Made by a program: the position numbers and the translations under genes | The notes under the pieces: generated by a model | What the model saw: the letters and a program-made list of their open reading frames with translations, nothing else | The model's database searches: none | Told to the model about the DNA's origin: nothing | Assembly (NCBI GenBank): GCA_032718475.1 | Contig: JAUCBJ010006880.1 | Location: 1-64,000 of the forward strand | Direction: 5' to 3' | DNA length: 64,000 nucleotides | Origin: Nemertoderma westbladi | Taxonomy: Eukaryota; Animalia; Xenacoelomorpha | In this document: positions 1-64,000 of the stretch, one piece after another | Layout: each line of letters begins with the position of its first letter | How positions within the stretch are numbered: position 1 is the first letter of the stretch

Positions 1-2282
1 ACCAGATCGTTGTTGATGAGTAGGCCTACTTACTCACCCCACACCAGATCGTTGTTGATGAGTAGGCCTACTTACTCACCCCACACCAGATCGTTGTTGA
101 TGAGTAGGCCTACTTACTCACCCCACACCAGATCGTTGTTGATGAGTAGGCCTACTTACTCACCCCACACCAGATCGTTGTTGATGAGTAGGCCTACTTA
201 CTCACCCCACACCAGATCGTTGTTGATGAGTAGGCCTACTTACTCACCCCACACCAGATCGTTGTTGATGAGTAGGCCTACTTACTCACCCCACCAGATC
301 GTTGTTGATGAGTAGGCCTACTTACTCACCCCACACCAGATCGTTGTTGATGAGTAGGCCTACTTACTCACCCCACACCAGATCGTTGTTGATGAGTAGG
401 CCTACTTACTCACCCCACACCAGATCGTTGTTGATGAGTAGGCCTACTTACTCACCCCACACCAGATCGTTGTTGATGAGTAGGCCTACTTACTCACCCC
501 ACACAGATCGTTGTTGATGAGTAGGCCTACTTACTCACCCCACACCAGATCGTTGTTGATGAGTAGGCCTACTTACTCACCCCACACCAGATCGTTGTTG
601 ATGAGTAGGCCTACTTACTCACCCCACACCAGATCGTTGTTGATGAGTAGGCCTACTTACTCACCCCACACCAGATCGTTGTTGATGAGTAGGCCTACTT
701 ACTCACCCCACACCAGATCGTTGTTGATGAGTAGGCCTACTTACTCACCCCACACCAGATCGTTGTTGATGAGTAGGCCTACTTACTCACCCCACACCAG
801 ATCGTTGTTGATGAGTAGGCCTACTTACTCACCCCACACAGATCGTTGTTGATGAGTAGGCCTACTTACTCACCCCACCAGATCGTTGTTGATGAGTAGG
901 CCTACTTACTCACCCCACACCAGATCGTTGTTGATGAGTAGGCCTACTTACTCACCCCACACCAGATCGTTGTTGATGAGTAGGCCTACTTACTCACCCC
1001 ACACAGATCGTTGTTGATGAGTAGGCCTACTTACTCACCCCACACCAGATCGTTGTTGATGAGTAGGCCTACTTACTCACCCCACACCAGATCGTTGTTG
1101 ATGAGTAGGCCTACTTACTCACCCCACACCAGATCGTTGTTGATGAGTAGGCCTACTTACTCACCCCACCAGATCGTTGTTGATGAGTAGGCCTACTTAC
1201 TCACCCCACACCAGATCGTTGTTGATGAGTAGGCCTACTTACTCACCCCACACCAGATCGTTGTTGATGAGTAGGCCTACTTACTCACCCCACACCAGAT
1301 CGTTGTTGATGAGTAGGCCTACTTACTCACCCCACACCAGATCGTTGTTGATGAGTAGGCCTACTTACTCACCCCACCAGATCGTTGTTGATGAGTAGGC
1401 CTACTTACTCACCCCACACCAGATCGTTGTTGATGAGTAGGCCTACTTACTCACCCCACCAGATCGTTGTTGATGAGTAGGCCTACTTACTCACCCCACC
1501 AGATCGTTGTTGATGAGTAGGCCTACTTACTCACCCCACACCAGATCGTTGTTGATGAGTAGGCCTACTTACTCACCCCACACCAGATCGTTGTTGATGA
1601 GTAGGCCTACTTACTCACCCCACCAGATCGTTGTTGATGAGTAGGCCTACTTACTCACCCCACACCAGATCGTTGTTGATGAGTAGGCCTACTTACTCAC
1701 CCCACCAGATCGTTGTTGATGAGTAGGCCTACTTACTCACCCCACCAGATCGTTGTTGATGAGTAGGCCTACTTACTCACCCCACACCAGATCGTTGTTG
1801 ATGAGTAGGCCTACTTACTCACCCCACCAGATCGTTGTTGATGAGTAGGCCTACTTACTCACCCCACCAGATCGTTGTTGATGAGTAGGCCTACTTACTC
1901 ACCCCACACCAGATCGTTGTTGATGAGTAGGCCTACTTACTCACCCCACCAGATCGTTGTTGATGAGTAGGCCTACTTACTCACCCCACCAGATCGTTGT
2001 TGATGAGTAGGCCTACTTACTCACCCCACCAGATCGTTGTTGATGAGTAGGCCTACTTACTCACCCCACACCAGATCGTTGTTGATGAGTAGGCCTACTT
2101 ACTCACCCCACCAGATCGTTGTTGATGAGTAGGCCTACTTACTCACCCCACACCAGATCGTTGTTGATGAGTAGGCCTACTTACTCACCCCACACCAGAT
2201 CGTTGTTGATGAGTAGGCCTACTTACTCACCCCACACAGATCGTTGTTGATGAGTAGGCCTACTTACTCACCCCACCAGATC
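1..2282. repeat. 42-bp tandem satellite (ACCAGATCGTTGTTGATGAGTAGGCCTACTTACTCACCCCAC) with 40-bp deletion variants, about 55 units, running off the window start
   Basis: Unit read directly; the LLMSRPTYSPHTRS ORF repeat is 14 aa = 42 bp. Each unit carries the palindrome AGTAGGCCTACT inside a TGAGTA...TACTCA inverted repeat. Confidence 0.97.
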
Positions 2283-3325
2283 TTATAAAAAAGCCTCGGA
2301 CTTAAACGATGTGGGGTAGATCTACTAGAATAACATATATAATTCTAGAATATTAATAAATGTAATGAAGAAATAAGATGGAGAGTTTTAAAAGCTCAAC
2401 TAAATAATAATTAAAATTGTAGAATTGAGTAAAAAAAACATTATAATTATATCGATTTACGTCTCAAAATTTACACCTTAGTATTTAGATAATATCTTTG
2501 GGAATTATTGGTGAAATTTGAAAGATTTTTCAGATTCTGAATCTGCAGATGGAGGCGATTCTAATGATATGTATGATAACGACATTCAAAGGACGAAAAA
2601 TAAAGCTGACGAAGGTTGCTAAATATTGCCAAATAGACGATTTTTATCGGCTTGCTGTATCGAAATAGCTCATAAATTAAAAAATCAGACTCTGCCAGCA
2701 GTAGGCCTAAACTAAATTGTCGAACTATCATCAAACCAAATTTCGTATCAAATGATTGAAATTAGTGAGATGGTGTATAAAAAAGGTGATTTGGATACAT
2801 ATGAAATGTAAATATTTCACAATGCTGCGTAATAAAAAAAACTAACCGAGAAATTTAAAGCAGCATTATTGCTCTATTAGCTGGCGAAATCTAAACTATT
2901 TGGGGTCAGATTTCAAAATATGTATTTTTAAAAGCATTTTTAAACTGTAAAATGCGATACCTTTTAGATGCGGTTTAAATTTCTTCGTTTTTGTCTAACA
3001 TAATTCTAAATCTGTAAAAACAACTGGAATTATTTTTAGGGAATGGCTGAGATCGATTGATCTATAATGATAAAAATGCCATATTTTATGTAACTAATAA
3101 TAATTGCAATTACTATAATTAACTCATATAGGAAGGGGGGGGGGGGGGGGGGGCGGACTTTCAACGCAATGATAATTCATCCCTCTCCAGGGGAAATTCG
3201 ACGCAAATAACATCTGATTACTCTCAAAAATAAATTTGTAACATGTTCTATTGTTTTTAGTTTATTGTTTTGGTTAAAATAACGTGCCACTGTAACGTGC
3301 TCCTTTGCCTAAATTGAGAATTTAA

Positions 3326-4830
3326 CCCTTTCCGCCCTATGGCATATTTGGTATGCCTTGCGTTAAGGCACTGTGACATACTTGGTATGTCAAATTCTGT
3401 ACTTTATTCTACTAACGCCTCAGGATATCAGTGCAGTCCTAGGACAGTTTTCCATGGCTCCAGTGCCCTATGTTGACCATATGTAGGCGGGAAATTTGAA
3501 TTTATAGGAACTGTATATCAAATGTTTGATGTAGGTTAATAATAAGTAGGTACCGGTCTGCCGGTACCTGCTATTGTACTTGTAGTAGTAACTGCTATGT
3601 ACAACCTCGCTGTATAATCATGGATAAGAGTTACCCTAAACGTCAGATACGTCCACTGAAGATATCTGGAGGGAATAATTCCGGACTTTTAAACAGCAAT
3701 AATACCGGTACCGGTGCGACGGTTGGAAGGAGATCAAAGTCAACGAGGATGAAGTCGACGGCGTTAATTATACGTTTAGAGGAGGAAATCTACCGCCGAG
3801 CGGATGGAATGGAATCGATACATACGATGTAGACATGGGTGGTTATGTGGACCTATATATAACAGATTATTTAGTTGACCTGCTTTGTAAATGTACGAAT
3901 GATAAAATAAAGGCGACGGAAAGTAAACCCGATGATCCACAGCCAAGCACAAGTGGAGGGTCTGATGTTCGAAAGATCAAAGATGTTACACAACTAGAAA
4001 TAAAAGCCTTTCTTGGTTTGACTATTCTAATAGCATGTGCAAGGAAGAATAAAATTCGTGATTACTGGAGGGTTTGCATCACCAATTGCCACCCCGTATT
4101 TTTATTCGGTCATGAGTCGGGATAGGTATCTACAGATATTAAAATTTCTCACGTTTTCTGACCCAAATAAGGTATATAAGCATGATCGATCCACACGTCT
4201 CCATGACTTTTTGGAATTACTACATGACATTCTGAAAATCTATATACCAGAAGTGGAGCTTTCATTGGATGAATCATTATTATTATTCAAAGGACGATTG
4301 GGATTCAAACAGTTTATTCGCACTAAACGTTCATATATATATAAATAATATATATATATATATATCGGTTATATTGTATATCGTGTATCTGTATGTATAT
4401 ACTGTATATTGTGTATCGGTTATGTTATATTTATCTTGTAATATACATTATACATACAGATACACGATATACAATATAACCGATATATATATATATTGGT
4501 TATATTGTATATCGTGTATCTGTATGTATATATATTGTGTATCTGTTATGTTATATTTATCTTGTCAAATATCGAGAACTGTATGACATACTAAATATGT
4601 CAATTATATGCACTGTCATGACATACCAGGTATGCCATGTCTTAACATACCTGGTATGTCATTACGCAATCACAGAATGCCCTATGACGTTTTTTTGGGT
4701 CTCCCACATCTCTAGATGCATGAAACCGAAATACTGAAGCAATTTAAAGAGGGTTGTAAGCATTTCAAATCGGCTCAAACTTCCCAGTGCTTTCGCAGGA
4801 CACTTTTATTCTGCTACAGGACGGAAAGGG
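3326..4830 (+). mobile_element. Internally deleted piggyBac DNA transposon
   Basis: TTAA at 3322-3325 and 4831-4834; imperfect 19-bp TIRs CCCTTTCCGCCCTATGGCA / TGCTACAGGACGGAAAGGG (16/19); transposase remnant inside. Confidence 0.9.
3835..4348 (+). pseudogene. Frameshifted, 3'-truncated piggyBac (PGBD4-like) transposase fragment
   Basis: Two overlapping frames give EIKAFLGL..IRDYW, MSRDRYLQILKFLTFSD and LSLDESLLLFKGRLGFKQFIRTKR (first catalytic Asp motif), then break into TA-rich sequence. Confidence 0.88.
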
Positions 4831-6776
4831 TTAACATTGAGACGGGATATTAATTCGCTAGATGGAATTTGCGTCCAGCCCCCCAACCCCCCCTGTCTCA
4901 ATTAACTAGAATAAAATAGCCTCGCGCAAACGCAAAATCAGGCAACTTTATATCACCACTCAGCTACCGTATTTTTAAACGAAATTCAGATGTTTGTTAC
5001 AGATTTCGACGTTTAATTTACATGCCATCAATAACAACAAAATAATATTACGAATATATTGTACAGTAAATCATCAGTGGTGGAAATTTTAACATAGATA
5101 AGAAATATTTTCCGGTGCATATTTATATTTTATACAGCTACAGTAGCTGCCAATCATTATAATATACATAAGATTAAAATGAAGATAATTGATACAAACA
5201 TAGGCCTACCTACTGTATGTAATGAGGGCGACCTAATTCTTGACAACACAAGTGGAAAGTGCACCACTTGTACTTAAACAATATACTGTACTGTGGGGAA
5301 TAGTGCCTTTGATTAAATGTAAAAGATAACGAATTAGACTTTGAGTAAGCCGTCTTCAACAATTATTACCAATACTAGACCCTGTCGCCACGCAGCACAC
5401 TAGGGTACCGACGAATTGTAAAAAAAAGGGGGGGGGGGGGGGTTGGCCAATGGCCACAGCTGTGCCGGACTTTGACACTCATGTTGACGAAATAGTCTGT
5501 AAAATTTCTAGGCATGAGCGTTTCAAATGTTCTCTCTCATAGATTTTCAATGTTTCACGATTTCACTTTCAGTTGTAAACAAACATTCAAAATCAATTAT
5601 TTCAAATTTCACAATTGCAAAGACCCATCAAAATCAAGACTGTTGAAGTTACGGTGAGAATGTTTTAGTAATAATTTGTAGTTAGTGGGATTCTGGTTGG
5701 TCAATACAGCATTCCTTGTTAGATAGCGAGTTGTAATTAGTCACTACTCTACCTACAGTAGCATTGAATTATTATGAAACAATAAAGTAAAACAGTACCC
5801 CCAAGTTTTCTTCGGCTATTTATCCGGATTACGCACTCTCTGACAACTGATTTTCAGCGCGTTCCCCCCATCACAACTGTACTCCCCAAAAGGAAACTGG
5901 TAGAAATGACCCCTGTCTAGGCTCTTTGAAGCATTCTTACCGAAAAGAAAACTCTGATATGAATTCAAGGAAACGGATTAAACTGCTACTGTTAACTTCA
6001 GTGGAATTTTAGGGGAATTAAGTGTAAATTGAGTTTTAGAAAATGGCTTTCAATTAAATAATTTTTTTTAAATAAATATTAAAAAGTAATAAAAGTAAAT
6101 ACTGTAAAAATATGACTATCTAGTTTTCTATTAAAAAAATATTACAAAATATTTAGCAAATGAATAGCGTCGCACAGAGAGAAACACGTGTTATTTAAAA
6201 TTTACAAACGACCGTATCTCAAATACTTCTTAACAAAATTAAGATACTTTTATACGCTTAAACAACTCTGTAGAACTAGGTCGCTGTGTTTTAATCCTAT
6301 ACTTTATAAAACCTCGGGTGTTCTGTAAAGTTTTAATAATTTATATGTAAAATTTACTACATATGTTTCTTACTTCTTTTGTTTCGAAATCAAATCATTA
6401 CTACGTTTAATATTACAAGAAAATACAAACTATGCAATGAACCATTAACACTGAATTAGGCCTACTTGCCTCCGATTAATACAATGTAAGTAATGTACTG
6501 TATGCCGCATAGGCTATTAATAGCGGGATGAAAAGCAGATTGCAAAGTTGTTAAGTTACGTTTTAGTGGAAGTGACACACCCGCGGCCACTCCACAGGCC
6601 ACACTGTACTACGGTGTACAAGTATAATATATGGGATAACGAGAGCATATTAACCACATGTCGTTCTACCAAAGGGATGTTACAATAAGATAAATCAGTT
6701 AGTATTATTATTTTACTTCACTCTTGAAACATATCTTATCTTCTGGTTTCTGAGTTTAAAACAAAGTAACATTCCG

Positions 6777-8516
6777 ATTGCTCACTAAATGCCCCATTGC
6801 CCACTGAACGCCCGATGAACGCACATTGCTCACTGAATGCCCATTGCTCACTGAATGTCACATTACTCACTGATTGCCCATTACTCACTGAATGCCCATT
6901 GCTCACTGAATGCCTATTGCTCACTGAATGCCCATTGCTCACTAAATGCCAATTACTCGCTGATCAGAATGCCCATTACTCACTGAATGCCCATTGCTCA
7001 TTGAATGCATATTGCTCAGTGAATGTCAATTAATCACTGAACTGCCCATTACTCACTGAATGCCTATTGCTCACTGAATGCCCTTTGCTCACTGAATGCC
7101 CATTGCTCACTGAATGTCCATTGCTCACTGAATGCCCATTGCTCACTGAATGCACATTCCTCACTGAATGCACATTACTCACTGAATGCCCATTGCTCAC
7201 TGAATGCCCATTGCTCACTGAATGTCAATTACTCACTGCCCATTACTCTCTGAATGCCCATTACTTACTGAATGCGCATTGCTCACTGAATGCCCATTGC
7301 TCATTGAATGCCCATTACTTACTGAATGCACATTTCTCACTGAATGCCCATTGAATGCGCATTGCTCACTGAATGCCCTTTGCTCACTGAACGCCCATTG
7401 CTCACTGAATGCCCATTGCTCACTGAATGCCCATTGCTCACTGAATGCCCATTACTTACTGAATGCACATTTCTCACTGAATGCCCATTGCTCATTGAAT
7501 GCCCATTGCTCACTGAATGGCCATTGCTCACTGAACGCCCATTGCTCACTGAATGCCCATTGCTCACCGAATGCCCTTTGCTCACTGAGTACCCATTGCT
7601 CACTGAATGCCCATTGTTCACTGAATGCCCATTACTTACTGAATGCACATTTCTCACTGAATGCCCATTGCTCATTGAATGCCCATTGCTCACTGAACGC
7701 CCATTGCTCACTGAATGCCCATTACTTACTGAATGCACATTTCTCACTGAATGCCCATTGCTCACTGAATGCCCATTACTTACTGAATGCACATTTCTCA
7801 CTGAATGCCCATTGCTCATTGAATGCCCATTGCTCACTGAACGCCCATTGCTCACTGAATGACCATTACTTACTGAATGCACATTTCTCACTGAATGCCC
7901 ATTGCTCACTGAATGCCCATTACTTACTGAATGCACATTTCTCACTGAATGCCCATTGCTCATTGAATGCCCATTGCTCACTGAACGCCCATTACTCATT
8001 GAATACCCATTACTCACTGAACGATCATTGCTAACAGAATGCCCATTATTCATTTATTACCCATTGCTCACTGAATGCCCATTACTTACTGAATGCACAT
8101 TTATCACTGAATGCCCATTGCTCATTGAATGCCCATTGCTCACTGAACGCCCATTGCTCACTGAATGCCCATTACTTACTGAATGCACATTTCTCACTGA
8201 ATGCCCATTGCTCACTGAATGCCCATTACTTACTGAATGCACATTTCTCACTGAATGCCCATTGCTCATTGAATGCCCATTGCTCACTGAATGACCATTA
8301 CTCATTGAATACCCATTACTCACTGAACGATCATTGCTAACAGAATGCCCATTATTCATTTATTACCCATTGCTCACTGAATGCCCATTGCTCAATGAAT
8401 GCCCATTGTTCACTGAATGCCATTTGCTGTCTGAATGCCCATTGCTCACTGAATGCCCATTACTCACTGAAAGCCCATTACTCACTGAATGCCCATTGCT
8501 CACTCAACGCACATTA
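6777..8516. repeat. 18-bp minisatellite (CTCACTGAATGCCCATTG), about 95 degenerate copies
   Basis: Direct reading; the LLTECP, SLNAHC and HSVSNG ORFs are translations of this 18-mer. A 306-bp (17-unit) block duplication is visible near the right end. Confidence 0.96.
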
Positions 8517-9329
8517 TGTATATAGGTATCTTCTGCATGGAATTGAAACAGGACGACAATAACGCTCGCAACATATATTAAGTGGTATTAGGCAAAATAA
8601 ACACGATTGGATGAAATAATACTTGCCCAATACAAGAGGTTCAAAATGTTATTCATTTTTAAAGGTATTAATAATTTACACATTGCTAATTGTTGTAAAC
8701 TAAAAGTTTTTAAGGAACGTAGATTCCTTTTTAAGTATTTATTAAATTTATTGTATATACTGTACGTAAATGTTGTAATCGGTTTTAAGGAATGTAGTTT
8801 TCTTTTAAACTATTTCCGATTGTTATTTAAAAAAACAATAAGTTTGTCAGTGAGTGCGTGCCTAGGCCTACTTATAAAGTTATCTTTAATGAGATTTAGA
8901 TGAAATGCTTCAGATTTACGTGACAGAGAGAGGAAATCCGTGGCAACATGCGGGTTGTATTCAGAGCTGTAATTTAACCCCTACAGCAATTACTGATGTT
9001 ATTAACTCGCAACTAAATCCAATGGAAAATTAGTAAATTTTCGAAGCATTTTAAGCAAAATAACCTGGGGCTAAAGTTATAGGGAAGAGTCCATTAGTAA
9101 AAAGATATTTGGAAATCGGCAGTGAATTACGGGATAGGCAGATTTACCGAATTGTATCCAGATTCTTATTTTACATATAATTATTTTATCTTGGCCTATG
9201 GGAGAGGAGAAGGAACTCGGTATCTCGTGTGGCGGCAGATATTGGGTTATTTGTTAAACAGATTCACTTTTCGGAACCATCGGTTTGAATATTTTAATTT
9301 TTATCATTTAAGTTGTTGACAGATACAAC

Positions 9330-9396
9330 TAGACGTTCATGTGGGATCGAACAGGTAACCCCCAGGTTGGAAGACGGGCGGTGTAAACATAACTGC
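9330..9396 (-). mobile_element. tRNA-derived SINE head fragment (same family as 22768-22840)
   Basis: Minus strand reads CTTCCAACCTGGGGGTTACCTGTTCGATCCCAC: B-box GTTCGATCC after a CT-TCC-AA anticodon-loop-like motif. Confidence 0.45.
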
Positions 9397-9538
9397 AGAA
9401 AGTTGTTGTGCGGGGTTGTTGAAAAGAAACAGAATCGAATAATCATCGGCAGAATGTAGGAATATGAATTAATTATGTCAATAATAAATACTATATTAAC
9501 ATAATTTTATACCGAAATAGAAACATTTACTTTTTACG

Positions 9539-12500
9539 AAGTTGAACGCAGAAGATACGAAACTGAGCGCACAAGATGGAAAGATCTGCACAACATTGTG
9601 AGTTAAGTTGAACGCACAAGATACGAAACTGAGCGCACAGGATGGAAAGATCTGCACAACATTGTGAGTTAAGTTGAACGCACAAGATACGAAACTGAGC
9701 GCACAGGATGGAAAGATCTGCACAACATTGTGAGTTAAGTTGAACGCACAAGATACGAAACTGAGCGCACAGGATGGAAAGATCTGCACAACATTGTGAG
9801 TTAAGTTGAACGCACAAGATACGAAACTGAGCGCACAGGATGGAAAGATCTGCACAACATTGTGAGTTAAGTTGAACGCACAAGATACGAAACTGAGCGC
9901 ACAGGATGGAAAGATCTGCACAACATTGTGAGTTAAGTTGAACGCACAAGATACGAAACTGAGCGCACAGGATGGAAAGATCTGCACAACATTGTGAGTT
10001 AAGTTGAACGCACAAGATACGAAACTGAGCGCACATGATGGAAAGATCTGCACAACATTGTGAGTTAAGTTGAACGCACAAGATACGAAACTGAGCGCAC
10101 AGGATGGAAAGATCTGCACAACATTGTGAGTTAAGTTGAACGCACAAGATACGAAACTGAGCGCACAGGATGGAAAGATTTGCACAACATTGTGAGTTAA
10201 GTTGAACGCACAAGATACGAAACTGAGCGCACAAGATGGACAGATCTGCACAACATTGTGAGTTATGTTAAACGCACAAGATACGAAACTGAGCGCACAA
10301 GATGGAAAGATCTGCACAACATTGTGAGTTATGTTAAACGCACAAGATACGAAACTGAGCGCACAAGATGGACAGATCTGCACAACATTGTGAGTTATGT
10401 TAAACGCACAAGATACGAAACTGAGCGCACTGGATGGAAAGATCTGCACAACATTGTGAGTTAAGGACAGATCTGCACAACATTGTGAGTTAAGTTGAAC
10501 GCACAAGATACGAAACTGAGCGCACAGGATGGAAAGATCTGCACAACATTGTGAGTTAAGGACAGATCTGCACAACATTGTGAGTTAAGTTGAACGCACA
10601 AGATACGAAACTGAGCGCACAGGATGGAAAGATCTGCACAATATTGTGAGTTAAGGACAGATCTGCACAACATTGTGAGTTAAGTTGAACGCACAAGATA
10701 CGAAACTGAGCGCACAGGATGGAAAGATCTGCACAACATTGTGAGTTAAGTTGAACGCACAAGATACGAAACTGAGCGCACAAGATGGACAGATCTGCAC
10801 AACATTGTGAGTTAAGTTGAACGCACAAGATACGAAACTGAGCGCACAGGATGGAAAGATCTGCACAATATTGTGAGTTAAGGACAGATCTGCACAACAT
10901 TGTGAGTTAAGTTGAACGCACAAGATACGAAACTGAGCGCACAGGATGGGAAGATCTGCACAACATTGTGAGTTAAGTTGAACGCACAAGATACGAAACT
11001 GAGCGCACAAGATGGACAGATCTGCACAACATTGTGAGTTAAGTTGAACGCACAAGATACGAAACTGAGCGCACAGGATGGAAAGATCTGCACAATATTG
11101 TGAGTTAAGGACAGATCTGCACAACATTGTGAGTTAAGTTGAACGCACAAGATACGAAACTGAGCGCACAGGATGGAAAGATCTGCACAACATTGTGAGT
11201 TAAGTTGAACGCACAAGATACGAAACTGAGCGCACAGGATGGAAAGATCTGCACAACATTGTGAGTTAAGTTGAACGCACAAGATACGAAACTGAGCGCA
11301 CAGGATGGAAAGATCTGCACAACATTGTGAGTTAAGTTGAACGCACAAGATACGAAACTGAGCGCACAGGATGGAAAGATCTGCACAACATTGTGAGTTA
11401 AGTTGAACGCACAAGATACGAAACTGAGCGCACAGGATGGAAAGATCTGCACAACATTGTGAGTTAAGTTGAACGCACAAGATACGAAACTGAGCGCACA
11501 TGATGGAAAGATCTGCACAACATTGTGAGTTAAGTTGAACGCACAAGATACGAAACTGAGCGCACAGGATGGAAAGATCTGCACAACATTGTGAGTTAAG
11601 TTGAACGCACAAGATACGAAACTGAGCGCACAGGATGGAAAGATCTGCACAACATTGTGAGTTAAGTTGAACGCACAAGATACGAAACTGAGCGCACAAG
11701 ATGGACAGATCTGCACAACATTGTGAGTTATGTTAAACGCACAAGATACGAAACTGAGCGCACAAGATGGAAAGATCTGCACAACATTGTGAGTTATGTT
11801 AAACGCACAAGATACGAAACTGAGCGCACAAGATGGACAGATCTGCACAACATTGTGAGTTATGTTAAACGCACAAGATACGAAACTGAGCGCACTGGAT
11901 GGAAAGATCTGCACAACATTGTGAGTTAAGGACAGATCTGCACAACATTGTGAGTTAAGTTGAACGCACAAGATACGAAACTGAGCGCACAGGATGGAAA
12001 GATCTGCACAACATTGTGAGTTAAGGACAGATCTGCACAACATTGTGAGTTAAGTTGAACGCACAAGATACGAAACTGAGCGCACAGGATGGAAAGATCT
12101 GCACAATATTGTGAGTTAAGGACAGATCTGCACAACATTGTGAGTTAAGTTGAACGCACAAGATACGAAACTGAGCGCACAGGATGGAAAGATCTGCACA
12201 ACATTGTGAGTTAAGTTGAACGCACAAGATACGAAACTGAGCGCACAAGATGGACAGATCTGCACAACATTGTGAGTTAAGTTGAACGCACAAGATACGA
12301 AACTGAGCGCACAGGATGGAAAGATCTGCACAATATTGTGAGTTAAGGACAGATCTGCACAACATTGTGAGTTAAGTTGAACGCACAAGATACGAAACTG
12401 AGCGCACAGGATGGGAAGATCTGCACAACATTGTGAGTTAAGTTGAACGCACAAGATACGAAACTGAGCGCACAAGATGGACAGATCTGCACAACATTGT

Positions 12501-15500
12501 GAGTTAAGTTGAACGCACAAGATACGAAACTGAGCGCACAGGATGGAAAGATCTGCACAATATTGTGAGTTAAGGACAGATCTGCACAACATTGTGAGTT
12601 AAGTTGAACGCACAAGATACGAAACTGAGCGCACAGGATGGAAAGATCTGCACAACATTGTGAGTTAAGTTGAACGCACAAGATACGAAACTGAGCGCAC
12701 AAGATGGACAGATCTGCACAACATTGTGAGTTAAGTTGAACGCACAAGATACGAAACTGAGCGCACTGGATGGAAAGATCTGCACAACATTGTGAGTTAA
12801 GTTGAACGCACAAGATACGAAACTGAGCGCACAAGATGGACAGATCTGCACAACATTGTGAGTTAAGTTGAACGCACAAGATACGAAACTGAGCGCACTG
12901 GATGGAAAGATCTGCACAACATTGTGAGTTAAGTTGAACGCACAAGATACGAAACTGAGCGCACAGGATGGAAAGATCTGCACAACATTGTGAGTTAAGT
13001 TGAACGCACAAGATACGAATCTGAGCGCACAGGATGGAAAGATCTGCACAACATTGTGAGTTAAGTTGAACGCACAAGATACGAAACTGAGCGCACTGGA
13101 TGGAAAGATCTGCACAACATTGTGAGTTAAGTTGAACGCACAAGATACGAAACTGAGCGCACTGGATGGAAAGATCTGCACAACATTGTGAGTTAAGTTG
13201 AACGCACAAGATACGAAACTGAGCGCACAGGATGGAAAGATCTGCACAACATTGTGAGTTAAGTTGAACGCACAAGATACGAAACTGAGCGCACAGGATG
13301 GAAAGATCTGCACAACATTGTGAGTTAAGTTGAACGCACAAGATACGAAACTGAGCGCACAGGATGGAAAGATCTGCACAACATTGTGAGTTAAGTTGAA
13401 CGCACAAGATACGAAACTGAGCGCACAGGATGGAAAGATCTGCACAACATTGTGAGTTAAGTTGAACGCACAAGATACGAAACTGAGCGCACAGGATGGA
13501 AAGATCTGCACAACATTGTGAGTTAAGTTGAACGCACAAGATACGAAACTGAGCGCACAAGATGGACAGATCTGCACAACATTGTGAGTTAAGTTGAACG
13601 CACAAGATACGAAACTGAGCGCACAAGATGGACAGATCTGCACAACATTGTGAGTTAAGTTGAACGCACAAGATACGAAACTGAGCGCACAGGATGGAAA
13701 GATCTGCACAACATTGTGAGTTAAGTTGAACGCACAAGATACGAAACTGAGCGCACTGGATGGAAAGATCTGCACAACATTGTGAGTTAAGTTGAACGCA
13801 CAAGATACGAAACTGAGCGCACAGGATGGAAAGATCTGCACAACATTGTGAGTTAAGTTGAACGCACAAGATACGAAACTGAGCGCACAGGATGGAAAGA
13901 TCTGCACAACATTGTGAGTTAAGTTGAACGCACAAGATACGAAACTGAGCGCACAGGATGGAAAGATCTGCACAACATTGTGAGTTAAGTTGAACGCACA
14001 AGATACGAAACTGAGCGCACTGGATGGAACGATCTGCACAACATTGTGAGTTAAGTTGAACGCACAAGATACGAAACTGAGCGCACAGGATGGAAAGATC
14101 TGCACAACATTGTGAGTTAAGTTGAACGCAGAAGATTAGAAACTGAGCGCACAGGATGGAAAGATCTGCACAACATTGTGAGTTAAGTTGAACGCACAAG
14201 ATACGAAACTGAGCGCACAAGATGGACAGATCTGCACAACATTGTGAGTTAAGTTGAACGCACAAGATACGAAACTGAGCGCACAAGATGGACAGATCTG
14301 CACAACATTGTGAGTTAAGTTGAACGCACAAGATACGAAACTGAGCGCACAGGATGGAAAGATCTGCACAACATTGTGAGTTAAGTTGAACGCACAAGAT
14401 ACGAAACTGAGCGCACTGGATGGAAAGATCTGCACAACATTGTGAGTTAAGTTGAACGCACAAGATACGAAACTGAGCGCACAGGATGGAAAGATCTGCA
14501 CAACATTGTGAGTTAAGTTGAACGCACAAGATACGAAACTGAGCGCACAGGATGGAAAGATCTGCACAACATTGTGAGTTAAGTTGAACGCACAAGATAC
14601 GAAACTGAGCGCACAGGATGGAAAGATCTGCACAACATTGTGAGTTAAGTTGAACGCACAAGATACGAAACTGAGCGCACTGGATGGAACGATCTGCACA
14701 ACATTGTGAGTTAAGTTGAACGCACAAGATACGAAACTGAGCGCACAGGATGGAAAGATCTGCACAACATTGTGAGTTAAGTTGAACGCAGAAGATACGA
14801 AACTGAGCGCACAGGATGGAAAGATCTGCACAACATTGTGAGTTAAGTTGAACGCAGAAGATACGAAACTGAGCGCACAGGATGGAAAGATCTGCACAAC
14901 ATTGTGAGTTAAGTTGAACGCACAAGATACGAAACTGAGCGCACTGGATGGAACGATCTGCACAACATTGTGAGTTAAGTTGAACGCACAAGATACGAAA
15001 CTGAGCGCACAGGATGGAAAGATCTGCACAACATTGTGAGTTAAGTTGAACGCACAAGATACGAAACTGAGCGCACTGGATGGAACGATCTGCACAACAT
15101 TGTGAGTTAAGTTGAACGCACAAGATACGAAACTGAGCGCACAGGATGGAAAGATCTGCACAACATTGTGAGTTAAGTTGAACGCAGAAGATACGAAACT
15201 GAGCGCACAGGATGGAAAGATCTGCACAACATTGTGAGTTAAGTTGAACGCAGAAGATACGAAACTGAGCGCACAGGATGGAAAGATCTGCACAACATTG
15301 TGAGTTAAGTTGAACGCACAAGATACGAAACTGAGCGCACTGGATGGAACGATCTGCACAACATTGTGAGTTAAGTTGAACGCACAAGATACGAAACTGA
15401 GCGCACAGGATGGAAAGATCTGCACAACATTGTGAGTTAAGTTGAACGCAGAAGATACGAAACTGAGCGCACAGGATGGAAAGATCTGCACAACATTGTG

Positions 15501-15906
15501 AGTTAAGTTGAACGCACAAGATACGAAACTGAGCGCACAGGATGGAAAGATCTGCACAACATTGTGAGTTAAGTTGAACGCACAAGATACGAAACTGAGC
15601 GCACAGGATGGAAAGATCTGCACAACATTGTGAGTTAAGTTGAACGCACAAGATACGAAACTGAGCGCACAGGATGGAAAGATCTGCACAACATTGTGAG
15701 TTAAGTTGAACGCACAAGATACGAAACTGAGCGCACAGGATGGAAAGATCTGCACAACATTGTGAGTTAAGTTGAACGCACAAGATACGAAACTGAGCGC
15801 ACACGATGGAAAGATCTGCACAACATTGTGAGTTAAGTTGAACGCACAAGATACGAAACTGAGCGCACAGGATGGAAAGATCTGCACAACATTGTGAGTT
15901 AAGTTG
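9539..15906. repeat. 66-bp satellite (GTTGAACGCACAAGATACGAAACTGAGCGCACAGGATGGAAAGATCTGCACAACATTGTGAGTTAA), about 95-100 units with higher-order structure
   Basis: Unit read directly; the 22-aa periodic ORFs are artefacts. Interspersed 29-bp truncated units; 1465-bp and 660-bp block duplications. Confidence 0.97.
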
Positions 15907-16711
15907 TGCGCGCAATTTAATTTTTGTAGGTTCCATACATTAAATCCGCACCTGAAATCTTAAATTTAAAGATTAATTAGTTTATAAGAAAGTTTATATG
16001 CCAATTCTATTAAAGATACAAAATATTTAAAAAGAATTTATACGGAGTTATTTTATTTTATATTGATTTTATTTTCAAGTCGGCGTGAAATGCGCTCTGA
16101 AATAAAGTAAACTCAGAGATGCGATCGTGATCCTCACGGCGTGAAATAAAGTAATATTATTCTTTCAGTATGATTGTAGCGTATTCTACGGTCATGCTTA
16201 GGTAACAGTAAATCATTTATCACATGAGTAGATTTTTTAGTTAAATAAAACGGATGTAGAATACCGGATGAAGAAATGAAAAAATATTCAGTAGTTTAGT
16301 CTTATTTTCTGAAACAATAGGACTATAAATAATTATCTAGCACTTTGCACAACACACTAAGTAATTAACGGTTATTTAAGTGTATCTGCATTGGTTAGAA
16401 TTGGAATAATATCGGTTAAATTAATAATAATATTTGATTGACTAAAGAAATTAGCACATAATCGTAATGGTTGTTAGTTGCTGTTAGTTATCATGCCAAG
16501 ACAATACATTCTTAATTTAATTTAATTAAACTATTATAGACGAATTAATAGGACAATATGGTCTAATTGCCCCAGATATTTGGAGTGTGAGTATGGACTT
16601 GGAAGGAATTGCTAATGACCCCCCCCCCCCCTCCCCCCTATTGGCTGTACCTGCAAGGCAGATAGGGGGCCACACTAACTCTCAAGGTTAAACCATCAAG
16701 CATTTTTCTTT

Positions 16712-17403
16712 AACCCCTCAACAGATGAAGTCAGGTTCCCATTACAGCTGGGGTGGTGTACCAGTCATGTAACGAACCCCGCAACAGATGAAGTCAGGTT
16801 CCCATTACAGCTGGGGTGGTGTACCAGTCATGTAACGAACCCCTCAACAGATGAAGTCAGGTTCCCATTACAGCTGGGGTGGTGTACCAGTCATGTAACG
16901 AACCCCTCAACAGATGAAGTCAGGTTCCCATTACAGCTGGGGTGGTGTACCAGTCATGTAACGAACCCCGCAACAGATGAAGTCAGGTTCCCATTACAGC
17001 TGGGGTGGTGTACCAGTCATGTAACGAACCCCTCAACAGATGAAGTCAGGTTCCCATTACAGCTGGGGTGGTGTACCAGTCATGTAACGAACCCCGCAAC
17101 AGATGAAGTCAGGTTCCCATTACAGCTGGGGTGGTGTACCAGTCATGTAACGAACCCCTCAACAGATGAAGTCAGGTTCCCATTACAGCTGGGGTGGTGT
17201 ACCAGTCATGTAACGAACCCCTCAACAGATGAAGTCAGGTTCCCATTACAGCTGGGGTGGTGTACCAGTCATGTAACGAACCCCTCAACAGATGAAGTCA
17301 GGTTCCCATTACAGCTGGGGTGGTGTACCAGTCATGTAACGAACCCCGCAACAGATGAAGTCAGGTTCCCATTACAGCTGGGGTGGTGTACCAGTCATGT
17401 AAC
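16712..17403. repeat. 63-bp tandem array (11 copies) embedded in a SINE-like element
   Basis: Unit AACCCC(T/G)CAACAGATGAAGTCAGGTTCCCATTACAGCTGGGGTGGTGTACCAGTCATGTAACG with starts at 16712, 16775, ...; B-box-like GAGTTCAATCCC on the minus strand at 17421-17432. Confidence 0.93.
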
Positions 17404-17865
17404 AGCCACGGCCACCGTTTGGGATTGAACTCTAAGACCATCCTTGGTCGTATAACTAATCGGGGAGCAATACTTGTGTTTATCGTGTTTCGTGCGTTCT
17501 AGAATATTAAATTGCACTAACGGCTACTACAAACAATAGACAAACCGCATCCATCAGATAATCTTTTGTTGTCTTAAATTATAGACAGGCCGATGCAAAG
17601 TTTCAATTTCGCACAATGAACTTAACAAATATTATAATATTTTGTGATAAATTTTAATTAATTTTGAACCTCTGTAAGGTTCAAATAAGAGATACTATTA
17701 AAATAACTAATTAATTTTATTTGTCACTAAAAACAATTCTATTTCCACTAAATTAAATTGTTGTATCACTAAAATATACAAAAATATATTCTCACTATTC
17801 ATCGGCTATTTAACAATTCCACCTCACTATTTATACTCCGGGATGTTATCATAAAAATCAAACTA

Positions 17866-18925
17866 GGCCCATTCTCACCAAAATTGGCCAAAAAGGGTGT
17901 AAATTTTTCCAAAAATTTTTTCTCCAGAATATAGTAAACCCATATATTTTCTAAAAGCTCATGATGTCAGGAATTTCATGGGAACCATGGACAAACACTT
18001 TTGCGGGGTGAACAAATTTATTTGGCATTTAAAACGAGTCCGCCCTGTAATGATTTGTCCGGCTTGTAATGCTTAATATTTCTTGGTAAATGTATAATAA
18101 TACCCGCCTAAAATTATATTTTGAATTGTGAAAGATATAATTTTAGAGCCATACATTACCAGGGGCGGACACCATTACAGGGCCGGACACAGTGATGGAT
18201 TATTGACTGTAAACAATTTGCAGTGTGGCTAACCTACATATTCCATACATACACCCCCTGAAAGCGCTGAGAAATACGAATCTGGCAGTATCTTTACTAA
18301 CTCTTATCTGTAATTCTATCACTTTTAAATAGGCAATGTCTGACCATTACAGGGGCCGGACAAAGTGATTGTCACATATACCTTGGTCTACTTAGAAGAC
18401 GATTACTTGTACAGAAATTAAGCAAATGCGATGAAATTTTAACGTGGTCATCATCCTGAGAAAATTTGCTTTCAAATGAATATTCACTTTTAGGATTGCT
18501 CTTAAAAAGTTAAGATGAAATGAGCACCATTACAGGGTCGGACATAAAAATCAGAAAAGTGTCGGACAGGATGTTAAATGCAGCTGTCCGACACCAACTA
18601 CATTGTATGTATACAAATACTGCTGAAAACGAATCTCCATTTATCCAGCTTTCTAACGATATGTTGGTTTACTGGATATGACCTTGGGGTTGGAATTTTA
18701 TAACAGTTTGTTCTACTAGCACTCTGGACCCTCATTTTGACCATTTTTTTGGCCATATTATGTTCTGCTACAAGAAGACATGATGTCTGTTTGAGCTGAA
18801 ATTAACTGTACAAAATATACGCTTCATCAGCTTTCTTTGAAGCCATCAACCACTTTCTAGAACCGCCATAAACAGAAGTTATGGCTTCAGGACTCCCGTT
18901 TGGCCAATTTTGGTGAGAATGGCCC
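17866..18925. mobile_element. Non-autonomous TIR element (MITE), Sola2-like termini
   Basis: About 27-bp TIR GG(C/G)CCATTCTCACCAAAATTGGCCAAA at both ends; 4-bp duplication ACTA at 17862-17865 and 18926-18929; internal repeated CCATTACAGGG(G)CCGGACA motifs; no ORF. Confidence 0.8.
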
Positions 18926-19706
18926 ACTACTATTATTTTACCAAAATATTGTGTTTCCTGAAAGATAGACAGACCCGATTATGCCAAACATGAAATTTAT
19001 ATCAGAAATGAAATCACAGAGCACGAAAACCCCAGCTAGTAAAAATTCCAGCTGTGTGAACAAATTCCACTGTCATAAATTACTTATTCTTATCTTATTC
19101 TTGAAAGTCAGATAGAGACCGACAGTTTTTCGCGAGAAGGTTTAAACTTTAATTGCATTTTACTCTTATCATTTTTATTTCACGTTTTTCCGCTGCTGTG
19201 TCTCTTCTACGTCATTTCTTAATCAATTCGTTTGACATTTTCAGTCAATAGTCCCGACATGTTGAACAATAAAACTTCTACACATCATTTTGAGTGAAAG
19301 TTGTGTTTTGGGCCGATAATTTGTAAAAATTAAAAAAAAAATTTATTTTTTTTATTAAAATGACACTGCTGGTGTAAATTTCATCAAGAAGTTGTATTGG
19401 TCAATGTGTCACGACAATTCAGTGAAAATTTCAAACGAATTGATTAAAAATGACGGAGAAGTTAAATTTAGACTGATATGCATAAAAATCTTAAAAGCCT
19501 ACGTCTCATATAAGAAAAAGTGTGCCTACAAAATATAGTAGGTCTAGCAATACAGTTCTGTGGTCGTATCTATCGTAGTTCGATAAATAGTATATAAGCC
19601 AGATTTACTACACTAAATCTTAAAAAATTACGTCACAAATTTTTTCAACGATTTCTTTCGCTAGAATAGAAAATTAAAGAGAAACTTTTTTCCCGAATAG
19701 GAGAGT

Positions 19707-20498
19707 TTAGCTCCCCGACTGGGAGTTTTGTTTCGGGTATCTCCACGCTATTGGCGGAGCGCTCAGACTGTGTCTGTCCTCGGGGGGTCCCCGCCGCCAG
19801 CGCATGTAGGCCACCCGCATCCGGTCCCACACCGCGGACCGACTATCCAACGCGGGTCGCACGTCTAGATCAGCGAACCTCATCGCTCGCTCGTCCATCT
19901 CCCCCGAGTCGTAGTAATCTATAACGTAACGGACGTCCACCCCACACCGGTCCACCACCCAGTCGTGTCGGTCGAACGGTCGCCCGTAGCCTAGCAACCC
20001 GCGCGCCCGCGCCCTGGGCGACGGGCGTTGCGCCAACCCCCGGAAACTACGGAGTTTGGGAGTCGCGCATTCCGCGAGTCGGAGAGTTTCCCAGGCGAGA
20101 ATCTCCCGCCACGCCGCCTCGTTGTTGGCGTTGTGAAGTTGCACTATCGCGTCCATCGCACCGGAAGTGACGTCATCATCATTCCAACGCCAGCCTTTAC
20201 GCAGCATAGCGTTCCAGAACATTTGCTGGCTTGGATACACCCAGTTGGATGGTTCGCCGGGTTTCGGTTGCCCTTTGGGGATGGAGGAGAGTTCCCGATC
20301 CGTGGGTAAGGGAAAGGGTTGGCCCGGGGAGGGCTGTTGGTTGGGCGGAGTCATCATATTACGGGGGTCTAGATCGGCGTGGGCCGGGCAGCCGCCGCCC
20401 TGGGGGTTCATGTCAGCCGGTGGGTCGCGCATGGGACACTCTGAAGGGGAAGTAAAGTTGGTACCGGTACCAACCGCTAGCGACTGTGCTTTACCCAT
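19707..20498 (-). CDS. HCCS: Holocytochrome c-type synthase (cytochrome c heme lyase), single coding exon, 263 aa
   Basis: N-terminal MGxxxS and two CP heme-regulatory motifs; conserved [48 protein letters not shown] and LDVRPALDS blocks. Confidence 0.95.
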
Positions 20499-21320
20499 TA
20501 TTTATTGCATTTTGTACGACGACAGTAGTGCTACCGCTATACCCAGTACCTGTGTGCAGGTGTACCGTAATTCTTCAGTTGTTGTGTTGCTACAATACTG
20601 CAATACACCGGTAGTTAGTAATGGAATTAATTCATTACAGCAGGATTACTGTGGCACTCTGAATCGGTATTGAATCACCAACAATAATTCCAACAAATCC
20701 AAAATCAGTAAGCTTCTACAGCTCTATTAAAACAGCGGCAATCAATGTACTTCTGTAATAACTATTTACATACTTGTGTGCAAAGTAGCACTTTTACAGT
20801 GTGATGATCCGAGTGGCTTTGTTACACGAACGAACATTAGTGAGTGAGTGAAAATAAAGCCACGAGGATCAGAACACTGTAAAGTACAGTACTTTGCAAC
20901 AGGTATGTATGTAGTTTTATTCCAAAATTTTAACATTACGAAATGATTGTACATATATTATAAGTGATAGAAACTGCACAAATTATATTAGTTGCTGTAT
21001 AAATAAATGTAAAAATGACATAAATTATGTTATAAATAAGTTCGCTTATATATATGGTGGCGTTTGGGGCCATGTTATAATAATATAGCTAGGCCCTACT
21101 GGTTATTAATAGCTATACCCCGCCTACCGGTAGGTAATGCAGTAGGCCTATCTGGCTGTCAGGCAAATTTCCACCTATTGTTTACGTGGTATCCAATGAC
21201 GGCGTTAAGTAATGTCCCCTTAGTGGACATTACTTACGCCGTCATGGGTTACCACGTAAACAATAACACCAAATACAATACTAAATGTACAGACCAATAC
21301 AATGCTCTAATGTCCTCTAA

Positions 21321-22244
21321 TGTCCTCAGTCTCACCATATGGTGAAACTGAGTTTTTCTCAATCCTGGATGGCGTACTGCAAGAAGGTGACACATTAGCA
21401 CCATTACTATTTGTAATTGTGCTGGATTACGCAATGAGGACGGCCACAAATGGTGAAGATCTGTGATTCACACTTCAAGAACGCAGAAGTAGTAGATATC
21501 CGGCAACTACAGTCACAGACACCGACTTTGCGGATGACATCGCCCTGCTCTCTAATACGCTAGCAGATGCACAGCTTCTACTAAACAAAGTGGAGAGGGC
21601 TGCTAAGGAGGTTGGATTGCATATAAATGTTACCAAGACCGAATTCATGACTTTTAATGTTGATGGAAACTTGATAACCATTGATAATAATCGACTAAGG
21701 AAGGTCGACGACTTCCAGTACCTAGGATATCATGGATAGCAAAAAAGGACATACTGTATAAGTTAGGAAAGCAAAGGCCTTGGGTAGCTTTATCAAAAAT
21801 GGATACCATCTGGAAATCAGATCTCTCCAGGAACCTGAAGACTAAGTTCTTTCGAGCCACAGTGGAAAATGTATTTTTATACGGGGGTGAGACCTGGACA
21901 CTGACTAAATCACTTGAACAATGAATTGATGGTTGCTACACAAGACTACAGTACTAAGTGCAGCCCTAAACATCAGCTGGAGACAAAACATGACAAAGGC
22001 CGAGCTTTAAGGTACAATACCACATCAACCACCCTCCATGCACCCAGATTAAGATTCAGTGGGCACTACTGGCGAAGTAAAGGATGGAAAGCGTAGTCGT
22101 GGACGACCGGCCATAACATATATAGGTCAACTTGAAAGGGATACTGAACTTGGGAGAAACGAAATTGCGACAACTATGGAGAATTGGGAAGCCTGGAAGG
22201 ATCTAATTTCCACTGTCCGAGTTCGCTCGACCTAGTAGTGGTAG
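21321..22244 (+). mobile_element. 5'-truncated, decayed RTE-like LINE copy with target-site duplication
   Basis: RT motifs GVLQ-GDTLAPLLFVIVLDYAMR and DTDFADDIALL..GLHINVTKTEFM; C-terminal RLRFSGHYWR; (TAG)n-like tail; 13-bp TSD TAATGTCCTCTAA at 21308-21320 and 22245-22257. Confidence 0.88.
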
Positions 22245-22767
22245 TAATGTCCTCTAAAGTTGTAAAGTGCCAAATAACAACTCGCTGTTAATACTAACGG
22301 CGTTGAGTAATGTTAGAATTTTGGAATAACAACTACAGTCCACGTTCGTGGGGCGTCGCGCAGAACACGAACTTCAGCAAGTTCGACGAACTTGGTTCCA
22401 AAAAAGTAGTTCAACCGCGAATTTTGTACACTCATTGAATTAAGTGTTATAACTTAACCTTACATGGGGGAAATAATAACTAGAATAATAACTAATAATG
22501 ATAAACTAGAAAACTAAAACTAACAATATTTCGTCCCAATTTTAAATTATAAATTAATGGAAAGGTTGCAATAGGATGTTATTCTAATCAAAACAATAAA
22601 ACTAAAGTCAACGGGAAAAAGTTTCAGTTTTATTTTTGATCTGCTGTTATTTTCGAAGGTTTTCTTCCGGGGAGGGATGAATTACGAATGTGTGGCACAG
22701 TGCTGTAGATGATGGTATTGACAGGTGGGTAACAGTGTATACAAGGTATCAGGTAGTATTTCCTTTT

Positions 22768-22840
22768 ACCGGAAGCGGAATGGTTAGAGCGTCAGACATC
22801 CAACCTGGAGTTTCCCAGTTCGATCCCACCAGGACGTCAA
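22768..22840 (+). mobile_element. tRNA-derived SINE head fragment
   Basis: A-box-like GGAATGGTTAGAGCG and B-box GTTCGATCC at tRNA-like spacing, but no complete acceptor stem; similar to 9330-9396. Confidence 0.5.
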
Positions 22841-23194
22841 TACCATGGACCAGGTAACGACTTTTGAAGTGAGGGGTCGACAGTGACAGATCTAGGATTT
22901 TGTCAAGAGGGCCCGTGCTAGCGAAGAGAGCGAATTTATGTTTTTTTTGTTGGTGCAGGTGTTTTTTAGGTGTTTATTTTAGGTATTAATGCACATACAT
23001 ATGCATAAATAATTTCTACATAATTTGGTACAGTATATAGTTGTCTACTGTATCCCATTATTACAGTAGTATAATAATGTATTCCGATTTTCTTGCCAAT
23101 GGAGGGGTCCAGGACCCTTCACGTAAACCCATGGGGGTCGGCTGACCCCTCTACGCGCGCCTACCCACCCTGATACTGTAACACCGTGGGATCA

Positions 23195-23760
23195 TCCTGG
23201 GATCATGGATCCGGAAGTCAGGTGAGGACCTTCGAATACGTAAGGGAAAGGCATGGGCAGCCTTGAATAGGCTTTCCAGGATTTGGAAGTCACCGAGAAT
23301 TAATCGGAAACTTAAGGTCCGATTATTTAGAGCAGCAGTAGTTCCAGTACTCCTCTACGGGAGTCCATGCTGGGCTCTAACTGCTGAGGACACCAAATCT
23401 CTGGATGGCACATTCACAAGAATGCTACGCCGGGTTCATTGTGTCAAGTACAATGCACACATCTCCAACCAGACACTATATAACATTGGAGGTGTCTCAT
23501 AGGTTCCCCCAAGCTTGACAATAGAACAAAATCGCCTCCGCTTTGCAGGACATTGCTTTCGCCGTGAGGACCAGCCAGTGCATAATCTTGTACTTTGGCA
23601 GCCTCATGGAGTGAATAAGCATGGTGGACAGCCCATGACTTTCTTGAGACGCATCTTAAAGGACACTGGCCTTAAAGATGCGGATGATCTAGCAAATGTC
23701 ATGGGTGATAGGGAGTTGTGGCGGTGCAATTTTGTTGACAAGCCGGCACAGCATTCTTAA
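23195..23760 (+). mobile_element. 3' fragment of a second RTE-like LINE
   Basis: LGSWI..KAWAALNRLSRIWKS..KVRLFRAAVVPVLLYGSPCWALT and NRLRFAGHCFRR..LWQP motifs of the RT C-terminal region; in-frame stop at 23500-23502. Confidence 0.85.
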
Positions 23761-25142
23761 AAATGCAGCTGCACTGCAGCATGCCGATCCTAGTAGTACT
23801 GTAACACCAACACAGCAGGAGTTAGTAAACAGTGAAATTTAAATTTTGCGTATTTTAATGTAACTGACATTTTATCCATTAATCTTTCAAGGAAAGACAT
23901 TAATTTGACGGATCGAATATTAATGTATGTTTCGGGGACGTAAACTAAAGTAAAAGCGTTGTTAAAGGGGCTGTGATGTCGGAGGGGTTGGTGTAGATAC
24001 TGTCCTAGGACAATTAAACCAAATGAATGCATCCCTTTGCACCAGATGGAACAATCTGCTCGTTTATGATGGCCTACAGTACATAGGTTTTTATGGAGGC
24101 CTGGTGGCGAGGTGGCCTACAACATTTTAGGACCGACCGGTCCTAATTTGAAAGGCAATGAAAACGTAACTAGTAGCGGTATATTAAGAAAACGTTGCAA
24201 TTGGCTGGAAGAATGATTTTGATAATACACTAGTGAATTTTAACCGGGGGGCGAATTTTTAGGGGGGTGTAAATTATCTGCTACACCGGTACACAGTTTA
24301 TAGGCCTACTGACCGTACGAGTATGGATACATCGTTCAGATACGTCATACAGGACGTATTCATGTATATACAGTATATTAGTATTATATTAGATTAGATT
24401 ATATATTTGATTAGTTAATGTATAAATTGTATGTATAGGCCAACAATTAAGGATTATCAGGTATCAGTAGATATGGTCTGGAGATCAGATTATGTCCAGT
24501 ATTGGTTTTTGTGTCTTGGTTTCTTGGTAATACAGTAGAACACGCGAATGTACATTCCATCAAGATTACATTTACTGTTTTCAATATGGTTATGCAGATT
24601 AGATTGATAGACATGGTCTGTTCGTCAGGTATGCAATAATTAAAAATCGAATAACCTGCTACCAATATGACAGTAATGTCAATTTATGTCGGTATGTTAG
24701 ATTAATTTATTCAGGTTATGCGTTAGGACACCGTTAAGAATACCGGGGATAATAAGGTCTCTTCAGTTGTAGCACTAATAGGTTTAGCCACTCACGCAAT
24801 TTTCGTCAAAATTTGAGTACTACTAGGGGTAGGGGCGGGGCCGGGGGTCAAGTCCACAGTTGGGAATATAGACTAGGGGCCTCGATAAGGTTAACACGGT
24901 GTAATGTCCCCTCGGGCGGAATGCCCCTCCCCCCGCCACGTGGGGAAATTTTCGCCTCGCGCCATATGCCCCAGAGCATTATCACCCCAGATTTCGAGAG
25001 TGGCAGTCCGAAGCCCTAAACCCTAAAGTCATGATTGGCTCTAATCTAAGACATTTTGTGGAATTTTGGTTATTCCATGGTCAAAAATTCAAAAAACCAC
25101 AAAATTTGTTAGATTAGAGCCTCGTAGTCCCGCGATAGTCCA

Positions 25143-25487
25143 GAAGAACGTGTGGGGAAGTGGAAAAATCACTTCAGCAACTTGCTTGGGCAGCCACCAA
25201 ACATCGAGGTCAGCCCTACAAGGAAAATATATGACAAGACACTACCTATAGAGACAGGGGACTTCACACCTGCGGAACTCCAAAGAAGCATTAAAAGCAT
25301 GTCCAATAATAAAGCGAGTGGATTAGATGAAATCCCAGCGGAGGTATGGAAAACAGGAGTGCTAAACAGACCATTATTAAATGTTTGCAACCGGATGTTA
25401 AAAGGGGAAAAGCCTCCACCAATTTGGACTAAAGGTCTACTAAAGCCTCTCCCCAAGAAAGGATACCTCGGTATACCAACAAATAGT
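25143..25487 (+). mobile_element. LINE reverse-transcriptase N-terminal fragment (RTE-like)
   Basis: WKNHFSNLL...KASGLDEIPAEVWK...LPKKG.L..PTN, the pre-RT region of non-LTR ORF2. Confidence 0.82.
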
Positions 25488-25557
25488 AGTTAATTTGGCA
25501 GCTTATTGTTAAGTGGTAGACAAATTTATTTGTCTAAGTCCCCCCCCCCTACATGAA

Positions 25558-26723
25558 TGTTCGCGCTTTCAGACCTTTAGCAGTTTAACCTGCCAAATTG
25601 GGATGTCTTCTAGATAATAGATAGTCTTTAGCCTATGACGAGTATTTGATACACTACATTAGCCGAAGCCAGTCTATGCGCGATCATTCACCCGCTGGAT
25701 ATACCCGCTGGATTCGGAAGCCTAACCGTATTGCGATGTAGGCCTACTGTATTATTCGACTGATCGTAATATATAATCTCTGACAAATATTATTCACTTT
25801 CGGGAAATATTAACAGTTCCTTTAGGACGTGGCGCTCTAAATATGTAAACAGAGTTATGACTTAAACTAGACACAACGGGATGGCTATAGATTCACGTAT
25901 ATGGCGCATTCTTTAGGAGATGCTTTGTTATCAGTTACAATCATACACAATACTGCACAATGCTGCACACCGATCTGCCGACCTTCACTAATTTTAGTCA
26001 CATATAAAGAGAACAACAACCAATACATGTAGTGCCTATGAAATAGCATTAGATTCACTTCAAAACCACTTTAATGTAAGTCGCAATCGTTATATGTAAC
26101 CGCTCTCTCTTACCTTCAGTATATCAAGAAGATTGAGGGTTTGTAATTATTTATCAGTATTCCAAATATAATAATATTCCATCAACAGATATAATGAATA
26201 ACCGACAGTAAATAGCAGTAAATTGTTAAGTTATGAATGGTTAAGTAATGATTGATATGGTTTGGATTGATAACAGATATACGTTCTATAATTAAGCCTA
26301 CTAATGCTGGGCTAAAGACTGAAAACACAGAGAATCCGAAGCCGGTCTTCTAGGCTCAGGACAAAATGTAAACATTGACCCATAATGCATTGCGCGATTT
26401 CTCGGAGGTTTCTGTACAAAAAGCAGGAGAATCGCTCTGATTGGTTGACCGAACAAAGAAACACCAGAGAACAAGGAAAAAGCTACACGTGTACAGCTCA
26501 GCTGTTAGCTGTCGTCATAGTAACTACACTGTTTCAAGAGGATCTAGCGCATTGCGTCATAGAATTGCTAATTATGTCCGCTAAAGTACACATACAGAAG
26601 AAATGGCTTTTTATGTCCACTAAAACACCAGTACAGTAAGGACACGGCCTTTTATGCCTGTTAAACCAACTACAGAGTACTTTGCGGGGAAAATAACTGG
26701 CTAATTCCGCAAAAGCTTTTACA
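25558..26723 (-). repeat. 3' LTR (1166 bp) of the BEL/Pao element
   Basis: Matches 41722-42892 except one 5-bp indel (GGAGA) and the few substitutions I could see; identical 84-aa spurious ORFs at offset 16169. Confidence 0.96.
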
Positions 26724-26731
26724 CCGCTCCC
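26724..26731 (-). promoter_or_regulatory. Polypurine tract (GGGAGCGG) of the LTR element
   Basis: Purine-rich octamer immediately 5' of the 3' LTR on the element's sense strand. Confidence 0.75.
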
Positions 26732-26801
26732 AGAAAATGGGATTTAAGTCTATAAAATATAAAAAATCACAGTTTCTAAAATATAAAAATACTCTAAACA
26801 G

Positions 26802-27248
26802 TTAGTCTTTCTTACGCGCACGGCGTTTACGCAGTTTTTTGAGGCTAGCAAGAGTCCTTTTCTCTTTGGGGCGAGCCACTTTACTAGGAGGGGTGTAACT
26901 CCTGGGTGAAGGGTGCAATACAATTGCATCAGAAGGTTTAGGATTACGATCGGTGTATCCGCTGGTCGAGGTACCTGGTTGATCGATATCAACTTCAGTG
27001 GAGCGAGGTCTAACGGCCTTTAGGGCGCGTCTTAGGACAGCAGCTCCTACGGGTCCTTGACGGGTCGTCTGGACAATGGCGGTGGGTGGACCGTGAGTGG
27101 TGAGAAACTTCCTCAGTTTAATGGTTCTTTCCAGCTCACGTTCTCGGGCTCGATATTCGTAGGGCCATCGAGATACTTCCTGTAACTCAGGGTGCGAGTT
27201 GATAAATAAATCGCCATACTCAGGGTCTTGACGGATGAAATTGATCAA
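26802..27248 (-). CDS. Accessory ORF of the retrotransposon, basic C-terminus; probably the frameshifted continuation of 27245-28573
   Basis: Frame is open from about 27315 and overlaps the end of the 442-aa ORF; ends KKLRKRRARKKD (NLS-like) 78 nt before the 3' LTR. Confidence 0.55.
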   Translation of the reverse strand: MINFIRQDPEYGDLFINSHPELQEVSRWPYEYRARERELERTIKLRKFLTTHGPPTAIVQTTRQGPVGAAVLRRALKAVRPRSTEVDIDQPGTSTSGYTDRNPKPSDAIVLHPSPRSYTPPSKVARPKEKRTLASLKKLRKRRARKKD

Positions 27249-28573
27249 ATGGTATGAAGTAATATCGTTAGGATTGACGTTCCTGAGATATTTTCGAACA
27301 AATTTGGTGGAAACTCACCAACACGCTTCATTAGTTCGTAACTCGGTGTGCGTGTTTTTTGTTCAACAGACGCGAATAAATAAGGATGGAACGCGTAAAC
27401 TCCCTTGTAAGAGCGTCCAGGGTAATAGCGATGGCGGGACTCACAATGTAAATCTGCGTTTGCTTCCCAAGCTCGGATGTAGCGCAGGGTAATCATCTCA
27501 TCTACGCTTTCTAAATCGCGGTTAAAGGGGCAATTATAACTGGCATGTCCTTTAAGTTGACAGTGGTGGCATTGAGTCATAAATTGGGGGCAGACTGCAA
27601 AAATGTGCGAGTTATTAAGTCTGCAATACGCACAATAGATCTCCATCATCGGTTGTTCGTGGAAATAGGAGCAGGGTACGTCTGAGTCCATAGGGGTGAA
27701 ATGGTCTCTCGATGCGCATAATCGACAACGTTTTCGAGAAACATAGTTGGCGTGTCGATAATCGTATGCTGTGAGACATTGTGGACCTTGATACCACTCC
27801 AAGACGTAATCATTATCGCTGCTCCGGGGCGCTGTAGGCTGATTCGCTTCAGATTCTAAGCATATTGGTTCGTCTTCCAATTGCATAGCTGAGGTAGGTG
27901 CGGCTGTATCCGCAAGCGGACCCACTGTCTGAACTTCCACGACAGAATAACCCGTGGGTATTCGGGGTCTTTGTATAACAGATGAATGTAAGTTCTGTAT
28001 ACAAACATCCTGGAAAAGGGCAAATCCCGCGCTGTTTAGCTTCTCCGCAGCTGAGTCTCTTAGGCTGAGTTTTGTCAGAGCGCAGTCCTTGAACTGACTA
28101 TCAACGTTACGGAACGTAGTCAGAAAGCGCCTGAAACATTCGAAGCGGATGAATTTATTGTGTTCATCTAACTTGGCGAGTTTGGTTCCAAGTATTAAGG
28201 GATGGGCGCGTATGGTACGACTGCACACATCGGCTAGCCAACCGGCAAGTGCTGCGTTTTCAAAGATCGTGTATATAGCTAAGGAGGGACGAAGTGGAAC
28301 ACTCATAAAGCTATACACGGCGCCAGGTGCGGTCAATGGTCCATCAAAGTATAAACGAGAATAATGATCTCCATATACTTGTTGGTAATTGATAGGATTT
28401 CCAACCTTGAAATTCCATCCGTATTCTTGAAAGGCAAGATGTCCGATGGAGGTTCGTTGTACTTTAGTAATGCCGCTGGGTGTATTGGCATACATAGTGC
28501 GGAAGAAACCTCGGCCTTCTGCCCAGGGAGCAATCAGCTGAGTATCAACGAAAGGGTATGGAATGTTCTCCAT
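27245..28573 (-). CDS. Accessory 442-aa ORF with three CCHC-type zinc-finger motifs, function unknown (not env-like)
   Basis: Long ATG-started non-repetitive ORF inside the element; CRLC-x4-H-x9-C, CAYC-x5-H-x4-C, CHHC-x4-H-x4-C; no obvious signal peptide or transmembrane segment. Confidence 0.72.
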   Translation of the reverse strand: MENIPYPFVDTQLIAPWAEGRGFFRTMYANTPSGITKVQRTSIGHLAFQEYGWNFKVGNPINYQQVYGDHYSRLYFDGPLTAPGAVYSFMSVPLRPSLAIYTIFENAALAGWLADVCSRTIRAHPLILGTKLAKLDEHNKFIRFECFRRFLTTFRNVDSQFKDCALTKLSLRDSAAEKLNSAGFALFQDVCIQNLHSSVIQRPRIPTGYSVVEVQTVGPLADTAAPTSAMQLEDEPICLESEANQPTAPRSSDNDYVLEWYQGPQCLTAYDYRHANYVSRKRCRLCASRDHFTPMDSDVPCSYFHEQPMMEIYCAYCRLNNSHIFAVCPQFMTQCHHCQLKGHASYNCPFNRDLESVDEMITLRYIRAWEANADLHCESRHRYYPGRSYKGVYAFHPYLFASVEQKTRTPSYELMKRVGEFPPNLFENISGTSILTILLHTI

Positions 28574-29369
28574 ATTCCCGTCGTATGCCTAATATGTCTT
28601 CCATTGATGGTAGTGGTAGAGAGCAGGGGAAGACCTATGTCGTATTCAGAAATATTCAGAAATACGATCTCAGTTCTCAGTAGGAGGATTCAAACTTTCG
28701 AAGACTATCTCTAAATGAATTTATCCCCAGTGATTAGGGGGTGAACAACCAGATTTATGACACATAATGGTACCAGTTGTTCACAAACTATCTGCGTGTC
28801 CTTTCAGTCCTTGTATCACGGTTGTGGACTTAAGGAAATCATTGATGGTTGACTTTCTAATCCACAACGAGAGGGTGGAAGTTGATATCATAAATATCAA
28901 CAGAGTGTGACATGGACAGGAGGTGCGGACACCAATATGAGCATCCAGATTAATAGTAAAGGATGGGAGGTTTATTAAGAGGCGGTATGATCAATACCAC
29001 GATACAGCAATGATCGGTCGATCGTCTCCCAAAGCTCCGAGCGCGTTGGGAAGAGAAGGTGGGACGAAGTATGTTGTATTTTCAATAGCGATGTATAGAG
29101 GGATAAGAGGAGTAAAGTGGAGGGAGGAGATATGGTAGTATCCATAAGATACCACAATGGACATGTTTTCCATCACGTCATCATTCATTCTTGCCTTTTA
29201 ATTGTGACACTGATCACAATAATTACAGGAAAACGATGAAGGAAGAGAAAATTACAGCCTCCCGAAGGAGACCGCCCGTGAGCACCCGTGCCCCGGGGAA
29301 AACTATTCACATTATGGACCCTGGACATTAACCCATGTCTCTTCTCCAGTGGTTCTCCTCTATTTGTCT

Positions 29370-29768
29370 TTACAAGCCTTCTTCCACGTTATATCTTTCG
29401 AGTTGATTTCGAATAGAATTCCCGTGTTCCATTCTCGGTTCATCGTGCCGACTCCGCTGGGTATGATATTTAAATAAAACCATTTCCCTTTCGGTGTCTA
29501 CATCGTCCGTATCGTGTAAATCGATAGGATGGCCAGTAGTTAAGAAGTCCATATACATACCATTACGATGCGTATAGCGAGCGGTGAACTTTCTATAATC
29601 CAATTCACGCGTAAGTTGCTCCGGGGACATTGGCGGTTCGATATAACAACCATCATCCTCCGTAGTAGTTGGACCAGCGTCGCCGCGTATCAAGTTATTG
29701 ACAAACGCTTGTAAAGGTAGAGTATATCGCTCCCTGATACCAAGATCATCTTCTATCAACTCAGTCAT
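29370..29768 (-). CDS. Small acidic accessory ORF (132 aa), unknown
   Basis: ATG-started, same strand as pol, protein-like composition; preceded by a possible CAG acceptor; no recognisable family. Confidence 0.45.
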   Translation of the reverse strand: MTELIEDDLGIRERYTLPLQAFVNNLIRGDAGPTTTEDDGCYIEPPMSPEQLTRELDYRKFTARYTHRNGMYMDFLTTGHPIDLHDTDDVDTEREMVLFKYHTQRSRHDEPRMEHGNSIRNQLERYNVEEGL

Positions 29769-30585
29769 ATCTGCTATATGAGTTTATCAATATTATAATG
29801 AGTTTATATATTAGGCTAGCGGGCGTCGCTGCCTACCCCTCTTTTGCCCCCGGACAGTGCAAGATCCTCAGCGCCGATGTACCGTCATCGCTGTGCTTTC
29901 GCCAACGATGTAGCTACACAACGACAACGATAACTGGCACAAGTCACTCCACTGTTCGTCCCAAAGGCTTAGATGTACTTCAGGTTCTTTCTGGAGAGTT
30001 AGGGCTACTTTCACAATTGCGACTCGCTACTGTAAACACACTTTAGTAGTAACATTCACCTACAAACACACAAACTCCCCCAAACTGTCACAAATCGCAC
30101 ACATTCGGGCCATTTGTCCGTTAGTCAGTGCCTTCCAGAATGCCACGTTATTATTGGGTATCCTGGGATACTATCAGTGTGCTATTTATTCCTTATGCTA
30201 TTCAATGGGCAAGCTTTATTGTTCTTTTAACTCACTTCTAATGCTAGCGTGGTTGTTGCCATGATGACATCATGGAAAGCTAGCGGTAGAATTAGGGTAA
30301 TTCTCATGCATACAGATCTGGGATGCTATTTAATAGTAATTCTTTAATGGTCAATATCCTCTTTATACATGACTTTATGAATTTTATCGGCTATTGACTA
30401 CATATTGGAGATTCTCGCACACTAATATACTTAATAGGGTGAATCTCCGCTCCCATGATCTATTAATTTATGGAATTTTGGGAATGTTATAAATTGTATA
30501 AAAATGACAATTTATCAAATTCATTAAAATATGAATTTAAATTTATTCCCGTAAATTTTATTATTTAATATTGAATAGACACAAT

Positions 30586-30850
30586 TTTATTCCAGAACAT
30601 GTCTGGGGACTAGGATCCTTGATTCTAGGAAATTGGTCTTTTTAAGAATATCGGTAAGTGCTACGATATCTTAATAGACTAGAATTTTAAAGGATCTAAA
30701 ATTTGACAGATTTTGTAAATATTAATAATTAATATTTAGGATGGGCACCAGTTTATTCCAGAACTTGTCTGGGGACGTTAACCACTGATTCTAGAATTTT
30801 GTCTTTCAAGTATATCGGTGGGTGCCGCGATATCTTAATCGACTAGAATT
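30586..30850. repeat. Two diverged direct repeats (period about 166 bp) in the post-pol spacer
   Basis: TTTATTCCAGAAC(A/T)TGTCTGGGGAC...TGATTCTAG...TATCGGT...GATATCTTAAT.GACTAGAATT occurs at about 30586 and about 30752. Confidence 0.7.
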
Positions 30851-31399
30851 GCAGATGGTCAAAGGGTTTAACAGATTTATTTGCGTTGTACGCTACTGTT
30901 AAAGGGACATCACGCTACTATATGTATTATTTAATATACGGTATGAGAGCAATATCGCACGAAGCAATGTCAGTGAGAAGAGGCAAGTCGTTTCCAAGGT
31001 CTACCCAGAGCTTGGTTTAGCCGAGTCACGACGATCTGAATTTTGCATTCCTAATACTCTACTTTACCAATAATACTTGAATATTGTAGGAGCTTTATTG
31101 TACTTTAATAAGTACGGATATTTCATCTTACTGTAGTTACGTATTTGTAATATAATACGGACAGTAAGGAAAGAGAAAAATAATTATTTCTCGCCGTCGC
31201 ACTAAATATATAATATATAAGTAATTAAATAATAAACGCAAATATATATTGCACTAATCTACTAAATAATCGCTAAAATAACATTCTACTAAATAAAATT
31301 AAAGAAAACGATTATAATAAAATTACATAATAATACATACATAAATATAAAATAATAAGAATATAAAATAATATGGTCACACACCCACTCCAGACGCTG

Positions 31400-34300
31400 C
31401 TAAGCTGGGGAGTCCCTAGATGTTTGTTGGATTAGGGAGGTGGTCGTGGGAAGAGTATCTTGTCTTCCATAGTTTCCGGAGAGTTCTCTGTCTCTTTCCA
31501 GTAAACATAAACGACCAACTGGGCGATTGAGCTGCTGTGTCTCGAAGACAATTCCCGGTTTCTTGAAGTTACGTCGCATGACGACGAGTTCTACCGATCG
31601 CACCAAACCGTCATCCGAGATGTGAGTCTCGATGATACGACCTGTCTGCCACCGCTTACGTGGAAGATCTGCATCCACAATAAGGACCATGTCTCCAGCG
31701 CTGACGTTTTCTTGCTGCGCAAACCACTTTGTTCGAAGTTGTAGCGTGGGCAGATAGTGTTTTTCGAAATGGTCAGCGAAACGACGGGATAACAACTGCA
31801 TGAGTTGCCAAGTTTGCCGGCAGTATTCGTCTCCGTCTGTGATTTCCGATTGTGGGAGCATGGCTACAGGTTTCTTCAGTAGGAAGTGCGCGGGTGTTAG
31901 CGCTTCCAGGGAATCGGGACTCGATGAGACTGGCATAAGCGGTCTCTCGTTGAGATAGGCGGCGATTTCCTCCATTAACGTCCGCAAAAGTTCGTCGGTG
32001 AGATACGCGCGGCACGGCACTATAAAGTGAAACGCGGTCTTCACACTTCTTATTAATCTCTCCCAACTTCCTCCCCACCAAGGGGCGTCGGCGGCGTTGA
32101 AGGTCCAGCTAGACGCTGTTACTCGTAGCTGATCGTCCACCTGTCTTTGGTTCCAATCTTTGACGTAAGCTTTGATTTCATTGTTGGCACCAATGAAGTT
32201 TGTTCCCTTATCAGATCTCATCGTGTTACTAGTTCCAAAGCGAGCGATCTGTCGTCGTAAGCTTAATAGGAAGCTGTTGGTAGATAAATCGTTCACCATA
32301 TCGAGATGGATAGCTCTACAAGTCATACAAACAAAGATGACACACCATCTCTTGACTATAGTCCTAGCACGATATACTTCAATAGGGCCAAATAAATCTA
32401 CACCGGTATTAGTAAAGGGTGGTTCATAGAAGCTTACTCGTTCCCTAGGTAATTCTGCCTCTCGCTGTGTTAAAGGCCTACTGAATGCTTTCCTACAGGG
32501 TATGCAGTTCCTAAGAACTTGGTTCAGAGCTCTACGGGGTTTATAAAAATAATAGCGAGTTCGAATTTCGCTAAGAACTCGTTCTCTACCAGCATGATAA
32601 AGTTTGCTGTGAACATCTACAATCATCTTGACTTGTATCTCAAGATTTCTAATGAGTATGGGAAACTTAGTGTCAAAGGATAATGGAGCATTCGTTAATC
32701 TTCCTCCAACACGTATCAACCCATCTATCATTGTGCTAGAGAAACGATCCCTTAAGTGCATCTGTGGATTTCTCAACAACAGGAAATACTTATCGGAATC
32801 CTCATAGCATTGCAGGAGTCTCAGCATCTGCTTGTTGGTTTCTTCATGCTCCTGATAACTGATCTTCTCCTTCAGAAACCTGTCGGATATCTTATATTTG
32901 GGAAGATCTTTAACAACATGGACCTGCACCGATGTTAGTGGAGCGGTATCACCTTTGGTCTTCATCCCGGAGTAGTGATGGTGAAAACATCTTTTTAAAT
33001 ATGTAACGGCCTTACAGAGCCGATTCCAGGAACTGTAGTGATGTATCGCTCTCTGCAGGAGAGGTGAGAGTCCTTGCGAGACGTCTGGTATTCCAGATTT
33101 CCAATCCTTCTCACGGATTTCCACAACAAACTTATTTGTGGCTGTGGGTTTCTGATCCAAAGCGTCGTCTCCGGAAGTATGTAGTACAGACAGATCTACC
33201 ATAGGTTTAAATAACTTCGATTTACTCGCCCGAGTTTTAGGTTTGACTTTCTCCGCTCCCTTGGCCTGTCTAATCTCTGCTGTAGTAAGATGAGGAGGCC
33301 ATTCTTCTTCTTCTTTGTAGAGGAAGTCGGGTCCACCTAACCAGTCTGGAGTATCTACCAGTTCTTGTGGAGTTGCTCCCCTGGAGGCGATGTCTGCTGG
33401 ATTGATCGTTCCGGGGCAATGTCTCCATTGATCCATCTTCGTGCGACTAAGTATAATGGCTACTCTGTTGGTAACGAAGACGCTGAACTGACAGACTTCA
33501 TTGGTTATATACTCCAACACGAGTAAAGCGTCGGTCCAATAGACAGTTTTCTCCAATGGATAATCGATCTGTTCCGTTACATTCCGGCCGATGGCTGTAG
33601 CGTATAGAGCCGCTTTTAACTCCGCTCGAGGAACTTTCAACTTGTTGTTTATCAATGCCTTAGAGGTAACCAAGGCGACTTTGATTCCATCCGGAGTTTC
33701 CACTCTTAGGTAGGCTACTATACCTATTCCCATATCGCTGGCGTCTCCAAACACATGGAGTTGATAGGAATACGTAGGGAGAACATGACCAAAATATGAA
33801 CGGGAAATTATAAAGTTCTCGATGGCTGGTAGAGAATCTTCCCATTTCATCCACTTCTTTAATAATTCTCCCTTAAGTGGATCGTCCCATGAGTGGTTTT
33901 CAAGCCACATTTGTTGTACTAAACTCCGAGCAATCAATATAACTGGGCTAATAAATCCCAATGGATCGAAATAAGTGCTCAGGATACTTAAACAAATCCG
34001 TTTAGTCCGAACTGGATTATCTCGCTGTTTTAGCTGGAAAAACAGGATATCTCTCTCTGTGTCCCATTTCAAACCAAGTGTCTTGGTTTCTGGAAGATCA
34101 TCTTTGATTAGATCTAGGTCTTTCGCTCCTCGATCTTCTACCGGGATCGACTCCAGAAACTCACGGGAGTTGCTGGTGAATTTAGTTAATCGAAATCCAC
34201 CTCTTTTTAAGCACTCTACCGTTCCTTTTGCGACATCAATGGCTTCTTCGACTGATGGAAGGGACTTTAGGTTGTCGTCCATGTATATATCCCGTTTGAT

Positions 34301-36271
34301 GTTGTCAATCACCTCTTTAGAGAAGGCTTCTCGGTTGTCATCCGCAGTGGTGCGCACCACTGAACAGGCGTTTGAAGGGCTTGAGATTATCCCAAAAGCC
34401 TGGATGGTCATCCAGTACTCCACCGGTTTCTGGTTGAGGTCTCCTTCAGGCCACCACAGAAATCGTAGGCTATCTCGATCCCTATCCAGCGCCTTGACTT
34501 GTAAGAACATGCCTTCTATATCTGAGGCGAAAGCGATTGAATATTGTCTTAATCTTAAGAGTATTCCCAACAAGGATTGGAGTAAGTTGGGTCCGGGTAA
34601 CAATTCGGAATTAAGGGATTGGCCCATATAGAGGGCGGAGCCGTCAAACACTACTCGTACCTCATGGGGTTTACCGGGTTTGGGAACGTAATGGTGAGTT
34701 AAATAATACGTTCTCTCAGTTATAGGTGTTTCTTCCGGTACTCGCTCCGCATATCCCTTGCTAATAAATTTCTTCAACTGCGTTTGATACATTTCTTTAG
34801 CTGAAGAATTTGCCGTAAGGCGTCGATGTAGTTGAGCAATTCTTTTCTCCGCCAAGGGTCTGTTGTTTATGAACTTTGGTTCTCGCTTTCGGACAGGTAG
34901 ACCGATCTCATATCTACCTTGATCTTTAAGAAAACGTGTAGTTGTCTCTTGGATCTGCTTGGCTCTTTCTTCCTCTACCGATAGGGCCTTATCGTAGGAA
35001 TTGGGCTCTACAGCCTCTTGAGTAAAGAATCTTACGGCGTGTTCATCCCGAGTCTTGGTATTATAACGTTCAATGACGTCATTAAGTTCGTCGTTATAGT
35101 CGTCTCGTTCTGATGGACGAAGGAGCTGACATAAGTTCACTTGGTTTTGCCAAGTCTCGTTTTCCTTAAGGAGATCAATGGTATTCTCCTCGTCGAAGAG
35201 TTGGTGGACATCGTCATTATCTGAGGAGTATGGTGTTCCCTCAGTTGGATCGTCTAACTCACTGCTCTCAACTTCCCATTCTCTTACTTGATATACCTGA
35301 TCTTTCGGTAATCTTTCCATGAGAGTTCTACGGGAAGGGCCAGTAAAGTACCAACCCACTCTAGTTCTTCCCGCATAAGCTTGTAGTGGTTGGGGTTGAG
35401 CAGGCCGTTTCTCCAATGTCTCGAGTGCTTCATGCGCATTTTGACCGATAAGTATTTGCATTCCAGGGTAATCGGTGTTGAATCTAGGTATTTCGAGCTG
35501 CTGGGTGAAATCGTCCTCATCCCAGTTATAAGGTTCCACTTGGCTGGTAGCGAAGTTCTTTATCGCCACCATTTTTACTGACCTTATACTATGTTCTCCT
35601 AGTTCATCCTGGGGGGTGGACAACGCACCTACATAATAATCCGCGATTACTGTAGATTTCCAAACCTGCATAATTCCTGACATGTTTAGCTTAGTTCGGA
35701 ACTTGGGTTGTCCAGCAAAGATGTCTTCGGCTAGTTCTTTGTCGATGAATGTTCCTGTGCTACCGGAGTCAAGGAGGGCGTTCACTATATAACTCCTTTT
35801 AGGTCCCTGGACCCTTAACTGTACTACAGGAAATTCTCGGATTCCTACATTGGAAGTTGGCGCTTTCCAAGATGGTTGTCGATCAGAAGTAGCTAGGGTG
35901 AGGTCGCTGTCTGTGTCTTTTTCATACGTAAGTGCTCGATACACTGCGGTATTTATCATGTAACAGGATTCATCTTCGTCGGAGAATTCATTCGTATAGA
36001 ATCCTTCCATCTCAGAACTTTGGTCAGTGTCGTTCACATCACTGAATTGGACATGTAGTTCGGAATCACTTACCTGACTCGGACTGTTTCGTTCGAATTC
36101 AGTGTGCAACAAAATATGATGTTTCGCACCGCACTTTGCACACCTTGTGTCGGAGTAACAGGTTCGCCGTTGGTGTCCTTGTCTGAGGCAATTATAACAC
36201 AACCGCTTATCCCACATGACTTCCCGTCTCTCTGTTAATGATTTCTTCAGGAATTCATCACACATATTCAA
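31400..36271 (-). CDS. BEL/Pao polyprotein, main part: gag zinc knuckles, aspartic protease, RT, RNase H, integrase (1623 aa)
   Basis: CYNCLRQGHQRRTC..CAKCGAKHHILLH; ALLDSGSTGTFI; RVVFDGSA..SLNSELLPGP; DIEGMFLQV; YMDD; LHVFGDAS; VPRAELKAA; NPADIASRG; HxxxxH..CIPC; GVDLFGP, SDKGTNF, GGSWERLIRSVK. Confidence 0.96.
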   Translation of the reverse strand: MNMCDEFLKKSLTERREVMWDKRLCYNCLRQGHQRRTCYSDTRCAKCGAKHHILLHTEFERNSPSQVSDSELHVQFSDVNDTDQSSEMEGFYTNEFSDEDESCYMINTAVYRALTYEKDTDSDLTLATSDRQPSWKAPTSNVGIREFPVVQLRVQGPKRSYIVNALLDSGSTGTFIDKELAEDIFAGQPKFRTKLNMSGIMQVWKSTVIADYYVGALSTPQDELGEHSIRSVKMVAIKNFATSQVEPYNWDEDDFTQQLEIPRFNTDYPGMQILIGQNAHEALETLEKRPAQPQPLQAYAGRTRVGWYFTGPSRRTLMERLPKDQVYQVREWEVESSELDDPTEGTPYSSDNDDVHQLFDEENTIDLLKENETWQNQVNLCQLLRPSERDDYNDELNDVIERYNTKTRDEHAVRFFTQEAVEPNSYDKALSVEEERAKQIQETTTRFLKDQGRYEIGLPVRKREPKFINNRPLAEKRIAQLHRRLTANSSAKEMYQTQLKKFISKGYAERVPEETPITERTYYLTHHYVPKPGKPHEVRVVFDGSALYMGQSLNSELLPGPNLLQSLLGILLRLRQYSIAFASDIEGMFLQVKALDRDRDSLRFLWWPEGDLNQKPVEYWMTIQAFGIISSPSNACSVVRTTADDNREAFSKEVIDNIKRDIYMDDNLKSLPSVEEAIDVAKGTVECLKRGGFRLTKFTSNSREFLESIPVEDRGAKDLDLIKDDLPETKTLGLKWDTERDILFFQLKQRDNPVRTKRICLSILSTYFDPLGFISPVILIARSLVQQMWLENHSWDDPLKGELLKKWMKWEDSLPAIENFIISRSYFGHVLPTYSYQLHVFGDASDMGIGIVAYLRVETPDGIKVALVTSKALINNKLKVPRAELKAALYATAIGRNVTEQIDYPLEKTVYWTDALLVLEYITNEVCQFSVFVTNRVAIILSRTKMDQWRHCPGTINPADIASRGATPQELVDTPDWLGGPDFLYKEEEEWPPHLTTAEIRQAKGAEKVKPKTRASKSKLFKPMVDLSVLHTSGDDALDQKPTATNKFVVEIREKDWKSGIPDVSQGLSPLLQRAIHHYSSWNRLCKAVTYLKRCFHHHYSGMKTKGDTAPLTSVQVHVVKDLPKYKISDRFLKEKISYQEHEETNKQMLRLLQCYEDSDKYFLLLRNPQMHLRDRFSSTMIDGLIRVGGRLTNAPLSFDTKFPILIRNLEIQVKMIVDVHSKLYHAGRERVLSEIRTRYYFYKPRRALNQVLRNCIPCRKAFSRPLTQREAELPRERVSFYEPPFTNTGVDLFGPIEVYRARTIVKRWCVIFVCMTCRAIHLDMVNDLSTNSFLLSLRRQIARFGTSNTMRSDKGTNFIGANNEIKAYVKDWNQRQVDDQLRVTASSWTFNAADAPWWGGSWERLIRSVKTAFHFIVPCRAYLTDELLRTLMEEIAAYLNERPLMPVSSSPDSLEALTPAHFLLKKPVAMLPQSEITDGDEYCRQTWQLMQLLSRRFADHFEKHYLPTLQLRTKWFAQQENVSAGDMVLIVDADLPRKRWQTGRIIETHISDDGLVRSVELVVMRRNFKKPGIVFETQQLNRPVGRLCLLERDRELSGNYGRQDTLPTTTSLIQQTSRDSPA

Positions 36272-37365
36272 ACGGGGGTCCCGTCACATAGCACACATTT
36301 CGGTTTGATGTTACTTACCTTATTTTGAATAACATTGTGCACATTTGTTCTTTCTTCGGGCTTTCTCACCTGAATTCTCTTAGGAGACATAGGAGGAGTT
36401 TTTCTTACCTGTTCTCTCCTGTCATTGGTTCGAGACTTGAATTTACTTACCTGTTCTTTAGGCGTTTTATTGACATAATAAGATCTTTCAGTGTCTTTCC
36501 CGCTATCCTCTCCTTGAGAAGTCTGGCTTTCGCCGTCGTCGGTATAACACACTGGTGTTACTTTTCTCCTAGAAACGGGTTTCTCACTTACCTTGTTTTC
36601 CAGTGTCTTCTCTCTGGACTGTTTTAGGAGTTGTAATTTCACTTCTCCATCTACGAATGACATGAGATCAGCCATGGTAGGGTCTCGTCGTTGTTGTTCC
36701 ATCATATATAACACTTTCTTATCCCAGCGTGTACCTACTCCACCCTTAGGTAAAGTAGAAGCCACGGCTCCAATAACCATAGAACTCTGATATTCATGAG
36801 ACTTACCTAACCAATCTAATTGTCTACAGATCTCTTGAATCTCATCGGAAAACTCTATTATCCCGCTGCTAATGAACTTTCGGGGCGCTACTAATTTTGC
36901 ATACAAATATTTAGCTATGTTATTCCTATTACCATACCTGATGTTTAGTGTATCCCAAACTTGTCTTAATCCATCCGGATGTCCAATAAACTTTAACGCC
37001 ATTAACTTGGGAGATCCTTCCAAACACTCGATGAGGAATCTAAGTTTCTCTCCGTTAGATAGCACAGAGTTCTGTATGTTATCTTTGTAATATTCATTAA
37101 AAGGTAACCATTTCATCTCATCTCCATTGAACTTGACTATCTCTCCCACCTTTACCACTTGACGGGCTTCAGTTCTAGCCATTTGACGCGTAAAACTTTC
37201 TTGGGCCATCGTGTTATTTAATATCGAGTTATCGGTATATAAATTTCTCGGATTATTATCAAGTCTATATGGGATATCATTGTCAACAGGTTTATAATTA
37301 CCCTTAATAGGGTTTACTATAGGAGTTTCCACTTCGCTAGCAGTATAGATGCGTGTAGGCTCCAC
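36268..37365 (-). CDS. BEL/Pao gag core (DUF1759-like), split from pol by a 1-nt frameshift
   Basis: KFNGDEMKWLPF..EKLRFLIECLEG..WDTLNIRYG signature; ends CVLCDGT, the first half of a zinc knuckle that continues (RLNMC) in the next frame. Confidence 0.88.
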   Translation of the reverse strand: MEPTRIYTASEVETPIVNPIKGNYKPVDNDIPYRLDNNPRNLYTDNSILNNTMAQESFTRQMARTEARQVVKVGEIVKFNGDEMKWLPFNEYYKDNIQNSVLSNGEKLRFLIECLEGSPKLMALKFIGHPDGLRQVWDTLNIRYGNRNNIAKYLYAKLVAPRKFISSGIIEFSDEIQEICRQLDWLGKSHEYQSSMVIGAVASTLPKGGVGTRWDKKVLYMMEQQRRDPTMADLMSFVDGEVKLQLLKQSREKTLENKVSEKPVSRRKVTPVCYTDDGESQTSQGEDSGKDTERSYYVNKTPKEQVSKFKSRTNDRREQVRKTPPMSPKRIQVRKPEERTNVHNVIQNKVSNIKPKCVLCDGTPV

Positions 37366-37390
37366 ACCTTGCGCATGAAATACTTCAGAC

Positions 37391-39544
37391 CTAACAGGTT
37401 GGACCAGGGTTGCAACTAACTAATTTATCGCGTTCTAACGCGATACTTTGCTGCACTTCTTGCAACTCTAACCTACTTTCCCTTACTGTGCCCTTGAACT
37501 GCTTAACAGTCTCCTGCATCTGCCCGAGCAGGAGATCCATCCCCCGCCATCTCTCATCCACCCACTCGACCGCCGAAGCGGGAGCCGCCAACGTTGTAGC
37601 AGGCAGACGAGGGACAACGGGCGACAAATCATTAATATTTCACTCGGAGTCCAGAACATGAACTGTCTCCTGGGCTGTTCTGCTGGGCACAGGTAGCTTA
37701 GTGCTATGCAAAGGGAATCTAGAGGTAGGTTCTGGGAGTACAGGTGTCTCTATCACCGAAGGGGTGGATTCGAGAACAGGCCTAATTATTTCAGGCTCAT
37801 CTACTATAGTAGGGAGTCTGTCTATTTTAATAATTTGGTCTGTGGGTTCTGTACTACCTAAGTCTGTGCTAACTAGTTGTTTTCGAACAGCTGGGGGCAA
37901 ATCAGGCAATTTCTGACGGTGGGACATTCTTCTACGTCTGCTGAGACGAGATCGATTTCTTCCGCCTTCAGGATCTGTTGTATCGCCCTCATCTGATGAT
38001 GTAAAACCCTGTCTCTTGGGAGTAGATCGACTCATCATCTGCATTTGACTAGCTGTTAACTGTTTATTTATGCAGTCCCGACTCTCCTGAATATCCTCCA
38101 ACTCCAGTTGGGTGGTCTCTTCAGCTGCTCTTCTTTCTGCTTCAGCCAATGCTAGCTTTCTTTCTGCTTCTACTGCTGCCACTGCCGCTTTTCTATCTGA
38201 TTCTGCCGCTGCAGCTTTTGCCTCTGCCGCTCTTCTTTCCGCTTCTACTGCTGCCACTGCCGCTTTTCTATCTGATTCTGCCGCTGCAGCTTTTGCCTCT
38301 GCCGCTTTTCTTTCCACTTCTGCCGCTTTTCTTTCTGCTTCTGCCTCTGCTGCTGCCGCTGCTGCTATCTTTCTGTCTTCTATACGTTTTTTCTTTACTT
38401 GTTCTTCTTGGACTCTAGTGATGCGGAGGCGTTCATCAAATTTAGCTTGGTTCGCAGCTCTCATATCCACATCGATTGCGTCCAACACAAGCTTGGCTCC
38501 TTCACTATTAGGGCTAAGCCCCTCCAGCCTTCTCCTCAACTCTTCATCACCTACAAAGCGTTGATAGTCTGACAGATAGATGTCAATAGCATCCCTCTTA
38601 TGCGGTTTCTCTGCTGTCGCTTCACTTTCCACTTGGGAAAATGTAGCGTCTGTGGATTCTTCATGGGTTGAGCGCTCAGCTAACTGAGATTTCCACGGGG
38701 CAGTTCTTTGAACTTGGAGATTCACCCGCTGTAACCAAGTCTTTACGGCAACTTGCAACGACGTGTCTTGTCTTCTTTTCGAAGCCTCCTCAAAGGCCGA
38801 TAGGATTAGTCTGATTCTTAGAATTCTTTCTCGAACTTGATAAAGCAGCTCTCCCTGCTCTTGAGGTCCTTGTGATTGTCTAAACAATTGTTCTTCTAAT
38901 CGCTCCATGGAGCTGAAGAATCCCTGTACGTATCCGGCTGCGGACCTCTTCCACACAGCTGGATCGATGGTTTCCTTGGTTACTCCCATCCTGTGTATGT
39001 CTTCCCAGGCAGCTTCCGATAAATCAAACGGGAGTCCGGGTCCGGGGAAGTTCCATTGCGACTCGACCATAGGCTTCAGTTCTTCCCTTGTGTATCCCGC
39101 ATAACGATCGTTAGTCGATCGCTTATTTCTCGCCCAATCAATCTGGTGTTCCTCCACCGCAATCAATAACCTTGTGAGTATGGCTGCAGGAAGGATGAGA
39201 AGGGGATCCGAATAAACCGCATCTGTCATCTTTGCTCCGTGCTCGGGTGTCAGCTCTACAGTATCCGCACTACTGGAGCTGTCGGGCCGCTGAGAAATAA
39301 GTTCTCGGCTCGTGGGTTGTTGCTGTTCTGCTGCTTCTTGGTCCCGCTTGACCTGAGCTCGAGTGCCTATGATAGACCTACGGTGTTGGACTAGCCTAGG
39401 GTCTGATATTACTACTGGAGGGATGATCTTTCTTACAGTAGGAGGTGAGTTGAACTTCGGTCTCACACGTTCCACACTCCTGTCTGGGTCACATATGGTT
39501 GTATCTAGGAGACTGTCTGACAGGTTTTGCTGTGTGTCAGACAT
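37391..39544 (-). CDS. Extended N-terminal gag region (634-aa ORF, in-frame TGA, then 78-aa ORF) with Ala/Glu/Lys coiled-coil repeats
   Basis: ATG at 39544; TGA at 37640-37642 is in frame with 37391-37627; removing a 4-bp duplication (TTAGTTAGTT, about 37414-37423) joins it to the gag core. Confidence 0.7.
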
Positions 39545-40877
39545 GTTTGTTTGTACAGTTGAATGCCTACTGCTATATTACAGTTTAAGCAAGTCTAGTA
39601 ATTCAGTATCACTGTTAGCCTAGTAATTAATTACCGATACTGCTACTCAGCGTAGCGTGATATATATAATATATTAGAATACCGGTATGCTTATGGTATA
39701 TATAAGTATTATTACAGACTAGGTTTGTCACAGAATACCGGTAGGCAATTTCAGCACAAATATATAAATATATAATAGGCCTATCGTGAATACCGGTATA
39801 CAGCTTACACTTATAGTATATATATATAAGTATAATTACAGACTAGAATTGATTACAGAATACCGGTATATAATTTAGCCTAAATTTATAGAAATAAATA
39901 TAATAAGCCTATCGCGAATACCGGTATGTCAATTATTTTTAAATAATTGAATTTCTGAATTTTAGGGGTTACTTGGTTACTTTAACTTACTTTATTACCG
40001 TTATTTAAGCAGTAGTCCAACTGATATTAAGACCTAATTGTTGTAAGGCAGGCCTACTATTTATAAATCGTTTGAGTTGATTTATAGTATATATACCCGT
40101 TAAAATGGGTTTTTGTCAATATTTGAAATAAATGTTATTATTTCTGGGGGGAGTCACTACACAGAAGCTGTGTGCTCTCAGTGGAGTGTTACTTGTTGGA
40201 CACTAAAACAAATAATTCTAATTTACCTAAGTTACTTAATACTACAAATTACGTACAATTCTGGGTGAGATTATAATCTCTAAATAAACACAAAAATTTA
40301 CAAGTACGAATTTTTAGGGTAATTTTACAAGAAGTCTACAAACCAGCCTAACAAAGGGTTAGAATATCTGGTTATTACAACGGACAGGGTACTACGGTAT
40401 TTGAAAATAATAAGTAGTAGTAAATATACTGCGTTGTCCAGATAGGAAAATACCACCGTCTGACGACTTATAGCCGTATCGCTATAAGTACTACGTTATG
40501 TATCACGGAGTGTTCCTACCTAGAAGTTAATTACCGCGGTCTACCAGAACCAACGTGCCTATTAACCACTTTACAACACAAATATACTGTCTACACACCA
40601 ATTGCCTTCGGAAAGCACTGTACACTAAACCCTAAATTAGGTACAAGTACTTATACAACAAATAATCAGTAGTTAAAAATACTTGAACAGCTAAAAGAAC
40701 CACGGTATCTGCTGGAGTGACCGGGGCACAAAATCATCAGTCTTTACCTACGCCAAGCAGCCCTGATGTAGTACCGGGGTTAGTTTAACTATAACGGTAT
40801 ATATAACAAGCACAATTACTGTAGGAATTAACTTTGGGATATGAATGTTGCGAATAATTGCATAAACTCTGAAGAAT

Positions 40878-41448
40878 AAATATTACGCTACGCGTACAGA
40901 CTACTCAAACAAAATGCAGACCAAATGCTGACAGACTACTATCAAGCCTAAACAAACTACGGTATATGCAGACTCCGAAATGGTTAGTTAGTATGCGTTC
41001 TAACCGAGTAGTACGTCTTATTCTTTCGAGGGGGTTTACCTCACAGCATTGGAAGCCCCTACGTTCCCAACTGGCACTTTATCGGACATACACTCTACAC
41101 ACACCGAAATCTCTTCAGACCTAACAACAGCCAGGCAAAATCCAGCCTACAAATTATCTAAATAAGAAATATTACGCTACCCGCACAAACTACACAAACA
41201 AAGTACAGACCAAACGCTGGCACACTACTATCAAGCCTAAACAAACTACAGTATATGCAGACTCCGAAATGGTTAGTTAGTATGCGTTCTAACCGAGTAG
41301 TACGACTTATTCTTTCGAGGGGGTTTACCTCACAGCACTGGCAGCCCCTACTTTCCTAACTAGTACTTTTTCGGACATACGCTCTACACACACTACAGTC
41401 CCCTCAGACTTAACAACAGTCAGACAACAGTCCAGCCTACAAATTATC
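40878..41448. repeat. Two about 290-bp tandem duplicates in the retrotransposon 5' leader
   Basis: AAATATTACGCTAC...GCAGACTCCGAAATGGTTAGTTAGTATGCGTTCTAACCGAGTAGTACG...TCCAGCCTACAAATTATCT occurs twice (about 40878 and about 41167). Confidence 0.85.
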
Positions 41449-41709
41449 TGTACAATCTGAGCAGGCTTACACGCCTTCTGCTCAATATTGGCCTACAAAT
41501 AAATAATACTGACAGAAATAAGTACAATCCCAATAAAAACCAGGCGTCCCCGATTACTTATTAAGACCTACCGGTATATAATTATCAAAATCTAATAATA
41601 CTGCTGTACCTGTACTGCTGTAGGTACCGGTCCGGGTGGTTAGGTAGTCAGGCCTACTGGGTACCGGTTGCCGGTACTTCAGCTTTATTGCCTACTGCAA
41701 TACAGAAGC

Positions 41710-41721
41710 TATATCTGTTAT
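41710..41721 (-). promoter_or_regulatory. Putative self-complementary primer-binding site (ATAACAGATATA)
   Basis: Occupies the PBS position directly after the 5' LTR, lacks TGG, and is the exact reverse complement of sense-strand LTR sequence at 42439-42450. Confidence 0.6.
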
Positions 41722-42892
41722 TGTTCGCGCTTTAAGACCTTTAGCAGTTTAACCTGCCAAATTGGGATGTCTTCTAGATAATAGATAGTCTTTAGCCTAT
41801 GACGAGTATTTGATACACTACATTAGCCGAAGCCAGTCTATGCGCGATCATTCACCCGCTGGATATACCCGGGAGACTGGATTCGGAAGCCTAACCGTAT
41901 TGTGATGTAGGCCTACTGTATTATTCGACTGATCGTAATATATAATCTCTGACAAATATTATTCACTTTCGGGAAATATTAACAGTTCCTTTAGGACGTG
42001 GCGCTCTAAATATGTAAACAGAGTTATGACTTAAACTAGACACAACGGGATGGCTATAGATTCACGTATATGGCGCATTCTTTAGGAGATGCTTTGTTAT
42101 CAGTTACAATCATACACAATACTGCACAATGCTGCACACCGATCTGCCGACCTTCACTAATTTTAGTCACATATAAAGAGAACAACAACCAATACATGTA
42201 GTGCCTATGAAATAGCATTAGATTCACTTCAAAACCACTTTAATGTAAGTCGCAATCGTTATATGTAACCGCTCTCTCTTACCTTCAGTATATCAAGAAG
42301 ATTGAGGGTTTGTAATTATTTATCAGTATTCCAAATATAATAATATTCCATCAACAGATATAATGAATAACCGACAGTAAATAGCAGTAAATTGTTAAGT
42401 TATGAATGGTTAAGTAATGATTGATATGGTTTGGATTGATAACAGATATACGTTCTATAATTAAGCCTACTAATGCTGGGCTAAAGACTGAAAACACAGA
42501 GAATCCGAAGCCGGTCTTCTAGGCTCAGGACAAAATGTAAACATTGACCCATAATGCATTGCGCGATTTCTCGGAGGTTTCTGTACAAAAAGCAGGAGAA
42601 TCGCTCTGATTGGTTGACCGAACAAAGAAACACCAGAGAACAAGGAAAAAGCTACACGTGTACAGCTCAGCTGTTAGCTGTCGTCATAGTAACTACACTG
42701 TTTCAAGAGGATCTAGCGCATTGCGTCATAGAATTGCTAATTATGTCCGCTAAAGTACACATACAGAAGAAATGGCTTTTTATGTCCACTAAAACACCAG
42801 TACAGTAAGGACACGGCCTTTTATGCCTGTTAAACCAACTACAGAGTACTTTGCGGGGAAAATAACCGGCTAATTCCGCAAAAGCTTTTACA
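41722..42892 (-). repeat. 5' LTR (1171 bp) of the BEL/Pao element
   Basis: TG...CA ends, bounded by the ATGAA TSD; sense-strand CCAAT at 42609-42613 and ATTAAA at 42239-42244. Confidence 0.96.
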
Positions 42893-44302
42893 ATGAATCA
42901 ACCCGGCAGGTTTCCTTCACTGGGGACAAATGACCAATTGGGTGTCCTATTTGGAAATGCCTGGGGCTAAACGGCCAATCACATCTTAGAATGTTCTGAG
43001 CTCCATTCACTACCCTGCACAGTGCACTTTATTTAATTACACTGTACCACTGAGTCAAGGCCACCTAAATAAGTTTATCTCAATATTGTTTAGATGGCCT
43101 TGCACTGAAGTCTCATGAAGTGGGTCTAAACGACTAAATGAGTATCATGTTCTAGCCCCGTTTCACCCCAATATTTTCCAATTGCCGTACGTTTTCTACC
43201 CACTTTTGGGACTTTGCGCCCCCTCTGACGCGAAGAATGGCCCCCAGCCCGTTCCCAGGCCCCTGGTTATTGCCGACTTTGCAAAGCTGTCGTACCCAAC
43301 GAAAGTTATACATATCTATGCCATACATAACGTACGCTATGATGCCATACCAACCAGCCATATTGTATTTATTATGAGACAGTGACTGATAAATAATCAG
43401 CTGTTATCCTGCGCAGCTACAGTAGCTGTATGGTAAGGTAACATAGCAACGACGTAAATATTAGCATTATACTGCTTTAACGATGTACCGGTTAGTCAGC
43501 ACTCATAAGTCAGGATTACCTTCTCAACAACCGTAACAGAGTTTGGTCTTAGTCTGGTTAGATTAGATTAGATATTTATTGACAAAGCAATACAATAGGT
43601 AGCGTTTCAGAGGTTACGTTAGGGTCGTTGTATGCCCGTTTTTTTTTAACATTAGGGAAATATTACATTAATTTGGCGCTTTTCCAAACGCGCACTTAGA
43701 ATGTATCCTGTCTGCCTGGTACAACCTGGGCTGCCGACATGTTCATGTTACGTAGCAATATTGCATGCTAACAGAAACAGACTGGCAGATGACCCGAATG
43801 CGAACAGCCGGATGCCTATTCAGCTATTGCAATACCGGTAATATGGTATTGTCTTTCTCTGTTTGGCTAACGCATCGCTCTGTAGTCTGGTCTGTACCGA
43901 CAGACCGGTAGGCGTTATGTTGCCTACTCTCTCTGGTCTGGTCGAACCGGGTTGGTACCGGCGCGTTTCCGCTATCTTTGTTGAATACCGGTTCCGACTA
44001 TTTTCAGGTATATCTCGCTATTTGCAATTGCAACTGTAACATAACGTATCGGTTCGGTAATACTAAAGAAATATTTACAAAGTGTGTCATTGAATTGCTT
44101 TTAATTTGCTAAAAAGTAAATAAGGTAAATTGTACGTCCCCAAATAACGTATTGTTACTTATTATTTAAATGTATATGTGAATTAGGCCAAGTTTAGCAC
44201 AGTTACCGCTACCATCTTACCGTTAGGCCTATTACACACGGCTAATCGCTCAATTCAACTTACAAACTTTCTTCAGAAGTTAAGAAATAAATACGACCAG
44301 CA

Positions 44303-47300
44303 ATGAATTTATCGCGCACGAAACCAGCTCAACATTTCAAGGAACGCCAAAAGGTTGCTCAAGAAGAAAAGAAGAAACACAACATTCCAAAACTAGAAGA
44401 TTTTCTGGAGTCGCGAGACTACACTGGGGCGCTCACCCTCCTGGACTTTGAGCGGAACGCCGGGAAGAAGAGTGAAGAGCACAACTTATTCATCGCGTAC
44501 TGCTGCTTCCATCTGGGAGACTTCAACCGGGCCCAAACAGAGTACCAAAAGATTATAGACAATAACAAAAAGTGCAACCCAGAGATATGGAATTACCTTG
44601 GATGTTGTTTTTTCTTTCTCGGGATGTACAAAGAATCCGAAGAAGCCACAAAGAAAGGTCCGAAATCTCGCCTCCAGAATCGTCTTCTCTTTCATCTCGC
44701 CCACAAGTTTAATGACGAGAAGAAGTTGCTGGGATTTCACCAGAACCTTCAGGATATCTTGGAAGACCAACTCAGTCTCGCCTCCATCCACTACCTGCGC
44801 TCCCACTACCAGGAGGCCATCGACATCTATAAACGACTCCTTCTCGAGCACCGGGAGTACCTCGCCCTCAACGTCTACGTCGCACTCTGTTACTATAAGC
44901 TCGACTACTACGACGTCTCCCAGGAGATTCTCAATGTATATCTGCAACATCATCCAGACAGCGCGACTGCCATTAATCTCAAGGCCTGTAACCACTTTAA
45001 GTTGTACAACGGCAAAGCGGCGGAGGCAGAGATAAAGTCCCTGCAGGACGCGGCCTCCTCTTCTTTTACGTACGCACAGGATCTCGTCAAACATAATCTG
45101 GTCGTCTTCCGCGGAGGGGAGTCAGCATTACAGGTTGGTACAACTCAGAATGGTTGTTACATCTTACAGTGTATTAGTTACCTAACTTTACATTGTGTAA
45201 AATTATCTTTAATATTATAAATTAAATATCCAACAAATTGAGCAAGGGAGACATAAAGGCAGCGAAGTCAAATAGGTTATTTAATGATATGGACTTGTAA
45301 TTTGCGAATCTGGAACTGGCAGATAATATGTACTAGACTATTCACCGAGATATTTTAAAATATATACCGGTACACGTTTCAGAATTAAAGCATTATAATC
45401 AAATATGTAACTGTAAGGACTAAACATCTATACCTCTAGCGGGAGACTTTTGAACTGATGGTGTCTAAAAGTTTGATACAAATTTCACCTTTTGCCTTAA
45501 TGATTCTATCAAATTAGTAGCATTTAGTTGGACACCAGTTCGAACTTTGAACCCAATTTTAGGTACAAATATCCGGAGTTATGAGTCGTGTTATTTTTCC
45601 CCCCAAATAGGTTCTCCCACCACTTATTGACGCACTACCGGAAGCGCGCCTCAACCTCGTCATCTACTACCTCAAGCAGGATGACGTCATTGAGGCATTC
45701 AACCTCGTGAAGGACCTCGAACCCACAACCCCGCAGGAGTACATCCTAAAGGGGGTTGTCAACGCCTCCTTGGGGCAGGATCAGAGTTCCCGGGAGCACC
45801 TAAAGGTGGCGCAGCAGTACTTCCAGCTGGTGGGCGGGTCTGCCAGTGAGTGCGACACCATACCGGGTAGACAGTGCATGGCCAGTTGCTTCTTCCTTCT
45901 CAGACAGTTCGACGATGTCCTAATATATCTCAATTCTATTAAGAGTTACTTCTACAACGACGACTGTTTTAACTTCAACTACGCCCAGACCAAAGCGGCT
46001 ACCGGTAGCTTCAGAGAGGCAGAGGAAATATTCCTTTTAATTAAAGATGAAAACATCAAGAAGGTGTGTAAACGTGTCACGTGCATCACTATTTTGTATT
46101 CTCACAACTAGTAACAGTATTCCAGAATGTACAAATCAATATTCTTAATAATAAATTAAGAGAAAGGGCAGGGTATCTATTAACAAAATTTATTTACGTA
46201 ACTTTAATCACATTTTATTCTAGAATGGTACTTTTCCGCTCCCAAAAATAGCCCAATAGTGAACTAAAGTAAAAGAAAAGTAATCGAATCGTATTTATCT
46301 ATGTATAGGATTGCGAAATTGAGTTGTAGAAGTATCTTATCTTCAAATTTTGTAGTAAAGGTGTCATGTTCTCAGCGTCAATATCCGGTAAGGAATGTAT
46401 CAAATTAATTTTTAGTTTAATGAATGACTGCGGTTTCATATGATAATAAAAGGAGTTTAAATAATAATTATTGAATCTTTTATTTTTTTTGGGAAAACAC
46501 GCAGGTGGGCGCGCGCAGATAAATATTTTTTTTGTTAGTCTGATTAAACGGGTAACTAATTCCCGATAGTTTGAATTACATTTATAAAATAAATCACATT
46601 ATTAATTATCTATCAACTTAATTAATAATATTACTTTGTATATTACATTAATATATTTTCTCTGTAGGATTATATCTTTATCAGTTGGTTTGCCCGTTGC
46701 TTTATTATGAATAACAAACCCAGACAAGCTTGGGAACTTTACTTAAAGATGGAAACGTCAGCTGAATCCTTCAGTTTGCTACAACTGATCGCCAACGATT
46801 GCTACAAAATGGGGCATTTCTACTACGCGGTTAAAGCGTTCGACGTTCTAGAACGTCTAGATCCCTCTAATCAGGAACACTGGGAGGTCAGTTTGTAACA
46901 AATATATAGGGTTTTATATTCGAGTTTATTTATATTTCAATAGAAAGTTAAAATATTATACACTTTCGTACTTACATGATATTATATTATGAGTACTTTA
47001 TACGGCGGGCGAGAATGCTTTATACAGCTGGTGAGTATTAAGTAGCATCAGTTGAACACAATTGCAATTAGAGGTTAGAGCCATTATTGTACTTACGTAA
47101 TGAATGAATTATTGTTTAAGGGTAAGAGAGGAGCTTGCTGCGGTGTATTTCAACAGATCGTTGCCGACAGAATGAAAGGCTCTCAGCATCAAATCCGAGA
47201 CAGACAGGCGTCCCCGGACCAACTCAAAGACGTGGTTAATATGCTTCGGAATTCCCCCAATCCCGGGGCCGATTACATCATCCGTACCATCGTGAAATGG

Positions 47301-47318
47301 AAGAAAGAACAAGATTAA
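44303..47318 (+). CDS. TTC26: Intraflagellar transport protein 56 / tetratricopeptide repeat protein 26; coding exons 44303-45133, 45611-46063, 46668-46886, 47121-47318 (566 aa)
   Basis: [93 protein letters not shown]; three phase-0 GT-AG introns join the ORFs in frame. Confidence 0.95.
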
Positions 47319-48620
47319 TTGAATACAGCCGCGTTAGCGAAAGTTTTATTAAAATCGGACACCATTTTATTTTGATCTTATCTGATATGGTTTTTGACGA
47401 GGATCCAATATGTTTTTTTTAGGTTTTACTAAGTTATATCACTGACTCAGTTAGCTGTAGACCTTCCTTGAGATGCTTCGCCGCCAATGTGAAGAATACC
47501 AGGATTTCACTTTTCGGTCGACTTTTTATTGGAATTTTATAAATGAAGATTTTTTATTTTTTTTTATTTATCTTTATTAAGTGTTTTATAGCGCTTATTT
47601 CTGTCTTATAACCTGTACATATACTAATTCGTTTATTGTTTTGGTTAGATTCAGCCCTTATGTAACCTGTGTTTTTGGTGTAAACCTGGTATTCTTCACA
47701 TGGGGGTAACTGCAAAGTGAAATATAACGGCAGAAAGTCTGGTATTCTTCTCATGGACCTGCATCGCCTCTAACGATGGATTTGATAACGTTTTTCTGGT
47801 TGACTCCGGCCTGTTTTGCAACCTAATATTGAATAAATTGTATCACCACACAATATTGCATTTGTCAATGTGTATGATATTGTGTTCTACTGAGTTTCTA
47901 GTCCAGTCAATCTAGCTAAAAAAAGGGGATCCACCCAAAAGAAATTCTCAATCATCCAACAGCAAATTTTTTGGGTTCTATATTATTTTGTTATTGCCCA
48001 AAATAGTCTATAATAATTATTTATTACATGGGAAGAATAGTATAATTGTTTTCACTATTCTCGAAGTATTTTATTTAACTTACGCCATCGAGGTTAATAA
48101 GGGGTCTAGTGAATATCGAAAAAAAGTTACAACAAAAAACTCGTTACAAAAAACAAACTCGCCCTAACTCGTTACAACCTAATTTTACAATATGTTCTAG
48201 AATAGAGAATTTGTCAACAGTAAAGTTCTGTTCGGCCCAAGTCCGTCTCAATTAAATACTTTTCCGGGTAAAATATTTTATATTTAATGCGCGCTTAAAT
48301 AAGTTATATGGAGAGTGACAAACCCTAACACAAATAAATGTTTGGAATCCTCGTCAAATTCTAATCTTTCACAAAATAAATTGTAAAAACCCCAAACAAC
48401 CCCCCCCCCCCCCCCCCCTTAATATTTGAATGTAACATTAATTAATTGTAATTAAGTATCATTTCTACTACAGATAATATATTTTTATTGCAATCAGTAG
48501 TGTGGCTGTAATGTCTCAAGTATAAACGCAATTTCATGAGATTTTCTATACTAATTTTTGGAATAACTTCAGGGATAATGACTGTAGAAAGGGTCTAATG
48601 CCACGGTTAACAAAAACAGT

Positions 48621-48670
48621 TTCTATTTATATGGCCATTTCATCCTCACGGACGTCTTCAGTAAATTAAA
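48621..48670 (-). ncRNA. Type I hammerhead ribozyme motif (mirror copy)
   Basis: Exact reverse complement of 48763-48812. Confidence 0.75.
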
Positions 48671-48762
48671 TTAAAATAACATTAAAACACAATAATTTTT
48701 AAATATATGATTTTAACCCCCATAACTTTTTTAAAAATTATTGTGTTTTAATGTTATTTTAA

Positions 48763-48812
48763 TTTAATTTACTGAAGACGTCCGTGAGGATGAAATGGCC
48801 ATATAAATAGAA
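48763..48812 (+). ncRNA. Type I minimal hammerhead ribozyme motif
   Basis: ATTTA-CTGAAGA-C-GTCC-GTGA-GGAT-GAAA-TGGCCA-TA-TAAAT: CUGANGA and GAAA cores, stem II with GUGA tetraloop, palindromic stem III, stem I ATTTA/TAAAT; predicted cleavage after 48803 (AUA). Confidence 0.78.
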
Positions 48813-49217
48813 ACTGTTTTTGTTAACCGTGGCATTAGACCCTTTCTACAGTCATTATCCCTGAAGTTATAATTATGGATACGCCACGAACGGCATCATT
48901 TCGACTTCTTTCCCAATTTTTGGAATAACTCAGTCGTAGTTGTTGGTAACAATAAATCTGAAGGCCAATATTCAGCACTGATCCATCGATATATTGCTCC
49001 TCATCTCTCTTTATGGTTACTATGGGAATTCGCTAGAGCTTTTAAAACAAGTGGAAAAAATTTAAAATGACTTTTTTTCTCTTTATTGAGTACGTTTTAT
49101 GGGCACTGATTATCTGTAATTGATGTATAATTGAAAGAATTTATTACATTTAAACTTTAACGTACTGGTACTTAGTGGCGGGTGGTGAGTTTTGAGTTGT
49201 TTGGTACAACAGCATAT

Positions 49218-52200
49218 CGATGGCCTAACAACAAAATGGTATATCCGAAAATATTCAAATTTCAGTTTTATCCACTATAGGGTTTTCCAGGGCGCTCTCC
49301 ACGCTCCTGTGATTGGCTAAGCGCCAAACCAATAAAATAACAGAGTAATGGGGCTATGAAATAATGGGATATGCGAAGACAATTTAAATTACAGTTGCAA
49401 AACAGGATATCCCGACTTAGAAGATGTTTCTAACTGGGATATCCAATATTTGCATTTAATACTTCCACATATCCCATTTTGCAATTTAGTATTCCTATTG
49501 AATACTATTAAGGAGAAAGACGGGGCAAATTCAAAACAGTCTGCGATTTGCATTATTTGAATACAACATATTTAAACACACTAACTAAATAGTATCAGAA
49601 ATATAATATGTGGTATGGTTATTTTGCCGTACTACAGAATGTTGATCGCCTGTCAATGTAGGTACAGAGTAGCGCCTGTCTGACATATGGGAGTGTTTTA
49701 ACGTGGTATGTTATGCAAATTAGTTAAAAAAATTTGGAACATAAACCTGATTTTTAATAAGCTGATCAAATATTTACTAGAAGCCAAAATATTATTATTA
49801 ATATTGTAGAACTATAAATCAGTCAGTATATTATCATATTATATATTATTTTGTAAAATAATGTTCAGGCAGGGAGATAAAGTGGATGTTTTGTGGAGGA
49901 AGCAATGGTGGACAGGAGGCGAAATACGGGCTGTTCATGAAAAGTCATGCTCAGTGGTGTTTGATAAGTCAGTCTATGGAACCCATTGGAGTCACCCGCA
50001 ACGTTACATTCACGAGAAAATTCGTTTAACGGATTTTTCACAAGGTTCTACTTCCACGAGCAATGGAGTCTTACTTCCTCATATTGCAACTTCTTTAACC
50101 TCAGCGACAGTGTCAGACCAAACTATAATTACAGAAGAGAGTCACGTTTCGGATTTGGATATATCAACACTGGAGATTAGGGTAGATTGTGCTAATGAGA
50201 CTAAGAAAGAAAACCGACCACCTGTTACAATGGAAACTCCTACTCAACAACAAGACTACCAACTGCCTCAAAATTTCCCATTGTCACCATTTTTCTTCTC
50301 TACTTTAGATACGTGCGATTTAAATGAGCTGGAATTATTAAATGGAGATGTTAGTCTTGGTGATACACAAATATATAATGACATCCCCCAACCCCAACCT
50401 TTTCTTCATTCAGAATCTTTACCAGGTCCAAACGTAGACCAAGCACCTGATGCAAATTCTGGACCTCGGAAACGAAGACGATTTGCCAATCCTGAGGAGT
50501 GGGTCAGAGAGAAAAATAAAAAAGCACGGATGCAGGGTTTGGAATATGAAGGGGTTGTAAAGGGGGAAAAGGCCACTAAGGTTTTAAGATCTGTGGGTGC
50601 AGGGTGTAACTCACAAGCATGTGAAAAACAATATGGGTATTATTGTAGAGATATATCACAAGATCAGCGTGCGGCAATTCATAAAAATTTTCTATCTATG
50701 AATTGGGACCAACGAAAAGTGTGGGTGGCCACAATGGTAGATAAAAAGATACCAAACAAACAACGAGCCACAGGAAAATCCCATACATTTAAATACAATT
50801 TAAAGGTAGATGATAAACGATTTTCAGTTTGTAAAAAAATGTTCATAGATACTATAGCAATGTCAGGTACAACAATACACAATTGGCTGAACTCATTTGA
50901 GAATACTGGCACAGTTCCAGCTCCAGGAAAGTTCCCAACAAAATCTCATAATAATGCGATAGCAAGGCAGCATGTTGTGGAATTCTTAGACAATCTTCCC
51001 AAGATGCCATCTCATTACTGTAGGGCACATACCACTCGATTGTATGTAGAACCTCAGTTTAAAACTAAAAAAGCTTTGTATGATTTATATTGTCAAAATG
51101 TCACAGAAAAATATAACGATGGTAATATTATGAGCTCGACTTCGTTTTTCAATGAAAGTGAAAATTTGAAAATTTCCCTTTTTGCCCCTAAAAAAGACCA
51201 ATGCGATACGTGTGTGGCATTCGAACATCAAAATATTAGTAAAGGCGAATATGAGGAACACATGAATCGCCGGAGTAGTTTGAGGGCTGAGAAGGAGGCA
51301 GACAAAGAGAGAGGTATAGAAGCAAATGGCGATGGACTTATTGTTATAATGGTTGATGTGGAAGCAGTTGTATTGACCCCGTATGTTCAAGCAAGTGATG
51401 CCTACTACCGATCAAAGTTGTCGACGCACAACTACACTGTTTATAATTGTGTAAGTAAAAGTGCAACCTGTTATATTTGGAACGAGACAGAGGGCAATGT
51501 AGATGGAGAAGATTACGGATCCTGTCTGTATGATTACATAGTCCAATTAAATTTGAAACCGAAATCAACGCTAATTATCTGGAGTGATGGTTGTGGAACA
51601 CAAAATCGATGTGCACCTCTTGCGAATATCTTACAATATCTTGCATTGAAACTGGATTTAATAATAATTCAAAAATACCTAGAAAAGGGACATACGCAAA
51701 TGGAGGTGGATACAATTCATTCAGTAATAGAAAGAGCGAAAAAGCATAGGGATATATACGCCCCATCTAGCTTTGTTGAGTTTGTACGTGGTTGCAGATC
51801 TAAACAACCTCTGGTCATTAACTATGTTGACCACACTTTCTTCAAGACTTTTAAAGCCATTGCTCTAATTTCTGACATTCGGCCAGGAAAGAAAAAAGGC
51901 GATCCAATGGTAGTTAACCTTCGTTCACTGAAATACTCTAAAAGTGGGGACACGCCCTTATATAAGTTAAACATAGGAGACCAATGGCAAGTGCTACCAG
52001 TTCGAAATCCGATGCAAGTGACATTACATAAGGAATCGATTCAAGATCTGGAAAATAAAATACTTGCAACATATAATTCCAGACTTTCAATATCCGAGAG
52101 AAAATATAATGATCTCCAGGCTTTGAAGATGGTGATAGACAAAGAATATCATAAATTCTACGATGAAATACCGCATGGGGCCGCTTCTGAATGTGACTGA

Positions 52201-53062
52201 TCTAGACTCCTAAACTAACTATTGGGACAATATTGATAATTATTAAATTTGTTTACATCGATAAAAGTAGCTCTGTGATCCGTGCAATAATATTCATTCA
52301 TATTGGCTAATTATTTGAATTAATTTTCAAATATTATTTTATTAACCATAATATTTCTTCTTGAATATTACCTTGGGTGATACCAGATACATTAAAGACA
52401 GGGATAAATCATGGATGCTTAAATCATTGTAAATGCCGCCGCTCCCTCACCTCACGATGAGATATGTCCAACTATGCACCCTTTCCACAGCCCCCCTCCC
52501 CCAGTGTTGAGGTACGTCCGACTACACTCCCCCCAAAATACCACCCCATGTCCGACTTCAAACCCTTCCCCCTGACGTTTGTCTGATTATTCTCCCCACC
52601 AACCACACCCCCCCCCCCCCCGCCCACCCTCCTATACGCCATGGAGGTATGTCTAACTACCATCCCCACTATGAGCTATGTCTGACTAACCCCACACACC
52701 CCCCCCCCCCCCCCCCAACCCGGATAATATCATGTTATCATGAAATATTTTACTATTACATCTACAGGATATCCCATTTTTACCCTAGAAATAAAATAAT
52801 AAATTTGGATAACCCCATATTGTTTCATTGCAAATTCGGATATCTGAAATAAAAGGAATTGCAAAATGGGGTATCCCCTAATTAAACACCTTAATTAACA
52901 CTAATTGCCATAAATATTTGTAATTAGTTACCAGATTCGATGGAAGGAATGAATTTACAGTTATCACCAAATTCTCATTTTCTATATTAGAAAAAAATTG
53001 TTTTTTTCGTCTCCTGGACATTGCCAAAATCTCGGATATACCATTTTGTTTTTTGACCATCG
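49218..53062 (+). mobile_element. Full-length Sola1-type DNA transposon (3845 bp)
   Basis: About 31-bp TIR CGATGG(C/T)C(T/A)AA(C/A)AACAAAATGGTATATCCGA; ATAT duplication (AWWT type) at 49214-49217 and 53063-53066; repeated GGATATCC-like subterminal motifs at both ends. Confidence 0.85.
49861..52200 (+). CDS. Intact Sola1-like DDD transposase, 779 aa, with N-terminal Tudor-like domain
   Basis: SHYCR, PKKDQCDTC, MVDVEAVVLTP..YYRSKL..NYTVY, WNETEG, IWSDGCGTQNR and KYLEKGHTQMEVDTIHSVIE motifs; uninterrupted ORF between TIRs. Confidence 0.88.
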   Translation: MFRQGDKVDVLWRKQWWTGGEIRAVHEKSCSVVFDKSVYGTHWSHPQRYIHEKIRLTDFSQGSTSTSNGVLLPHIATSLTSATVSDQTIITEESHVSDLDISTLEIRVDCANETKKENRPPVTMETPTQQQDYQLPQNFPLSPFFFSTLDTCDLNELELLNGDVSLGDTQIYNDIPQPQPFLHSESLPGPNVDQAPDANSGPRKRRRFANPEEWVREKNKKARMQGLEYEGVVKGEKATKVLRSVGAGCNSQACEKQYGYYCRDISQDQRAAIHKNFLSMNWDQRKVWVATMVDKKIPNKQRATGKSHTFKYNLKVDDKRFSVCKKMFIDTIAMSGTTIHNWLNSFENTGTVPAPGKFPTKSHNNAIARQHVVEFLDNLPKMPSHYCRAHTTRLYVEPQFKTKKALYDLYCQNVTEKYNDGNIMSSTSFFNESENLKISLFAPKKDQCDTCVAFEHQNISKGEYEEHMNRRSSLRAEKEADKERGIEANGDGLIVIMVDVEAVVLTPYVQASDAYYRSKLSTHNYTVYNCVSKSATCYIWNETEGNVDGEDYGSCLYDYIVQLNLKPKSTLIIWSDGCGTQNRCAPLANILQYLALKLDLIIIQKYLEKGHTQMEVDTIHSVIERAKKHRDIYAPSSFVEFVRGCRSKQPLVINYVDHTFFKTFKAIALISDIRPGKKKGDPMVVNLRSLKYSKSGDTPLYKLNIGDQWQVLPVRNPMQVTLHKESIQDLENKILATYNSRLSISERKYNDLQALKMVIDKEYHKFYDEIPHGAASECD

Positions 53063-54157
53063 ATATGTACCATAGCACATACGCATAAGCACATACCACC
53101 ACCCTCTGGTAAAATCAATGTTTCCTCAACTGATTCACATCTGGAACACAACTTGCCATAAGATTTGCATCTCTGATTATAATTACTTATCATCAATTAG
53201 AATATCGTAATAAATACGGTTTCGAACATCTGTTTGAGTTATTGATTATATGTATATTATATATATGAATTAATTCAATTTGAATGTAACAGCCATTCTT
53301 ATCTACATCTACTATGTTTATGTATGTATTTATGATTTTGTATTAATATTTGTAAATATTTGTATATATTGACTAGGAATAACTGTTTCATGTTATGTAA
53401 CTATTTCTTGTGAAGTTAACTTGTGAATAATATGTTGCTCATTAATGGCGGCGTTGTAAAGTTCAAACAATTACGGAGTAAAAACAGTAAGTAACATTGA
53501 AGGCTCCTCTAATAATATTGTAAATGCAATCAATAAAAAAGCCTGGCAGCAATGATACACATATGCAGTTACATATCCAACTCCATTAGTTAGAACAACA
53601 TGCATTATGCATAACATACAAATATTCATATCTGATTACATATCATACTTGTAGGATTAAATTGCTTCAGCGAATCAGGTCAAAGTTGGTTATTGTTAAA
53701 AATTGTTTATTGTAAACAATTTTATTTATAATATTAAAAGTATTTGTTTCATTCAACTCCTCAATTACAATAATGATTGAAGCAGCGATGTTTCGTCACA
53801 TGTTTATAGTTTAACACATAGTTTATCTTTCAACATGTCAATCAATATTTATGGTGAAGAAAATTCATAATTTGAACGTTATTATTAATAACTATTAATT
53901 ATTTACAGTCCATTCCATCAGTACAACTGTATATAGCATATATGTTTGCTCTTTTATCACGTATAACACGAAATCGCTTTGCGCAAATCTAACAACAACA
54001 CAATATCCAGGGTAGGATTATAACAAAATATATATCCTTTTTTTCTCTCCATTGGGAAATATCGCCCCATGGCGTTTGACGGCTGACTGCCGCTTCCCTA
54101 TTGCAGTTTTTAAATTGGTCCATGTGGTCAAATGGGTCAAGCGAATAATGCCTATTG

Positions 54158-55635
54158 GGGCGTAGTCGCTGTGCCGACAGAAGTGCCGACACAGGTGCCG
54201 ATAGAGGTGCCGACATAGGTGCCGTGCCGAGACAGGTGCCCACACAGGTGCCGACGTAGGTTGCCGACACAGCTGCCGACACAAGTGCCGACACAGGTGC
54301 CGATACAAATGCCGACACAGGTGCCGATATAGGTGCCGACACAGGTGCCGATACAAATGCCGACACAGGTGCCGATATAGGTGCCGACACAGGTGCCGAC
54401 ATAGGTGCCAACACAGGTGCCGACACAGGTGCCGACACAGGTGCCGACATAGGTGCCGACATAGGTGCCGACACAGGTGCCGACACAGGTGCCGACACAG
54501 GTGCCGACACAAGTGCCGACACAGTTGCCGACATAGGTGCCAACATAGTGGCCGACTTACGCACTCCAGGTTTCTCTCATTATGTTTATCTCACTAAATG
54601 GCTTACCTTGTTGTGACGTTATATACTGTCTATTTGTAACTTTCAGAAAAATCAAATTCCAAAAGCTTTATGTGGCAGATTAACCCCGTCGGCACTATGC
54701 AAAGGTTTCACACGTCAAAAAATATTTTATATTTGTACCATACCTGAAGACCCCATGCGATAGGGACACAAATGTTGTATAATATGTTAATATAGAAATT
54801 ATTCCTTTTCAGCAAAATCATTCAGAAGACTTTAAACAAGCGAATACATATGGCACAAGGAGTCTAAACAATTACCCATTTATATTATCATCATGTGTCA
54901 GTCTAAACTATATTTAAAAATTATTATAATTCTACGGTGGTAGTCGAATACCGCAACCATAGGTATACGGGGCTGGGGGTGGGGGGGGGGGGGGGGTGGG
55001 GGCTCCCCAGTGCCCCCGGAACCAATTATTGGGGAGAAATAGTGGAGAGAGAGGGAGCTGTAATAAACAGGAGAATAAATTGAAATTGAAAATTATTTTT
55101 TTAAGCAAAAAAATAACAATTGGAAATTTGAGACAATAATAATAATTACAATTAGTTTACGTAATTGTACAAGTACTAGTGGAAGTTATACAATATGGGG
55201 GGGGGGGGGGGGGGTTACAACTTATTATACCGGCGGATAGAATGCGATTGTTTGTTGCCGCTTTTAAATTTTGCTCTTGTAGGTCACCCCTACCCTTTTT
55301 GGCGGGTCGGGAGCAATGTTCCTGTGTCTGCACCTGTGTCGCTTACCTGTGTCGGCACCTATGTCGGCACCTATGTCGGCACCTGTGTCGGCACCTGTGT
55401 CGGCACCTGTGTCGGCACCTGTGTCGGCACCTATGTCGGTACCTGTGTCGGCACCCGTGTCGGCACCTATGTCGGTACCTATGTCGGCTCCTGTGTCGGC
55501 ACCTGTGTCGGCAACTGTGTCGGCACCTATGTCGGCACCTGTGTCGGCAACTGTGTCGGCACCTGTGTCGGCAACTGTGTCGGCACCTGTGTCGGCAATT
55601 GTGTCGACACCTGTGTCGGCACACCGTCTACGCCC
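54158..55635. mobile_element. Foldback-type element with inverted 12-bp subterminal tandem arrays
   Basis: Termini GGGCGTAG(T/A)CG(C/G)TGTGCCGACA inverted; (GTGCCGACACAG)n at about 54170-54557 and its reverse complement at about 55320-55622; no TSD identified. Confidence 0.75.
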
Positions 55636-58375
55636 AGCTACTGGCTACACGGGTACAATAATTATTAATAACAGTAGGCCTGCAGCATACAACAACAGTA
55701 AACACTGGTGGGAAATTATTGTGTAGGCCTATGTCGGTTTATTTCTCCCTAGTACAGTAGTCCGGCAGATATTGCATTATACCTAGCCTAGAAGTACTTA
55801 ATAAATATTTTTTAAGTAGATTATATTGTTGTTATCAAAAAATGCGACTGATGTTCAACTGTTATCATTCACCAGTGATCCTTGACCAAACTGTGTTGAA
55901 GTTACATTAGCGCCAGAGACCAGATAGCATTCACATTACCCCTACCAAGGCCGGGAGTATCCTAAGAAGACATTTAAATGGCGACGCGACATACTCCATC
56001 TTCATCTGTTCTATACACGTTCGTGTGGCCTTCGCGCAGCACGAGGCTTAGTTATGAGATACAGATTAATATTGAGCGATTCTACTGTATCACAAACTCG
56101 GTATTTAAGAAATTTAACAAAACACCAGTAAATCAAAGAGAGGGGAATAAAGCCCCCCCCCCCCCCCCCCCCACCCTTCAACCTCCCTCTTAATCTGCAC
56201 CACCCCAACCCAAAAGCGCACACAGGATTGATGAAAGGCAGGTATAATCAGAAATTTGTGTTTTAAAAGTAATATGTTATATTTTTTTATTTTAATATAA
56301 CACAAAATAGAACTGGAAGCGATTCACAAATATACAAACAGCACAAATTTCTAGCAAAAATAATTAAAGATCGCATATTATTTAATTTATTTAACCATCA
56401 AAGAAATCAATAAACTCATGTTATTGGTAACATGTTAAACTCATAAGTAATATATTAAATATTTTAGGCGTGGAGGCGACCCAATTTGTAAGAAATATTA
56501 AAACTTACCTTATGCCGATAGTATTGATACTGAAATATTAATTTATCATGTCAACGCCTCAACGAAATTATTTAGCTAATTATTCTAAAGAATCACGATT
56601 AAATACTCAGCCAATCATTTTGTAAGGTAAACACAATAAGCAAGGTTAAGCTCTCTTATTAGTCTGGCTCATTACATTGCTGCCTAATGAGTAGTGGTGA
56701 GCTGGTGGTTGGACTGGTTCCCAGTTAGGCTAGTCAATAGCAAGCATGCCTTGGAATAAGGGAGCTAGTGTAGAGTGACGGCTGACGGGGTATTTTAATA
56801 ACTTAATTACGTTTAGATCAATTAAAAACACATTTCTTAAAGCAAATCACTTGAACTAATTAAAAACTATAATGGAATGGGGTATGGGGATTACAGCTGT
56901 ATAATTTTTAAGTATAATTATTTATATCTTATACTATAAAATAATTAATTTCCATTAAAAGTCATGTTGAAAATGCTGTTTTTACCCTAACAAACTTAAT
57001 TAATTTTAATTTAATTAATTAACTGCTATTATCTTAGCTTCTCGAAGGCCACACGCAAATTCAACTTGGAAAATTTCTAAACTTTTGCCAGACTACATGT
57101 GTACCAAGTTTGGATAGATTTCATCGAGATTTGGCTGAGTTATTAACGTTTAAAATTGAACACAACAGAACGACAGAAAACAGACACACGATTGAGTTAG
57201 TGGTACCCGTATGCTAAGCTTGCTTACTTTCGTGGCTCGCCCCACAATACGGCTTCATTTTCTTTGAATGCCAGCCTTTCTCTAGCAGTAGGCCTAGTCT
57301 GTAAATATTGAGTTGTTACCATCTGTTAATTTCCAACAGTAAATTTATTACTAAAATATATGCAAGCAATCGGATGAATTGTCTTAACCGTTTCCTGGAG
57401 ACAATTTTTTAATTGAAATTATACAAAACCCTTATAGATGCAAACTGGGCATCAGTGGGATTATTGATCACATTTCCTACCAAAATCATCCAAAACATTT
57501 ACTATATACAGTAGGCCTTCTCCCATTCATAGGCGTACGAGGCTGGGGGGGGGGGGGGGAATCAGAGTTGGGCGATAAATCCGGGAAGGGAGAATTGGGC
57601 GATAAAATATAATAAAAGGAAGAATGAGAGGGATGATAGAGTGAAAAAGAAATCGAAATCTCAACTTAAAAATAGCAATTCAACACAAATTTATGTAATA
57701 AAAATGTTGCTACTACTGTAGTAACCAGATTCATAGTAGTAGTCACTTACACGTACATCGCGCTATAAAAACTTGAGAATTGGGCAATGCTGGTTACTGG
57801 CAGCCCATAAAACAGGCAGCAGCATAATTAATGGCGTTTACCCAAACTGACAGTAATAGAGTAGGCCTACACTCACTACATATTGCATTTATAAAGTACA
57901 CATACAATAATTGTAATTATAAATAGTTCAGGCTGTTTATAGTTCAGACATTTTTAATAATATAATATTCACTTATAATGTTACAGGTATACACTTTTAC
58001 TTAAAATGTTAAATAATCACAGTTTACTACCGGTAGTTTTTTTTTACACAATTGTTATACTGTAATGTTAAACAACGCAGTTTAATTTCCATGTAGGCCT
58101 ACAGTACACTGTACAGTTCATCTCTACGTGGGCGTTCTATCTTTTATGGAAGTGTTATGATTCTATTATAATAGTTTAGTCTATCTAGTACTCACTTGTG
58201 ATTATACTAATTTAATTATTACAGTAGGCCTACATAGCCTACAGGTATGCCAAATTTAGTTTGAGGAACCGGGTATTTTGTGGGATGGATGTAGAATGAT
58301 GTTTGGTTGGGGGGAGGTGCATTTTGTTGGATGTGGGAATGTTTACAAAAAAATTTTTTTTTTTTGGTGGTAGGT

Positions 58376-58406
<31 letters not shown>

Positions 58407-58692
58407 ACGTGAGGGGTGGGGGCGAAAATATGAGATATTGTTACAGCCCCCAACGCCCCCCCCCCCCCCCCCCCCCCCAACGAAGATGACTCCCGTACGC
58501 CTACGCTCCCATGCAAGGTTCAGTGAAAAACGGCATATATCTGCCGGAATATTGTAGCAAAATCCATATTAACTGCTTCCTCTATATAGTCACTGCTAGG
58601 CCTACCTAGTGAACGAGGGTCTGAATGTTGCCATCACGGGTGCCACTTCATCCCATCAAATATTGAACTGCAACCAGTAGTGGTATCAACTC

Positions 58693-59230
58693 ATTTTGTT
58701 ACATTATGTCAACTTAACAGCGTTCTGGTAAATTACTCGTAACGCTGCAACCTGCAAAGTACTATTTTGCAGCGTTGTGGCCTATAGGACGGAACGCTGC
58801 AAAGTAATTAATGACATGGAAACAACTTAAATTACCGTATTCCAGAATGTATTGTCCATTTGTGTTAATGAGTGCTGTTTTGTTATCCACTTTGCAGGTA
58901 CGGGACTAGCTACTGCTACTGTAAGCCTATGTCTGTATGTAATCCATTATGGCGAAACGTCAAATATAAGACATTTTAGAGAAAATGACCAAAGAAAATG
59001 GCGACAGTGTTCAGTAAAACTTAACGGACACAGACGGTGACTAAGTTTGCTTCAGTCGACATAAGTTGACATAATGTAACAAAATTACATACATCATTGC
59101 TTGCAAAGGTCACTTTACAGCATTAAAGACCCTTGTTTATTTATGTAAACCTCCCTCGCTGCGCTCGCTCGGTACATAAATAAACTCGGGTCGTAACGCT
59201 GCAAAGTGCGACTTTGCAGACAATGATGTA
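58693..59230. mobile_element. Palindromic non-autonomous element, Crypton-like
   Basis: 24-bp inverted repeat at 58693-58716 / 59062-59085, and a hairpin with about 58-bp arms at 59090-59230 around CTCGCTGCGCTCG; family label is from recollection of similar elements. Confidence 0.5.
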
Positions 59231-59315
59231 AATAGTTATATTGTTATTATGGTTAATTTCCACTGCCCCCCTTATCTGCTGGACGTATTCGGAAGATCGT
59301 TATGGAAACCTAATG

Positions 59316-60377
59316 AATAGGGTTGGTGCGCGAAAACATTGTTGGGCTAGAGTGGCTAGTCACATACAGCTGTCAAGGTTTTTATAAAAACACGAGCAAA
59401 CGGTCGAAATGGCGGATTTAAGTAAGAGCGGAAAGTTTGAAAATCGGCTGTGATTGGATGCTACATACTGTATTTGACGTCATTACGCAGTGCTCTTATA
59501 ATTTCTTATATTGTTTTCAATGGAGGTTGACTTTAGATCCATTAAAATACACATTTAATCTCAATCATTTCACACGCGGCTTATATCAATTGAAAGCAGA
59601 GAGTCTTGTGCGTTGCGTCTTTTGACACCACAATTCATTAAATTCATGGTGATGAACATTTTTTTTGATAAAATGAATCAATTCACAATTATAAACTCGC
59701 AGATTGTCTGACCGGTGGGCAAGGACTCAACCACTCAGCCCTCTCCACCTATTGCATTGCAGTATCGGAGTTTAGGCCTACTGCTGTATTGTTGCTTAAT
59801 TAAGTTCATTAAATTGAGTAAACCTACCGCTGTACCTGTACCACTGTTACACTACCGGGTGACCGGTACACATTTCAACTAAATGAACCTAAGCTGCAAT
59901 ACAGCTGCAATACTGTACTCTGAACGCCAATAATACAATGCAATAGGTGGATAGGGCTGAATGGTTGAGTCCTTGCATAACACGGTCAGGCAATCTGCGA
60001 GTTTATAATTGTGAATTGATTTATTTAATTATTGTTCATCACCATTAATTTAATTAATTGTCATGTCAAAAGACGCAAAAGACTCTCCGCTTTCAATTGA
60101 TATAAGCCACGTGTGAAATGATTGAGATTAAATGTGTATTTTAATTTTAATGGATCTAAAATCACCCACCATAGAAAACAATATAAGAAATTAGCAGAGC
60201 ACTGCGTATAATGACGTCAAATATATAGCCGCCAATCACAGCCGAAATTTTTCAAAATTGGCTTCACGCTCTTACTTAAACCCGCCATTTCGACCGTTCC
60301 TCGAGTTTTTTTTACTATTCGATTGTTTCTAGCCAAGGTATTCTAGCCCAACAATTTTTTCGCGCTCCATCCCTATT
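59316..60377. mobile_element. Long-TIR foldback MITE (about 500-bp diverged arms)
   Basis: Left arm AATAGGG(T/A)TGG(T/A)GCGCGAAAA...AAAATACACATTTAATCTCAATCATTTCACACG...CCACCTATTGCATTG matches the reverse complement of about 59870-60377. Confidence 0.85.
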
Positions 60378-62702
60378 GTAGTGTATAGTCATTGGCTGCT
60401 CTGTGATTCCTTGGCTTTACCTTGTGAGATGATTTCCCCAAGAACAGAAAGGTAGGCCTACTATAGTTCTGCGCTTCGGCTTAACGGTATAATATTATAC
60501 TGCTTATACTGTACATTAGTACGGATACTGAAACATTATGTACGGTTCACGTCAATGGAAATTATAGACACACAGGCCTCGTTCGTATAATGTGTTCGTA
60601 TAGACACACACAGTCACAGGCCTCGTATAATGGGTTCGTATAATCTATAATGGGATACACTCTACAACTATTGCTGACGACATATAACCATTTTTTAATT
60701 AATGATGGCGATGGTTCTCTAAATAAACTTTATTACTTGCGAAACATTAATGTTATTGTTAACAATGGCTTGATGATTGTCAAGTTTTGGCACGTGACCT
60801 TCTGTATAAGTTCTGAACCTGTTGTTTACTTACTGTGTTCTGTATTGAACGCATACATTAAATATTTTGCTATATTTATTTAATTACTCCCAACCATGTT
60901 AGTTAATTTTTAGTGACTTTTCAAGCAATTCGTTCAATTATTCTTAGGTTTTAGCGATTTTATTATCAAAAATAGTATGTTTCAATGGCAATAATATGTT
61001 TAGTATGTTTTTGACTTAGTCACTGAATCAAATAATTATTTGAATATACCCACATAATATAGTTCAGTACCTAATTGCCGTAATTACCCTAATTACAGTA
61101 CCGTAATTATTTCGCTTTATTAACTTGAAAACAATTAACACGTCGAGATTATCCGTAGGCCATTTTTATTTATAATTATTTATTTAGTATCATAAAATAA
61201 TAATATATTCCATTTATATATAGTTTAGTTTATAACAACTACCGGTAAAATAATAATTCTGGAAAATTATTTTCAATGATACTAAATATATGAATCGATT
61301 AAAATGTGAACAAAAAGGACGTAGAAAAATCTCGGCAAATGAATATCTCGTCTCAGTGTTAAATTATCAGTTAAAGTAAAGAAGCAGGTTCGAGTGGCAC
61401 GTTATTCTAACCAAAACAATAAACTAAAGTCAATAGAACATGGTACAGTTTCTGGGAGTAATCCGCTGTTATTTCGCCACTATTTTCCCCTGGAGAGGTA
61501 TTCCTTGAGAGAATTGCTTCAAAAACTATCTAAATAAAATCACAAGCAGAAACACTCCTTCACGTACGATGTTGATTTGATATTATTTTACACTCATTCT
61601 CGCATCCACACATCGGCCACACCTTGGCCGCCTCTGCAACACACCTAGAAGATTGGCGCAATTTAACCCCAATATAACCAGCCCCTTTAATGTGGCTTCG
61701 AAGGCCCTATTAACTCGAACTGTTTTTGCCAGTTATATATGCAAAGTCTACTATAAATGGCCTACTAACTGTGTGTCAATATACTCTTTGACCTTTACAC
61801 TGTCGTGTGTTTACCGGTACAATCAATATCTTCACTTCATGTTAAGTTTCAGTAGTTATGTTGTTGTTGTATTATCGTATTATGTATTATATATATAATA
61901 ACCTGTGCAATTAAAATAGTAACTCTATTTTACATATCGTGTGTTTGAATGGGATGTGGGAATGGGTGGAGATTATGGCAAGTTATTTGCAAAGTATTTA
62001 ACAATAATTATTACTGTAGGAACTACAGTATGAGTACAAAGGGGGGGCAGGGCAATTCGGACCCATACCAAAAATATGATATATTTTGTAAATGTTTTGA
62101 AAATGTGAACATGTTAGACACTAGAACGTTTTATAAATAGTTGAAAAATAATAGTTTTTGCTATTTTTTTTAATTATTCCGATTATTAAAGTATTAGTTC
62201 TCGAAGCAGGGCCTTATCGCCCCTGGAACTTTATCGCCCCTATAAATTGCATTTATGTTGGGAACTTATTGCCCATCTGTTCTGAGTTTTTAGGAACGAA
62301 TCGCCCCTGGGTCTTTATCGGACCCGAATCTGGTCCTTTATCGATTATCGATTCCTTCCTTTATCGATTCGATAATCTCTAATTATGGTAGGCCTATAGG
62401 TCCGAATTGTCTGGGACCCAATTGTCATCCGAATAAAGTTATATTTATTGACAGTAGCCATCATCAGGGATAATTAAACACAAAAGTACAAAAGTAATAT
62501 TTATCTCAAAAAATATTTAAGCCAATATTGTTAATATAAATTTATTTATCATACATAACTAATATTTTTTTAATAGTACTTATAATATATCTTTATAATA
62601 ATTTCGTTTAATCTTCAATCAGCTTTTTTTATATTTTGTCTTTACTTTAGGTTTTATTCAGTAGAATATATACGGATTATATTAACTCTAATAACATTAA
62701 AA

Positions 62703-63491
62703 ATGGATAAAGATAACAAGGTTACTCCTTTTTCTGACAAAGAAAAAGACGAAATTAAATTAATTGGAGTTGAAGGTTTTCAGCCAACCAACGGTAAGGT
62801 ACCTGAAAGAAGTGTAACAACAGCTGCAGAAGAAGGCTCACAGAGTCCTCGAAAAGGAATTAAACAAAAGTCTAAGGGAAATTTTAATAAATTGATAGTT
62901 AGCCAGATGAGCGGAGTTTACGCGATGCTGATTGGCTGTATATCTTGCGTTGGTATTTTAATGTACGCAATGGATGAGAGCCTGGGCTACACAATGGCAA
63001 TTCTATTCATAATTCTCAATGGAATATCTGTAAGCGCGCTGATGTATCTGTTGTTTTTGTGTTTCATCGACCACCGAGAAAGAATCAGTCCACACGATCC
63101 CCATTCCGGGAGCTGCTATCTGAAGGTTGCATCTGTCCTCTTTGCTTTCGGGGCGCTCGCCCATTACGTTACTAAGATCGTGTATTTCGCTAACAGAACC
63201 GAAATCTGTCGTTGGAAAATCTTTGAAGCTTGGTACCTAATGTCAGCCGTTGTCGTGGTCTTGGAAACAGTACTCATCGTTTTTTACTCTAATATACGTA
63301 TCCAACGAGACTTCGCGTTCGCTAAATTTGCACTGAGTCACTCGGCTATCGTGAGTTTGATTGGTTGGTTTTCCATGGTAGCGAGCGAAGCTCAGGAGGG
63401 TGTCACACACGCGACTTTCCACGAGTTACACAGTAATAAGACGTCGAGTAGTGAACATTTTAATATAAGTAACAGCGAAATGTCTAAAATG
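62703..63491 (+). CDS. Otopetrin-family proton channel, first coding exon (gene continues beyond it)
   Basis: Several TM segments with SGVYAMLI, HSGSCYLKVASVLFAFG and FAKFALSH..W otopetrin-like motifs; acceptor TTTAG at 62650; donor G|GTAAGT at 63491/63492. Confidence 0.78.
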
Positions 63492-63548
63492 GTAAGTTGT
63501 ACTGCACAATAGTCAGTACATAATTACATATACAGACAGGCATACTGT

Positions 63549-63870
63549 ACTACAGGGCGAGCCACGACGTCCGTGGGCTTTTCTAACCAAAACAATAAAC
63601 CGTGTTGTTACCAACTGAGGGAAAGAAGCAGGTTAGAGAGGTGATATTTTCTAACCAAAACAATAAACGATGTTGTTAACCATTGAGGTGAAGGAGCCGG
63701 TTAAAGAGGTGAGCTTTTCTAACCAAAACAATAAACGATGTTGTTAACAATTGAGGTAAAGGAGCAGGTTACAGAAGTGAGATTTTTAACCAAAACAATA
63801 AACAAATTTCTATACCAATTGAGAGAAAGAGGAGGTGACAGAGATGAGCTTTTATAACCAACAAAATAAT
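63549..63870 (-). repeat. About 68-bp tandem repeats (TTCTAACCAAAACAATAAAC core) with a Helitron-like end
   Basis: Units at about 63581, 63649, 63717, 63785 and 63853; related dispersed copies at about 22582 and 61405; minus strand ends with hairpin CCACGGACGTCGTGG then CTGTAG|T. Confidence 0.6.
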
Positions 63871-64000
63871 ATATAGGCCTACTTTGAATCACAATGTCAA
63901 TAAAAATTAGTTATGAATGATTAATTTTAATGGAAGAGATTTAGTGGAAAAAATTATTAATTTTAGTGATAAAAAAATTATTAATTTTAGTGATTAAAAA

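What the first reader, a model, noticed from the sequence alone, without database searches (positions are those of the whole stretch)
41710..42450. Candidate self-priming (tRNA-independent) BEL/Pao retrotransposon
Seen: the LTR boundary is fixed by the TSD and the two-LTR alignment. The sense strand directly after the 5' LTR reads ATAACAGATATA, and there is no TGG for about 180 nt, so a tRNA-CCA-complementary PBS is absent. The exact complement (sense TATATCTGTTAT) lies inside the LTR at 42439-42450. The match starts precisely at the LTR edge; a 10-nt echo is at 42353-42362. My rough chance estimate for a given 12-mer of this composition in a 1.17-kb LTR is a few in 10^4. Known: Tf1 of fission yeast and related Tf1/sushi Ty3/gypsy elements prime from the first about 11 nt of their own mRNA, released by RNase H; BEL/Pao elements are generally described as tRNA-primed. 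Inference: a T|A start at 42449 would give an 11-nt self-primer, with CCAAT upstream (42609) and ATTAAA downstream (42239) in the expected U3-R-U5 order. I am not aware of self-priming being described in BEL/Pao.
Basis: partly seen in the sequence, partly recalled or inferred. Interest (0 to 1): 0.9.

Follow-up and report, generated by a model that had tools for sequence, protein, structure and literature searches.

The report
Self-priming BEL/Pao retrotransposon lineage
A BEL/Pao jumping gene lacks the usual host-tRNA landing site and has there 12 letters that pair exactly with its own terminal repeat; most readable relatives keep such pairing with different letters, often only across a predicted intron, so these elements likely start copying themselves with a piece of their own RNA.

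Summary
Observation confirmed. A 17.3-kb BEL/Pao element (LTRs 99.3% identical, 5-bp TSD) has no TGG primer site; the 12 nt after the 5' LTR are the exact complement of LTR 42450-42439 (chance about 1-3 in 1000). Relatives at 30-44% Pol identity keep a 10-15-nt PBS-LTR match with family-specific letters: 10 of 14 with two-LTR-defined ends (2 tRNA-type, 2 unresolved), and 21 of 79 in a blind scan against 3.8% of swapped pairs. In most relatives the match exists only across a predicted GT-AG intron in the LTR. Two sister families show compensatory changes at that junction. This element is one of the intron-less forms and shares the relatives' primer-end motif (A-C/T, then C). Best reading: self-primed reverse transcription, Tf1-like, with a primer that host splicing likely builds in most relatives. 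The proposed start site at 42449 is untested. No RNA data, other copies or host tRNAs could be checked, and this element sits on a long, unplaced branch. I found no such report for BEL/Pao in 10 literature searches; ICTV lists tRNA priming. This scan noted the same trait earlier in other genomes.

The parts
25558..42892 (-). Whole BEL/Pao LTR retrotransposon copy, 17.3 kb
41722..42892 (-). 5' LTR, 1171 nt, TGT...ACA
25558..26723 (-). 3' LTR, 1166 nt; 3 substitutions and one 5-nt indel against the 5' LTR
42893..42897 (-). Target-site duplication TTCAT, upstream copy
25553..25557 (-). Target-site duplication TTCAT, downstream copy
41710..41721 (-). Non-tRNA primer-binding site, starting at the LTR edge (ATAACAGATATA)
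42439..42450 (-). Exact 12-nt complement of the PBS inside the 5' LTR: inferred self-primer; ends A-T followed by C as in relatives
26270..26281 (-). Same 12-mer in the 3' LTR
42353..42362 (-). 10-nt echo of the complement; role unknown
42487..42491 (-). TCAGT, initiator-like or splice-acceptor-like, 39 nt upstream of the complement; alternative start site, untested
42277..42282 (-). Splice-donor-like GTAAGA downstream of the complement and 38 nt upstream of the poly(A)-like signal; predicted only
42239..42244 (-). ATTAAA, the only A(A/T)TAAA in the LTR; candidate poly(A) signal that would place the complement in R
26724..26731 (-). Short polypurine-tract-like GGGAGCGG before the 3' LTR
37640..39577 (-). 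First gag-region ORF (645 aa stop to stop, no Pfam hit)
36268..37419 (-). gag-region ORF with DUF1759; separate frame from its neighbours
31400..36283 (-). pol ORF, 1627 aa: zinc knuckle, protease (DSG, 35776), RT (YMDD, 34285), RNase H (Peptidase_A17 model; four acidic motifs at 33748-33400), integrase (H2C2, DUF5641)
27245..28588 (-). Extra 3' ORF, 447 aa, Cys/His-rich, weak zinc-knuckle hit below cut-off
26802..27314 (-). Extra 3' ORF, 170 aa, basic C-terminus

Best explanation
This BEL/Pao element has a 12-nt primer site that is the exact complement of a stretch of its own LTR, and it likely primes minus-strand DNA synthesis with that stretch of its own RNA instead of a host tRNA. Inferred steps: the 5' LTR part of the RNA (42450-42439) pairs with the PBS; the element's RNase H cuts at the 3' end of the duplex (after A-T, before C) and frees a 3' OH, as shown for Tf1; RT copies U5 and R; plus-strand synthesis later copies the primer back into the PBS, which would keep PBS and LTR matched in each family. 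In most relatives the pairing stretch is split by a predicted spliceosomal intron, so host splicing of the 5' LTR RNA would build the primer. The intron would survive because strong-stop DNA ends downstream of the splice acceptor and then copies the unspliced 3' LTR. This element is an intron-less form, probably derived by intron loss. Shown: the sequences, the complementarity, its recurrence and the intron-like signals. Not shown: start site, splicing, cleavage, priming.
For: Exact match at the LTR edge, no TGG, chance 26/20000. All four RNase H acidic motifs present (motif identity recalled). Relatives with two-LTR-defined ends: 10 of 14 have a 10-15-nt match (9 across an intron, 1 contiguous), 2 are TGG-type without one, 2 unresolved. 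Blind scan: 21 of 79 loci reach 11 nt or more against 230 of 6124 swapped pairs. With 18 further ends chosen by inspection: 28 of 30 (23 spliced, 5 contiguous) against 35 of 928 swapped pairs at 10 nt or more. Second set of loci: 5 of 7 with both LTR ends have 11-12 nt, 1 has 10 of 11, 1 is TGG-type. Sisters L091/L092: last three exon-1 bases CAC vs TAA, PBS bases GTG vs TTA. Primer end is AC or AT in 27 of 27 relatives, next base C in 19 of 27; the window site fits. A poly(A) signal lies downstream of the site in 21 of 27 relatives and in the window. Predicted pairing probability is 0.69-0.98 across 700 nt if the RNA starts at 42449-42482. Precedent: Tf1 (PMC7175516 passage); Tf1 cDNA retains a copied PBS (PMC11042837 passages).
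Against: The window's RT is on a long branch (1.9) with no supported placement, and the closest rows are about 46% identical, so the relatives' evidence carries over by analogy and by the shared end motif, not by shown descent. The site lies 717 nt from the LTR end, against 46-360 nt in the 19 relatives where this was measured. Predicted pairing drops to 0.03 or less if the RNA starts at the initiator-like 42489 or further up. The duplex is modest (-11.8 kcal/mol; relatives -8.8 to -17.9). 58 of 79 loci did not reach 11 nt in the blind scan; many contigs hold only part of an LTR, but not all misses were examined. 18 of the 30 ends were chosen after seeing the data. L049 and L041 gave no match. 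The spliced label is not significantly clustered on the tree (71 of 500 shuffles as low).
Confidence: 0.7

Rival explanations
1. The primer is the same LTR-derived sequence but comes in trans, from a short (in relatives spliced) LTR transcript or a solo-LTR RNA that is trimmed and packaged, not from a cut in the genomic RNA itself.
For: It explains the same covariation and easily explains how the intron is kept. A poly(A) signal lies 6-254 nt downstream of the site in 21 of 27 relatives, so short LTR transcripts are plausible. The window family has very many copies in its host (11153 contigs laid in run X1).
Against: It still needs a precise 3' end after A-C/T; the cis helix is predicted to form; Tf1 gives a cis precedent.
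Confidence: 0.13
2. The pairing is real and selected but structural (packaging, dimerisation, translation or splicing control); priming uses something else, such as an unrecognised host RNA or a protein.
For: No priming data exist here. Fungal GalEa copia elements have a conserved hairpin in place of a PBS with no known mechanism (PMC5445492 passages).
Against: The match starts 0-6 nt from the LTR end, where DNA synthesis must start; it is about 11 nt long; it replaces the tRNA site (absent in the 3 TGG-type relatives).
Confidence: 0.09
3. In this element the match is chance or a relic, and the PBS binds a host tRNA half or other small RNA, or this copy's PBS is damaged.
For: Chance of 1-3 in 1000 for one element is not negligible in a genome-wide scan. 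Host tRNAs could not be searched (no genome; no tRNA in the window). The element is phylogenetically isolated, and its gag region is in separate frames. Half-tRNA primers are known in copia lineages (PMC6317226 passages).
Against: The same trait recurs in many relatives with different letters, and the window site shares their end motif. The LTRs are 99.3% identical, so the copy is young.
Confidence: 0.08

Closest known systems
Tf1/Tf2/Tj1 and the Tf1/sushi group (Ty3/gypsy), self-primed reverse transcription
   Same: PBS complementary to about 11 nt of the element's own 5' LTR RNA, no tRNA site, RNase H available for the cut (PMC7175516, PMC4600332 passages). The PBS here even begins ATAAC, as Tf1's does (PMC11042837 passage); probably coincidence.
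   Different: Different superfamily (BEL/Pao). The primer is not shown to be the first 11 nt of the RNA. In most relatives the complement is split by a predicted intron, which none of the passages read describes for Tf1/sushi.
TAR lineage (Houba, Osr-1; Ty1/copia) and Tcn1 clade, predicted self-priming in plants
   Same: Predicted from the same kind of evidence: 10 nt or more complementary to a region starting 0-5 nt after the 5' LTR (PMC6317226 passages). The window element meets that criterion.
   Different: Plant copia/gypsy; contiguous complements only in that method.
Belpaoviridae / BEL-Pao LTR retrotransposons (ICTV profile 2021)
   Same: LTRs of up to 1.2 kb, gag-pol with PR-RT-RH-IN order, BEL/Pao-specific Pfam domains, short PPT.
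   Different: ICTV states priming by host tRNA-Arg or tRNA-Gly at an 18-nt PBS and a genome of 4.2-10 kb (PMC8742986, whole text). This element has no such PBS, is 17.3 kb and has extra 3' ORFs.
Fungal GalEa copia elements with a conserved hairpin site
   Same: No tRNA PBS; a conserved pairing at the PBS position (PMC5445492 passages).
   Different: Their pairing is local and within the leader; the authors found no LTR complement.

Membership tests
BEL/Pao (Belpaoviridae) | Two LTRs with TG...CA ends and a target-site duplication | tested here: met
BEL/Pao (Belpaoviridae) | BEL/Pao-type gag-pol (DUF1759, Peptidase_A17, DUF5641) in PR-RT-RH-IN order | tested here: met
   all 120 listed homologues carry PF05380
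BEL/Pao (Belpaoviridae) | 18-nt PBS complementary to the 3' end of a host tRNA (ICTV description) | tested here: not met
   No TGG for 179 nt. This is a descriptive trait; filing here rests on the proteins, and the element is reported as a variant.
BEL/Pao sub-clade (Sinbad, Suzu, Dan and others) | Placement with named reference elements | not tested
   No reference elements were in the tree; the window row is unplaced
Tf1/sushi group | Ty3/gypsy (Metaviridae) Pol lineage | tested here: not met
   Pol is BEL/Pao-type; works like Tf1, not a member
Self-priming LTR elements (Tf1-like mechanism) | PBS complementary to 10 nt or more of the 5' LTR, starting 0-5 nt after the LTR | tested here: met
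   12 nt at offset 0; criterion from PMC6317226
Self-priming LTR elements (Tf1-like mechanism) | Complement is the very 5' end of the RNA | tested here: inconclusive
   Folding favours a start at 42449-42482; TATA-like positions in relatives are inconsistent; no RNA data
Self-priming LTR elements (Tf1-like mechanism) | RNase H cleavage releases the primer; primer attached to strong-stop DNA | not testable with these tools
   needs biochemistry
Splice-built self-primer (relatives; described only in notes of this scan) | Complement formed only across a GT-AG intron in the LTR | tested here: not met
   The window copy is contiguous in both LTRs; 23 of 30 inspected relatives meet it

The most novel reading that the evidence does not exclude
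A widespread animal BEL/Pao lineage has given up tRNA priming and makes its primer from its own RNA. In most families the spliceosome builds the primer by joining two LTR exons, so host splicing licenses reverse transcription and tells the 5' copy of R from the 3' copy; the intron persists because it is re-copied from the unspliced 3' LTR. This 17-kb element is an intron-less descendant that carries the primer ready-made.
Probability: 0.55. Interest if true: 0.9.

Novelty: new variant of a known kind. Interest (0 to 1): 0.8.

Why it matters
BEL/Pao is the second major LTR group of animals, and ICTV calls its replication poorly understood and tRNA-primed. Self-priming here would be a further independent origin of tRNA-free priming, beside Tf1/sushi and plant TAR. 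A primer assembled by splicing would be a new link between the spliceosome and reverse transcription. Such elements would be out of reach of 3'-tRNA-fragment silencing at the PBS (inference), and LTR finders that require a tRNA PBS would miss or mis-score them. The idea is cheap to test: it predicts exact splice junctions and RNA ends.

Tried and rejected
No whole genome is held, so other copies and host tRNAs could not be read; no tRNA gene in the window; Rfam gave only two weak miRNA matches outside the element. No RNA holder listed. Contigs of 4 runs laid on 41460-43000: the family is very repetitive. None of the 40 listed differences falls in the PBS or the LTR site, but 305 more were not shown, so conservation within the family stays open. 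Summed depth is about tenfold lower at 42396-42447 than just downstream, and run X5 has no cover there; not interpretable. Two joints (42381 to 42438, 42389 to 42437) show copies that differ right after the site's 3' end. A closer look at the site in these runs was not obtained. Viral contigs gave no relatives and no match to the LTR-PBS junction. Contiguous-only search in relatives gave mostly 4-7 nt and first looked negative until introns were allowed. A spliced reading of the window site (11 nt, 690-nt intron, weak donor) appears only in the loose search and adds nothing to the contiguous match; rejected. TATA and initiator positions did not fix a start site. The tree did not place the element. 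L041 was dropped after (repeat ends not LTR-like); L065 was dropped from motif counts as a twin of L062.

Full report
Observation. A self-comparison finds two LTRs on the minus strand, 42892-41722 and 26723-25558, 99.3% identical. They begin TGT, end ACA and are flanked by TTCAT on both sides. After the 5' LTR the strand reads ATAACAGATATA; the first TGG is 179 nt on. The exact complement is at 42450-42439 and in the 3' LTR, and a 10-nt echo is at 42362-42353. Random LTRs of the same Markov-2 composition give a 12-nt match in 26 of 20000 trials at offset 0 and 54 of 20000 at offsets 0-3. Among 14968 internal positions only the PBS start reaches 12 nt.

Identity. The ORFs carry DUF1759, Peptidase_A17, Integrase_H2C2 and DUF5641, with protease, RT, RNase H and integrase motifs in that order (motif names recalled). 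The RT-RNase H region finds 954 homologues; the 120 listed are 37-44% identical and all carry PF05380, the named ones from echinoderms, fish, cnidarians, amphioxus and molluscs. This is a BEL/Pao element. The ICTV profile (PMC8742986, whole text) gives the family an 18-nt tRNA-Arg/Gly PBS and 4.2-10 kb; this copy has neither.

Relatives, first set. No genome is held, so I used 79 loci from metagenome contigs (best 80 of 503 confirmed, from 16 of 64 parts of the collection). Fourteen had a 5' LTR end defined by a second repeat copy. Most had no TGG, but contiguous complements were mostly 4-7 nt (9 in L045, 11 in L072), and many began right after a pyrimidine tract plus AG. Allowing one GT-AG intron in the LTR gave 10-15 nt in L004, L010, L012, L034, L040, L045, L062, L065 and L068, with donors GTAAG (GTACG in L045) and introns of 67-186 nt; L072 has 11 nt contiguous. 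L012's end was moved by 10 nt because the alignment overshot. L032 and L052 have TGG-type sites and no match; L052's is the tRNA-Met type quoted in PMC5445492 (passage). L049 and L041 gave no match and have unclear ends. So 10 of 14.

Controls. A blind scan that did not use known ends found 11 nt or more in 21 of 79 loci (19 with sensible geometry), against 230 of 6124 swapped PBS-LTR pairs, near-copies excluded. A few of the 21 are probably chance. With 18 more ends picked by inspection, which is biased, 28 of 30 relatives match at 10 nt or more: 23 across an intron and 5 contiguous (L011, L026, L057, L069, L072). Swapped pairs reach 10 nt in 35 of 928 and 11 nt in 15 of 928.

Relatives, second set. 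28 further loci came from genome bins. Seven had both LTR ends. The unchanged search gave 11 nt across an intron in L090, L091 and L092, and 7-9 nt in L081, L095 and L104. On follow-up L085 has 11 nt contiguous, L104 has 12 nt once its degenerate end is moved by 5 nt, L081 has 10 of 11 across a 162-nt intron, and L095 is TGG-type. L086, with an end chosen by inspection, has 11 nt across 1022 nt. L091 and L092 are sister families with the same upstream context; their last three exon-1 bases are CAC and TAA and the matching PBS bases GTG and TTA. Pairing stops at 11 nt in both.

Shared anatomy. In 27 relatives (twin L065 dropped) the pairing stretch ends AC (22) or AT (5), followed by C in 19. 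An AC ends 9-13 nt upstream of that end in 20 of 27, against 3-6 in eight control windows, which marks an ~11-nt unit. The window site ends AT followed by C and has AAC one base upstream of the 12-mer. A(A/T)TAAA lies downstream of the site in 21 of 27 relatives and in the window (42244), so the site is probably in R. TATA-like boxes lie 31-255 nt upstream without a common distance, six at 122-167 nt, so the start site is open and the primer may be internal. Folding predicts the long-range helix at 0.69-0.98 for RNAs starting at 42449-42482 and at 0.03 or less from 42489 upward; this is weak evidence on 800 nt.

Limits. In the RT-RNase H tree of 96 rows the window element has a branch of 1.9 and no supported group. 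Spliced and contiguous forms are interleaved (L011 groups with L018/L019 at 97; L072 with L045/L061 at 99), and the two TGG-type rows group together at 98. The window site is 717 nt from the LTR end, against 46-360 nt in relatives. Contigs from four runs show a very repetitive family but did not settle conservation of the two sites.

Mechanism. Most likely the LTR segment pairs with the PBS, RNase H cuts at the duplex end and RT extends, as for Tf1, where the first 11 bases pair with the PBS and are cut off between bases 11 and 12 (PMC7175516 passage). Tf1 cDNA retains a copied PBS (PMC11042837 passages); by the same logic each family's PBS would be a record of its primer, which explains why it matches a splice junction and not the genomic LTR. 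The intron would be kept if strong-stop DNA ends just downstream of the acceptor and then copies an unspliced 3' LTR; splicing of that copy would give intron-less forms like this one. All of these steps are inferred. Rivals: the same primer supplied in trans (0.13), a structural pairing (0.09), chance or a host RNA in this element (0.08).

Literature. Ten searches listed no paper whose title or abstract start reports self-priming or a spliced primer in BEL/Pao. I read passages of PMC6317226, PMC3601003, PMC7175516, PMC4600332, PMC11042837, PMC5445492, PMC6934838, PMC8220671, PMC3118150 and PMC554778; the last two contain no 'PBS' or 'tRNA' in the main text. A term search of PMC12440569 found nothing. 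Supplements were not read. Subscription papers, Repbase entries and GyDB pages were not searchable and may hold such a remark. The scan's own notes describe the same trait in other genomes. I had found the splice pattern before that look-up, and those notes are not counted as support.

Verdict. Real, and probably a tRNA-independent, self-priming BEL/Pao element, the intron-less form of a wider lineage whose primer is likely built by splicing. New variant of a known kind; interest 0.8.

Noticed in passing
window 26800-31400 (-): 4.6 kb between pol and the 3' LTR with extra ORFs (29370-29783, 27245-28588, 26802-27314) and no Pfam hit above cut-off. It makes the element 17.3 kb, beyond the ICTV range of 4.2-10 kb.
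   Followed up: partly
window 36268-39577 (-): The gag region lies in two ORFs separate from pol, and the first zinc knuckle is split at the 36268-36283 frame change. Either breaks in this copy or programmed recoding; not resolved.
   Followed up: no
window 40868-41449: 289-nt tandem duplication (88.7% identical) in the 2.1-kb 5' leader of the element; a 164-nt one at 30551-30878.
   Followed up: no
window 9446 to about 16000, and 16712-17403: Long 66-bp tandem array with open frames on the minus strand, followed by a 63-bp array.
   Followed up: no
window 48563-48870: Perfect 141-nt inverted repeat with a 26-nt loop, upstream of a 796-aa ORF (49810-52200, weak DUF7869 hit).
   Followed up: no
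window 19707-20501, 44291-45220, 62586-63512: Host-gene-like ORFs: cytochrome c heme lyase, TPR repeats, otopetrin.
   Followed up: no
L095:8444-14423: A complete TGG-type BEL/Pao element with a 5-bp TSD (ATCAG) inside a contig labelled as a Wolbachia chromosome: host-integrated Wolbachia DNA, mis-assembly, or a real insertion.
   Followed up: partly
L080-L107: 28 loci of animal BEL/Pao elements sit in GTDB bacterial genome bins, mostly MAGs; likely host contamination.
   Followed up: no
L072:1-326 and 6694-7103: The 3' LTR has the complement without an intron, while the 5' LTR piece has an acceptor-like tract before a similar exon start. Possibly intron loss, possibly a chimeric contig.
   Followed up: partly
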